64,000 nucleotides of DNA from Rhynchopus sp. YZ270_cl-10 (lineage: Eukaryota), in assembly GCA_964035575.1 (NCBI GenBank), contig OZ037839.1:1488001-1552000 (forward strand), read 5' to 3'. Positions 1-64,000 of this stretch are shown here, piece after piece; positions within the stretch are counted from its first letter, which is position 1; every line of letters begins with the position of its first letter. The position numbers were made by a program, and so were the translations under genes. A model generated the notes under the pieces. The model was not told where the DNA came from, did not search any database, and saw only the letters and a program-made list of their open reading frames with translations.

Positions 1-901
1 CCTGTCTCCGCAAGAGGATGTTCAGTAAGGCGTTGGCACTTTCAACTTCTCTTTTGTGATGTATGTGCATGCTAGGCACATTCATCGTACAAACTTTCTT
101 TCATATTATTTTCTCTGTGTTTTTCCCTCCTTCCTGTCTTCTTCTTCTTCTTTTCTTTTGTTACATTTTCGATAAAATGTATTGTCTCTTCATACAGTTC
201 GGGGGGACAGTATCACACTAATCGAAAAAATGCAAAAATAAAATAAAGGGCGATCTGCGTCTACCTTCCTTTGTACGAAGGCTTCACAAAAAATAGATGC
301 CTTTTTCGTAAACTTTTTTTTTGGAAAGTGGGAGATTGCACAACTGTGGCAACACAAAACCCGAGGGCAACTACACTATTCCCAACTATTTATCCAATTT
401 TTTTTTAATAAAAAAACACACACAAAGCATACGTCGGAAGTGCTCTGCATCTCGAACCGGTCAAGATGCCCACAGAGAGACCCGCTTCGTAGGCCTTTTA
501 TTCCCCCTTTTTTTTTCTTTTTCTTTTTTAAATTACTTGTTGAAGGGTTGTGAGTCGAGGAGCATCACTTACCCTAGGTTTTTTTCATTTTTTTATGAGA
601 AAAAAAATAAACGATCTAAAAGAGTTGTGTGTATGTTTTAAAAATCAGTGTTGAGGTCAATCCCCTGAGGGATATTACCCGAAATATGTGTAAAAAGCTA
701 GGGGCAGCAGTATTGGAAATGTACCATTGGTAAACAGTGGTATTTCATAATGATACAAGGTGAGTGACGACACCTCCCCTTTTTTTTTCCAGTTGTGTGT
801 GAAGGCAACTTCCTTCTTTAGTTCCACCGTGCTTCATTTTCTTGGAGCTTGCGAGGACCGTACATGCACCGTTTCACAAAAAGGAATGGTAAAAAAGTTT
901 T

Positions 902-943
<42 letters not shown>

Positions 944-2962
944 CAGTTTTGTGGGGTAGTTCCTCAGAATTCTTCAGAGCGGAATGTTTCCCCCAAAATA
1001 CGATCTTGCGATGTTTCACCCCCAAAACACCCCCCACCAAAACCCCAAACCCCAAAAAAAATGCAACAAAAGTTGTTGTTTTTTTCTTCTTTTTTTTTTT
1101 TCATCTACGCCTTCGTCTGCAGAGATTCTGGCGCAGAGGATGGGGGTTATTTTTCTTTTTTCTTTTTTTTCCATTTTCAACGAGGTGATCCAAGTCAAGA
1201 CAACTTAGGTTCACCAAAATCGTAGATTTTTATTTTTATTTCAGTTTTTTTTTTATTATGCAGTAGTCCAGATATGGCTTTAGAAAAAGTCGTCAAATTA
1301 CCGTTAACATTCCCATAACTCTTCCAAAGTTTATTTGGACGCGTTATGTTGGACTACTGCAGTAGCCTATGTCCGTCTGTTGGTGTTGCGCAAAACCAAC
1401 TCTATCCAAAGAACCCTGTCCTACCTCACCAGGAAGGTTCCCTTCTCCATCTTGTGGCGTCCGTTTTATTTTTTTGTTTTTGGGGCAAAAAAAAAGAAAC
1501 AGAGTCTGGTCTGGAGTGATATAAAAAAAAAGTCTGGTTAGTAAGAGTGTAGACTAAAAATGGTGAGTAGAAAAAGAAAGTGGAGACTGTACAAATTGTG
1601 GCAACACAAAACCCGAGGGCAACTACACTATGTGCCGTTTTACCCATGACACAACTGGGCACAACTAGCACCCTACTCACCTGAGCTGTGCCTATATTAG
1701 GCACAATTTCAGCACAATTGCACTCCAACAATTTATGGAAAAAACACATCATAAGCATATTAGCCTTCAGTCTACACTCATGCCGTAAATAGGTTGGTAT
1801 TTCTTTTATTATTTTGCATTGTTGAAAAATGCCAAAAGGTCTAACATATTTAACGCTCACGGTATAACCACGTTTTTTTTAAATAATGACGTCAGTGGCA
1901 CGCTGCGTTCGGCGGCGAAAAAACGGGAGGAAAAAAAAAGAAGTTTGTTTTTCAATAGGCAAACTGCATCGTTCTCAACAAAGATCGGCAAGTTAAACCC
2001 TTTTAGAGAGGTGGGTAAAGTTTTCAGTGAGGCTTACCGTCATCTGACAAGTTTTTTTAAAATACTTTCAATTCTGTGAACTGAAAGTATAATGAATCTA
2101 ATTAAAGTGCCTGCATCCGATGAACGGTGAGGTGTTTGCACTTTTCAACTTCTCTTTTTTAAAAGGGTCCAAACTCCCCAAAAAAGATGCAACTTTGTTG
2201 ACATAACAAAACTGTCACTTGCTAGGTGGACTCCACGGCCATTTAGGTGACCACTCCCCCAATGCAACTCACACAAATCAAACAAATACAAGAAGGGGGG
2301 GTGAGGGAACGACAAGTGACTGCTTACTGCGAAAGTGGTAAGTATACTATAATGATTTTTTGTTCATCTTCTGGGTAGCAAAAAATAACAAAAACGACGT
2401 CGAGTACAGATCCTGCACTAGCAGAGCAGGTGATTGTCGACACAACAACAAAAAAAAAACACAACACACCAGAATTTCCCCCAAAACTACAACAACTCGC
2501 CCAAGATAGGAGAGAAAACATAGAGAGTACGGACAAAGAAAAAAAAAGGACGATTTTTTGTGTTCTATTTTATTTCAGTGCATTTTGCCTTCACCACGGC
2601 GAGAAGGGCGAATGCTGAGTGCAGGCCCTACCATTAGGAAAATGCTATGTAGACAGCAACAGACACCCCACCTGGGGGGGGGGTGCTTGAAAGCCCTAAC
2701 CAACGAATACTACTGTAGTACAGTAAACAAACAAAATGGGACAGATATTTGAGTACCCATTTTTCTTCTTGTTTTTTTTTTATTACTTTTTTTGATACCT
2801 TTTCCCTCTTTTAAAGATGTGTGTACACGAGAGGTACATTCATCTTTCAAGTTTTTTTCTCCCCCCTCCCCTTTGAGAACCTCCATTCAAATGCTAGGAT
2901 TCTAAAAAACAAACAAGAGCAAACATGTTACAAAACAAAACAAAACAAAAGCACAAAGCAAA

Positions 2963-3037
2963 CACGGTCGCCCTACGAACCCTATTTGGGGTACCCCGCT
3001 ACGAACGTACCCTGAGGGTTCGTATAGGGCCACCGTG
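2963..3037. mobile_element. Tiny foldback/MITE-like element with CAC...GTG ends
   Basis: Imperfect inverted repeat CACGGTCGCCCTACGAACCCT / AGGGTTCGTATAGGGCCACCGTG; no clear TSD. Confidence 0.45.
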
Positions 3038-3705
3038 AACATAACAAAAAACTTCATAAAAACCCATTCAAAACCCCCCCATTTTCCTTTGAGGACCTAC
3101 TCTATTCAAATGCTAGGATTCTGCTATTTTTAAAAAAAGTTTTATTTTATCTCTCTCTCTCTCTCCTTTTTTTTTTTTTTTTCACAGTTTTTTTAAAGAT
3201 GGGAACATTTTTATTGCTCCCTATACCTCTATGCTATCGATTGCATATGTTGAAGTACTATCTTTTAATACGCTCTGCTGCTATCAGTAGGTGTGTATAC
3301 ATTTTTTTTTTGAAAGGTGACTAAGCACGAGGCTTATAATCATCTTCTAATTTTTTTTTCTTTTTTTTGTCCGCACGAGAGGCTTTGGATTATCGTACCA
3401 AACCTTATTTATTTGTTTTTTTTTTTTGTTTTTTCCCCCCTCCCTTTCCCCTCTTCCTTCATGTTCTTGTTCGTGGATTGTGCATCATTGTGTCTGCACT
3501 ACCGCCTACTGCCCCAAACCCCACTCCAAAAACCCATTCAAACCCTTCCCTCTTTTCCCGGCTTCTCTCTCTCTCCCCCTCCCCCACCCCTTCTGAGGCA
3601 ACAGTCAGTATTATTTTTTTTTCTCCCTTTATTTTTATACCTACAAGCTTAAAGGAGAAAAATAGTTCCTCAGATACGGGTCGCCAATCACCCCTCCAAG
3701 GGTAG

Positions 3706-3850
3706 TTGACAGTGGCTGAGAAAGAGGATAAGTCGTAATCTCATACAAAGTAACGCGCCCTTCCTCTCCAACTCCACGTCTACAAAACTATCAAGCAAAA
3801 TTAAACAGAGCACAAAGCACTTTCAAAACATACAAAAAACATTTTCAAAC
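3706..3850. repeat. 145-bp dispersed element, copy 1
   Basis: Identical to 19247-19391; here associated with a 21-bp direct repeat CACCCCTCCAAGGGTAGTTGA (3689-3709 and 3850-3870). Confidence 0.85.
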
Positions 3851-4824
3851 ACCCCTCCAAGGGTAGTTGAGCGATCAACGAAAATATGACTTACCCACGA
3901 ACACCCCTTTCTTCCGCCCTCCCTCCTTCTTCCAAAAGGGGGGGGGGAGCTCGGGGAGGGTGGGGAGCAAAAGGGCTGTTCTGCAACACTACACAATTCT
4001 CTGTCTCATGATCGCAAAACCGTTTCTCCCCCTATCCTCAGTCCACTCTTCTCCCCATTCCACTACGAAAAAAAACAAAACAACAAAAAAATAAAATCCA
4101 AACCAAATGAAAATATATTTCACAAAACCCTTTTGTTGTATGTGTTTTTGGTGTTTGTTGGTGCTTTTCGGAAATCGGTCAACGACCTGTCAACGACCTT
4201 GCCAATATCGACCCCCTCCCGGAGAACCATGTGTAAACCATTTGAACACAGACCATCCCAAAAGTCCAAAGGTGAGTGCCTAGAGTGATGGATCGATACA
4301 ACGAAAAAAAGGGCAAACAAAAAAATATTATTTCATAAATACACAAACCCCAAAAAACCCGCCTTGATTTTTTTTGTCTGAAATTTGGAAGGGTTTTAGT
4401 GGAGTTGGCGAGATGGTGTTTAAATACCACTATTTTGGTACCCCAGAAATCCAAATAAAACATAGTGGAGCTCATCCTCGGGTGGCTACACTAATGCAAC
4501 TAAGTTTTCAAAAAAAAAAAAAAAACGCGTCTATACCTTCTGTAGTACATAGGCTTCGGCCGTCATTGAGTACAGATCGTTATACCAGTAGGTATAACGT
4601 GATTGTCGATACAACAAAAACGAAGTACGCAAAACTACCCATGAAGAAGTACGCAATTTCGGGGTGGGTTATTTTTTTTTGTGGACAAACTGCTGCAAGA
4701 AGCACGCAATATGGGGTTGTCAGGAGCACCAAAAACCCTACTAAATTCCACCAAAAATTTCAGGCAAAAAAATGAGGTGAAATCCTTCTTCCACGCGATA
4801 TATATTTTTTTTTACCCCCTCCCC

Positions 4825-5480
4825 CAGGGTTGTTTCTAGGATCTCGTTTTTTTTTCTCGGGGGGGGGTCAATTTTTTTCCCAAAAAAAATTTTTTTTCCG
4901 CCGGGAAAAAAATGGTCTTTCAAGGGTTTTTGGGTGTATTCCGAGCTTTCTCGACGAAGCCTCGATCTCACCAAGATAACCCCATACCCCAAAGCTTCAG
5001 AATATCATGGTGGTATGTAGCTTCTGTGCGGGTATGAAACAGGTAAAGAAACGGTGGCCATGGTACCCAAAGGTTCCTGGCGAAGCCACGGTACGCAACA
5101 TTTCTAAAATCGCGCTTAAAATTGCACTATTGTACAGCCAAACTATGTCATGGGAAGGGTGTGATGTAAGCTTGCGCCGCAGGCGCACGGTACGCTACTT
5201 TTATTCTTTTCGCCAAATCTTTTTTCGCACTCCCATCACCGTTCCGCGTAGTGTAGTCGGTGCGGGTGTTGTCGCTCTTCACCAGTGCCAACACTGGTGG
5301 TGGGTGGAAAACGTGTAGTTCGGGGGAAAATATGTAATTTTTTACAGGGGGGTGAGGCTGACCAGCGCACCGTGCCAGATTCTGGGGGAAAAATTGACCC
5401 CCCCCGGGGGGGGTCAATTTGACCCCCCAGAATCTGGGGGGGGTCAGTGACCCCCCCCGACCCCCCTAGAAACAACCCTG
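4825..5480. mobile_element. Non-autonomous hAT-type element (MITE)
   Basis: TIR CAGGGTTGTTTCTAGG / CCTAGAAACAACCCTG; perfect 8-bp TSD CCCTCCCC; subterminal GGGGGGTCAATTT motifs. Confidence 0.9.
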
Positions 5481-6189
5481 CCCTCCCCTTTATTTTATAT
5501 TTCCCCTTTCTTATAGTGCCTACATAGGTGTAAAATGTGAATGCAAAAAATGTCGGTCTTCCTCTATGGTATCCTACTCTAACCACAACGGGAATTTTTT
5601 TTTTTTGACAGAACTTCCATTCTCGCTCAATTTCAACTCTGTTTTAAAACTTTGTGTGTTTTCTTCTTCTTTTCTTTTGTCATTTTTTTTTCACTTTTTT
5701 TTTTAGCCAAAAAAGCACTATTTGAATCCCAATCCACATTTTCCCCAGATTTTCCACCATTTTTTTTTTTCTTATCAGAGTTCCAATACTATTATGCACT
5801 AAAACTCGAAGCATCTCATAATAATGACATTTAATGGTGCATTTCAGTGGAACTCCCCCTTCTCTTCCCCTTCCCCCTCTCTTTTCTTGGATACGGAGTG
5901 CCCTTTGTTTTAAATAAGGAGAATTTTATTTTTCCTACCTATTTAAAAAAAAAATATATATAAAAAAATCCCCCTCTCTTTTCTTTTTCAATTTGTGGTG
6001 TTTTTTTTTGGTACTCTGCTCTCCCAAGCCAATACTTCCCCACATCCTTTTTTGCGTTTTTTTTTAAGGTGATATAGTGCCTGATTGGATAACAGATTAA
6101 AATTTCTACTTTATTTTTCAAATCTACCCACTTTAATAATCAATGAGGGGTTCAGGTTCAGTTCCAACAGGGTTATTGATGACATTGTA

Positions 6190-6432
6190 GGCAAAGAGAG
6201 GTATCTTCAGATTTATCACCTCCCGGTGAGGTGCAGTCGATGTGAAGGCGGGTATATATCCTCTGTTGTACGGTAGGGACCTTATTCCGCAAACCCGCAA
6301 AGGCACTTCCCCACGCCCTCCTGGGTTTGCGGGTTTGTAAGCAAAGAGGTATCTTCAGATTTATCACCTCCCGGTGGGGTGCAGTCGATGTGAAGACAGG
6401 TATATATCCTCTGTTGTACGGTAGGGACCTAC
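6190..6432. repeat. Pair of ~92-bp direct repeats flanking a hairpin
   Basis: GCAAAGAG(AG)GTATCTTCAGATTTATCACCTCCCGGTG...GTACGGTAGGGACCT at ~6191 and ~6341; spacer contains inverted repeat GCAAACCCGCAAA / TTTGCGGGTTTGT. Confidence 0.85.
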
Positions 6433-8510
6433 ATTGTGGATCTTGCTTGGTCAGCTATTTCAAGTCACCTTTCTTTTCCCCCCCCTCCCCCCTCCCCCCT
6501 CCTCCCTTTCCCTCCCAGCAAAGCGACCCCCCCCTTCTCCTCTACCCCCCCCGCCCTTCCACCCAGATTTTGTTATTTTTTTTTTTTTTAAATTTTTGCC
6601 CCCATTTTTTGATACCTTTTCTCTAACGATGGGACAGAGCTTTTATAATATACTCCTCTAGTGTGAGAGGTTGCGTCCCAAAACCCCCTCGGCCCTTTGC
6701 GGGTTTTTTCTGATTTTTTTTTTTTGTTAAAAAAAGATCAGTTACTTTCTCGGGAGTTACGGGGCGATCATTACAATATGCTATTTTTTCCGCGGAAAAT
6801 TAGAGCCTCTCAACACTAAGCCATATTCCCAGAGGAGGAGGATATTATGAAGCCCTGACGATAACTTTTTTATTTTTCAAGAAGAAAAAAAAACAAAAAT
6901 TTATATGTTTTTTTTTTCTCCTCTCTCCCTCTCCCTTTTTTGGAATGTAACACACAAACAAAACAAAACAAAGAAGAAGTAGGTATCCTCTTTAACCCCT
7001 TATGCCTTCATAGAGGCACTGTGCACGGAGAGAAGCACATATTCATCTTGACAAACATTTTGTTTTATTGAAAAGGATGCAAATTTTAAAAAAAAGATTT
7101 CATGTGAACGAGAGGGCTGTGTATATCTTTTTTGTTCACCTCATGAAGGAGGAAATAGAAATAAAAGCAGTTTGAAACACACTTTGCGGTTCTGCAGGAC
7201 GAACCGCGCTGCAGAAGAACCATCGCAGGGTGAAGTGCAGTACGCCCTCTCTCATGGGTTTTATTGAGTGTTACGTTTCTATTTTTAGGAGTATTTTTTT
7301 CTATTCTTCCTTTGGTTTGTTGTGTGTTTCCTTCAGGGGAGGGGCCTGCATCGTACAGTGGGTCAATAGGAGGTGTGTGCTTGCATCAAACACTTCACTT
7401 TTTTTATTCATTAGTCAACAGGCGTGACCTGTTAAATATCTTCGTTGTCTAAAACGCATCATCCATCATCTTATCGTCCTTTTTTTAAACCAAACTAAAC
7501 CCCCTTTTTTTTTTTGGCAACAACCCTCCTAAAAGACCCTCTTGTATGATTGCAGTGCAATAAACCCAAGAAAAAAAACCCAAGTGAAAAGACGTGTAGC
7601 AAAAGGTTCTTTCACTTTTAAAAAAAAAAAAACAGATTTATCAGAAAAGTGCAAATTTAATCAAAAATGCATTTTTTTTTTTTCTTTTTGGGCAACCCTT
7701 TTGTAGCCCCCCAATCTCCCCCATTTTATGATCGCGGGATGAAACCCTGCAAGCTGACATCAACACCCCCCAAAAAAAAACACTATTTTTTTTCCTTTTT
7801 TCATCTTCAAAACCAAGCGTGTTCCAGCACGATAACGATGGTTAAAAAAAAGATGTGTGTTGTACGAGAGAGACATGATTACATCTACTATTATAGCAAT
7901 CTTTCTTCCTTTTTTTTTCTTTTGTTTTTGAGCAAAAAAAAGCAAACAAAAGAACGTATGGACGCGCTGGAGCGTGTCTTAGGGTGGAACACTTAATGTT
8001 ACACCAAGATTGATTCAAAGAAAAGAACAAAAAGAAAATACAAGTATAGTGGAGTTCATCCTCGGGTGGCTACACTAATACAACCAAGTTTTCAAAATGC
8101 AAAAAAAAATATTAAAAAAAAGAGCAACCTCAACGCTTTTCAAACACCTTGTATGGCATTGCTGTCGACCCTTCTTCCTCCCCCCCCCCCCAAAAAAAAA
8201 AAAAACAAATCAAAACAAAAAGCAAAAAAAAAATATATCAAAAACTTCATAAAAGACCTTTATTCAAACTCCCTTCTCCCCATCTGAGTCTCCCCGACCC
8301 CCCAATATTCTCTTTTCTCCCCCTCCCATCATTCTCGCTCTCACTCCCTTCCCTCTTTTTTTCTTTTCTTTTCGTGGACAAAAAAGCAGATGAAAATGAA
8401 GGTACGTAAGCAAAAAAAAACAAGAATAGTGTAAAGTTCACCCTGAGGGGGTGCTTGGCATATGCTATTATGAATTATGAAGAAGAAGAAAAAAAATCAC
8501 CCAGGAGGTG

Positions 8511-8639
8511 ATGGTGGCAGTATTTGTGATGGGAGCGCATTGGAATCCACAAAATACATCAAAAATACATCGTGTATTGTGATGTATTTTAATGTATTTT
8601 GCGTATTCCAATGGGTTCCCATCACAATACTGCCGCCAT
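8511..8639. repeat. ~130-bp palindromic (foldback) element
   Basis: ATGGTGGCAGTATTTGTGATGGGA...AAAATACATC mirrored by GATGTATTTT...TCCCATCACAATACTGCCGCCAT with a ~9-nt loop. Confidence 0.85.
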
Positions 8640-10340
8640 TTCCAGAAGGGGGGGGTTTTTTTTTGTAGGAGATGGTGATACTATGATAATGATTTTTTCT
8701 CCCTCCCCTTTTTAAGTATGGTCATTATCACGTGGGTGGAAAAAAAGGTAAAAAAAACGAAGGAGAAACAGCTCCTATAGTAATGGATGAAATTTTTTAA
8801 AAAAACAGAAAAAAGGAAAATATTTTGTGCTACGGGTGATTCAACAAAACGGAGTTTATAAAAAGTGTATATTATGGTGATGACGTTAAGAAAAAAATTA
8901 GATACAGCTCCCTCCAAAAGGAAAAATGGGAAAGGGAGTCTGGGTGGGCAAAGATGTCTACTGATTATAAAATAAGTTATCAAAAAAAAAAAAATCCAAA
9001 AAAAAAAAAAACTAAAAAAAAAAAAAAAAAAAAAAAACACCAATCACAGTCGTTACCCCCACACCGGTTTAACAGCTCACGCCACAGTGACTTCTCGAGG
9101 CAAAGGGAATGACATGTAAAATATTAAAAAAAAAGGGGTTCCGGGGGGTCAGACCAGGGCTTAAGAAGCTCTGCCACACTCTGCATGGGTGAGGTGTGCC
9201 GTTCTGTACGTATCCTATGTGTTTGATTTTTCTTTTATTTTCTTTTATTTTTTTTTTCTCCAAAAGCGTATCCCTTTTTGTTTATTTATTTCTTTTTTAA
9301 ATTTTTTTCTTTGCTTCAATATTCATATCTCCTTGAGAGTGTGGTGTTATTGTCGACAGAGGGAAAATATAAAAAGATAAATAAATAAAAAAACCAAACA
9401 AAAACAATACCAGACATCAATTTGAGGAAAAAAAGGAAAAAACGAAAGGAAAAACAAAACACAAAAACAAAACAACAACAACAACACTAAAAGCAGAATT
9501 TCCCCCACACCGGTTTAACAGCTCACTCCACAGTGACTTCTCGAGGCAAAGGGAACCTGTTTTTATTTTCAACCTCTTTTTTTTTTTTAAAAGATGTTTG
9601 TGCACGAAGAGGCACATTCGTTCTTTTCAGTGTTCTTTTTTTTTTTTTTTTTTTCATATATCGAGGAAGAAGTGCTCTGTCTGCGTCCGCCGATGTCCGG
9701 TGACGTGCTTGCACTTTCAACTTCTCTCGTCTTTTTTTTTTTTTTTTTGTATTTTTTATTATTTTTTTCTGAAACAAAACGGCAAAAGTGACAGATTAGA
9801 GAGAGAAAAAAAAAATGGGGGAGGGAAAAGAAAAGGAAAACAAATGTCCTACAGTTGTCTCAAGTTGTCTATTTTGCATTATTCTTTTGTTAGTTCTCAT
9901 ACCTGAAACAATTTTATATCATATTTGTCGGAAAATAAGTTACATTTTTTTTTTTGCCTTTTTTTTTATTATTGTTTTTCCCTCACATCATTTGTTTCTT
10001 TGCATCAAAGGGGGGGTAGTTTCTCACAAATATATTACAGTGCAGGCTGTGGCAGCTGCACCAATCCAGTTGATTATCAAAAGAAAAAAAAATTCTCTCT
10101 CTCTCGCTTCCCCCACGATGCACTTCAACGAAAATCATTATTTTAATTATGTTTTTTTTTATTTAAATTTGCTTTTTTATTTTGGTTTTGTAACCATTTT
10201 TTTTCGCTTTATTTCTTTTCAGCAAAGAAAAGAAACTACTATGTAAACGCAAGGCACACTTGAGGTACTGAAGAGAGGAAAAAAAATAGGACAGATAAAA
10301 TGGGGGGAAAAAAAGGCATTTTTCAAAATCAATGCAAATT

Positions 10341-11652
10341 TGGGGTGTTCCGGGGTGTGGAATTTTGGGCACGTTCACAAGTTTTCACAACTTTTCACAA
10401 GTTTTCACAAGTTTTCACAAGTTTTCACAAGTTTTCACAACATAGTATTTGCCATTTTTATGTGAAGAGTTGTGAAAAGTTGTGAAGAGTTGTGAATTGA
10501 AATGAAAATTTGGATGAAAAAAACACAGATGTTGTGAAGAGTTGTGAACAGTTGTGAAGAGTTGTGAATTGGATTAAAAAAAAGGGGGGCTTTTTTTTCC
10601 AGGGTTTTTTGCAGGACTGGTCAGGTCAAGTGTGCTGTGCACAGGGCTAGCTAGCCTGGGTCCGTGGGTCAAGTTGGCCGTACCACCCCACCCCCTGTGC
10701 GAGGAGGACGACGGAAGTCCGCGGCTAGTTCGCTTGTTGTCTTTTTTTTTTCAACATGTTCGCAACTCATAAAAAAGTAGCGTACCGTGCGCCTGCGGCG
10801 CAGCTAAAAATTCCGAGTGGTAGCCCGCAGGTCTACCCGAAATGTTGCGCACCTTGGCTTCGCCAGAAAAGTTTTGGTGCTATTTTTGCCAGGGGGTGAC
10901 CTGTTTTGCTTGCTCTGAGCTGGGGTCTAAACGGGAGACTATACTAGATACGACGACACCCACTTCGAAAAGTGGGTGATCCCTTGCTGCTGTCCCCAGT
11001 TTTTTTGTCAGAGGGGAAAGAAGGTTTCAACGCTCCCAAGGCCCACCCACAAGACCTGTCAACTCCCTTGGGTCGAGAGCCTCCAGGGCCCTCCTCATAG
11101 TTTCGAGAGCTTGACGAGTGCTCCTCGTTTAGTGTTGAAGCCAAACCGGATTTTGGGGACAATTTTATCCGAAAATGGCCCCGCCTATTAATGACCGGGC
11201 TCATATTTTCCAAAAATTTAAGTGGTCATAAAATTGTCCAATTTTCAACATTGACCCCACCACTGCACGGGCGGATCTCAAAAATGCAAACCGATTATAA
11301 AGTTGAAAAAAACACCTAAAAACACGTGACCCGAAAGGGCCCAAATTGTCGGGTCAGCCACACCGTTTTAAGCACTTTTTGCACACAGAACCGCCTGTGT
11401 TGCCAAACAACGTCCGCCAAGGTGCCCTGTACCTACCTGGGTAGGTGGGTGCCCAGGCACCACCCAGACCTCGCCACGTCACAACTGTTCACAACTGTTC
11501 ACAACTTTTCACAACTTTTCACAACTCTTCACAACTCTTCACACGCACTTTTTTGTGAAGAGTTGTGAAAAGTTGTGAAGAGTTGTGAAAAGTTGTGAAG
11601 AGTTGTGAATTGAAATGAAAATTCCCAAAATTCCATACCCCGGAACACCCCA
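10341..11652. mobile_element. Non-autonomous TIR element with decamer subterminal arrays
   Basis: 29-bp TIR TGGGGTGTTCCGGGGT(G/A)TGGAATTTTGGG; arrays of TTCACAA(C/G)T(T/C) and GAGTTGTGAA near both ends; TSD not convincing. Confidence 0.75.
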
Positions 11653-14193
11653 CAAAATAAGAAAACTGATCTCTTGGGGGTGCCTCCCCAATGAGCAAAG
11701 TTGAGCGATGAAGATCAGTTCCGCCGTTCCCATATAAAGTTCTGTTGCGCTGCAACAGAACTTTATATAACGGCGGAGCTGATAAAGATTTCAAAAAAAA
11801 TAAAATGTGACAGAAATAGCGATCCGGAAAAAAACAAGTGACGTTTTACAAAACAAAACACAAAACAAAAATAGTGACTACTGTCTGTATGGCAGCTACA
11901 CCAATTCAACAAATCTCACGGATCCAGAAAACAATGACTCTCTGGATTTGTGAAAGACCATTTATTTTTATTATTTTTTAATTTTTTTCAAATTGGAAGC
12001 ATTTACTATTCCAAAAAACCAGTTTATATCAAAACCAAAATATGGTGTAAAGTGGAGTTCATCCTCGGGTGTCTACACTAGTACAACAAAGTTTTTCTAA
12101 AAAAAAACAAAGGCTTTTCCGGTCGTCCGTTTATGCAAATACTGGGATTTTTTTTTTTTTTTTGTTTGGCAGGATCGTTTTTTTAGCTGCGAAACGTGGT
12201 AATTTATAGGGAATGGCAAATTTTAACAAATGTTTGTAATTCCAACATTTTTCAACATTATTTCAAAATACGTTGTTTGTGCAAAAACAATAAACACCTT
12301 TTTTTAAAAAGTCAGCAGTTTTGCGCTATTCGCCTCTGCAAAACTTTGCAACCAATTTTTTCGAAAACATAAGGTGACCTAAGCACAGTAGACTTAGGTT
12401 CATCTTGTAATAGCTTTAGATGCTGTGGCCATATTCTTTTAACATTTTATTCTTGTTTTGTTTTCTTTTGTTTTGTGTAAACACGTTGTTCTCACAAAAA
12501 AAAATCATTTTTTTTAGAAGAGAACGGGAATGGGGGGGTGGGGAAAAGGCAAGTGAATTTCACTGCCTTGTTGCTGCCTTTTTTGAGCACCTCCCGACCC
12601 ATTTACCTTCGGCATTTTTCAACCATTTTTATGTTTTCAAAAGATGTGAGCCACTTCATCTTTCAAACTTTTCCTTTTTACTCTTTTTTTTCTTCTATTT
12701 CTTTTCTCCTGCCTTTTTCCCCTCTTTTTTTTCTGAGGGCTTTTATTTTTGCGAACAGTATCGTATGGGTGCTTCCCTCCCATCAGGTATCTGTTCCCGG
12801 GGGGCGTTCCCTGAAAATGATGTCAGATGTCAGAAAATTTATTGAATGTTTGTGGATATTTGAGAATTTTTTTTTTTAGTTCATCTGTCTGACGACGGGA
12901 CCAACTCAGGCTCAGGTGGAAACCCCCCCGCTCTCTGCCGTGTGAGGATGAGGTTTCCAATACAATGACCTATCAAACCCCCTTTTTTTTACCCCCCCTT
13001 TTTTTTTGTTAGTGACCAAGCACAGCGAGGCTTCAGGTCATCTTATAAGACTCTTTTTTTCTCTTCTCCTTCTTGATTTTTTTTTTTTCCTCCTCGCTCC
13101 CTACCCCCCTATCATTATTTCTCCTTTTATTTTCTTTTCTTTTTAGCTCTTTTATAATTATCAAATGCGATAAACGAAAAAGTTGTATTTTCCCGCGAGA
13201 GATGTGTGTTTTGCACGAAAGGCACAAAACATCTTTCAAATTTTATTTTGTTTTCCTTTTATTTCTCATTCTGAAGCCAAATTCCATTTTTATTTCATTT
13301 TTGATATATTTTTGGCTCGAAGTGTTATTTTCCGACCACTTCTTGTCTACAATATTACAATGTTCAAAAAAAAGGGATACTTTTCTTCCTCCCCTTGAAG
13401 ATGGATAATTCAAACACATTCCAAGATTTTCTCTAAGCACTGACGAGGGCTTAGTTAGTTTTCATCTTTGGCAACTTTCTCCCTCCCTCCCTCCGTCTCT
13501 CTCGAGGAATGATGCTTGCAATTTTATTTTTGTCGATTTAGCAAATAAAGTGAGTGTTCTGTCACATAGGTTTTTTTTGTTTTTTTTTTGTTTTTGATAA
13601 AGGTGACTAAAGCATGCGAGGTGCTGATGAGATTACTTAACGTTCAAAACATTAAGAAATCTAATCAGACTAACGCACGGTGTTAGGTTCATCTTATAAA
13701 CCATTTTTTTTTTTTGTGTGGTTGTCTGTTTTTAGGCACGAATTGCTGCATCAGCAACGGAACGTTGTGACACAAAGCAGTCGCCCTAGAGAGCAGAGTA
13801 CCATTCGAAAAGGCAAACAAAAATGCAAGAACAAAAGTACGGTGTGTGTAGGACAATGCGGGGCAGGTGATGAGCGTGGTGGAGGGGAATCGTTTTGCGT
13901 TTACTCTGCATCACTACCGTTACACTGTGTTGCGTACACTGGAGTTGCCCCGCATGTGCCAGAAGATCTTCTTGTACTTTGAAAACGAATGTGATCAAGG
14001 TGACTAAGAGAGGCTTAAAGATTGGTGAATAACCAATGTTCAAAACATTAAGTAATCTAATCAGACTAAGAGAGGCTTAGGGGCCATCTTAAAAACTTTA
14101 TTTGCGGTCGAAGAAAAAAAAGAAAAAAGGGTGGAGAGAAAGTGTAGGACCCAAATCTGCAAGCCTTTTTTTTTTTTTTTTTTGTACGAGTAT

Positions 14194-14738
14194 CAGGGAA
14201 ATAGCTTGGTTTTCCCCCAAAATCAGGAATTATGCGAAAACGAAATTTTTTTTCCGCCCGGTCGAAAGCGGTCAGTTGCGCTTCGCGCAAGCCTCCCTGA
14301 GTGGAGAGACGAAAGGTCAATTTGCGAGATAACCAAAAACGGAATGTAATACCTTATTACGGAGCTTGGTCTTGCACCTTACGTTCCACTAACCGTATGG
14401 AAAAAAATAAATGGCGCCGCAGGCGAAAAAAAAATAGGGTACGGTGTAAAAATGCTGGTTTACAACCATACAGTCACTCAACAAACCCTTTTTTGCGGAG
14501 CAAAAAAGGAAAATGGCGCCGCAGGCAAAAAAAAAATTAAGGGGTACGGCACATCTGCAAGCGCAGCGAGCGAAAATTTTAAGGTTCCATCATTCCAGTC
14601 ATCTGGGAGATCTGGGGGTCCGCGGGCGAGGGGCCCCCAAAAGTGCCCAAAAATCCCCTCTTTTTTTTTTTTTTTCCCCCCCCAAAAATCCAGAATTATG
14701 CGATGTCGCATAATTCGGTATATGGAGCTATTTCCCTG
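14194..14738. mobile_element. Non-autonomous hAT-type element (MITE)
   Basis: TIR CAGGGAAATAGCT / AGCTATTTCCCTG; perfect 8-bp TSD ACGAGTAT. Confidence 0.9.
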
Positions 14739-15147
14739 ACGAGTATGCAATACGTCTGGAAATGAAAGACGCGTTCTTCGGTTGCCATGAGTCTTACCGT
14801 TTCCCCTTCCCCCCTTTTGTGCTCCACCTCTCCATGCAATGGATGGATGGATGCGATCAACAAACAACAAACAACGAATAAATAAAGAAGGGGGGGTATT
14901 TCATTTTTTGAGAAAGCGGTTGTGTGTGTGTGCAGGCGTCGCGCTGACTTTCGGAATTTTTTTGTTTTTGAAAAATTGTGTTTCGGGCCTACGAGAATCT
15001 CCAATAAGCCCGGGGCAAAGGATAATTTTTAGCGCAAAGCCTGTGTGTGTGTGTTTATAATTTCTTTTTTTTGTTGTGGATCTTAAAAAAAAAATTGCTT
15101 CAAATTTTTATTTTTTGAGATCTCAAAAAAAGCAGGATGGAAAGATT

Positions 15148-15490
15148 TAAAGGGGCCCCCCGAATAAGTTCCCCCCCAAATAATAGGTATTTTCCCAAAT
15201 AACTTCTTTTTTTTCCAGATTTTAGGTGCCGAAAAAGTTACCGAATAACTTCGCCCCCTCCCACTTCCTTTTTTATTTTTCAAAATTTCCCCCAAACTGA
15301 TAGGGTACTGTGTATTTTTTTTTGCGGAGCAAAAAAAAGCAATATATAATGGCGCCGCAGGCGAAAAAAATTTATGGTACGGTGTTTGCCCAAATAACTT
15401 CCCCCCCAAATAACTTCGATTCCAAATAACTTCTTTTATTCTTCGAGCAAACACCCCCCAAATAAAGAACTTATTCGGGGGGCCCCTTTA
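15148..15490. mobile_element. MITE with 24-bp TIR
   Basis: TAAAGGGGCCCCCCGAATAAGTTC / GAACTTATTCGGGGGGCCCCTTTA; internal AATAACTTC repeats; the outer TA could be the TSD. Confidence 0.8.
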
Positions 15491-15535
15491 TTTGGCGTTT
15501 CTTCTTTTTCTTTTTCTTTTTTTTTCCTTTTTCTC

Positions 15536-18500
15536 CAGGGTCCTCAACCGTAGACAAAGTCTGGCCACAGATTTGTCTAAGTTAAAAAAAAAGGCTAAAA
15601 AAAAATTTTCGCGCTCCGCGCGAAAAGGTCCTGTACAAAGCTAAAAATTGGGGGCTTTTTTTTTTTGTGTTGCTTTTTCGAAACTCGTTAAGTGGTCTTT
15701 TCATTTCAATAGAAGAGTTCGACAAATGAACAATCACACCCCACCCCACCCCTTCGCCCCACCCGTACCCCTAACCCCATTGTCCCCCCAACCTGATAAG
15801 CATCACACAGAAACTCTAACCTTCTTTCTTTTAAAGGCTTCAAAAATCCTTTGGATTTGGTCAGGCGTAAATTTATTCTCATTTGTCTCTGCCTGTTTGC
15901 ACATAAGAATGCATAGCAGACTTGAATCCAGCAGTTTGTTTCTGTAGCTATTCTTGACGTACTTCATGCCGTTGAAGCAGCGCTCGTCTTCAACTGATGT
16001 GACGGGGATTGACAACCCAAGCAAAACAAGATCCCTCATAATGGGGTAGGCGTCTCCTGCGGAACTTGTCAAGAATGTTGCGATCAGGTCCGAAGTGTCC
16101 TTTGTTGTAGTTCTCTTCGACAAAACGTCCACCAGGATCCTCCATTCTTTCACAGCTACAGCTTTCTTTGTCTCCAGACTGTTCAGTTCTGGCGACTCCT
16201 CAACGAACGGTGTCGTGTCCACGCTCAGTAACGGCGTTGTTTGAGTGCGCGATATCACAGTATGCTCCGTCTTGGAGTACTCTGGTCTCCCACGCGTCTT
16301 CTCGCCCACAACATCGTACTTTTTGTACTCGAGTGTATGCAGCTCAGTAAATTCCTCGATGAGCTTCTTCACCTCGGTGTTGCCGTAGATCGCCAGCCCG
16401 TCCGCGTTAGCAGGGAGGTTGCGGATGTCGAATACTGAGAAGCATCTCACAATGTCCATGTTCACGAATCGTTCACTGAGGCACTTCAGCAGCTCCTTGA
16501 GGTATGGCTTGCAGACCGTGTCGTGATGAATCGCAAAGTTCCGACGGGAAAGTTTTGTACCGTGGCATTGATTATACCTCGGTACCCATTCTGGGTAGAA
16601 CGGGAACATGTTCGGGTTGGTTTCAAGCAACGACAATGACGCAACACATTTGTCGATGTGGCTGCAAACGGTGAGCAGGTTTGTGTTCCTGCTCTGGAGC
16701 GACGTCGACAGCACGTTCAACTCGTCCAGGACCACCGTCATGAAGGACAACGTTGCAAAAAAACCGGGCTCTTTGATGTGCTGCGCGATGAACGGTGCTT
16801 CCACGTCGCCGGCCTCTCCAAGCTTGCACAGGGCGCTGTGCACGGCGGGGTACTCCTTGCGGACGGTGCTGCAACACCTGCCGTTGGTGAGCCACCGGGT
16901 GTCACCCGGCTTTGCGATGAGGATGTCACAGTACTCACACAAGTCGCGAAGTTCCTCCAGCATCTCCTCCAGGGTGTCGAGCTTAATCTTGGATCCCGAA
17001 AAAAAAACCCACACCCACCGCAGGCCGTCGAAGAACCGGGTAATCTCCGGCGATTTCCCCTCTGCCGCTGCTTCTGGGCCACAGAGTGCGAGGGAGTGTG
17101 CGTAGCACCAGGTGAAGAGGGCGCCTGGGTTTATGTCTGCACGGATTTGTTGTTGGCAGCCCTTGTTCGAGGAACGCATTGCCGATGCGCCATCAAACGA
17201 GCATCCACTCATCTTCCCGTAGTCGAGCCCGAGCTGGTCTATCCACTTCGTCAGCAACGACGCGTAACCAGCCCCCGTCTGGTCCTTCAGCTCACCCATC
17301 ATGATGAGCTTCTCGACGGGGGTGGCACCGACCATGTATCGCACGACGAAGACGAGTTGCTCCTTCTTGCTGACGTCGCGTGAGCAATCCCCCGACAGGC
17401 CCCAGAAACGGGAGGCTTTGACCTGCTTGAGGAGGTCTTCTGTCAACACCTCCGTGATGCAGGACATGATCTCTAAGACTGCACCGCAGCTGAGATAGCG
17501 TATTTGTTGTCTGAGGTATGCCTCCATGTCGGTGCACTCCAGCTTGTCTGCGAAAAAACTCAGAAACTCCTCCAAGTTAGAGTGCCCTACACCTTTGCGC
17601 GCGAGGAAAACAATAACCTCAATGCATATTTTCAGCATTTTTTGGTTGAACTCGACTTCTTTGTCGCTGTTGGCGTGCAACGTGTGAAGCACGGTTCCAT
17701 TGGAAGCCTGCAGAGCGGCAGCCTTCACGAGACGTTGGTGTTTGGGGTCGCCTGCATGCGCAGGGAGGTCTCTGGCGAGCTTGGTCTTTGCATGAGAGAA
17801 AGCACCACAATACAAGCACTTGAACTTGTCTTCACCCACCACCAACCAGGGGGAAAAACGGTTCAAATGGCCCTGCACCGTGCTCTCCCGCAGACCCATA
17901 CAACCTTTCTCCTGCGCTTCGCGTTTACGTTTCAGCGTGTTGGTGGAGTCGGTGTTCGCTGGTGCGGTCGTGGTGTTCGTGAGGTTGGGATTGTTCGTGT
18001 TGGAGTGCGTGGGACCTAAGAAGACAACATCGCCGTCAGAAGAGTACTCGTCGACATCATCGATTTCCATTGCTGCCTCGGGTTGCTCGGATGCTGCGTT
18101 GCGTCTCACTGGCACACATTGCTCCTCCTCCTCTTCTTCGGACGTTGAATCCACGTACTTAACAGCACTCACCTGTGGAGCCATCATCACCACACGTTTC
18201 TTCACCTTCTTGCCTTGCGACACCTGGCTCTGCACAGACACGGCAGAGGCATCGCTGTCTCCCCCCTTCTCTGCTTCGTTCATGGCGAACTCATGCGCCT
18301 CCGCAACGATCGTCAGGATCGTCTTCCGCTTGCTCCCCTCCCTGTCGTCGTCCGCCAGTTTGGCGCGATCAAACTCCTTCAACCAGAGTTTGAGCACCTT
18401 GTTGGTGTCGTTCTGGTGGTTTTTAAACCCCCTCACCGTCCCCTCCGCCACAAGAAAAAGGTGAAGGGAAGCGAGCCGGGGTGTCGGACCATCGGGGATG

Positions 18501-18906
18501 GACTTGTACTTGCCTGAAGACCACAGGTCGTAGTGCGTATCCCCTTTGTTGGGTTCCACCACACGTACCACAGGTGCCGCAACAGCTCCCTTCTTGAACA
18601 TGGACACGATGGTGGGCTGTGCTTTGGAGGTCTTGGCAGTGGCAGGCATTTTTGCGGATGAGTTTGTTCAATTGTAGTTAGTCTGAGGAGGTGGCTTGTG
18701 TGGGTGGGTACAATGGGGTCCGCGCAGGTGAGGACTGAGGGAGTCTTGAGGGAACTCATTTTTTTTTTTGTTTTCAGTAAAGCTTCTTCTCTTTCAAACC
18801 ACCCAAAAACCCAAAACCCAGGTTTTGTCTAACTTAGACAAAGCGTTTTTCAAAAAAAAAAAAATTGTCTAAGTTAAGGCCTAACTTAGACAGGTTGAGG
18901 ACCCTG
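15536..18906 (-). mobile_element. Autonomous hAT DNA transposon, copy 1 (3371 bp)
   Basis: 14-bp TIR CAGGGTCCTCAACC / GGTTGAGGACCCTG; 8-bp TSD TTTTTCTC (15528-15535, 18907-18914); subterminal TTGTCTAAGTT/AACTTAGACA motifs; intact transposase ORF. Confidence 0.96.
15803..18649 (-). CDS. hAT transposase (ZMYM1/DUF4371-like), 948 aa
   Basis: Zn finger CLYC...HAGDPKH; catalytic motifs GLSGDCSRD...EQL, FDGASAM, CYAH (CxxH), TRW; C-terminal dimerisation motif IPVTSVEDERCF. Confidence 0.95.
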   Translation of the reverse strand: MPATAKTSKAQPTIVSMFKKGAVAAPVVRVVEPNKGDTHYDLWSSGKYKSIPDGPTPRLASLHLFLVAEGTVRGFKNHQNDTNKVLKLWLKEFDRAKLADDDREGSKRKTILTIVAEAHEFAMNEAEKGGDSDASAVSVQSQVSQGKKVKKRVVMMAPQVSAVKYVDSTSEEEEEEQCVPVRRNAASEQPEAAMEIDDVDEYSSDGDVVFLGPTHSNTNNPNLTNTTTAPANTDSTNTLKRKREAQEKGCMGLRESTVQGHLNRFSPWLVVGEDKFKCLYCGAFSHAKTKLARDLPAHAGDPKHQRLVKAAALQASNGTVLHTLHANSDKEVEFNQKMLKICIEVIVFLARKGVGHSNLEEFLSFFADKLECTDMEAYLRQQIRYLSCGAVLEIMSCITEVLTEDLLKQVKASRFWGLSGDCSRDVSKKEQLVFVVRYMVGATPVEKLIMMGELKDQTGAGYASLLTKWIDQLGLDYGKMSGCSFDGASAMRSSNKGCQQQIRADINPGALFTWCYAHSLALCGPEAAAEGKSPEITRFFDGLRWVWVFFSGSKIKLDTLEEMLEELRDLCEYCDILIAKPGDTRWLTNGRCCSTVRKEYPAVHSALCKLGEAGDVEAPFIAQHIKEPGFFATLSFMTVVLDELNVLSTSLQSRNTNLLTVCSHIDKCVASLSLLETNPNMFPFYPEWVPRYNQCHGTKLSRRNFAIHHDTVCKPYLKELLKCLSERFVNMDIVRCFSVFDIRNLPANADGLAIYGNTEVKKLIEEFTELHTLEYKKYDVVGEKTRGRPEYSKTEHTVISRTQTTPLLSVDTTPFVEESPELNSLETKKAVAVKEWRILVDVLSKRTTTKDTSDLIATFLTSSAGDAYPIMRDLVLLGLSIPVTSVEDERCFNGMKYVKNSYRNKLLDSSLLCILMCKQAETNENKFTPDQIQRIFEAFKRKKVRVSV

Positions 18907-19246
18907 TTTTTCTCCTTCTAATATTTTTCTTTTTGGCCTCAACGAGGTTTCTCTCCCCAATCCGGACACAGGTCCCTTTTGGTGTTTTTCTGTTCTTTTT
19001 TTTCTTTTATTATTTTTACATTCTTTATTGTTTTCTTCCTCCTTCCCTCATCATGGTCTCATAAAAACCCCCCTTTATGCAAGATGATTACTCCGTGATA
19101 GGATCAAGTTCATCTTACCATTTCCCCTTCTCTTTTTTGTCTGGCTGTACCCTCTTTTTTCAACCCCCCCTTTTTTTTTTTTTCTTTTTTTGTTTTCGTT
19201 TCTTTCAACGAAGACAGGCAAATAAACAAACAAATAACAAGGACAT

Positions 19247-19391
19247 TTGACAGTGGCTGAGAAAGAGGATAAGTCGTAATCTCATACAAAGTAACGCGCC
19301 CTTCCTCTCCAACTCCACGTCTACAAAACTATCAAGCAAAATTAAACAGAGCACAAAGCACTTTCAAAACATACAAAAAACATTTTCAAAC
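19247..19391. repeat. 145-bp dispersed element, copy 2
   Basis: Identical to 3706-3850 with the same end points; no flanking duplication seen. Confidence 0.85.
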
Positions 19392-19864
19392 TGCCCCTTC
19401 TCTTTTTTCAGATGTGTGTACAACAGGCACACCATCTTGGAGATTTATGTTCTTCCCTTTTTCCTTTGTTTTAATTTTTTTTTTTCCTCGTCGATTTCAC
19501 AAAGAGACAGACATTTTTTTGTTTTTTTTTTTTTAAGGGCGAAACGAAGTGGTAAAGATTACAACCATTTTTACAGAAAATAAAACCCGCAAAGAGACAT
19601 TTTTATGGACACCTTTTTTCGAAAAAAAACATCTGAAGAAAGAAAGACCACGAAAAGTGGGGGGAAAAACAACAACAACAACAACATCATCCGCGAGTCT
19701 TTGTTGGGCGAATTTTTTTTTCTTCTTCTTGTATGATGGTGGTGATCTGACCCCTTTGTCCAGCCTGCATTTTTCTTCTTTTCCTCCTTTGTGCCGCCTT
19801 TCCTTGCGCCGCTGATGGACAGGTGGGAAAAGCTGGATTTTTTTTTTTGCGAACATTTTGCTTT

Positions 19865-20226
19865 GGGAAGGCTCGTTTTTCCATTTAATGTTACAAAGTA
19901 ACAATAAAGGGGGGGGGGAGGGGGTCCGACCGAAATCCGGGAAAAAAACTTTTTTTTTTGTAACAATGGCGGGAAAAAGTGGCTTTTTCCAACAACAAGA
20001 ACTTGCCCATTTCGGCAGATTGACCCCACCACAGTGCGGACGGATTCCGGAAATGCAAATGTGGGTGTTTTCGGATGTGCACATCCACTGCGCCTTGTTG
20101 TTACAATAAATGACAATTCGGAAAAACGGTTTTTCCGTGTAACATAGGGGGGTGGGGAGGGGGGGGTCAACGGGAAAAATGGTTTATTGTTACTTTGTAA
20201 CATTAAAAGGAAAAACGAGCCTTCCC
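19865..20226. mobile_element. Mutator-type MITE
   Basis: ~44-bp TIR GGGAAGGCTCGTTTTTCC(A/T)TTTAATGTTACAAAGTAACAATAAA; 9-bp TSD TTTTGCTTT/TTTTTCTTT (1 mismatch). Confidence 0.85.
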
Positions 20227-20737
20227 TTTTTCTTTTTTCTTTTTTTATTTAAATTCAACTAGACCAGTACCTCCCATACCCCACGGATGTGAGGCAACTG
20301 TTGCGAGCTTCATGACTCATTTTTATTAATTTTTTTTTTGAAAATTTGGTTGTCTCCCCAATACATTTTTATTTTTTGGGGAGATAACGAGAAGTGTGGA
20401 GGGATTTTTCTTTTGTCCCTCCTCCTTCTTCCCCCCTTCTTCTTTCAAGAAGCTTTTCTGAAAGAATATTGGGTTATTCTTGAGATACATGTGTTTATGT
20501 GCTTTGAAAGCAAAGTGTGGAGAATTCGTTCAAAGGACAGCACATTTTTTTCCCCCCCCTCCCCGGTGTAAGTGTGTATGCATGTTTGGACACTTAACCA
20601 GCTTTTCAAATTGCCCTTTTCTTCGTCTTTGCCAGCACGGAATATGCAGACCCTGCTAAAAAAAATGGTATCTCGTAGGCGATATCTAGAAAGATACTGG
20701 CTACAACAAGAAGACGGTAAGGGTAAAAGAATTTTAT

Positions 20738-20838
20738 GTATCGTCTTTTGAAAATGGACCAGAACAATCGTGGACCTTTTGGGATATTTTTTTTTTATGG
20801 ACCAATTTTTCTGGTCCATATTTTTTCAAAAGACGGTA
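20738..20838. mobile_element. Miniature TA-flanked TIR element
   Basis: TATCGTCTTTTGAAAA-TGGACCAGAA mirrored by TTCTGGTCCATATTTTTTCAAAAGACGGTA; the same terminus recurs at ~59270. Confidence 0.6.
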
Positions 20839-22193
20839 TTTCGTGGAAATGTGAGTGAAAATGGAAAAGCTTTTTTTCAAAAAAAATCTGTCATCAAAAC
20901 AACTACAAGAAGGGAGGGTGAGGGGAACGGCAAAGTGACACTTTACTTCTCGTATCTCATCTTTTTTTTTCTTCCCATCCCCCTCTCCAGGTCTGTTGCG
21001 CCCTGAAAACCCTCTGAACACCAACTCCAGAATTTTTTTTTTGTGTGTGTTTGAAATTTCAGTTACGGGAAATTCCATGACTGTTATCCCCCCTTTTTTT
21101 TGTGTGGTGTGTAACTTTAACAGTGTAGCCAAAAAAGTGGTATAAAATGTACCGAGGAACTGCTTGTTAGACCCATTGCCCGTCTCTCAAGCAAATCCTA
21201 AATGGAGCGTGGTGATAGGGGTTTTCTTGAGGGCGCAACATTTTTTTTTCTTCAAAAAACAGAAACAAAACAACATAAAATAGGAAAAAACTGTTTGGTA
21301 TAGTGAAGCTCATCTACACTATTACAAACTAAAGTTTTCAAAAAAAAAAAAAAAAAGAACTATCTCCCCATCCCCTTTTGTTTATCCCCCCTTTTTTTTG
21401 AAGGCCAAGATGACTTCCCACATAAGGCATTTGTTACTCCTCTTTTCCTTTTCCCTTTTTGAAATAATCCTTTTCCTTTTTTGAAGAGGGGGTAAATGCC
21501 GCTGGACGCCTTCATCTTCCTTTTAAATAATTTGTCTTGATCACTTTTTTGTATTTTGTTACCAAATTAACCTTGAAAAATATCCTCACTAAATAACAAA
21601 AACTGGTGGGAAAAAAAAAAGACACGATTGGATTCCAGATAATTTTTCTGAAAATTCATCGAAAGAAAAAAAATGTTTTAGTGTTTAGAATATCAATGAT
21701 GTCTACACTAAAATTTATTAACCGTAAACACCCCAGGCCATATTTTCAGGACAACTAAAAAACTAAAGTGGTGCTTGGGGTGTGTAGGGTTATAACATAA
21801 AAAAAAATCACGCCTTTCTTTTCCTTGTACCCCCATTGTAGATGTGTGCACGTGAAGGCACGCACCTTTATAACTTTCAAAAAAAAAAAAAAAAAAAAAA
21901 AACGCGCGCTACTTTGCGAGCGGAAAGTGTCAAACGTCGTTCACCCCCTAACCATGCTCCGCAACACCACCACCCAACAGGCGAGAGAGATAGTGTGTGT
22001 GGAAGCGTCTAACGCATCAAAACAACTACAAGAAGGGAGGGTGAGGGAACGGCAACGTGACACTTTACTTCTCGTATCTCATCTTTTTTTTTTTTTTTTT
22101 TTTTTTTTGTGGAAGCGTCAACGCAAAAATACTAGTTTCTTGCCAATAGGAAATAGAAAAACGACTGACAGTGCCCGCAAAGCTTTTATTTAT

Positions 22194-23244
22194 TTTTCAA
22201 CTTACCTTCCTTCACCCCCCCTGTAAGGGCAACCGTAGGTGAAGTAAGGTATAGTATTGAAATCGATGTGGGGGGGGAGTAAAGGGTCAATTTTACAAAA
22301 CCAGATTTTGAGGAAAATTTTAGCCGAAAATGGGCCCCACGTATAAGCAACCGGGCTCATATTTCTCAAAATTTAAGTGGTCAAAAAATTGTCCAATTTT
22401 CGAGATTGACCCCACCACTGCACGGGCGGAGCCCAAAAATGCAAATAAGGACCCTTTTTCAACTTACCTTCCTTCACCCCCCCTGTAAGGGCAACCGTAG
22501 GTGAAGTAAGGTATAGTATTGAAATCGATGTGGGGGGGGAGTAAAGGGTCAATTTTACAAAACCAGATTTTGAGGAAAATTTTAGCCGAAAATGGGCCCC
22601 ACGTATAAGCAACCGGGCTCATATTTCTCAAAATTTAAGTGGTCAAAAAATTGTCCAATTTTCGAGATTGACCCCACCACTGCACGGGCGGAGCCCAAAA
22701 ATGCAAATAAGGACCCTTTTTCAACTTACCTTCCTTCACCCCCCCTGTAAGGGCAACCGTAGGTGAAGTAAGGTATAGTATTGAAATCGATGTGGGGGGG
22801 GGAGTAAAGGGTCAATTTTACAAAACCAGATTTTGAGGAAAATTTTAGCCGAAAATGGGCCCCACGTATAAGCAACCGGGCTCATATTTCTCAAAATTTA
22901 AGTGGTCAAAAAATTGTCCAATTTTCGAGATTGACCCCACCACTGCACGGGCGGAGCCCAAAAATGCAAATAAGGACCCTTTTCAACTTACCTTCCTTCA
23001 CCCCCCCTGTAAGGGCAACCGTAGGTGAAGTAAGGTATAGTATTGAAATCGATGTGGGGGGGGAGTAAAGGGTCAATTTTACAAAACCAGATTTTGAGGA
23101 AAATTTTAGCCGAAAATGGGCCCCACGTATAAGCAACCGGGCTCATATTTCTCAAAATTTAAGTGGTCAAAAAATTGTCCAATTTTCGAGATTGACCCCA
23201 CCACTGCACGGGCGGAGCCCAAAAATGCAAATAAGGACCCTTTT
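22194..23244. repeat. Tandem array, 4 x 262 bp
   Basis: CTTACCTTCCTTCACCC recurs at 22201, 22463, 22725 and 22987; units near-identical apart from homopolymer length. Confidence 0.97.
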
Positions 23245-26200
23245 TAATTTGTTCTCTTGAAATGTGTAATTTCAAGTTTTCTAGAAAAAAATAGCAACTG
23301 ATCCTACAAGGGTTGAAGGAAGGTGTGTGGAAAACAACAATAACAAAACAAGGAATTGCTAAGAAAAAAAACGAGGTGTGCTGTGGGAAACCCCGCGCGA
23401 TTTTCGAAACCAACATAGCATCCTGGCGCTTTGCTGGGTGGTGCTGATGCGCCTGGTGTGATCGACGACAGTTAGTCGTCTGTGTTCCTTGCACACTCCT
23501 CCTCCGGCGACGATGAGTGGGAGGCTGTGGACGACAACGAGCTGGAACATGCCGACCATCCATCGAGCAAATGGTGCTGGACGAAGAGGAGTCTGAGGAT
23601 GACAGCCCCCGTTCTTGAACGTTTCAAGTGCAGGCGTCCCAGTGGTTGTGGCAGCGTTTGCATACCTGCAGAAGAGCAGAGTGTAGATTATTTCTACAGG
23701 GCGGTGTTCAGGAGTGTGGGTCCTCCCATAACCACAGCACACCCCGTTTTTTTTCCGATAGCAATTACTTGTTTTTTTTTGTTTTTTTCTTTCTTCCCAA
23801 ATACCACCAATCAATCATTCGGAAAGAAATAAAACAACACTGCTTTTTGCGGAGCGACATCCATTTCCCCCCCTTCCTTTTTATTTTATTTCAGTGCAAA
23901 CCAGGCTAAGTAGGCCTCGCTAAAAGACCGGATAAAAAAAAAATACTCCAGCGTGACTGAGGTGTACTTTAACGTAATTCTTAGTACACCCCACGGGCCA
24001 CGCCTCAGATCTATTTTTTCGAACTTCCTCCTTCGCCCATTTTTTGGCAAGCCTCGTTTGTGTTGTTGTATTATAAAAAAACTCTCCATTCAACCTTGAT
24101 TGTATGAGTTCCCCTTAGCCCCCTTCTTTTGGGGTGACATCAAAATGGGTCATACAGTGGAGCTCAAACCAGAGCTCTGTATTGACACGCATCTACACTT
24201 CACGCTTATCAAAGATGGAGTCTTTTGCCGTACAAAAGCACAGCGTAGAAAAGACTATATGCACACCTTGCTGCATCGTCTCCTCTACTGAAGTTGAACT
24301 GCACGGTGTTAGGTTCGGGTCAGGCAAATCCTACCTGGACCTGACAAAAAAAGCCCGTGTAGGCGCAAGAGGCCTTCAGACTCATCTTTTGCCAACCTTT
24401 TTCTCACCCCCTTTATCGAATTGTTTTTTTTTTAAAACGCCTTCTAAACCCTGGTGTGTATGGGCAGAGGAAGGCCCATGCACCATTTTTTAAATATTTG
24501 AATGCCTTCTTTGAAAGGAACTAAAACGACGGATGGTGCCCGATAAGCTTTTTTTTTGTTTACACCACACCCCATTTTTTTTCTTCTCCACCCAACAGAC
24601 TTCAGTGAAGAAAAATAGTGCAGCTATCCTCGGATGTCTACACTAAATACAACTTAAGACAATAAGCTTGCGGAGCGATAAACGGGAAAAAAAATTTCCC
24701 CCCCCTTTTTTTTTTCGTTTTCTTCTTTTAATTATGTTTAAACTTTCACAGATAGATGTTGTGGGAGGCAGTCATCTGTTTTAGTTTTCTTTGTTTTTAT
24801 CATCCTGTCAATGTTTCTATTTTATTTGCTTTTTTATGTCCTGGGTCCACAAGAAAAATCTTCAAAATGTTACCCTCTGACGTGTCTACTATTGTACCAA
24901 CTTGGAACTGACTTCTGCCCAGTGCCCAGGTGGCACGGTGTGGGGGAAAAGAAAAAAGAAAACGTTAATACAAGCATAGCTAATAAATAGGGCCGGTTTA
25001 TGGGCCTAAGTTTTATCAGGAATAGGCTAATATTTTATTAGCCTGTTTTTGTGTATTTTTTCCCCCCTGATTTATTGGTCAGTAGTAGACCCCAAAAAAG
25101 GCAAAACAAGAGCACAAAAAAAAACTTCATAAAACCCCAGTCAAACCCCTTCTTTGATGTACGCTAACCACCCCCCACCCCCACACCCACCCCCAAGAAA
25201 ATACTCCAAAAAAAAAGGACAGTGGAGATTGCACAAACTGTGGCAACACAACCGAGGCAACCTACACTGCTCCAAAAATTTATCAAAAAAAAACAAAAGG
25301 AAAGAAGAGGCAAGAGAAGGTTTTTGTGTTTTGCGGTTTCACCACCCGACACATCAAAAGCCATCTACTCTCAAAGGAATTGAATACCAATGAACACAAA
25401 ACTCAAGTTGTAGAGCCTTGCGCGTCCCTGGTACCAATTGATATTGGTGCCTCCTCCAAATACCCTCCCCCTTTTTTCTTCTCACAGAATGTGCAAAGAA
25501 ATGCAAAAAAAAAATGTATTTTTTTGACTCTTTTTTTACTGTATTTTTGTGATTTTATTTTGAATAATTTTGTGCAATGGGGGTTTTGATAAAACCTTCT
25601 TTAGCGCACAAGATTTTTTTTTTTTTTTTGAAGAGCAAAAATATCATTTTCCAACCACCCTTCCCCCGCTTTTTGTTGTGCTTCGGGCTTTATGCTATTT
25701 TGTTTTTTTTGTTCCAAATGTATAGTGGAGTGCATCCTCGGGTGTCACAACACTCATACAACCAAGTTTTCAAGAAAACAGAGCTTAGGGAATTGTAGCA
25801 AAACAGAGAGAATCAAAAAAAAAAATCTTTTTTTTTTCCAAACCTTTCAAACCTCCCTCCTCCCTACCCCCAAACGAGACATCCTGTCTCTCACTCTACA
25901 TATCAAAAAAATGAAAAAAAAAAAAAATGAAAAAAATGAAAAAAATGAAAAAAAAAAGCAGCGACAATGTGTTGTAATAAAAAGTAGTTTCATAAGGCTG
26001 AGGATTATCTGCATATTTTAGGCCTCAAAAGAGGTTTCCTCTTCACGGCCAAGGTATCCAGGAGTGTATTGCAGTAATAAAAAATATCACCACAGAATAT
26101 TTATTACACACTTTACGCACAAACAAAAAAATCATTCGGCTTTTGAGAGACTCTTATGTTTTTTTGTACAACACTCAATCTCATTATCTGCACAAAGTTT

Positions 26201-28080
26201 TAAAAAAAAAAGTTTGGGTACATTTTAGTGCATCCCTCTTGTACCTTCTATTTAGTAGAATGGTATATGAAACATTTTTTTTTTTTTTTTGTACAGAACC
26301 AGGTCCTCGCACAGGGTTGACTTTGTCGGATTGCTGCAAAAAGATGATGGCGATGTAGGACTCTCAAATTTTAGTAACATTTTTTTTTTCTCCCCCTGTC
26401 CCCCTGTCCCCTTCTCCCTCTCTTCCTCCCCTTCTCTTACAAATGAATGACTGCTAATTTTTTTTTATGTATTTTCTGATAAATTTTTTTAAAGCTGTCG
26501 GAATACAGAATATGATTATCGCCTATTTTGTGTTTCTGATGGGGGGGGGTTTTTTTTTGAGAAAATATGGCATTTTTTTGCATAAAATTGTCAACAAAAT
26601 TTTATAAAAAAGCTACGTTCCTTGAAGTAGTGACGATTTTATCGACAAAATCGAAGAAGGAAAAAAAAAATTCATCAGAAATACACAGAACGGCAGCCCA
26701 ACCATTATCACCCTTCCTCCCCACCCTCTCTCACTCTGTGTCTGTCAATCCTCGACAGAGTGCAGTCACTTCTTTTATCGCAACGATCTGATTGCGGCGG
26801 TCAAAATGGTCAAGTGGTCAAAGGACCTCTTCTCCCCCTTCCTTTTCGTTAGGTGAGGATCTTCTCAACTCTTCTCAAATATTTTTTTTTTCTTTTCTTT
26901 TCTTGCTGACATTTCTATAAAGTGTCTGCGCAAATTTTATTATTTCTCTTTTTGTTGCCGAATATTAAAAAAACTACATCGTGTTATGACATTTAGTGAG
27001 TTTCTGCCAAACAAAAAAACAATATGACAGTGAAATTTGCACACTATTCCAACAATTTTTGTCAAAAAAATAAAAATAAAAATAAAGTTGCCCTTCATCA
27101 TCCTCGGTTTGAATCAATTTTGGATCAGGATTTTTTAAAAAAGGAAGGGAAAAATTGATAAAAAAAAAACAACAAGCATACAAAATATAAATGACTTTTT
27201 CAGGGGAAAGTGGATTGTGCACTGAATCGCAACGACACTGTTCCATCAATTTATCAAAAAAATAGGGAGGAAAAAAACTGTGTTATTTCCTTCCGTACAA
27301 AGCTTCAGTCGACATTGAGTACAGATCTTCATATCAATCGGTGTGAAGTGATTGTCGAAACAACACTTATACGGATCAGCGACACAACAATTATTCAAAA
27401 AAAAAAAAAAAAATCCGGCAAAAAAGAAGAAATTTTTGAAAAGGAAAAGGAAAAAAGAAAAGAAACGAGATTACGAGAGAAGGTAAGGGGGACTGTGGGT
27501 TGTCCTTTATCAATTGCCGCTTTTTAGTATGGCCGACGGACCAACGCAAATTACCGAAAAAGAAACAAAAAAAAAGACCCTCAAAAACCCCCCTTTTTCC
27601 ACTTTTTCAAACAGAGTGAAGCATTCATTTTTCCTTTCAAGATTTGAATACCTACCAAAAGTGTAGCGCCCCATCACACAGGAGGACTCATCACCCTCCA
27701 TCTTTAATGATTCCCATTCATCTTACCGAGAAGAATCGGGAAAGTAGCACCTATCAGATACAAACCTCGAAATGAATTATAGCACCACCATGGGTTTTTG
27801 GTCCACACAGTGCACCAGGGTCATCACCCCCTTTTTTTACCCCACCACCCTCACCCCAAAACCACAGCAAAACCTGGGTACACAAAAATCCACCCCAACT
27901 CTCTCTCTCTCCCTCCCTCCCTCCCTCCCCCCCCCAAGCAGAACACAAAACCGTCGTATAGTGGTGGTAGTATAGTGGAGCTCATCCTCGGGTGTCTACA
28001 CTAATTCTACACTAATACAACCAAGTGTTCACAAAAACCATTTTTTTTTCAAACCCCCTCTCTCGCCCCTATATGACACA

Positions 28081-31000
28081 ATGCTCGCCTCCCCGCAGGA
28101 GGTGAAGAAAGCGGGGTCGTTCGCTGAGAAGTGGGATCCCGAGGATGAGTTGGGGGAGGTGTCTTTGGAGGAGGAGCTCGTCATCTTCAAGGCACAGGAG
28201 GAGGCGAAGGCACGGCAGCGGAAGAGCAGAGTCCAACGCATCGAGGTCCGGCAATGGCGAGACAAAGAGCACATCGAAGGCATCCTCAACCAGCCTCTCC
28301 TTCCTGTGGACGTTCAAACCGAGCTGGCAACTACAACCCAACTCATCCATGAAGGAATCCTACGGAACATGAAAGGCGACGAAAAAAGCGGTCTTTGGTG
28401 GTCCTCAGAGGGAGAGGAAGTGGTAGATTTTCGCCGATTAATGCAGTTTTCCGCCCACGTTGACGAACAGGAATGGTTAAAACGGCACCCAAACTGTACA
28501 CTAGAGGAAGCACTATCGATTTCGCCACTTCCCCGCTTCGTTGCCGCCTCACTTCCTTCAGCTCAAGAAGCGAATATCCCTGCAGAGTTTGACCTAACCC
28601 TAGAAGCCTCTACCACACACACACTCCGCTTCGCAACAATCCTCGATGCAGATGCCGTCATATCCGCTGCTCTTCGTTCGGCCCAACCTGACCTCGCATC
28701 GCGATACGTTCTCAAAGTGGTAGGCAAACGTGATTACATTTGGGGGTCAACCCGCATGGTGGATTTTACGTATATCAGAAAATGCGTCTTAGGTGGCATT
28801 CTCCCTGTGCTTTCCTTGGTTGAGGTGTCGGAGGAAGAGTGTGATGAGTCGTTGCTGCGTTATACCTTTCGTGACGTAAGCGAGGTGAAGGTGAGCTCCA
28901 GCTTTACCGGGAACGTTCAAGAGACGAAGGAGAGGACAGATGGAGCGAAACCTGCATTGCGTTATATCGATGACGCTGATTCTCATTTGTACGCGGAATA
29001 CCACTCCTATGATATGAACACTGATATCGAGGTGTCCGTTGAGTCGCTCTCGTGTATATGCTTACCACGCCACCTCGCGAAGGAGGGAGAGGAGGGGCGT
29101 GCTATGTATGTCTCGATCGTAGGTCAAATCTTTCATGGAACGGAAGGCTTAACCAAACCGATTGCGACCCCATGGAGAGTGGTAAATGACATAGGCGCAG
29201 AGTCTCTTTCCAACGCAGTGTGGGGAGGCGATATAGGCACCCTTCGCTTCCCCTTTAAGCTGTGCAATCTGCCGAGGGATGGGAGGCTGTGTTTTTCTGC
29301 TGCAGCGAGTTTTGATAAATCGTTTGTGACAAAAACAAAGGAAAACCTTGCGTGGGATGCGTCAAGCCTGTTGGAGAGCGAAGATGACAAAGAGGATGAA
29401 GGGAGTACATTGTTTTACCTTGGGTGGGTGAATCTGCAGTTTTTTGACCATGTAGGGTGTCTTCAATCTGGAAAAAAAGCTTTAAAAATGTGGCTAGGTG
29501 AGCAGGCAAATCCTATAGGAGTAGTTTCCACGCCAAAGAAAGAGAGTCATTTGGCTTTGGGAATTCGTTTACAACAATTCGCAAAACCGGTTCAATTTGA
29601 GTATGGAGAGGCCCCAGCGTATCTTCGAGAAGCATTAGTCGAAAAACACAAACAACGCATGAACGCCCTAGAACCGCATCTCCGCAAGAATGTGGTGAAC
29701 CAAATCCGTCAGGTCCGTTCGGTGATTCAAAAGGACCCGTTGTATAGGTTGACAGATGTGGATAAAATACTGTTGTGGCAGTTTCGTGGAGATTTGATCG
29801 AAAACCCGCACGCACTATCAAAATTTTTGCAGGCAATAGAGTGGTCATCACCGGCTGCGGTGCAGGACTGCATCTCCCTTCTATTTAACGAAGACAAAGC
29901 GGAGCGGTGGTCCCTCCCTCCGGCAGGCGAAGAGCTGCTAGCCTTAGAGCTTCTCGACGCACGCTACGCCAACTCTAAAGTGCGTGAGTACGCTCTCTCC
30001 ATTCTCGACCGTCTTCCCGATCCTCTCCTGCAGCAATGCATTCTCCAGCTTGTACAGGTCTTGAAATACGAGCCGTATCATTATTCAGCACTTAGCAGGT
30101 TTTTGCTGAAAAGGTCTGTGAATAGTCCGCATTTAGTAGGGCATGCAGTGTTTTGGCATTTAAAAGCGGAGATGGGGTCTTCAGCAGTCCAGGAAAGACA
30201 TGGTTTGTTGGTGGAGGAAATGTTGCGTCGTGTGCCAGTTCCGGTTCGACGCGGATTTGAAAAGCAAGATGCCTTAGTAGAAGTAATGCTAAAAATCGCA
30301 ATCGACATCAAAAAGACGAAGCAAAAAGACCGCAACCCAGCCCTCCGTGTTGAGCTTGAAAAGGTGCAGAAAATTTTGTCGGACGATATCAAATTCACAC
30401 TGCCTCTCGACCCACGGATGGAATGCTCTGGTCTCAAGGTCGAAAAATGCAAGGTAATGGACTCCAAAAAGCTTCCCCTCTGGCTCGTTTTCAAGAACGC
30501 CGACCCCCAGGGGGCACCGATTTACGTTATTTTCAAGGCGGGCGATGATTTAAGGCAGGATCTCTTAACATTACAGATCATAACAATGATGGACACAATG
30601 TGGAAGGCGCAGGGAATGGATCTGCGTATGTCCCCTTATGGGTGTGTGGCATGCGACGACGGGGTTGGGATGATCGAGGTAGTGCTGAACAGCGAAACCA
30701 TCGCAAATATTACGAAAAAGAGCGGCGGCGCCTCGATGGCATTTAAAGAGGAGCCGATGACCAACTGGCTGCGCAAACAGGACTGCAATCGCTCGCCGGA
30801 AGGGATCAAAAAATGCATGTACAACTTCATCTACTCCTGCAGCGGGTATTGCGTGGCAACGTACATTTTGGGGATTGGAGACCGTCACAACGACAATATC
30901 ATGCTGCAAGAGGATGGAACTCTTTTTCACATCGATTTTGGCCACTTTCTTGGCAACTTTAAAGCAAAATTTGGGATCAAAAGAGAAACGTCACCCTTTG

Positions 31001-31320
31001 TGTTCACTCCAATGTACGCCTATGTGCTAGGAGGGGAAAAAAGCGGGGTATACAAACACTTTGTCTCAGTAGCATGCGATGCGTACAACATAGTGAGGAA
31101 GAGCTCGCACATCATTGTCAGTCTCTTTGCGCTGATGCTGTCAACAGGGATCCCGGAGCTGGAGAAGCCGGATGACATAGAATGGTTGCAGAAGGTGCTT
31201 CTCGTGGGTGAGGACGACAACAACGCGAGAGGCCATTACGAAGACAGAATACGTGAGTCGCTTGCGAACAAACGGATTCTACTGAATGACTACATCCATA
31301 TCCGTGTACATTCCAAGTAG
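28081..31320 (+). CDS. Phosphatidylinositol 3-kinase catalytic subunit, class I-like, 1079 aa
   Basis: Ras-binding-like region (YVLKVVGKRDYIWG), C2 (NLPRDGRLCF, LGWVNLQFFD), helical domain (LELLDARY, QLVQVLKYE), kinase motifs MDSKKLPLWL, FKAGDDLRQD, LGIGDRHNDNIM, HIDFGHFLGNFK. Confidence 0.96.
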   Translation: MLASPQEVKKAGSFAEKWDPEDELGEVSLEEELVIFKAQEEAKARQRKSRVQRIEVRQWRDKEHIEGILNQPLLPVDVQTELATTTQLIHEGILRNMKGDEKSGLWWSSEGEEVVDFRRLMQFSAHVDEQEWLKRHPNCTLEEALSISPLPRFVAASLPSAQEANIPAEFDLTLEASTTHTLRFATILDADAVISAALRSAQPDLASRYVLKVVGKRDYIWGSTRMVDFTYIRKCVLGGILPVLSLVEVSEEECDESLLRYTFRDVSEVKVSSSFTGNVQETKERTDGAKPALRYIDDADSHLYAEYHSYDMNTDIEVSVESLSCICLPRHLAKEGEEGRAMYVSIVGQIFHGTEGLTKPIATPWRVVNDIGAESLSNAVWGGDIGTLRFPFKLCNLPRDGRLCFSAAASFDKSFVTKTKENLAWDASSLLESEDDKEDEGSTLFYLGWVNLQFFDHVGCLQSGKKALKMWLGEQANPIGVVSTPKKESHLALGIRLQQFAKPVQFEYGEAPAYLREALVEKHKQRMNALEPHLRKNVVNQIRQVRSVIQKDPLYRLTDVDKILLWQFRGDLIENPHALSKFLQAIEWSSPAAVQDCISLLFNEDKAERWSLPPAGEELLALELLDARYANSKVREYALSILDRLPDPLLQQCILQLVQVLKYEPYHYSALSRFLLKRSVNSPHLVGHAVFWHLKAEMGSSAVQERHGLLVEEMLRRVPVPVRRGFEKQDALVEVMLKIAIDIKKTKQKDRNPALRVELEKVQKILSDDIKFTLPLDPRMECSGLKVEKCKVMDSKKLPLWLVFKNADPQGAPIYVIFKAGDDLRQDLLTLQIITMMDTMWKAQGMDLRMSPYGCVACDDGVGMIEVVLNSETIANITKKSGGASMAFKEEPMTNWLRKQDCNRSPEGIKKCMYNFIYSCSGYCVATYILGIGDRHNDNIMLQEDGTLFHIDFGHFLGNFKAKFGIKRETSPFVFTPMYAYVLGGEKSGVYKHFVSVACDAYNIVRKSSHIIVSLFALMLSTGIPELEKPDDIEWLQKVLLVGEDDNNARGHYEDRIRESLANKRILLNDYIHIRVHSK

Positions 31321-32051
31321 CTTCTTTTCACCACTTCATAACCTCGTTTTTACCCAAATGTACGGCGATGCGAGAAGGTGAATACATTATGAGAGATTTA
31401 CAGTTTTCTGCACTTTTTCTTTCTGATGTAAAACGAAATAGATTGTAGGACTGCATGGTTTGGGTGCCTACCCCCGGTACAGCCGGTCATTTGTACCAAA
31501 GGTACACGGTTCACGAGAGGGCTGTTGTATTTCAAGTCAACTTTTGTGTTTCTCGCTGCCTGGCAGATCAAACCATTTTACTAATGCCGGGGGGCGAGGG
31601 GAGGAGGAGGAGGGGTTTACACGGTGTACCCTGTCACGCAAAAAGGTACACTGTCATGAGAGAGGGCTTTCTTTTTTTTTTGTATTTCAACAATTTGTTT
31701 TGGGTGAGAGGGGGTGGTGATGCAAAGAAAACGCTGATGCATTGTTTTGACATTTTTTATTTTTGTTTTATTTTATTTTTGACCCAGGGTCCTCAACCGT
31801 AGACAAAGTCTGGCCACAGATTTGTCTAAGTTAAAAAAAAAGGCTAAAAAAAAATTTTCGCGCTCCGCGCGAAAAGGTCCTGTACAAAGCTAAAAATTGG
31901 GGGCTTTTTTTTTTTGTGTTGCTTTTTCGAAACTCGTTAAGCGGTCTTTTCATTTCAATAGAAGAGTTCGACAAATGAACAATCACACCCCACCCCACCC
32001 CTTCGCCCCACCCGTACCCCTAACCCCATTGTCCCCCCAACCTGATAAGCA

Positions 32052-34898
32052 TCACACAGAAACTCTAACCTTCTTTCTTTTAAAGGCTTCAAAAATCCTT
32101 TGGATTTGGTCAGGCGTAAATTTATTCTCATTTGTCTCTGCCTGTTTGCACATATGAATGCATAGCAGACTTGAATCCAGCAGTTTGTTTCTGTAGCTAT
32201 TCTTGACGTACTTCATGCCGTTGAAGCAGCGCTCGTCTTCAACTGATGTGACGGGGATTGACAACCCAAGCAAAACAAGATCCCTCATAATGGGGTAGGC
32301 GTCTCCTGCGGAACTTGTCAAGAATGTTGCGATCAGGTCCGAAGTGTCCTTTGTTGTAGTTCTCTTCGACAAAACGTCCACCAGGATCCTCCATTCTTTC
32401 ACAGCTACAGCTTTCTTTGTCTCCAGACTGTTCAGTTCTGGCGACTCCTCAACGAACGGCGTCGTGTCCACGCTCAGTAACGGCGTTGTTTGAGTGCGCG
32501 ATATCACAGTATGCTCCGTCTTGGAGTACTCTGGTCTCCCACGCGTCTTCTCGCCCACAACATCGTACTTTTTGTACTCGAGTGTATGCAGCTCAGTAAA
32601 TTCCTCGATGAGCTTCTTCACCTCGGTGTTGCCGTAGATCGCCAGCCCGTCCGCGTTAGCAGGGAGGTTGCGGATGTCGAATACTGAGAAGCATCTCACA
32701 ATGTCCATGTTCACGAATCGTTCACTGAGGCACTTCAGCAGCTCCTTGAGGTATGGCTTGCAGACCGTGTCGTGATGAATCGCAAAGTTCCGACGGGAAA
32801 GTTTTGTACCGTGGCATTGATTATACCTCGGTACCCATTCTGGGTAGAACGGGAACATGTTCGGGTTGGTTTCAAGCAACGACAATGACGCAACACATTT
32901 GTCGATGTGGCTGCAAACGGTGAGCAGGTTTGTGTTCCTGCTCTGGAGCGACGTCGACAGCACGTTCAACTCGTCCAGGACCACCGTCATGAAGGACAAC
33001 GTTGCAAAAAAACCGGGCTCTTTGATGTGCTGCGCGATGAACGGTGCTTCCACGTCGCCGGCCTCTCCAAGCTTGCACAGGGCGCTGTGCACGGCGGGGT
33101 ACTCCTTGCGGACGGTGCTGCAACACCTGCCGTTGGTGAGCCACCGGGTGTCACCCGGCTTTGCGATGAGGATGTCACAGTACTCACACAAGTCGCGAAG
33201 TTCCTCCAGCATCTCCTCCAGGGTGTCGAGCTTAATCTTGGATCCCGAAAAAAAAACCCACACCCACCGCAGGCCGTCGAAGAACCGGGTAATCTCCGGC
33301 GATTTCCCCTCTGCCGCTGCTTCTGGGCCACAGAGTGCGAGGGAGTGTGCGTAGCACCAGGTGAAGAGGGCGCCTGGGTTTATGTCTGCACGGATTTGTT
33401 GTTGGCAGCCCTTGTTCGAGGAACGCATTGCCGATGCGCCATCAAACGAGCATCCACTCATCTTCCCGTAGTCGAGCCCGAGCTGGTCTATCCACTTCGT
33501 CAGCAACGACGCGTAACCAGCCCCCGTCTGGTCCTTCAGCTCACCCATCATGATGAGCTTCTCGACGGGGGTGGCACCGACCATGTATCGCACGACGAAG
33601 ACGAGTTGCTCCTTCTTGCTGACGTCGCGTGAGCAATCCCCCGACAGGCCCCAGAAACGGGAGGCTTTGACCTGCTTGAGGAGGTCTTCTGTCAACACCT
33701 CCGTGATGCAGGACATGATCTCTAAGACTGCACCGCAGCTGAGATAGCGTATTTGTTGTCTGAGGTATGCCTCCATGTCGGTGCACTCCAGCTTGTCTGC
33801 GAAAAAACTCAGAAACTCCTCCAAGTTAGAGTGCCCTACACCTTTGCGCGCGAGGAAAACAATAACCTCAATGCATATTTTCAGCATTTTTTGGTTGAAC
33901 TCGACTTCTTTGTCGCTGTTGGCGTGCAACGTGTGAAGCACGGTTCCATTGGAAGCCTGCAGAGCGGCAGCCTTCACGAGACGTTGGTGTTTGGGGTCGC
34001 CTGCATGCGCAGGGAGGTCTCTGGCGAGCTTGGTCTTTGCATGAGAGAAAGCACCACAATACAAGCACTTGAACTTGTCTTCACCCACCACCAACCAGGG
34101 GGAAAAACGGTTCAAATGGCCCTGCACCGTGCTCTCCCGCAGACCCATACAACCTTTCTCCTGCGCTTCGCGTTTACGTTTCAGCGTGTTGGTGGAGTCG
34201 GTGTTCGCTGGTGCGGTCGTGGTGTTCGTGAGGTTGGGATTGTTCGTGTTGGAGTGCGTGGGACCTAAGAAGACAACATCGCCGTCAGAAGAGTACTCGT
34301 CGACATCATCGATTTCCATTGCTGCCTCGGGTTGCTCGGATGCTGCGTTGCGTCTCACTGGCACACATTGCTCCTCCTCCTCTTCTTCGGACGTTGAATC
34401 CACGTACTTAACAGCACTCACCTGTGGAGCCATCATCACCACACGTTTCTTCACCTTCTTGCCTTGCGACACCTGGCTCTGCACAGACACGGCAGAGGCA
34501 TCGCTGTCTCCCCCCTTCTCTGCTTCGTTCATGGCGAACTCATGCGCCTCCGCAACGATCGTCAGGATCGTCTTCCGCTTGCTCCCCTCCCTGTCGTCGT
34601 CCGCCAGTTTGGCGCGATCAAACTCCTTCAACCAGAGTTTGAGCACCTTGTTGGTGTCGTTCTGGTGGTTTTTAAACCCCCTCACCGTCCCCTCCGCCAC
34701 AAGAAAAAGGTGAAGGGAAGCGAGCCGGGGTGTCGGACCATCGGGGATGGACTTGTACTTGCCTGAAGACCACAGGTCGTAGTGCGTATCCCCTTTGTTG
34801 GGTTCCACCACACGTACCACAGGTGCCGCAACAGCTCCCTTCTTGAACATGGACACGATGGTGGGCTGTGCTTTGGAGGTCTTGGCAGTGGCAGGCAT
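32052..34898 (-). CDS. hAT transposase, 948 aa (copy 2)
   Basis: Same protein as 15803-18649 except one visible change, CILMC to CIHMC. Confidence 0.95.
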   Translation of the reverse strand: MPATAKTSKAQPTIVSMFKKGAVAAPVVRVVEPNKGDTHYDLWSSGKYKSIPDGPTPRLASLHLFLVAEGTVRGFKNHQNDTNKVLKLWLKEFDRAKLADDDREGSKRKTILTIVAEAHEFAMNEAEKGGDSDASAVSVQSQVSQGKKVKKRVVMMAPQVSAVKYVDSTSEEEEEEQCVPVRRNAASEQPEAAMEIDDVDEYSSDGDVVFLGPTHSNTNNPNLTNTTTAPANTDSTNTLKRKREAQEKGCMGLRESTVQGHLNRFSPWLVVGEDKFKCLYCGAFSHAKTKLARDLPAHAGDPKHQRLVKAAALQASNGTVLHTLHANSDKEVEFNQKMLKICIEVIVFLARKGVGHSNLEEFLSFFADKLECTDMEAYLRQQIRYLSCGAVLEIMSCITEVLTEDLLKQVKASRFWGLSGDCSRDVSKKEQLVFVVRYMVGATPVEKLIMMGELKDQTGAGYASLLTKWIDQLGLDYGKMSGCSFDGASAMRSSNKGCQQQIRADINPGALFTWCYAHSLALCGPEAAAEGKSPEITRFFDGLRWVWVFFSGSKIKLDTLEEMLEELRDLCEYCDILIAKPGDTRWLTNGRCCSTVRKEYPAVHSALCKLGEAGDVEAPFIAQHIKEPGFFATLSFMTVVLDELNVLSTSLQSRNTNLLTVCSHIDKCVASLSLLETNPNMFPFYPEWVPRYNQCHGTKLSRRNFAIHHDTVCKPYLKELLKCLSERFVNMDIVRCFSVFDIRNLPANADGLAIYGNTEVKKLIEEFTELHTLEYKKYDVVGEKTRGRPEYSKTEHTVISRTQTTPLLSVDTTPFVEESPELNSLETKKAVAVKEWRILVDVLSKRTTTKDTSDLIATFLTSSAGDAYPIMRDLVLLGLSIPVTSVEDERCFNGMKYVKNSYRNKLLDSSLLCIHMCKQAETNENKFTPDQIQRIFEAFKRKKVRVSV

Positions 34899-35271
34899 TT
34901 TTGCGGATGAGTTTGTTCAATTGTAGTTAGTCTGAGGAGGTGGCTTGTGTGGGTGGGTACAATGGGGTCCGCGCAGGTGAGGACTGAGGGAGTCTTGAGG
35001 GAACTCATTTTTTTTTTTTGTTTTCAGTAAAGCTTCTTCTCTTTCAAACCACCCAAAAACCCAAAACCCAGGTTTTGTCTAACTTAGACAAAGCGTTTTT
35101 CAAAAAAAAAAAAAGGGTTAAATCCGGTGGTACCCATTTTCCTAGTACCCATTTTCGTTAATACCCATTTTTCAAAAGTGGGTACTAACGAAAATAAAAA
35201 GTGGGTATTAAAGAAAAGAAAAAATGGGTATTATCGAAAATATTTTGGGTACCTGGGTACTGGGTACCCAG

Positions 35272-35743
35272 GTACCCAGATACCCAGATACCCAGATACC
35301 CAGATACCCAGATACCCAGATACCCAGATACCCAGATACCCAGATACCCAGATACCCAGATACCCAGATACCCAGATACCCAGATACCCAGATACCCAGA
35401 TACCCAGATACCCAGATACCCAGATACCCAGATACCCAGATACCCAGATACCCAGATACCCAGATACCCAGATACCCAGATACCCAGATACCCAGATACC
35501 CAGATACCCAGATACCCAGATACCCAGATACCCAGATACCCAGATACCCAGATACCCAGATACCCAGATACCCAGATACCCAGATACCCAGATACCCAGA
35601 TACCCAGATACCCAGATACCCAGATACCCAGATACCCAGATACCCAGATACCCAGATACCCAGATACCCAGATACCCAGATACCCAGATACCCAGATACC
35701 CAGATACCCAGATACCCAGATACCCAGATACCCAGATACCCAG
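35272..35743. repeat. Octamer tandem array (GATACCCA)n, ~59 copies
   Basis: Directly visible, immediately inside the left MULE TIR. Confidence 0.98.
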
Positions 35744-36649
35744 GAACACAAGGAAAAAAGTCGTGAAAGAGCAACCACAGCTCCACATGACAAACACAAA
35801 AGTGTCCAGTCACGTGGGGCATTCATGCACTGAGGAGATAATGATCCAACAATTTACAAGAAAGATTACTTAACCTACTGCTGGAAATTGCCAGGTCGTA
35901 GTAACACACAAAGTGTGCCTCCGTTCGGGAAGACCGGATATTCTAGAGACCAAAAAGGCCTCAAGAATATCTTCCGGTAGTCAAGGTAGAACCGAGTGAA
36001 CGGCCCAAGACCCCCGTGGAGAAGTTAAATGTTGTAATGCTATCAGGTAGAAACTGCGAACACTGTCTTACCCTCCTCAATGCATGGTGGTTGATGTCTT
36101 CCACAACAAATTTCCTGTACCCAGGTACCCAGGTTCCCAGACCCACGCAGTACCACGTCGCAGTACTACGCAAAATTTACCACCAGACCCTGTCTTCGTG
36201 CACCTGAAGTACAACGCCGCAGACAGGCCAAACATGCGTTGGACTCAGAGGAATGCCCGCTGTGCAGGTATCATGAGAACCAACTCCCAGCAACAAGGGG
36301 CGCCTTTTGGCGGGCGTTGTTGAGGGTGTTTGGGGTGCAAAGTTTTCCACAATTTTGATGCGCGGGTACAGAAGTGTTATCTTGTTCTTTCATCTCTAAG
36401 AAATGTAAATGTCAATCGCGTTTAACTACCACTAGGGCTTGTTTAGTGAACCCACGAGGGGTCGAAGGGGGTTGGTTATCCCGTATCTATCAAAGGTTGT
36501 GTCGACCAGGCGAAACCACTATGTTACGCTGTACGTTGTTAAATCCGAAGAAATAACACTTTAGCAGCCGCAGGAAGTTTGCTAAAAAGAGTGCCTCACG
36601 CTACACAAACCACCACCCGCGATTGACTTAGATGTTATAACAAAGAGAA

Positions 36650-36915
36650 TTCAGAACAAAACAACACCCTGCCCCATACACACTAAATTGTCATGCTTCA
36701 AGAGCATGCCTGGGCCAAAATTACTATGACGAAAAGGCAACAAGACCACCCACAAGGAGTGTGAATTGTGCACTGGTTTTCTGGGGGAACAAACAATATT
36801 TTCTTGTGTCTAGTCCTCCGTAAGCAGAGGACAGACTTTCCGGAAGGTTTCCAAAGTCGAATTTCTTGCACTAGCTATGCTCCCTGGGTTAATGGCTATA
36901 GCAGTGACTGACAAA
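36650..36915 (+). ncRNA. Candidate structured non-coding module, copy 1
   Basis: High similarity to ~60868-61092 with frame-breaking indels in loops; hairpins CATGCT/AGCATG, GTCCTC/GAGGAC, GACTTT/AAAGTC, CACTAGCTATG/TATAGCAGTG. Confidence 0.4.
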
Positions 36916-37597
36916 GTGTTCCCACCCCCTTTTCACCGTAGATATACTCCCGAGATTGATGCCGGTTAACGCCCTTTGAATTTTGAGTTCCTGAATGTCG
37001 GAGAGCGGCGAAGGTTCAATATGTTCGCTCGTTCTGCGCAGTTGGTTCTCGATGTTGCACTCGCGATACCTGTTTAAAAGTGAAGTTGTGAGTGGTGGGG
37101 AAATTAAAGAAGGTGACTTCTTAAAAAATAAGTTGGCCTGAGGGTGTAAAATATTGTTCTGGAGACATTGCAAGAGGGGGGGTCACTTATGACCTGGATT
37201 GAACGCAAATGAGAACGGCATAAAAAGAGTAGCAAATGAGGAGGCGCTTCCGTTAAACGGAACACGCTACGGCAGCGCGAGAGGAGGATCATGTGAGGAA
37301 TAATTCATCAAGTAGTAGGGGAAATGAGAACAGAGGGAATAAAGATACTATAAAAAAACGTCGGGTGTTGTTGGGGGTATCGTTTTCGTGATTGCTTTGC
37401 TTTTTTTTTTATGTATCTGTACAAGGCAGGTGACCGGACGAGGTGTCACTACTCTAAACTCTAAACTCTAAAAGAAAATAAAAACAAGGGACAAAAAACA
37501 AACAATGATCAAGTCATCACATTGCCACCTCCACCAGGCTAAAGAACGAGATCAAATCACTCTAAACTCTAAAAAAAAATGATTTTAAAAAAAAAAA

Positions 37598-40408
37598 TCA
37601 TGAATCAGACGAGAGGCAGGCAAACTGAGACAAAGCGTTCTGCTGAATGAGCTCAATAAGGTCGTCCTTACGGATATTATTGGTGATTTTGATTTTCCTG
37701 TCCGAGGCCTCTTGCTTCAGGGAAGCCACAGTCAGCTCACTCAACTGCCGAACGCAGTAGACCTGGTAGCCACTGTACATATCCCTAAAAAAATCCAGTG
37801 TTCCGGATTGCTCTGCTGCATCCGTGTCTTTCAGATCAAACTGATTATCTTTAGCAAGAACCGTGGCCCAGTGGTTTGCGTTAGGGTCAGATGATGGGCC
37901 AAAGAAGAATCCCACAAGACCTCTCGGGCTCTCACTGTCAGAGTTGCGATGGTGCGTGACCAGCGTCCCCCTGCTCAACAAGAGCACGCTCAGGACAGTG
38001 TGGGAGATCCATCCACCCAAAATGGAATCTTCCGCGTTTTCGGAGGAAGAATATTCCGAGCGCACAGTGGACCCTACTTCGTCCTGCATCTTCAACAGAA
38101 GCGAGTAAGGAACCCTGGGGTGTCCGTTGTGAACGAGAACCCAGTTCACTGCCGCCCACCCACACTCGCACTCAGCGCGACCTTCCCCCCCTCTCTGGTG
38201 CTTCGACATCGGGACGCGGGTGTCGGCCGTCCGAATCGACTCCTGCAGGTCCTCCCGCGTAACGGCAACCGTAACCTCCACCTTTCGCTTCTTTTTCGCG
38301 CGACCTTCGTTGGCCCGAATGCGCTTCTCCTTCGGCCTCCCCAACCCCCTCGCCTTCAGCGGCGGGGCCATGCGCGTCTCGTCCACTTCGAACCCGTCGC
38401 AGCTGATGGGGGCAACAGGGGAGCTGTACGTCTGTTTCAGTGCCCGGTTCTTCATGAACGCGGGGAGGTACAGATCCACCTGCTTCCCAGAACTGATCAG
38501 CGCCGCGGCGAAGTGCACGCAAATGCCATGCATGCTCAGGTGTGGACAGCTGCAAGAAGGGGGGTCACTTCCTTCGGAAGGATTTCTGGGTATGATGACG
38601 GTGTACCGCCTCCCAGAAGAGCTCGCCGCAGTCAGCCGAATCTGGAATTCGGAATACGGTTCTGTGTCCCCGAAACGCCTCGACGGGATCGCCGTGTAGG
38701 CTTCCGACGAAGTGCAGATGTTCTCCACCCTGGACCTCCAGTAGGAGGTGAGCTCCACATCCTCCAGAGCCTGCGACTCGTGCATCCTCGTGGAGACCAG
38801 ATCCATCATCTTCTCACGGAAGGTGTCGAGCAGGCCCAAGATGGGGAGTTTGCGGGCGGTGCCCAACCAGTTGTTGCTGCTCTCAGCAACATTTGTCCCG
38901 TAGTGGAACGCGCGGAAGGTGGAGGAAGGCGCATGCACATCCGCGAAGTAGCGCTGCAGGTTCTGGAGGTAGTTCTTGGCAGCGGGGGTCACCCTTCGGA
39001 TCTCTTCGAGGGTGGTGTCGTAGTCCTCACGCGAGGCAGCCCGCTGGAGCAGGTCAAATCTTGCGACTACCTCCTTCCCAAACTTCTTCACTGTCCGCTT
39101 CAGGTGCGTACCACACAGGAGGTGAGTCCAGTTATCAGGGACTGCACGCTTGACTGTGGATTCGATACCCGTGAAGTGGTCGGTGTAAAGAGTGGCTTTG
39201 TGGGGGAGCGCGAGAGCGGTGGCACAACTACGAAGAAACTCCTCCCACGCCACCCCCGTCTCAGACGGAGCCCACATGCACGCCAGAGGGTAAATCCTAC
39301 TAAGCGCATCAACTCCGACAAAAAAGTAGAAAACACCCGAGCACCCCTCTCCAGTCAAGTGGGTGGAATCCGCGGAGAAGACGGGGGGGAGATGCGGTGC
39401 AGCTACAATCGAAGACCCCAGACATAAAAAAGGGCCCTTTATCACCCCGTCATCCCCGCATGTTGCAACTGTGGTAGAGTCGGCCTCTCGCAGCTTCGAG
39501 AAGAAGAAAGGAATTTTCAACCAGCTTGTTGACCCGTTGCCCCACTTCTCCACCTGTATCGCCTTTTGTACCCTCCACGCAACCTGGTATGAAGCTTTGG
39601 CGTTCGTGTTGGCTTGGATTTGCGCGGGTGTGTGAGGTACCAGGGTCACAGAAGTTTTGTGCTCCTGCTTCAGGTGCTTCGAGGTGTAGCGTCCCCCTCC
39701 GGAGGTCGCCCTCCCAACACAAGTATGTGCTGCATCACACTTGATGATGTAGCCGTCGGACGACACCTTCACCTTCACTTGCCAGGCACAGGAGACTGCG
39801 TCTTCCCCATCTCCCACCATCCCCCGGCATTCCACATTCCACCGGGTCTTGTCGGCCCGCCGGTTGTACAGCTCCTTCCCGTCTTGGCACATTGCCGCAA
39901 TCACAAATAGCCGCAAACCGTCCATGGTCGAGAATCGATAACCATGGAGGTCGTCGGGGTGACTGGACACCGGTTTAACGGGGGCATCCTCGGGGTTTTT
40001 GGGAGAGCGCACAGGGGGTGTCACGGCTGATGCCGCGGCTGAAGGAGGGACTGATGGTGGAGGGGATGAGGACACGGCTGACGCAGGGGCTACAGATGAC
40101 GCGGCTGGTAGAGGAACTGGCGGCGCGGCTGGTGGCGGGACTGGTGACGCGGCTGGTGGCGGGACTGGTGACGCGGCTGGTGGGTTCACTTTCTTCGGGC
40201 GCGTTTGCGGCCGGGGTTGGGGTTGCTGCTGGTGCAGTTGCTGCTGGTCCTGCTGGAGCTGGGGGAGTCTCAGGCTCTGCTCCAGGTACGTCGCCCTCAT
40301 GGCGGCGAACTCCTCTGCGGAGATCACCTTGTCGGCGTGCAGTTCGGACGCCGCCCTCAAACACTGTAGAAAGTGTAGGTTCTGCATCTTTAAAAAGGTG
40401 GCCTGCAT
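37598..40408 (-). CDS. MULE/MuDR transposase (~936 aa from MQATFLK) with SWIM finger and extra C-terminal domains
   Basis: DDE core VFSADSTHL...GVDA...YPLA...LYTD...HLLCGTHL...TNVAESSN; SWIM CSCPHLSMHGICVH; GRPKEKR basic motif; N-terminal C...C...HxC module; start placed after a C-rich leader. Confidence 0.92.
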   Translation of the reverse strand: MQATFLKMQNLHFLQCLRAASELHADKVISAEEFAAMRATYLEQSLRLPQLQQDQQQLHQQQPQPRPQTRPKKVNPPAASPVPPPAASPVPPPAAPPVPLPAASSVAPASAVSSSPPPSVPPSAAASAVTPPVRSPKNPEDAPVKPVSSHPDDLHGYRFSTMDGLRLFVIAAMCQDGKELYNRRADKTRWNVECRGMVGDGEDAVSCAWQVKVKVSSDGYIIKCDAAHTCVGRATSGGGRYTSKHLKQEHKTSVTLVPHTPAQIQANTNAKASYQVAWRVQKAIQVEKWGNGSTSWLKIPFFFSKLREADSTTVATCGDDGVIKGPFLCLGSSIVAAPHLPPVFSADSTHLTGEGCSGVFYFFVGVDALSRIYPLACMWAPSETGVAWEEFLRSCATALALPHKATLYTDHFTGIESTVKRAVPDNWTHLLCGTHLKRTVKKFGKEVVARFDLLQRAASREDYDTTLEEIRRVTPAAKNYLQNLQRYFADVHAPSSTFRAFHYGTNVAESSNNWLGTARKLPILGLLDTFREKMMDLVSTRMHESQALEDVELTSYWRSRVENICTSSEAYTAIPSRRFGDTEPYSEFQIRLTAASSSGRRYTVIIPRNPSEGSDPPSCSCPHLSMHGICVHFAAALISSGKQVDLYLPAFMKNRALKQTYSSPVAPISCDGFEVDETRMAPPLKARGLGRPKEKRIRANEGRAKKKRKVEVTVAVTREDLQESIRTADTRVPMSKHQRGGEGRAECECGWAAVNWVLVHNGHPRVPYSLLLKMQDEVGSTVRSEYSSSENAEDSILGGWISHTVLSVLLLSRGTLVTHHRNSDSESPRGLVGFFFGPSSDPNANHWATVLAKDNQFDLKDTDAAEQSGTLDFFRDMYSGYQVYCVRQLSELTVASLKQEASDRKIKITNNIRKDDLIELIQQNALSQFACLSSDS

Positions 40409-40538
40409 GGGGGTCTTGTAGGGGCGGGGGGGGCGGGGGAGGGGGGCGGTGGGCTGGAATGTGCACCTCGCAGGTACCAAATAATAAGAGAGGGGGGTGG
40501 AGATCGTTTTGTCTATAGAACCGAAGCACACTCTCATG

Positions 40539-40960
40539 GTGCAAACCGCGCAGCAGAAACACACTCATACAATCCGCGCAGCAGAACCGAAACACACTCA
40601 TACAATCCGCGCAGCAGAATCGAAACACACTCATGCAATCCGCGCAGCAGAACCGAAACACACTCATGCAATCCGCGCAGCAGAACCGAAACACACTCAT
40701 ACAATCCGCGCAGCAGAAACACACTCCTATAGTGCAATCCGCGCAGCAGAACCGAAACACACTCATGCAATCCGCGCAGCAGAAACACACTCTTATAGTG
40801 CAATCCGCGCAGCAGAAACACACTCCTATAGTGCAATCCGCGCAGCAGAACCGAAACACACTCATGCAATCCGCGCAGCAGAACCGAAACACACTCATAC
40901 AATCCGCGCAGCAGAAACACACTCTTATAGTGCAATCCGCGCAGCAGAACCGAAACACAC
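40539..40960. repeat. ~30-33-bp minisatellite upstream of the MULE transposase
   Basis: Repeated CAATCCGCGCAGCAGAA(CCGAA)ACACACTC units, about 13 copies. Confidence 0.95.
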
Positions 40961-41162
40961 CTTCTTGCCCGCGTAAAACTGTAGTTTACGAAGGTCAAGA
41001 TACAATACCTTCTTGCCCGCGTAAAACTGTAGTTTACGAAGGTCAAGATACAACCCCTTCTTGCCCGCGTAAAACTGTAGTTTACGAAGGTCAAGATACA
41101 ATACCTTCTTGCCCGCGTAAAACTGTAGTTTACGAAGGTCAAGATACAACCCCTTCTTGCCC
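40959..41162. repeat. 48-bp tandem repeat, ~4 copies
   Basis: CCTTCTTGCCCGCGTAAAACTGTAGTTTACGAAGGTCAAGATACAA(TA/CC); internal hairpin CGTAAA...TTTACG. Confidence 0.95.
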
Positions 41163-41807
41163 TTAGAGTTTAAAGGAGTGACTCGTCCGGTCACCTGCCT
41201 AGTAAAGATACATAAAATAGCAAAAATTCTTCCACGTCCTCTGGTAACACTGCACTTTCAGCACTTCAAACTCCGAAGCCGACATCAATCCTTGCTCTAC
41301 CAGCGGGAAAACCGCTCCAGCGATTCAGCCAACTTGGCAATGTCATCCATTATTTTTTTAAAATACTAATTAAAAGGCTCAACTAAAAGTAACTGTTTGG
41401 GAAGGGGGTAGAGGGGTGAATGTCATACCATTTCAGTTTCTTGTGACCGGCGAAGGTTCTCATCGCAATTGTGCATGCAGTTCAGATCTCACGATCCTGT
41501 GATGGTTGTGAAATGTTGTTGTGAAACGTCCATCCGAGGGCACACAATGATACATCACACACGGAAGATAGACGTGCAAGCATGGTGTACGAGTAGACGG
41601 CCTTGAGGGCCGAGTTCTGCATGAATGCAGCAACGAAGAGGTCCACCTGTTTCCAGGAGAACATGCCATTTTGTAGCAAATGGGGAGGCGCTGCTGCATC
41701 ATAATAACTGCAAATGAGAAAATAACGAGGAGGGACATACCTTGTCTTGCGCCTTCGCTGCTGTCAAGGTGCCTTCTCTGGGTGCCCAGGTACCTGGTGT
41801 ACCTGGG

Positions 41808-41957
41808 CAGTACCCAGTACCCAGTACCCAGTACCCAGTACCCAGTACCCAGTACCCAGTACCCAGTACCCAGTACCCAGTACCCAGTACCCAGTACCCA
41901 GTACCCAGTACCCAGTACCCAGTACCCAGTACCCAGTACCCAGTACCCAGTACCCAT
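41808..41957. repeat. Heptamer tandem array (GTACCCA)n, ~21 copies
   Basis: Directly visible near the right MULE TIR. Confidence 0.98.
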
Positions 41958-42519
41958 AATACCCAAATAATTTAGGCTCCCACCCAGAACCGCGTTTAAG
42001 ACCCCCACAGATGCTCAAAAGTGCCAAATTTTGCTTGTAATGGCCTCAAATCGTCGAAATTAGCCCATATAGGCAAAAAAAAAAAAAAAAAAAATCGAGA
42101 GCCCCTTTCCCTGGGAGACAATAGGGTACCCAGCCAGGTACCCAGTACCCAAAATATTTTCGATAATACCCATTTTTTCTTTTCTTTAATACCCACTTTT
42201 TATTTTCGTTAGTACCCACTTTTGAAAATGGGTATTAACGAGAATGGGTACTAGGAAAATGGGTATTAAAGAGAAAAACCCAAAAAAAAATTGTCTAAGT
42301 TAAGGCCTAACTTAGACAGGTTGAGGACCCTGTTTTGACCAACGAAAGAACAAAAAAACTCACCCCCCCAATCTTTTTCCATACGGCCACATTAACCTCC
42401 CCAAAACCTTCCAAAACCCAACAGCTATATTCTATCACATTTAACACAACTTCCCCTCTCATTCCCCTCCTTTTTGTGCGGCGTCTCCAAAAACCCTTTT
42501 TTTTTTGTTCTTTGACACC

Positions 42520-44109
42520 ATGCCGAAAGCGCTCGATGGCAAACCTCAGAGCAGACTGAACAACAACGTGGCAGAAGGAGGAGGAGACGCGCCGTCACAC
42601 CCACCACCGCCCCCTCCACCACCATTCACATCACCACCTGTCTCCACCACTGGCACGTTGCTGGCATCTGGGCCACCTCCACCGCCACCTCTACCACCGC
42701 AGGTCTACGCTAATGGCATGGTGATTGCATCTGCACCACCACCACCACCGCCCCCTTCTATTGCTGATGCATTGCGTGCAACGGTTTTACCACCACCACC
42801 GCCACCACCACCATTGGGTGTTAAGACCGACACAGCCAGTAGAAGCACCACAAAACAGATCCATTGGGGGAAGATCGCGGATCCAAAAAATGAGGACTCA
42901 GCATGGCACGCGGGAGGCGTGGCTGTAGACGGTGCCGAGCTGCGCAGGCTCTTTCAGGTGAAGCAACGCAAGCCGTTGGGTGCCCCTACTGTGCAGAAGG
43001 GGAATACCTTTGTTCTCTCTGCGCAGCGTGCGAAGAATATTGGGATTTGTCTAAAGGGGCTGGGGAAGGGTGGGAGCACTGCTGGTATTGTGCATCTGGT
43101 GGATACGTTGGGCACCGGGCATGATGGTGCGTCGTTGCTTGAGATTGTTGCGTTGTTGCCGCAACTTCTTCCGACTGCTGCCGAGAGGAGCGCATTCGAG
43201 AAGATGAAAGGAACGGAGCTGACTGCAGTGGAAAGCGTGGTGATGGAGTTGGGTAGGGTGCCGCAGATTGCAGAGAAAATCCGCTGTTTGACGCACATCA
43301 CGCACTTCATCCTCGCCTTGAAGGAGTGTGAAGGGCAGATCGGTGGACTCCACGCAGCGGTGTCTTCTGCTGTCCGGTCTTCTCGTCTGGCCACTGCGCT
43401 GTGTACTGCGGTTGCTGCTGGAAATATCCTCAACCAAGACAAACCTTGGGGAAACGCGGTCGCAGTCTCTCCGGACAGTCTCGCAAAGCTGGCTGATGTG
43501 CGTAGCACCGATGGGGCGAACTGGACATTGCTTCAAATGGTTTACGACACTCTCGATGCAGACGATGGGGTACGCTTCTTCAGCTACCTCCAGGGTGAAA
43601 CCTGCAAACTCAACTCTGACGCACTTCGGTGCAGCCTACAAGATGTCCAATCCACCTTGAAGTCGCTCTTCGAGCAGGTCAAATGGATGCACGCGATCGA
43701 ATGGGAGGATGCAGCCTACAGCACCACCCTGCATTCGCTCTTCCTCCAATCACCTTGGGTCAAGCGTCTGGAGCAGTCGAACTACGAGTTCAAAAGGCTC
43801 CTCCACGCTGTCGATGGGTTTCTGGTAAGGTTTGCGTGGAAAGCCTACCATTTGGATGATTCACTCCAGGCACTTTGCGGGTTCAAAGACGCACTTCTCG
43901 CGCTCCACGCACAGCGTGTCACAAAGGAGGAGGGCACCAGGGGAGGCAAAGACTCCGCCCCGCAAACAGACGTGCTCCTCAAATGGGCCCTCGGCGAGGT
44001 GCACATCCCTGCTGCGGAGGTCGGGTTTGTTCCGATCGGATCGTTCGTCCGTGTGGCGAAGGGTGAAGGTCAAAAAACGATCGGAGTCAAAAGGCCCAGA
44101 GAAGAGTGA
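42520..44109 (+). CDS. Formin-like protein (FH1 polyproline + FH2)
   Basis: Several polyproline tracts followed by FH2 motifs KQIHWGKI...SAW, ELRRLF, LSAQRAKNIGICL, LLPTAAE, AGNILN...GNAVAV...LAKLADVRS. Confidence 0.88.
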   Translation: MPKALDGKPQSRLNNNVAEGGGDAPSHPPPPPPPPFTSPPVSTTGTLLASGPPPPPPLPPQVYANGMVIASAPPPPPPPSIADALRATVLPPPPPPPPLGVKTDTASRSTTKQIHWGKIADPKNEDSAWHAGGVAVDGAELRRLFQVKQRKPLGAPTVQKGNTFVLSAQRAKNIGICLKGLGKGGSTAGIVHLVDTLGTGHDGASLLEIVALLPQLLPTAAERSAFEKMKGTELTAVESVVMELGRVPQIAEKIRCLTHITHFILALKECEGQIGGLHAAVSSAVRSSRLATALCTAVAAGNILNQDKPWGNAVAVSPDSLAKLADVRSTDGANWTLLQMVYDTLDADDGVRFFSYLQGETCKLNSDALRCSLQDVQSTLKSLFEQVKWMHAIEWEDAAYSTTLHSLFLQSPWVKRLEQSNYEFKRLLHAVDGFLVRFAWKAYHLDDSLQALCGFKDALLALHAQRVTKEEGTRGGKDSAPQTDVLLKWALGEVHIPAAEVGFVPIGSFVRVAKGEGQKTIGVKRPREE

Positions 44110-45255
44110 GAGAAAGCGGTGGAGGAGAGGGGAGAGGGGAGAAGGGGTAATAAAAGTCTCAAGTCTCTAAAAATTTTTTTTTGTTGTCAACAAAAAGAAA
44201 AAGGGGAGAACATTTTTGTTGATCCCTATACTTTCAATCGAATGTATGCTGTTTCATCAACGTTACTTTTTAAAAGGGGGGGATTTTTTTTTTTTTGAGA
44301 TACAATTATCGCAGAGGCTTGTATTTCATGTCAATATCTTTTTTTTTTTATTTTTTCCCCCTTTCCCGTTGTGTTCTCTTATGAGGGGTGGTGTGACGTC
44401 TTAGAAGCTAGTAGATAGTGTTCGTTGTGTTTGCTAAACACGGCCTCTTTTTATATGAGTAATGTGTTTGTTGCACGAGAAGGCACATTCGTCTTACAAT
44501 TTTTATCTTTTTTTTTTTGCTTCTCTTTAAAAAGATGGGATCATTTTTTGATCCCCTCCTCCTATGCTATCAATTTGATTGCATAGGTTGAAAATACTTT
44601 TTTTTTTTTTTAAATGTTGCTGCAGTTTCCCCTGCACGCTATTCCGTACGAGTGCAACACTCCAGAGGGTTTCACTAATCCACAGAGTGTCAGGGTGCCT
44701 GCATCCCAGAGGTGTAGGTGCTATTCAGCGTATTAATTGTTGTGTACAGAGAACCCTCACGGAGGTGTCATTATGTTCAGTTATCAGATGGTCAGGGTTG
44801 GTCCAGGGGGGGTCGGGGGGAGCGGGGATGAGCGCCAGATTTTTCAGCTGGATTTTGAGGCGTCGTCTTAAAATTCAGCTGAGAATATGGACGAAAAAAG
44901 AAATACAGGGAAATATAGTGGAGTTCACCCTCGGGTGTCTGCACTAATGCTACCAAGTATTCAAAGAGAAAAAGGCGCAAAGTGGAGATTGCACAGCAGC
45001 ACAACCGAGGCAACTTCACTCTTCAGCGCGAACGATTTGAACGAATTATAAACGAATAAAGAAATAGAAACATACGTGGAGCTCACATGAAAAAAAAGCG
45101 AGGTGTCTACACGTTGATCAAAAAACAAACCAAAAAACAAAAATCAAAAAAAAAAAAGCAAAAAACCGCCGCTACCGATAGTTACTGTGTAGTCAGCGTC
45201 ACGCCTACCTCGGTAGGTTAAAGTGAAAAACAAAAACCATAAACATATTAATTTA

Positions 45256-45294
45256 ATAAACGATTTCTAAAGCTACAGTTTCTGTACTTCATTG
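45256..45294 (+). other. Spliced-leader (mini-exon) sequence relic, diplonemid type
   Basis: AACGATTTCTAAAGCTACAGTTTCTGTACTTCATTG matches the euglenozoan SL exon 3' half (CAGTTTCTGTACTT.ATTG); followed by AACAAA rather than the GT of an SL RNA intron. Confidence 0.8.
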
Positions 45295-45337
45295 AACAAA
45301 CCAACTACCACAACACACACCTTTTTTTTTTTTATTC

Positions 45338-45838
45338 CTCCCCTCACGGGGAGGGACTTTGCTTGCAGGAAGATGAAGAGGCAAACCAAACTTCATGCCC
45401 CCCTCACAGGGGGCTTGGAGATCGATGATTAAACTTTATTGCCCCCCTCACGGGGAACGTCCGCACGAGAAGAGGACGAGAAGAGGCAATGCGAACTTCA
45501 TGCCCCCCTCACAGGGGGCTTGGAGATCAGGGCGGCATGCAAACAAACTTCATGCCCCCCTCACAGGGGGTTTGGAGATCAGGGCGGCATGCAAACAAAC
45601 TTCATGCCCCCCTCACAGGGGGCATGGGGATCAGTGGGGGGTGCGCCTGAAAGAGGCGAGAGGAGCGAAACTTCAATGCTCCCCTCACGGGGGGGGCTTG
45701 AACCATTTCTGTGGAGAAGCAGAAAGTCTAAGACATCAAATAAACAATGGAAATGCAAACGGTATCTAACGACATCGTTTGCAGACAAAACAAAAAAAAT
45801 ATGTACTTCATTGCTTCCCTCTACGGAGGGGGCTTGAA
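45338..45838 (+). repeat. Array of GC hairpins (CCCCCTCAC(A)GGGGG), most preceded by ACTTCATG-like motifs
   Basis: About 8 units; the central part is a 52-bp tandem (45495, 45547, 45599). Confidence 0.85.
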
Positions 45839-46672
45839 GATACAATATCCCCGACAACCCTGGACCATCCCGAACCATTTGAAACTGAAACATATGGACA
45901 CCGTCCTCACAATGTTAAACTTCTGTCGAAAGCCAGAGAGGATTTTCTCAATGTACACAAGCAACAAAACAAAGCAAAAAAAAGCGGAAAAATATAAAAG
46001 AGGCAACGTCACACACACCCCTCAGCGGAGAGCACTTCGGGGGAAGGGAGGCGTGTTTCTTTGAGTTTTGTGTTTTTCAGAAGAACAAAATGCAAGTCCA
46101 GAGTGAACCCACCTTCCCCTTTTAGATGACTAAGCACGGAGAGGCTTAGGTTCATCTTATAAAACTTTTCTTTCTGATGTTGTGTGCACGAGAGGCACAT
46201 TTCATCGTTCAAATATTCTTTTTATCTCTTAAAGCCACCTATCATCCCGAAGTTTAGGTGTATTTTTAACAATATTATCAACTGTTTTTTCCCCCCCTTT
46301 TTCGATCCCCTTTTTTTTATAGTTCCTGACATTTCCACTAGGATGTCATATTTTGAAAGCATTCCCACTTGTTGGGGAAGCGTACTTTTTTTTCTCTCTC
46401 CTTTTCTCCCCTTTGTGTGACCGACAACCCCAAATATTTCTTTCAAAGCCCAGGTAGGCGGCAGCCGGTTACGGTCCCTGCTTACCCAAATTTTTGTTGA
46501 GACACACTTTAAGGTCTGTTGATTCTCGGTGATACCCATTATTACTATTGAATACGCCTCAGCGAGGGTTAACAGACCTCTTCAAGTGGGTATCAGCGAA
46601 AATTATTGCTGCGAAAAGAGAAAAAAAAAAACACAAAAAAAAAAAAAAAGAAGAAGAAGAAAAAAAAACCAT

Positions 46673-46754
46673 GCTGACGTATCCAAGTGGTTACGGAGGT
46701 GGATTTGACCTCCACTGGGGTTTTCCCGCGTAGGTTCGAACCCTACCGTCAGCG
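46673..46754 (+). tRNA. tRNA-Ser(UGA), class II, atypical anticodon loop
   Basis: Acceptor GCTGACG/CGTCAGC + G discriminator; D arm TCC-AAGTGGTTAC-GGA; anticodon stem GTGGA/TCCAC, loop TTTGACC; long variable arm GGG-TTTT-CCC; T arm GTAGG-TTCGAAC-CCTAC; downstream oligo-T. Confidence 0.85.
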
Positions 46755-47627
46755 GTCTTTTTTTTTTTGTATTCCCAGTCACCCCACACAAAAGCCCCCC
46801 CCCTTTTTTTATCGTTTTGAAGAATTTTCTCCCTTTATTTTTGGAAACCCACTCCTTTGTGTGGTTTCTTTTTTCTCTTTTTCGTTCTTTTTCATTTATA
46901 TGGCCACATCCAAAGAACGCCCAGCCAAAAAAGGGGAAAAGGCACTAGAACTGCCATTTTTTATGGGGAAGGTCTTTTGCACGTAGCCTTTATTTGAAAA
47001 AGAAAAAAGGGGGAATATAGTTCTTCATCTGTTCCATTACTGTTTTATTTTGGTCTTCAGTTTTTCTGGAGATCTGTTTAGAACAGCATTTTCCGCTTTT
47101 GTCATTAAATAACCATGGATGGACTGCGCACAAGATCCTCGGAACCTGTGTCGCATATATTCGCTTAGCCATTTAAAGAAAATCACAAACAAAATAAAAG
47201 TAATCTCCAAAAGTAACGCATCTAATACCTTTTTGGTGGTTTCCCACATTGTGCTTGTTTTTCATCGAATGGTGATGCTCACATGGCAAAAAAGGATACC
47301 TTTCTTGAGGTGCCATCTCCCGTCTCCGGGTCATGGTTCACCTACCTTTTATCCCCTTATATTTAGCAAAATACAAAACAAAAGAAAAAAAGTTATCCCC
47401 ACCATTATACAGTTATTCAAAGTACCACAAATTTGCTAGTTTGTACCCCACAATTTTTATTGGTGACGATGCTATGCCGACAACGGTTGTGATGTGGATG
47501 TGACCAACCATGAGAGCCCGAACCTGTGGGTTTTGTGTCGGGAGCAATGCTTAGCTCTGTCGTGAGGATGTGCTCGCTGCACGACAACACAATAACGGAG
47601 ATACAGAAGAAAGTACAAAATGTACCT

Positions 47628-47684
47628 CCCCTCCTCCTCCTTCTCAACACCACCCCACAACAGTGCAACACTTCACTCGAAACA
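47628..47684 (+). promoter_or_regulatory. Putative trans-splice acceptor leader shared by the LRR paralogues
   Basis: CCTCCCTCCTCCTCCTTCTCAACAC...ACAG ~20 nt before ACAATGGAAC; conserved at ~49510, ~54010 and ~57670. Confidence 0.55.
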
Positions 47685-49247
47685 ATGGAACTGTGTGTGC
47701 AGGGATATGATGATGAAACCAAATTCGTGATTGAGGTGGGTGAGAAGGACACAACGGAGACGATGCGGCAGAAGGTGGCGTTTGCAACAGGGTTGTGCGA
47801 AGACAGCTTCCGCATGGGCTTCGGAGGGAAGGAGGAAGGAGAGGACATCACAGAACTGAGTGCTGGAGACACAGTCGTGTTGACGAAAACTACTAAGTAC
47901 CAATCTGTTGAGGAACTTCGTGCCTTGGGTGAGACAGACATTTCCGAAGCGAGGTTGGCGACTGTGACGGATCCTGAGGTGGCTTCTCTGCTTCTTCAGG
48001 CGGAGGTTGCGACTGTTATTCCGAACTTCTTCTTGAGCGGAGCAGCGTTTACGAAACTTGATCTCTCTGCTGTGTCTGTTGTGACACAAATTAGGCACAA
48101 TTTCCTCTGGTGTGCGTCGGTGGAAACTGTTGACTTGTCGGGATTGTGCAACGTTACGCACATTGGGAATCACTTTCTCCATCGGTGCACATCGTTGACA
48201 AGCCTTGACGTGTCAGGGTTCACTGGTGTGACGGTGATAGGGAACTCCTTCCTCTATGAAGGTGGCGTCACAGAGCTTGACTTATCCGCGATGACGAGTG
48301 TGACGAAGGTTGGTGCGAGCTTTCTTGCCGACTGCAACTCGTTGAAAAGGCTTGACATCTCAGGATGGCGCAGAGTCACGCACATTGATAACAACTTTTG
48401 TTCATGCATCTCGTTGGCAACCATTGATTTATCAGCTTTTTGCAGTGTCACGAAGATCGGCTCCGCCTTTCTCTACTCCTGCTCGTCGTTGACCACCATC
48501 AGCTTTTCAGGGATGACGAATGTGACGGAAATTGAGGACAACTTTTGTTCGCACTGCACCTCGTTGGAAACGATTGACTTGACAGCACTGCACAGGGTTG
48601 TGAAGGTGAGTTACGGCTTTCTTTGGGGCTGCACTTCACTGGGAAGTATCGACATCTCAGGTTTTGGCAGTGTCAGAGCCATTGGGCAGTCGTTTCTTAG
48701 GCACTGCACCTTATTGAAAACAGTTGATTTATCAGTGTTGCGCAGCATCACACACATTGAGCGCGGCTGGATGCAAGGGTGCTCCGCGTTGACAACAGCA
48801 GACTTATCAGGAATGAGCAATGTTAGACAGATTGATGGTGATTTCCTGCAAGATTGCACATCCTTGACGACGCTGGACATGTCAGGTTTTGGCAGGGACA
48901 CAGAGATACAACACGACAGCCTGCTCAACTGCAACGCACTCACAACCGTCGTCTTGCCAGGCAACATCGACATTGACGAGATGTTGTCTCTCCCGAATGG
49001 AGACCCTAGAATGAGCACCTACAAGGAGGCCTTCTATGTACGTGTGCGTGAGATTTACGCAAGGTTTACGGAACAGTTCGAAGATGTGCGGATAGAAGCT
49101 TTTGAGGCAGTACGAACAGACGTGTCTGGAAGTGCAAGACCATGTATTGCATTGAAAGCAGGACAAGAAGGAGAAGGGATTGATGCAAGCACAAGAGGAC
49201 AAAGAAGAGGAACAAAAAGAGGATTTGGAGATTTGGGTGCAGCATAA
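47685..49247 (+). CDS. Ubiquitin-like + BspA/TpLRR-type leucine-rich repeat protein, paralogue 1
   Basis: N-terminal MELCVQGYDDETKFVIEV...LSAGDTVVLT (UBL-like); ~25-aa repeats LDLSxxxxVTxIGxxFLxxCxSL. Confidence 0.85.
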   Translation: MELCVQGYDDETKFVIEVGEKDTTETMRQKVAFATGLCEDSFRMGFGGKEEGEDITELSAGDTVVLTKTTKYQSVEELRALGETDISEARLATVTDPEVASLLLQAEVATVIPNFFLSGAAFTKLDLSAVSVVTQIRHNFLWCASVETVDLSGLCNVTHIGNHFLHRCTSLTSLDVSGFTGVTVIGNSFLYEGGVTELDLSAMTSVTKVGASFLADCNSLKRLDISGWRRVTHIDNNFCSCISLATIDLSAFCSVTKIGSAFLYSCSSLTTISFSGMTNVTEIEDNFCSHCTSLETIDLTALHRVVKVSYGFLWGCTSLGSIDISGFGSVRAIGQSFLRHCTLLKTVDLSVLRSITHIERGWMQGCSALTTADLSGMSNVRQIDGDFLQDCTSLTTLDMSGFGRDTEIQHDSLLNCNALTTVVLPGNIDIDEMLSLPNGDPRMSTYKEAFYVRVREIYARFTEQFEDVRIEAFEAVRTDVSGSARPCIALKAGQEGEGIDASTRGQRRGTKRGFGDLGAA

Positions 49248-49564
49248 ACAGGAGCAGGACAAGCTGGATGAACAGAGGGGTTTGGGGGGTTTGGTGATTA
49301 GTGTGAAGAACACTTCGGTGAAAATATCAACTTCATATATGGATTCACTTTTGAGCTGGGGTGGAATATTTGGCAGGTTTGGTGCACAACTCTGACAAAC
49401 CGGAGTGTCCCACCACTTTTTGTGAACAACGTGTCAGCCCAGGGTCTTTTCTACCACACATAGTAAAGTGAAAAACAAACAAGAAAGCTATTTTGTTGTA
49501 TCTTGCCTCCCTCCTCCTCCTTCTCAACACCACCCCACAACAGAGCAACACTTCACTCGAAACA

Positions 49565-51144
49565 ATGGAACTGTGTGTGCAGGGATATGATGATGAAACC
49601 AAATTCGTGATTGAGGTGGGTGAGAACGACACAACGGAGACGATGCGGCAGAAGGTGGCGTCTGCAACAGGGTTGTGCGAAGACAGCTTCCGCATGGGCT
49701 TCGGAGGGAAGGAGGAGAGGACATCACAGAACTGAGTGCTGGAGACACAGTCGTGTTGACGAAAACTACTAAGTACCAATCTGTTGAGGAACTTCGTGCC
49801 TTGGGTGAGACAGACATTTCCGAAGCGAGGTTGGCGACTGTGAAGGATCCTGAGGTGGCTTCTCTGCTTCTTCAGGCGGAGGTTGCGACTGTTATTCCTG
49901 CTGAGTTCTTGAGCGAAACATCGTTTACGAGACTTGATCTCTCTGCTGTGTCTGGTGTGACGCGAATTGAGGACTACTTCCTCTACGGGTGTGCGTCGGT
50001 GGAAACAGTTGACTTGTCGGGATTGTGCAACGTTACGCACATTGGGAATCACTTTCTCCATCGGTGCCCATCGTTGACAAGCCTTGACGTGTCAGGGTTC
50101 ACTGCTGTGAGGGTGATAGGGAAGAGGTTCCTCTATGTAGGTGACGTCACAAATCTTGACTTATCCGCGATGACGAGTGTGACGAAGGTTGGTGCAGACT
50201 TTCTTGCCTACTGCGATTCGTTGGAAAGGATTGACATCTCAGGATGGCACAGAGTCACGCACATTCAGGACTGCTTCCTCTGGAACTGCATGTCGTTGGC
50301 AACCATTGATTTATCAGCTTTTTGCAGTGTCACGAAGATCGGCTCCGCCTTTCTCTGCGAGTGCACGTCGTTGACCACCATCAGCTTTTCAGGGATGACG
50401 AAGGTGACGGAAATTGGGAACGAATTTTGTTCGGCCTGCACCTCGTTGGAAACGATTGACTTGACAGCACTGCACAGGGTTGTGAAGGTGGGTTTCGGCT
50501 TTCTTACGAGGTGCACCTCGCTGGGAAGTATCGACCTTTCAGCTTTCGGCAGTGTCGCAGTCATGGGTTCCGCGTTTCTTAGTCACTGTTCATCATTGAA
50601 AACAATTGATTTATCAGTGTTGCGCAGCATCACACATATTGAGGACAGCTGGATGCAAGAGTGCTCTGCGTTGACAACAGCAGACTTATCAGGACTGAGC
50701 AATGTTAGTCGGATTGGTAAAAGTTTCCTGCAAGATTGCGCATCCTTGACTACGCTGGACATGTCAGGTTTTGGCAGGGACACAGAGATCCAGCACTACT
50801 TCCTGTTCAACTGCAACGCACTCACAACAGTCGTCTTGCCAGGCAACATCGACATTCAAGAGATCTCCATCCCGTATGAATCTGGTTTAGCCAGAAGCGA
50901 GGCCTTCTACGAACGTATGCGTGAGATTTACGCAAGGTTTACGGAACAGTTCGAAGATGTGCGGATAGAAGCTTTTGAGGCAGTACGAGCTGACGTGTCT
51001 GGAGATGCAAGACAATGTATTGCATTGAATGCAGGACAACGAAGAGAGACGGGTTTGATGCAACCAGAAGAAGAGGACAAGCAGGAGGATTTGGAGGGTT
51101 TGGGGCAGGACACTTCGGTGACTCTATCGTACTTCGTTTATTGA
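49565..51144 (+). pseudogene. UBL-LRR paralogue 2, frameshifted
   Basis: 4-bp deletion near 49712 (GAAGGAGGAGAGG vs GAAGGAGGAAGGAGAGG in the paralogues) splits the ORF; the rest is open; could be an assembly error. Confidence 0.75.
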
Positions 51145-52138
51145 TACAGCTGTGAACACTTGGGAATAATCTTAGTGACCCTCTCCAGACGGCTGATGCC
51201 CAATATGGGCGCACGCTTGCCCTATACGGCTTGAGGGTAGCATACATGACGTTGCCATCATGAGAGATGGCACCTGTCACTTCTTCTTCAGATGTGGAAG
51301 CATATGAGGACAAAGAAGGAAGCTCTTCGTTTTGCAACACACAACGTTGCACTTCAGCTGCTGCTTTATAATAAAAACGACTCGTCCTCCTGCACCTCCT
51401 CCGACCCGTTCGAGTCACCCTCGGACAGCTCGCACTCCACCGCTGACCTCTCAGACGCACCCCCAAACCGTGGATGCGGTCTCCGCACCATCCCCCAACG
51501 GACCCGCAAGCGCAAGCGCCGCAATCACGCCCCGGTGTATTCCTCTACTGATGACGATGTACAACCCAAAAGGCTTAGGAAGCCCCCTCCCAAGAAGCAA
51601 CAAACCCCCCCAAAAAGAAGAAACAGAAGAAGGTCTCCCCCCCGAGAGACGTAAACGTGAACGATCACACCGTCGCCCCATCAAGCGCATACCTCCTCGT
51701 CTGAGGACAAGGAACCTGTTAAAAAACGTCATAGATACGACCAGCTGGATTCTGAAAAGAAAGGCCCCAGATCTGAGGCCTTTTCGCGAGTGAACTTTTG
51801 GACAGTGGAGATTTGCACAAAACTGTGGCAACACAACCGAGGCAACTACACTACTCCAACAATTTATCTAAAAAAAGATTTATCAAAAAGAGAAAGAAAA
51901 CATTTTAAGGAAACTCAAGAGCACCACCCACACACCCACCCACCCGCAGTGTTTGCACTTTGAACCTCTGAGGCGGCACATGTGGAAGCCACATCTCACA
52001 TTGTCTCTTCTCCTTCGCACACCTCACGTTGTTTCAATCGACCCAACCCTACGGTCCACCATCACACCACCACCCTCTTCTCCCACACTTCCCCTACCTA
52101 CCCCGCACCTATCTGACCCACGCCAGAGCTACACTCGG

Positions 52139-52972
52139 ATGTCGTTGTCGCTAGAGCTGGACAGGGCAGATGCAGCGTTGTTGCGTGAGCAGAGTGCACG
52201 AGACAGAGCACAGGAGGACGTCTCACGATACATGGCGCTGTGGTCTGCTGCGGATGACGATGCGGGCAAGGCAGCCCTCGCAGGCATGGTGGCCTGCGCA
52301 CGCGCTTCGTACCAGGACGCACGCCAGGGTGTGCACGCCGCACAGTGCAGTGTCGACGACCTGCGTGCACACCTGGCGCCAGCCACGTCTGAAGCTGGTC
52401 TGATTGACACACCTGCGCCTGTTTCTCCGTCAGTGTTGGGGTCAGCAGAGCTGCGAAGCGACACCAAGATACATGATACCTCTTCACGCGCAGCATCTGA
52501 ACCATCTGTGTCGTCAGTGTTGACAGACGTGCCTAGCGATGCTCGGGTTCACGGCACACCTTCACGCGCAGCGTCTGAACCATCTGTGCCGTTAGGATTG
52601 GTCGACGTACCTGACGCTGCTGTGGCGACTCTCCTCCTCAACGCGACTGCAGTTCTCGAGACAGTCCTAGGGGCTGTCGTGTGGGGCAGCTTTGCGGACC
52701 TCCCCACAAAGCCCTCCTGCGACTGGGTGTACGTCTTCCAGAACCTTGACTCTGCGTGTCTGTACGTAGGGCGTACAGGCGACAACCCACGCAAGCGCTA
52801 CCGCGAACACAAATGCGCACAGAAGCAGGCCATCGACACCGCCATCGAGACACACCCCTTCCGCTGCTGTGCCTTCCAAGCCAGCGCAACCTCGAGCGCC
52901 AAGGACACTGAGCGCACGCTACTCACGGCGCTTGCTGGAGCTCGCATACCACTGTACAATGGGAGGAGATGA
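52139..52972 (+). CDS. Stand-alone GIY-YIG endonuclease domain protein with N-terminal coiled/low-complexity region
   Basis: WVYVF-x7-YVGRT...RKRYREH...AKDTE...PLYN; ATG 52139 follows a polypyrimidine tract and CAG. Confidence 0.8.
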   Translation: MSLSLELDRADAALLREQSARDRAQEDVSRYMALWSAADDDAGKAALAGMVACARASYQDARQGVHAAQCSVDDLRAHLAPATSEAGLIDTPAPVSPSVLGSAELRSDTKIHDTSSRAASEPSVSSVLTDVPSDARVHGTPSRAASEPSVPLGLVDVPDAAVATLLLNATAVLETVLGAVVWGSFADLPTKPSCDWVYVFQNLDSACLYVGRTGDNPRKRYREHKCAQKQAIDTAIETHPFRCCAFQASATSSAKDTERTLLTALAGARIPLYNGRR

Positions 52973-53058
52973 AGGTGGCAAGAAGGCTGTTGCAGACCCG
53001 CACATCATACATCATGCACACACGGCATGTTCCGCTACGACTGTTGGATTGAGAAGCC

Positions 53059-53706
53059 TTGAAGTGGCAGGATCGGACGCACATCGGGTCCAGCTTTCTG
53101 TCCAACTGCAGCAGCTTGGCAAGAATGAACCTCTCTGGTCTCTGCAGTGCTGCGCATGGGAGACGACCTCCTTTGCAACTGCATGACGCGACGCTTGCAG
53201 ATGCAGCGCTGTGCGGGCTGCACGAAGAGGTGGGCCTGGACGTGGCGGGGGCGACGCTGACACCGCTGTGCCTGTGGGAGTCGAGCGCGGGTGGGGATGG
53301 GGTGCCAACGTCGCTTACGCTTGTTGTGTTCTATGTGCTGCGGATGGATGGGTTTGGACGGGACGCGTTTTTGCGTGACACGACGTTCTCGCATGAGGAG
53401 GTGGATGCGGCGTGCTGGGTGGATGGACGGCACCTCTGTGCAGATGCAGAGACAGAGGCAGAGGGTGGAGAGGGTGAGGGAAGCGAAGCAGGTGTCTGTG
53501 TTGGTGCCACCTTCGCAGGTGTCGCAGTGCACAGCAGCAGCCCAGGCGCGGTCACCCCAGCAGTGTTCGCCCTCGACACACTGCGTCCGCCATACGCGGT
53601 AAAGGGCTGTGGTCTCAGCGCAGCACCACAGCGTGCACTGGAGATGTACTTCAGCCACCTGTGCGGTAGCGATGTGTTGCGCACCTCAGGCACCATAGAG
53701 TGTTGA
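53059..53706 (+). pseudogene. Chimeric fragment: degenerate LRR + NUDT17-like Nudix hydrolase
   Basis: THIGSSFLSNCSSLARMNLSGL (LRR), then AALCGLHEEVGL (decayed Nudix box)...PLCLWES...LVVFYVL...EEVDAACWV. Confidence 0.6.
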
Positions 53707-54063
53707 GTGTTGCAGGGATGGGCATCATGATGTGCATCTCTTGCAGTGTGTGTGCACCCGATGGTCCTCTGGGGTGTGTGTGTGCATGTTGGTTCTTGTT
53801 CAGATGGACTGATACCTGGTGGAGTAAATAAAGCTGCCGCAAACGTACATTATTTCAGTTCCGTGATTTTAGGTTTTTACATAGCGTCGCCGCCCCTGTT
53901 GTTTCCATACCGACATGGAGAGTACCTGTCAGTTCTTGTTCACCCCCACATGGGGAGAGTACCTGGAGAAGTGGAAAAACAAAGAAAGCTATTTTGTTGT
54001 ATCTTGCCTCCCTCCTCCTTCTCAACACTTACCCCAGAACAGAGCAACACTTCACTCGAAACA

Positions 54064-56879
54064 ATGGAACTGTGTGTGCAGGGATATGATGATGAAACCA
54101 AATTCGTGATTGAGGTGGGTGAGAAGGACACAACGGAGACGATGCGGCAGAAGGTGGCGTCTGCAACAGGGTTGTGCGAAGACAGCTTCCACATGGGCTT
54201 CGGAGGGAAGGAGGAAGGAGAGGACATCACAGAACTGAGTGCTGGAGACACAGTCGTGTTGACGAAAACTACTAAGTACCAATCTGTTGAGGAACTTCGT
54301 GCCTTGGGTGAGACAGACATTTCCGAAGCGAGGTTGGCGACTCCCGACGGCGGACCGCCCCCCATAGCACATTTTTGCGGTGCACGGGCGTACGGGATTA
54401 GTATCTTTTTTTCGAGAGAACCCAAGAGCGGCCAGGTCCTGGACAAGTACGTTGTGCTTTTAGACCTACAAACTGTCTGGGGTGGTGGGACCTCGGGGCG
54501 AAGGGTGCTTCCCGGGACCCCAATATCCTACCACAAGGAGCTCGAGTCGTGCATGGAATGCAGGGTACTCTGAGCCGATTACTTCCACAACTCCCAGATC
54601 CCAAGACCTCCACGGGGGGCAGGCCTCCACGGTAACCCGCGACCGCCGACACCTTAGCTCCGTACTGCCTCTGTCTGTAACCTGCCGGTCCCCCACTTAC
54701 CTACGTTTTTATGTGGTGTCTTTTTTCCGACGGTGGACCAAGGGGCTTTGCAGTGCAGTCAACGCCGACGGAGCGAGACTCGATTGTGACCGGGTGAAAA
54801 GGGAACCTTAGCCAGCGCTAACCAGCGGCAGTTTTGACTCAGGGAGGAGTTTCTCACCGCAGACTGGCGACACACCCCCACTTTTTCGGGGTGGCTGCAT
54901 TCCTCTTCGGAACGGGGTGTTCCATCCTATTTTTAAAAACGTTTATCGAAGCGAGGTTGGCGACTCCCGACGGCGGACCGCCCCCCATAGCACATTTTTG
55001 CGGTGCACGGGCGTACGGGATTAGTATCTTTTTTTCGAGAGAACCCAAGAGCGGCCAGGTCCTGGACAAGTACGTTGTGCTTTTAGACCTACAAACTGTC
55101 TGGGGTGGTGGGACCTCGGTGCGAAGGGTGCTTCCCGGGACCCCAATATCCTACCACAAGGAGCTCGAGTCGTGCATGGAATGCAGGGTACTCTGAGCCG
55201 ATTACTTCCACAAAACTCCCAGATCCCAAGACCTCCACGGGGGGCAGGCCTCCACGGAAACCCGCGACCGCCGACACCTTAGCTCCGTACTGCCTCTGTC
55301 TGTAACCTGCCGGTCCCCCACCTACCTACGCTTTTTGTGGTGTCTTTTTACGACGGTGGACCAAGGGGCTTTGCAGTGCAGTCAACGCCGACGGAGCGAG
55401 ACTCGATTGTGACCGGGTGAAAAGGGAACCTTAGCCAGCGCTAACCAGCGGCAGTTTTGACTCAGGGAGGAGTTTCTCACCGCAGACTGGCGACACACCC
55501 CCACTTTTTCGGGGTGGCTGCATTCCTCTTCGGAACGGGGTGTTCCATCCTATTTTTAAAAACGTTTATCCGAAGCGAGGTTGGCGACTGTGAAGGATCC
55601 TGAGGTGGCTTCTCTGCTTCTTCAGGCGGAGGTTGCGACTGTTATTCCGAACTGGTTCTTGTACGAAGTATCGTTTACAAGACTTGATCTCTCTGCTGTG
55701 TCTGGTGTGACACGAATTGAGCGTGGCTTCCTCTGGAAGTGTGCGTCGGTGGAAACCGTTGACTTGTCGGGATTGTGCAACGTTACGCACATCGGGAATA
55801 ACTTTCTCCATGGCTGTACATCGTTGAGAAGCCTTGACGTGTCAGGGTTCACTGGTGTGACGGTGATAGGGGAGTCGTTCCTCAAAGGAAGTGGCGTCAC
55901 AAATCTTGACTTATCCGCGATGACGAGTGTGACGAAGGTTAGTATATACTTTCTTGCCTTCTGCCAGTCGTTGGAAAGTCTTGACATCTCAGGATGGCGC
56001 AGAGTCACGCACATTCAGAACAACTTCCTGTCGAACTGCACCTCGTTGGCAACGATTGATTTATCAGCTTTTTGCAGTGTCACGAAGATCGGCACCGCCT
56101 TTCTCTACTCCTGCTCGTCGTTGACCACCATCAGCTTTTCAGGGATGACGAATGTGACGGAAATTGAGAACAGTTTTTGTAGGGACTGCACCTCGTTGGA
56201 AACGATTGACTTGACAGCACTGCACAGGGTTGTGAAGGTGGGTTTAGGCTTTCTTTGGAGGTGCTCCTCGCTGAGAAGTATCGACCTTTCAGCTTTCGGC
56301 AGTGCCACACACGTTGGGCACAGCTTTCTTAGTCACTGTTCATCATTGAAAACAGTTGATTTATCAGTGTTGCGCAACATCAAGCGCATTGAGCCAAACT
56401 GGATGCGACAGTGCTCCGCGTTGACAACAGCAGACTTATCAGGACTGAGCAATATTACACAGATAAATGCAGATTTCCTGCGAGAGTGCACATCCTTGAC
56501 CACGCTGGACATGTCAGGTTTTGGCAGGGACACAGAGATTCAGGACAACTTCCTGCACAACTGCAACGCACTCACAACAGTCGTCTTGCCAGGCAACATC
56601 GACATTGACGAGATGTTGTCTCTCCCGAATGGAGACCCTAGAATGAGCACCTACAAGGAGGCCTTCTATGTACGTGTGCGTGAGATTTACGCAAGGTTTA
56701 CGGAACAGTTCGAAGATGTGCGGATAGAAGCTTTTGAGGCAGTACGAACAGACGTGTCTGGAGATGCAAGACAATGTATTGCATTGAATGCAGGACAAGA
56801 GAGAGAAGGGATTGATGCAAGCACAAGAGGACAAAAAAGAGGAACAAAAAGAGGATTTGGAGAGTTGGGGGCAGCATAA
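54064..56879 (+). CDS. UBL-LRR paralogue 3, interrupted by a tandem insertion (coding parts 54064-54332 and 55580-56879)
   Basis: Both parts are open and join in frame (..SEAR/LATVKDPEV..), matching the paralogues; functional status unknown. Confidence 0.7.
54343..55569. mobile_element. Two tandem ~604-bp non-coding inserts (SINE-like), each followed by a target copy
   Basis: Units 54343-54946 and 54966-55569; target (C)CGAAGCGAGGTTGGCGACT at 54323-54342, 54947-54965 and 55570-55589. Confidence 0.9.
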
Positions 56880-57725
56880 ACAGGAGCAGGACAAGCTGGA
56901 TGAACAGGGGGGTTTGGGGGGTTTGGTGATTTGTGTGAAGAACAAAACAAAAGCCAAATCAATACAGAAAGAACGTGTGGAAAGGAGGACAAGAGGTGGG
57001 TGTATCATGCAGGAGCTGGGGCTGGGACAATGATGTGGTACTTTGTGCGACATGTGTTGACGCATGCGGCGGATGTTGCAGGGTACCTGAAGCAGTTGCA
57101 GGAGAAGCCGACGTACCGAAGAACTCTCCCGACAGAAGGTAAAGACGAAGGCGAGATGTGAGTCACGCTTCTACTCCGCAAAGAACGAACGCTGTGAGGG
57201 CGCGAAGGAAGAGCAGAAGCAGGCAGAGGAGGTTCGTAGGGTAGCTGCGCTAGCTGCAGGTGCGTCAGAGCTGACTCGGCGCAAGGAGGCACGCAGGCGG
57301 CAGACACCTGCTGTACATGTGGACGTAAGGAGGAAGGTGGGTCATGCAGGTGTGTGACATACGCACTAAGGTGCGATGCGCGGGCTGCGAACACAGCAAC
57401 ATCGTCGTCAAGGCGTGTTGCGCGACGCACCATTGTCGCTAGGCTTTTTGAAGGACTGTGGAGTCGCGTGAATCGTGTGAGCTGCAGATCGAAAATACCC
57501 ACGCAGAGGAGGGGGCACAACAGCCTCTCGGGCACACCGCTGACACACCGTAGAAGCGAACAACAAATAATCTTAGTTTTTCTCCTCCCACTTTGCAGTC
57601 TTTTTGAGCAAACAAAGAGTAAAGAGTCTCTCGAGCATGTTGTCCCCCCATTTTGTTGTATCTTGCCTCCCTCCTCCTCCTTCTCAACACTTACCTCACA
57701 ACAGAGCAACACTTCACTCGAAACA

Positions 57726-58940
57726 ATGGAACTGTGTGTGCAGGGATATGATGAAAACAAATTCGTGATTGAGGTGGGTGAGAAGGACACAACGGAGACG
57801 ATGCGGCAGAAGGTGGCGTCTGCAACAGGGTTGTGCGAAGACAGCTTCCGCATGGGCTTCGGAGGGAAGGAGGAAGGAGAGGACATCACAGAACTGAGTG
57901 CTGGAGACACAGTCGTGTTGACGAAAACTACTAAGTACCAATCTGTTGAGCAACTTCGTGCCTTGGGTGAGACAGACATTTCCGAAGCGAGGTTGCGGAC
58001 TGTGAAGGATCCTGAGGTGGCTTCTCTGCTTCTTCAGGCGGAGGTTGCGACTGTTATTCCGAACTACTTCTTGGCGCAAGCATCGTTTACGAGACTTGAT
58101 CTCTCTGCTGTGTCTGGTGTGACGCGAATTAAGCAAGGCTTCCTTCACGGGTGTGTGTCGGTTACAACCGTTGACTTGTCGGGATTGTGCAACGTTACGC
58201 ACATTGAGGATGGCTGTCTCTCTATCTGCCCATCGTTGACAAGCCTTGACGTGTCCGGGTTCACTGGTGTGACGGTGATAGGGCAGTCGTTCCTCAAAGC
58301 AAGTGGCGTCACAAATCTTGACTTATCCCATATGACGAGTGTGACGGAGGTTGGTACACACTTTCTTGCCTGTTGTCAGTCGTTGGAAAGGATTGACATC
58401 TCAGGATGGCGCAGAATCACACACATTGAGGACGGCTGGATGCAATACTGCTCCGCGTTGACAACAGCAGACTTATCAGGAATGAGCAACGTTACGAAGA
58501 TTGATGCATGTTTCCTGCATGAGTGCACATCCTTGACCACGCTGGACATATCAGGTTTTGGCAGGGACACAGAGATCCAGCGCAACTTCCTGCTCAACTG
58601 CAACGCACTCACAACAGTCGTCTTGCCAGGCAACATCGACATTCAAGAGTTATCACAAGAGGACCGTAGCATGTTGCAACGCACGCATGCACCCTTCCCT
58701 GTGTGTGTGCGTGTCATGTACACAAGGTTTGCTGAACAGTACGCAGGTGTGCGGGTAGAACCCTTTGAGGCAGCACGACAAGACGTGTCTGGAGATGCAA
58801 GACAATGTATTGCATTGAAAGCAGGACAAGAAGGAGAAGGCTTGATGCAAGCACAAGAGGACGACTATAAAAAAGCTGCTTCAGAGGGTGTTGTGCAGGA
58901 CAAACAGGACCTGGACGAGCAGGACAAGCAGGAGGATTAG
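57726..58940 (+). CDS. UBL-LRR paralogue 4 (fewer repeats)
   Basis: Same N-terminus; jumps from ISGWRRITHIE to DGWMQYCSAL, lacking about five internal LRR units. Confidence 0.85.
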   Translation: MELCVQGYDENKFVIEVGEKDTTETMRQKVASATGLCEDSFRMGFGGKEEGEDITELSAGDTVVLTKTTKYQSVEQLRALGETDISEARLRTVKDPEVASLLLQAEVATVIPNYFLAQASFTRLDLSAVSGVTRIKQGFLHGCVSVTTVDLSGLCNVTHIEDGCLSICPSLTSLDVSGFTGVTVIGQSFLKASGVTNLDLSHMTSVTEVGTHFLACCQSLERIDISGWRRITHIEDGWMQYCSALTTADLSGMSNVTKIDACFLHECTSLTTLDISGFGRDTEIQRNFLLNCNALTTVVLPGNIDIQELSQEDRSMLQRTHAPFPVCVRVMYTRFAEQYAGVRVEPFEAARQDVSGDARQCIALKAGQEGEGLMQAQEDDYKKAASEGVVQDKQDLDEQDKQED

Positions 58941-59892
58941 GAGGATACGGTGCGGGGTAAACAGGAGCAGGACGAACGGGTTTGGTGCAGGACTGAGAGG
59001 AGCTGGGCAGGCAGGAGTATTTGGAGGGATTGGTTAACAGAAGGCATTTCATGAGCATTTGGAGGGTTTGGTGAAAATGTGGAACTCTATTTTTGGATAC
59101 ACCTGTGAGCTCTTGGGGGTAGGGGAATCGAAGCAACGCGTATGACGTGGGTACGTACCAACTAAACAATAACGGGGTGAAGAACGGGATTTTTATTGTT
59201 CTCTTTTTGTGAGAAGACTGCAAAACTAACCAAAATATAATTTGTTCAGCCTTTTCGATTGATTTTATTTACCGTCTTTTGAAAAATTATGGACCAGAAA
59301 AATAGGTCCATAAAAAAAAAAAATCCCAAAAAGGGGGGTCCGGCGAATATAGGTCCAGTCCAGTCCAGTCCGGTCAATATCGGTTTTTTTTCCAGGCTTG
59401 GAAAAGTAGTTGTCCAAAAAAAAATTTTCAAAAAAACCGCTAATGGCGTTAATTACCTTATCAAAAAAGACTACAAAGACAAAAAGAACAAAAAGGACGC
59501 TTGTTGTGACAAGAACGGAACTTCGTATTGTAAAAAGAAAACATCCCCCCCCCCCCCCTCCAGAACCAGCTGGGTACCAAACTGGAACGCTAAGTAAAAC
59601 CACACTGACTGGACAGTCTGTCTTCTCCCCTGCCTCTCCCATGTTAATACTCCATTTTTCCTCAATTGTCAATGGTGCTGACTGTGCTGATGACAATAAC
59701 AACCCATCTCTAGTTTTGTTCACTTTTGTGCCTCGTTCTAACTAACCGGCACTGTACAGATTGTAAGACATCTGGCCCTCGCTTCGCTCGGACCAAGTGC
59801 TTTTCATGTGCATAGTAAACGTACCCCCCTCGCCCTGTCCAGTTTGATGTGGAAAAAAAAAAGTCGAGCCTTGGGCTAAGTTGAACAACACC

Positions 59893-59923
<31 letters not shown>

Positions 59924-59942
59924 TTTTTGACAACTACTTTTT

Positions 59943-62900
59943 CACGGATGCTGCCAGATCTGGCCAGATCTCCAGATCTGGGCCGCCCAGATCTGGCCAG
60001 ATCTGGAAAAAAAATTTTTTTTTTTTGAAAAAAAAATTTTCCCAGACGTCCCAGATCTGGCCAGATCTGGCCAGATCTGGCCAAATCTGGGAGATCTGGG
60101 ACGTCTGGGAAAATTTTTTTTTCCAGGTACCCCAATGACATAACGAAGTATCGCTTGAAGTACCGTTCAATATACGTTGCTCGTGTGTGCAAGTTACGAA
60201 GTAGGACACACAAGGTATATCAAACGATAAATCAATCAGATAAACGTTACATCATCGGAAAATTGTTGGCACCGCCGCCCTGTCTTCGTATTTATTACGT
60301 CGACAGGCCAAACAGCGTTGGGCTCAGAAGAAGCAGTGCAAAACACTGGGGATCAACATGAGAACCAACTCCCAACAACACAGGCTACCGAAGTAGCAGG
60401 TGGGGTGTTGCGGGTGTTTGGGGTGAAAGAAAATCGATTTTGGTAAGTTCCAGCAGAAAATTCTTAAGTTTGCACAATTGAGAAGGGTGTTACCACTGCC
60501 TAATATTATTCGTACATGTGAACCGGTAAGGTCGAGAAGGGTGGACACGGCATACAAGTACAAGTACAAGTAAGACGTACCTTCTACAAAGGCTGAATTC
60601 GCAATTCTTAAGGGATTGAATTCAGCCCCCACGTGGTGTTTTTGAGAAAATCATTCCATGGTATACAGCTAATGGTTCCCGAAGAATGATTCGCCCCTCC
60701 TCGTTCATGCAAACTTAAGAAAATTCTGAAGTAACTACAACCTGGCGTGCGGGTACAGATGCATTGCTTTGTTCTTTCCTCAAAGTCATGTGTGATCTCT
60801 CGGGTCTGTACTAAAGTCAGTGTTTAGATAAGCATCCACTTGACTCGTTCTAACAACCGTTGAAATCTAGAACAAAACAACACACTGCCCCTTCTCACAC
60901 CAAGCCGCCATGCTTCAAGAGCATGCCCTGGGCAAAAATTACTCTGACAAAAATTGGTTTTCTGGGGGAACGCAATATTTTCTTGTGCCTAGTCCTCCGC
61001 AAGAGCAGAGGACAGACTTTCCGGATCCCGAAGTCGAATTTCTTGCACTAGCTATGCTCCCTGGGTTAAATGGCTATAGCAGTGACTGACTAAGAGTTTC
61101 ATAATAATTAGGGTGGTCTATGGGTTAACAATGGAAAAGTTGGTATATAAACCCGACTTTTACGATCGCCACCTGGTTTTGAAATAATTGCACCAGCTCT
61201 TCCGTCGGCACTGCTTCGCTGTCACGATGAAGGGTCGTAGGTTCGGGTACCTGTTAAGAGAAATTGAATGTAAAAGTAGAGACTACAACAAAAAAACAAA
61301 CAAGAAGCCGCCCCGTACCCCTTAAACGTAAAAGTGACATTTTTGTAGACAAAAAAAAAAAAATAGCTAAAAAGATCGGGTCTTTTGTTTGTGCGCTCAA
61401 AGCCGGGAAAACAAAAAGGTGAAAAAATATGTTAAACTGAAGTACGGTTGTTGTGGTTAATTGAGTACTCAAAGAAAACAAGCAAGCTTCTGTTTTTTTC
61501 AATCCGTTTTGTTTGCCCTGCAGCGCTGCCTCCAATCTTTTTAGAATTGACAACAAGTTGTTTTATCAAAAAAATAGCGGACATGTCGAAAAGGGAGAAA
61601 ACCGGGGGGTTAAAAACATACCTTGCACTCGGCCCACTCTCCAGGTACAAAGAACATCACTGCACGACAAACCCATAGAAAATAACTATTTTTTACCGAA
61701 CAGAAAGGTCGTTTTATTGATGAGTGTTTTCTGAGTGCACACTCAGGGGGACAAAATGCAACACTTACCGAAAAAATTCTCCAATCGGACAAAAACCTTT
61801 CTAAACACCCAAAAAAAAAACACCTCAGTCCACATCCGCTGGGGTCGCGAGATGGAAATATATGGTTTTACAGCTTTTAGGGGGTCTAGCGTGGGTCCCA
61901 GATGCATTTTGCAACGGGTCTGTGTGTGCCTCAACCGCTTCACAGTACCCTTTTTTGTAACTGAAAACGACGCATCCTGTACCTAAGTGCACTGAAGCCT
62001 TGCTTGCGTCCTCCTTCGTGGTTTTGGGCGTTCGCACGCGAGAATCATTATCGCATTCTCACATGTAATTCTCGCATCACGGAGAGGATTTTAGCGTCAC
62101 GTGACCACAAAAAAAGTGCACAAAATTAGTTTGGTCAAAAATCACCTTGCACTTGTGAAGGAATTGCTAAGGAAATGTGAAATATGCGTGTTTTGGTACA
62201 CAAAAGTGCGTTTTGGGTGGTTCTGAAGGGTCAAAACACCAAAAAAATGCGTTTTTTTTGCATTTTTGGTCACCCAAGGACCCACTATTTTGGTTGATAT
62301 TTTTTTTTTCCCTTTGCGAAAAAATACCCAAAAACCACGTCTATAAAAACGCTAAGGAAAAATCGATATTCATTTTTTGGGCAGAGAAGTGCGTTTTAGG
62401 CGCCCACAGATGGTCAAAACATCAAAAATTTTGTGTTTTTGGCATCTTTGGACACCCATGGACCCACTATCAGGGGTGAATTTTTTTTGCCTGAGATTTG
62501 CCTTTGCCAAAAATCGAAAAAAAAAATTATGAAGGAAATTGCTAAGAAAAAGTCGAAATTGTGGGCCCCTGTAGTGCATATGGCGGTACCCCAGATCGTC
62601 AAAACACCCGACTCTTGCGTTTTTTTGCACTTTTTGGTGCACAAAAACCCTACTCAGGGGTCAAAATTTTCCCGGATAAAAAAATTTTTTTTTTCGGGAT
62701 TTTTCAAAAATCGACTTGTCTTTGGTAAAAACCACGAAATTTCGGGTTCGCAAAACCACGTTTTAGACCCCCACAGATGCTCAAAAGTGCCAAATTTTGC
62801 TTTAAATGGCCTCAAATCGTCGAAATTAGCCCTATTTAGGGGCGAAAAAAAAAATTCGAGAGTCCCTTTCCCTGGGAGACAATAGCCAGAAATCTGAGAA

Positions 62901-63097
62901 AAAAAAAAAAAAACTGGCCAGATTTCCAGATCTGGCCAGATCTGGGGGGTTTTTTTTTTTTTGAAAAAAAAAAATTTCCCAGATTCCCAGATCTGGCCAG
63001 ATCTGGCCAGATCTGGAAACAAGATCTCCACATCTGGAAAACGAGCCAGATCTGGGAAATTGGCCCCCAAATCTGGCCAGATCTGGCAGCATCCGTG
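59943..63097. mobile_element. Non-autonomous TIR element with CCAGATCTGG subterminal repeats (3155 bp)
   Basis: TIR CACGGATGCTGCCAGATCTGGCCAGAT; 6-bp TSD CTTTTT; removing the element restores the repeat GACAACTACTTTTTCAAGCCTGGAAAAAA, a close variant of which is intact at ~63697. Confidence 0.88.
60868..61092 (+). ncRNA. Candidate structured non-coding module, copy 2
   Basis: Homologous to ~36650-36915; same hairpins with loop indels. Confidence 0.4.
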
Positions 63098-64000
63098 CTT
63101 TTTCAAGCCTGGAAAAAATTTTTTTTTCGGGCCTGACCTTGGGACCTTGTGCACCGAAAAATTCAAAAAACGGCAAAATTTTGATGTTTTGAGCATCTGT
63201 GGGTGAATCATATGCACTGCTACAGTGGCCTATTATTGGGTGTTTTCCTTAGCAAATTCCTTCACAAAACTCATTTTTGATTTTGGCAAAGGCAAATTTC
63301 AGGCCAAAAAAAAGTCACCCCTGGTAGTGGGTCCTTGGGTGTCCAAACATGCCAAAAACACAAAAAAATTGATGTTTTGGCCTTCTGTGGGCACCTAAAA
63401 CGCACTTCTCTGCCCAAAAAATGAATCATTCACATTTCAGAGGTCCTGCATGAAAATGCCCATTTGAGCCCAAATTTTCGGTTTTTTTTCAACATTTCTT
63501 CAACACAGGCCCCGCCAGGTGGTCCGGGCGTCCAAAAAAAAATTTTTTTTTTTTTGCGAAAATTTTTTTTTTCGACAACTACTTTTCCAAGCCTGAAACC
63601 GATATTGACCGATATTGACCAACATTGGCTTTTACTCTACGACGGACTCTCTTCAGATACCGACTATTTTTACGTAGAAAAAAAATTTTTTTTTTCGACA
63701 ACTACTTTTTCAGGCCTGGAAAAAAACATAGTGTGAGAACGATCGTGACGGTTTTTTTCAAGATCTTGAACTTTTTTTCAAGATCTTGACATTTTTTTTT
63801 TTTTTTTCACGATCGTTTTTTTTTTTCACGATCGTTTTTTTTTTTCCCCCTAGTAGTACAAGGGGCATGGGCGTGAAATGGGTGGCAAGGGAGAGTTTCT
63901 GGGTTCTACTTGGAATTTTTGACCGACTCTTTTCCTTGAAACGATTTTGTGGCGAATCTTTCAAATAAAGCAAAAATCGAGAACATTCTCACACCAGAAT

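Follow-up and report, generated by a model that had tools for sequence, protein, structure and literature searches.

A long minus-strand open reading frame in the window (the whole 64,000-nt stretch of DNA analysed) joins a Mutator-type transposase to an additional C-terminal domain, which raises the question of what this domain is and what it might do for the element that carries it. An earlier note had proposed a papain-fold, Josephin-like cysteine protease. All of the motifs that it quoted share one minus-strand frame, 37598-40564 from stop to stop, whose lone stop is at its end, and a frame check placed the start of MSKHQ at 38209, as the note had it. From the N- to the C-terminus, the frame encodes a MULE DDE transposase, a SWIM finger, a basic patch, the extra domain of ~160 residues and a SAP-like tail, the last a feature absent from the earlier note. 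The fusion protein is intronless and a single chain. Its features are:

37598..40408, minus strand: fusion ORF, 936 aa from a Met at 40408 (start assumed; the frame is open to 40564)
40289..40360, minus strand: SHOCT-like N-terminal helix pair, followed by a Gln/Pro-rich linker (Pfam PF09851 E 0.024 and E 0.004, below cut-off)
39098..39379, minus strand: MULE transposase domain PF10551 (32.1 bits against a cut-off of 27.6; residues 345-438 of P0001)
38492..38569, minus strand: SWIM zinc finger (PF04434 E 0.0052, below cut-off; residues 615-640)
38282..38338, minus strand: basic patch, by its sequence a likely nuclear localisation signal
37739..38218, minus strand: predicted Josephin-like papain-fold cysteine protease domain (from relatives, alignment, fold model and structure searches)
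Cys 38164-38162, His 37873-37871 (followed by Trp) and Asp 37828-37826, minus strand: candidate triad in the sequence
37640..37747, minus strand: SAP/Rho_N-like helix-extension-helix tail, likely nucleic-acid binding (C-terminal piece, Rho_N E 0.0038 and SAP E 0.036, below cut-off)

The proposal that a Mutator transposase with a SWIM finger and a basic motif precedes the extra domain was borne out, with PF10551 above its cut-off and SWIM below. The MULE residues are D348 (39370), D411 (39181), C433 and H436 of the CxxH motif (39115 and 39106) and E510 (38884). The CxxH lies 22 residues past the second D, and the (C/D)xxH of MULEs is expected 15-45 residues after it (PMC5499845). Equivalents of D348, D411, C433, H436 and E510 are kept in P0005, a second MULE with the same fusion, whose C-terminus has a similar SAP-like tail. 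Judged by its residues, the transposase part is an intact Mutator type with the DDE triad and CxxH in place.

The setting of the ORF also carries MULE features, which are long terminal inverted repeats (>100 bp) and a target duplication of 8-10 bp; the arms here span 144 nt, and a 9-bp A duplication is seen against the empty site.

35115..42281, no strand: 7,167-bp insertion holding the fusion ORF, with GGG...CCC ends and a 9-bp A duplication at its flanks
35131..35269, plus strand: left terminal inverted repeat arm, then an 8-bp tandem array (94.4% over 144 nt to the right arm)
42124..42265, minus strand: right terminal inverted repeat arm, after a 7-bp tandem array; pairs with the left arm
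37407..37464, plus strand: left arm of an inner inverted repeat (87.9% over 58 nt to 41163-41217)
41163..41217, minus strand: right arm of the inner inverted repeat, adjoining 33-bp and 48-bp tandem arrays upstream of the fusion ORF
41587..41682, minus strand: remnant (32 codons) of a related MULE transposase, from the part after SWIM (tblastn E 3.2e-7, 66% identity to P0005)
31785..42332, minus strand: host hAT element split by the insertion (948-aa ORF 32052-34898; 8-bp TSD TTTTGACC)

The insertion is flanked by 13 A on the left and 9 A on the right, and the empty site of the sister hAT copy has 13 A. In public contigs its right end meets different flanks. The interrupted hAT shares 99.6% identity with its uninterrupted counterpart at 15536-18906, and the hAT copy that received the 7.17-kb element is young. 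A target duplication around the inner inverted repeat pair was looked for and none was found. Since this inner repeat without a duplication and the related-transposase relic both lie inside the outer repeats, the block with the fusion ORF may be nested in the element or captured by it, and the outer repeats are only putatively those that this transposase recognises. The extra domain was searched for elsewhere in the window, and no further copy turned up. The window also holds a tandem LRR protein family, one tested member of which has a weak ubiquitin-like domain (E 0.0044).

To determine how widely the extra domain is conserved, relatives were sought by phmmer among 1.84 billion proteins. Nine of the ten matches are true relatives. 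The tenth, P0013, a repeat protein lacking the motifs, was judged spurious and left out of both alignments. P0012, a 94-aa fragment with Arg in place of the Cys and similarity that ends after the first motif, was left out of the second alignment, A2. Ten sites are invariant in all eight A2 rows covering them (C19, H116, W117, D131, T132, E18, W21, A22, N25 and W26), as is G69 in 9/9, at pairwise identities mostly of 20-43%, a conservation that is partly circular because the relatives were found with the window domain as query. The triad conservation in homologues that the earlier note had named as a check is thus present. A regular expression for the ordered motifs matched one of 50,000 shuffles, a figure that overstates the rarity since the expression was composed after viewing the sequence. 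Collectively, the nine real matches and the invariant motif residues show a conservation of the aligned sequences that exceeds chance.

P0005 is 44% identical to the window protein overall and 39% in the extra domain. In the tree, the two fused domains cluster with a decayed copy and the fragment P0010 (support 94/99). The decayed copy, P0004 (86% identical), has an internal deletion and an altered Gly after the Cys, and ends short of the His. Stand-alone relatives also exist, including P0008 and P0009 in the Lacrimia lanifica transcriptome. Intact fused proteins number just two so far; both come from ENA contigs that may represent one lineage.

Further searches added little to this family. 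Length-limited, word-indexed homologue searches returned the window's own protein alone (1/731 and 1/7,991 candidates), and the four matches of a length-limited profile search of 4,832 candidates were all family members already known. A scan for ECGWAxxNW gave 45 metagenome loci and one viral locus, none of which (0/46) contained a MULE relative or matched the profile outside the motif itself. The best matches of a viral search with the domain were weak, an Orpheovirus Josephin being third (E 7.5e-4). Against PDB sequences, P0005 had one match, which was irrelevant, and the C-terminal piece alone had 11 by phmmer, none of them to proteases (best E 0.057).

Folding the extra domain with the alignment of its relatives gave a model of papain arrangement (pLDDT 83.4, pTM 0.82). 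The Cys is at the start of helix 19-30, the His just before strand 118-123 and the Asp at the end of strand 126-131, positions that fit the Josephin arrangement. Helices 38-56 and 62-67 form a hairpin after the catalytic helix, with a pLDDT of only 53-59 at residues 51-70. A single-sequence fold (pLDDT 42), for which a wide VIA search gave no Z of at least 5, was discarded.

The six best Foldseek matches of the model were ataxin-3, ATXN3L and JOSD2 (best E 1.8e-6, TM 0.63; identity to solved Josephins 14-18%), followed by C39 peptidases (7.8e-5, TM 0.51). When the 999 chains aligned by Foldseek were re-aligned with VIA, Josephins again took the best six places (JOSD2 Z 12.3, rmsd 3.0, 127 residues aligned; ATXN3L Z 11.6, rmsd 3.3, 140 aligned), and the best C39 peptidase had Z 8.8. 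A VIA search independent of Foldseek, over 48,161 representative solved chains, ranked JOSD2 (12.3), ATXN3L (11.5), PaJOS (9.0), PcJOS (8.9) and BpJOS (8.5) first to fifth, with the C39 domain of ComA (Z 8.3), UfSP1 (ninth, Z 8.0) and VTD (Z 5.9-7.8) after them. No OTU or Ulp1 chain was named among the best 50 of either VIA search; lower ranks may hold them. The family profile, which does not depend on the model, was compared with the PDB and matched ATXN3L best after two designed repeat proteins (E 0.078), pairing GGW(F/I)S and HW with the Josephin motifs. In the ESM Atlas, used for leads only, the two best named clusters for the window domain were Josephins (0.86, PF02099 on 83% of members; 0.85, 99%) and the third was C39 (0.85); for P0007, unnamed phage proteins, C39 (25% of members) and DUF261 appeared, with no Josephin among the rows listed. 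Together, the papain fold of the model and the first place of Josephins in Foldseek and both VIA searches agree with the earlier note, and the predicted domain almost certainly adopts a Josephin-like fold.

Two other identities were considered and rejected. The catalytic order of Ulp1/C48 proteases is His-Asp-Cys, which is the wrong order for this domain, whose invariant Cys comes first, with the invariant His and Asp ~100 residues later. VTD proteases need Asp-x-His without an aromatic gatekeeper (PMC9741609), and the window domain has His-Trp with the Asp 15 residues on.

How closely does the domain follow the Josephin family in detail? On the predicted model, its papain-like fold is nearest to solved Josephins. 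The candidate residues follow the Josephin order of Cys, His and Asn/Asp, and the His-to-Asp spacing is 15, as between His119 and residue 134 of ataxin-3 (PMC4276913); for bacterial Josephins, it is 16 (bioRxiv 2024.07.24.604956). The same preprint describes an aromatic gatekeeper right after the catalytic His of Josephins, and W117 takes this place in 8/8 rows. The helical hairpin between the catalytic helix and the GGW helix, a Josephin-specific feature (PMC4276913), is present in the model as helices alpha2/alpha3, its second half with low confidence. Position 8 of the domain is Q, V, E, M, T, K, K and Q across A2. The oxyanion Gln of Josephins, in the HEKQ motif, sits five residues before the Cys, and no Gln is conserved in A2 either there or at position 8. 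The earlier mapping of KHQR onto HEKQ holds only in part: the His is kept (6/7 rows with a residue) but lies 12 residues before the Cys, and the Gln after it is not conserved. Position 12 (-7 from the Cys) is E/Q in 7/8 rows and could stand in for the oxyanion Gln. The His found three residues past the Cys in the Josephin motif is Ala in 8/8 family rows. Pfam PF02099 matched neither the window protein (E up to 10) nor any of the ten search matches (E up to 1). This silence marks the domain, as modelled, as a divergent Josephin-like subfamily and not a canonical member.

We propose that the fusion would make a transposase-tethered deubiquitinase, a Mutator transposase joined in frame to a predicted Josephin-fold cysteine protease. 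The extra domain would catalyse through Cys, His and Asp, with the Trp after the His as a gatekeeper for a small-residue (Gly-Gly) C-terminus and the hairpin binding ubiquitin. The transposase and the SAP-like tail would hold the enzyme at transposon ends or target chromatin. There it would free the transposase, or proteins at the DNA sites it occupies, of ubiquitin and thereby aid transposition; it would shield the transpososome from proteasomal removal or reset ubiquitin marks at the break. On the modelled fold, the domain is very probably an active protease, and ubiquitin is probably its substrate. That help to transposition in cis is why the domain was retained has an even chance or slightly better, and the explanation as a whole is one that we somewhat favour. 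Since the protein is an intronless single chain and its small domain folds well in silico, a catalytic-Cys mutant would give a direct test.

Departure from the canonical Josephin motifs suits a different substrate for an active Josephin-fold protease: a ubiquitin-like modifier or UBL fusion (NEDD8, SUMO, UFM1 or host UBL-LRR proteins), or ubiquitin itself, cut after Arg74 by a clippase like the bacterial Josephins. Those bacterial proteins, which include clippases (bioRxiv 2024.07.24.604956), rank third to fifth of 48,161; UfSP1 is ninth (Z 8.0), other MULEs carry the SUMO protease Ulp1, and the tested LRR protein in the window has its weak ubiquitin-like domain (E 0.0044). However, the fit is clearly better for conventional eukaryotic Josephins (Z 11.5-12.3) than for clippases (8.5-8.9) or for UfSP1, and past its catalytic helix the model has a long helix (38-56), which in conventional Josephins positions ubiquitin. 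We consider this reading unlikely. Less likely still is a C39-like or general papain-clan peptidase with no ubiquitin role, which would process the transposase polyprotein, for instance by freeing the core from its tails, or cut a host silencing factor. By fold, C39 double-glycine peptidases come next (Z 8.2-8.8), the ECGWA motif resembles the C39 catalytic motif, and the Atlas gave C39 and DUF261 for P0007 and placed C39 third (0.85) for the window domain. Josephins are nevertheless ahead by 3-4 Z units, the model has the Josephin-specific hairpin (PMC4276913), the profile matched 12 PDB sequences, none of them a C39 chain, and neither the window protein nor the search matches have a Pfam C39 match.

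The domain might also be a captured host gene carried as neutral cargo, Pack-MULE style, and useless to the element. MULEs frequently capture gene pieces (PMC5499845), stand-alone relatives occur, two of them in the Lacrimia lanifica transcriptome (P0008 and P0009), and P0004 has decayed. Yet the in-frame fusion and the triad are intact in two transposases that are just 44% identical, and the domain diverges about like the rest (39%) while its catalytic residues are fixed. A frame kept across such divergence is unlike neutral cargo, and this reading is very improbable. The tethered deubiquitinase is preferred. An extended form of it is tentative, and we would sooner bet against it: the domain would be the founding member of an unrecognised Josephin subfamily missed by Pfam, and the fifth ubiquitin-system protease class recruited by diplonemid-like protist transposons, after Ulp1, OTU, USP/C19 and VTD. 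It would be an active enzyme, whose cleavage mode or linkage preference may be new, kept on DNA by the SAP tail so as to counter a ubiquitin-based host defence against transposases; the stand-alone, nuclear-type Lacrimia relatives would be host donors or domesticated descendants.

The pick-up of ubiquitin or SUMO proteases by transposons (Ulp1, OTU, C19, VTD) is recurrent. In the literature searched, no Josephin was found on any transposon, and seven supplementary files of the Diplonema genome paper contain no Josephin, MULE, PF02099 or ataxin-3. A Josephin-type domain, if true, would be one more independent recruitment, of a class not found on mobile elements in that literature. It would strengthen the case for ubiquitin as a general host barrier to transposition, and would add to the small Josephin family a divergent branch overlooked by Pfam. 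The bacterial Josephin branch proved to have new cleavage chemistry.

Among known systems, the eukaryotic Josephins JOSD2 (6pgv), ATXN3L (3o65) and ataxin-3 (1yzb, 2dos) are most like the window domain in predicted fold (Z 10.8-12.3, rmsd 3.0-4.0 over 127-143 residues). They share with it the order Cys...G-aromatic-x-S...His-Trp...Asp, a His-to-acid spacing of 15 and the hairpin past the catalytic helix. Unlike them, the window domain reaches its Cys through a longer loop, lacks a conserved Gln where Josephins have theirs, and carries Ala and Asn-Trp in the catalytic helix; the window protein has no UIM by Pfam and is fused to a transposase and a SAP-like tail. The bacterial Josephins PaJOS, PcJOS and BpJOS likewise have a divergent Josephin fold, Cys-His-Asp and an aromatic residue after the His (Z 8.5-9.1), but fit less well than the eukaryotic ones and are bacterial effectors, several of them clippases, for which the accessible description gives no transposon link (bioRxiv 10.1101/2024.07.24.604956). 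C39 peptidases (ComA, PCAT1) have a related small papain fold (Z 8.2-8.8) and the same Cys-His-Asp order, but are bacterial, sit on ABC exporters, and have a lower structural fit and no sequence-profile match.

Ulp1, OTU and C19 domains occur on other transposases (PMC2836005). MULEs with Ulp1 (C48) proteases, already known as the earlier note said, and Ginger1 with its C-terminal OTU/Ulp1 (PMC2836005) likewise join a DDE transposase to a cysteine protease of the ubiquitin/SUMO system, with the same proposed logic. The protease class differs here, where the Cys precedes the His and Asp and the predicted fold is Josephin-like. Helitrons with VTD/OTU domains also encode a papain-fold deubiquitinase in their main ORF, and the VTD domains have activity on K48/K63 chains, their proposed role being the protection of transposition proteins (PMC9741609). 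Helitrons, however, are rolling-circle elements, and their VTD has Asp-x-His and no aromatic gatekeeper, whereas the window domain has His-Trp...Asp.

The whole fusion lies in one stop-free, intron-free frame on the minus strand, with the following features.

37598-40564, minus strand: stop-free frame
40408, minus strand: Met from which 936 residues are encoded
N-terminal part: SHOCT-like start (Pfam)
Fusion protein: MULE domain (Pfam, above cut-off)
Fusion protein: SWIM (Pfam)
37739-38218, minus strand: extra domain of ~160 residues, without a Pfam match, including to Pfam Josephin
C-terminal end: SAP/Rho_N-like tail (Pfam)

The transposase retains D348, D411, C433-x-x-H436 and E510, the residue set given as the MULE signature in PMC5499845. 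The fusion of a Mutator transposase to an extra domain, claimed in the earlier note, is confirmed. At a G run at 40426 the window has one base more than the contigs of all four sequencing runs compared, and P0003, the database copy of the protein, differs from it at the start, upstream of this run. The extra base, likely a homopolymer difference, affects just the sequence preceding the Met at 40408, where the protein probably starts.

Word-indexed homologue searches matched solely the window protein itself. A phmmer search with the domain against 1.84 billion representatives returned 10 matches, of which nine are true relatives. One of these, P0005 (777 aa), is another MULE; it shares 44% identity with the window protein over 788 columns and also has MULE, SWIM, the same domain (39% identical) and a similar tail. 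P0004 is a decayed relative (86% identical), P0010 and P0012 are fragments, and P0006-P0009 and P0011 are proteins of 171-331 aa without a transposase. P0008 and P0009, from the transcriptome of the diplonemid Lacrimia lanifica, both carry basic tails. These tails are NLS-like or histone H1-like, and the two proteins, stand-alone expressed members of the domain's protease family, may be donors or domesticated copies. The relatives were aligned in nine rows (alignment A2), excluding P0012 and the spurious repeat protein P0013, with pairwise identities of 20-43% excepting the window/P0004 pair. Cys, His-Trp and Asp-Thr were each invariant in 8/8 covering rows, upholding the proposed triad in homologues by a test that is partly circular, since the relatives were chosen with the window domain as query. 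The oxyanion Gln is not conserved in A2 at its usual Josephin place. In a small tree, the window protein, P0004, P0005 and P0010 clustered with support of 94/99, under the tool's star threshold, a grouping consistent with a single capture by a MULE ancestor. The relatives found, along with the intron-free ORFs, point to a diplonemid or a related organism as the probable host.

Folded as a single sequence, the domain gave a pLDDT of 42; with A2, this was 83.4 (pTM 0.82; five models spanning 77.8-83.4). In the A2-based model, the catalytic helix spans 19-30 and is followed by a hairpin of two helices (38-56 and 62-67; low confidence at 51-70) and a further helix (73-81), and the His and Asp sit on strands; the ataxin-3 triad and hairpin are described in PMC4276913. 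Using Foldseek, ataxin-3, ATXN3L and JOSD2 filled the top six rows, with C39 peptidases next. Structural re-alignment with VIA gave Z 12.3 for JOSD2 (rmsd 3.0, 127 aligned), 11.6 for ATXN3L, 10.2-11.1 for ataxin-3, 9.1 for PaJOS and 8.8 for C39. In a Foldseek-independent search of 48,161 chains, the top five were Josephins, and papain-clan proteases ran all through the best 50. Two model-free comparisons lend weak support: the A2 profile had 12 PDB matches including ATXN3L (E 0.078) and ataxin-3 (E 1.0-1.3), with two designed TIM barrels, matched via repeats, outranking ATXN3L and calmodulins intermixed, and two Josephin clusters topped the named Atlas clusters for the window domain (0.86 and 0.85, at the level of a lead). 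Counter to this, the Atlas neighbours of P0007 were unnamed phage proteins, C39 and DUF261; the lack of a Pfam Josephin match and of a conserved oxyanion Gln in its usual position also count against a Josephin. That the domain is a C39-like processing protease is improbable; the model lies nearest to Josephins. Collectively, these results suggest that the domain has a Josephin fold, as predicted by the model, and the Josephin-like claim of the earlier note is supported as regards fold and conserved triad.

The fusion is present and retained in two diverged MULEs with invariant catalytic-type residues, and it is very unlikely that the domain is neutral cargo. It is probably an active Cys-His-Asp enzyme, in which the Trp after the His would serve as the aromatic gatekeeper, as in conventional DUBs (bioRxiv 2024.07.24.604956). 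The transposase and SAP tail would keep the enzyme on DNA, where it likely deubiquitinates the transpososome or the chromatin nearby. Action on a different modifier, or in a clippase mode, is rather unlikely, albeit slightly less so than C39-like processing.

Two hAT copies (15536-18906 and 31785-42332), 99.6% identical and ~13 kb apart, are both intact, with a 948-aa transposase, 14-bp matching ends and separate, different 8-bp duplications; the family is recently active. The second copy is split by a 7,167-bp insertion (35115-42281) with ends GGG...CCC, 144-nt arms 94.4% alike and a flanking 9-bp A duplication (13+9 A vs 13 A at the empty site). The insertion therefore postdates a hAT copy that is itself very recent, and its ends are MULE-type. 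In public contigs, the right end at 42281 was attached to other flanks. Summed depth, which is not copy number and comes from runs that may include the window's source, was ~100x unique flank over the arm in runs X1 and X2, and approximately flank depth over the ORF in difference-free contigs (91-109 in X1, 98-101 in X2), suggesting that copies with TIRs are many and copies of the ORF few, alongside degenerate relatives with indels. The ORF is bracketed by an inner inverted repeat of 58 nt, which has no target duplication around it and outside which lies a 32-codon remnant of a transposase resembling P0005; therefore, the outer TIRs may be served by this transposase or by another.

Within the right arm, a ~75-bp piece (41988-42065) is a very abundant small repeat, with summed contig depth thousands-fold over unique flank and a relative at 62751-62885. 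Internal segments of the 7,167-bp element (36222-36920) recur, 71-75% alike, at 60302-61098, where the DNA is rich in repeats and inverted repeats near 59385 and 63726 form the borders. Host genes flank the locus: an intronless class I-like PI3 kinase with RBD, C2, PIK and kinase domains (28081-31320) on one side, an FH2 formin (42520-44109) on the other. At 47547-58940 are at least four tandem BspA-type LRR genes, 79-97% alike and some broken; the member tested has a weak N-terminal ubiquitin-like domain. Inside this array, an ORF (51980-52972) whose C-terminal part is a GIY-YIG domain (E 6.9e-7) is possibly a mobile nuclease gene. A Foldback-like element (10341-11652) has inverted arms of 10-bp tandem units, and a stretch within it (11143-11290) matches a tandem array of four 262-bp copies at 22191-23245. 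Further MITE-like small inverted-repeat elements and dispersed repeats lie at 19865-20226, 20777-20838 with 59270-59331, and 3697-3850 with 19238-19391.

No Josephin on a transposon was found in the literature searched, including PMC6431247 and PMC5718144; Repbase and subscription journals lay outside it, and an earlier annotation there is possible. The searched text of PMC6446971 contains none of the words protease, Ulp1 or ubiquitin, and that of PMC10161547 mentions Diplonema MULE-like ORFs without domain detail. PMC2836005 describes Mutator elements with Ulp1, Ginger1 transposases with C-terminal OTU or Ulp1, Helitrons with OTU and a Trichomonas transposase with a C19 domain, and VTD domains of Helitrons are active DUBs (PMC9741609). 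Together, these comparisons suggest that the Josephin-type class, apparently not yet reported there, joins a known kind of fusion between a transposase and a ubiquitin-system protease.
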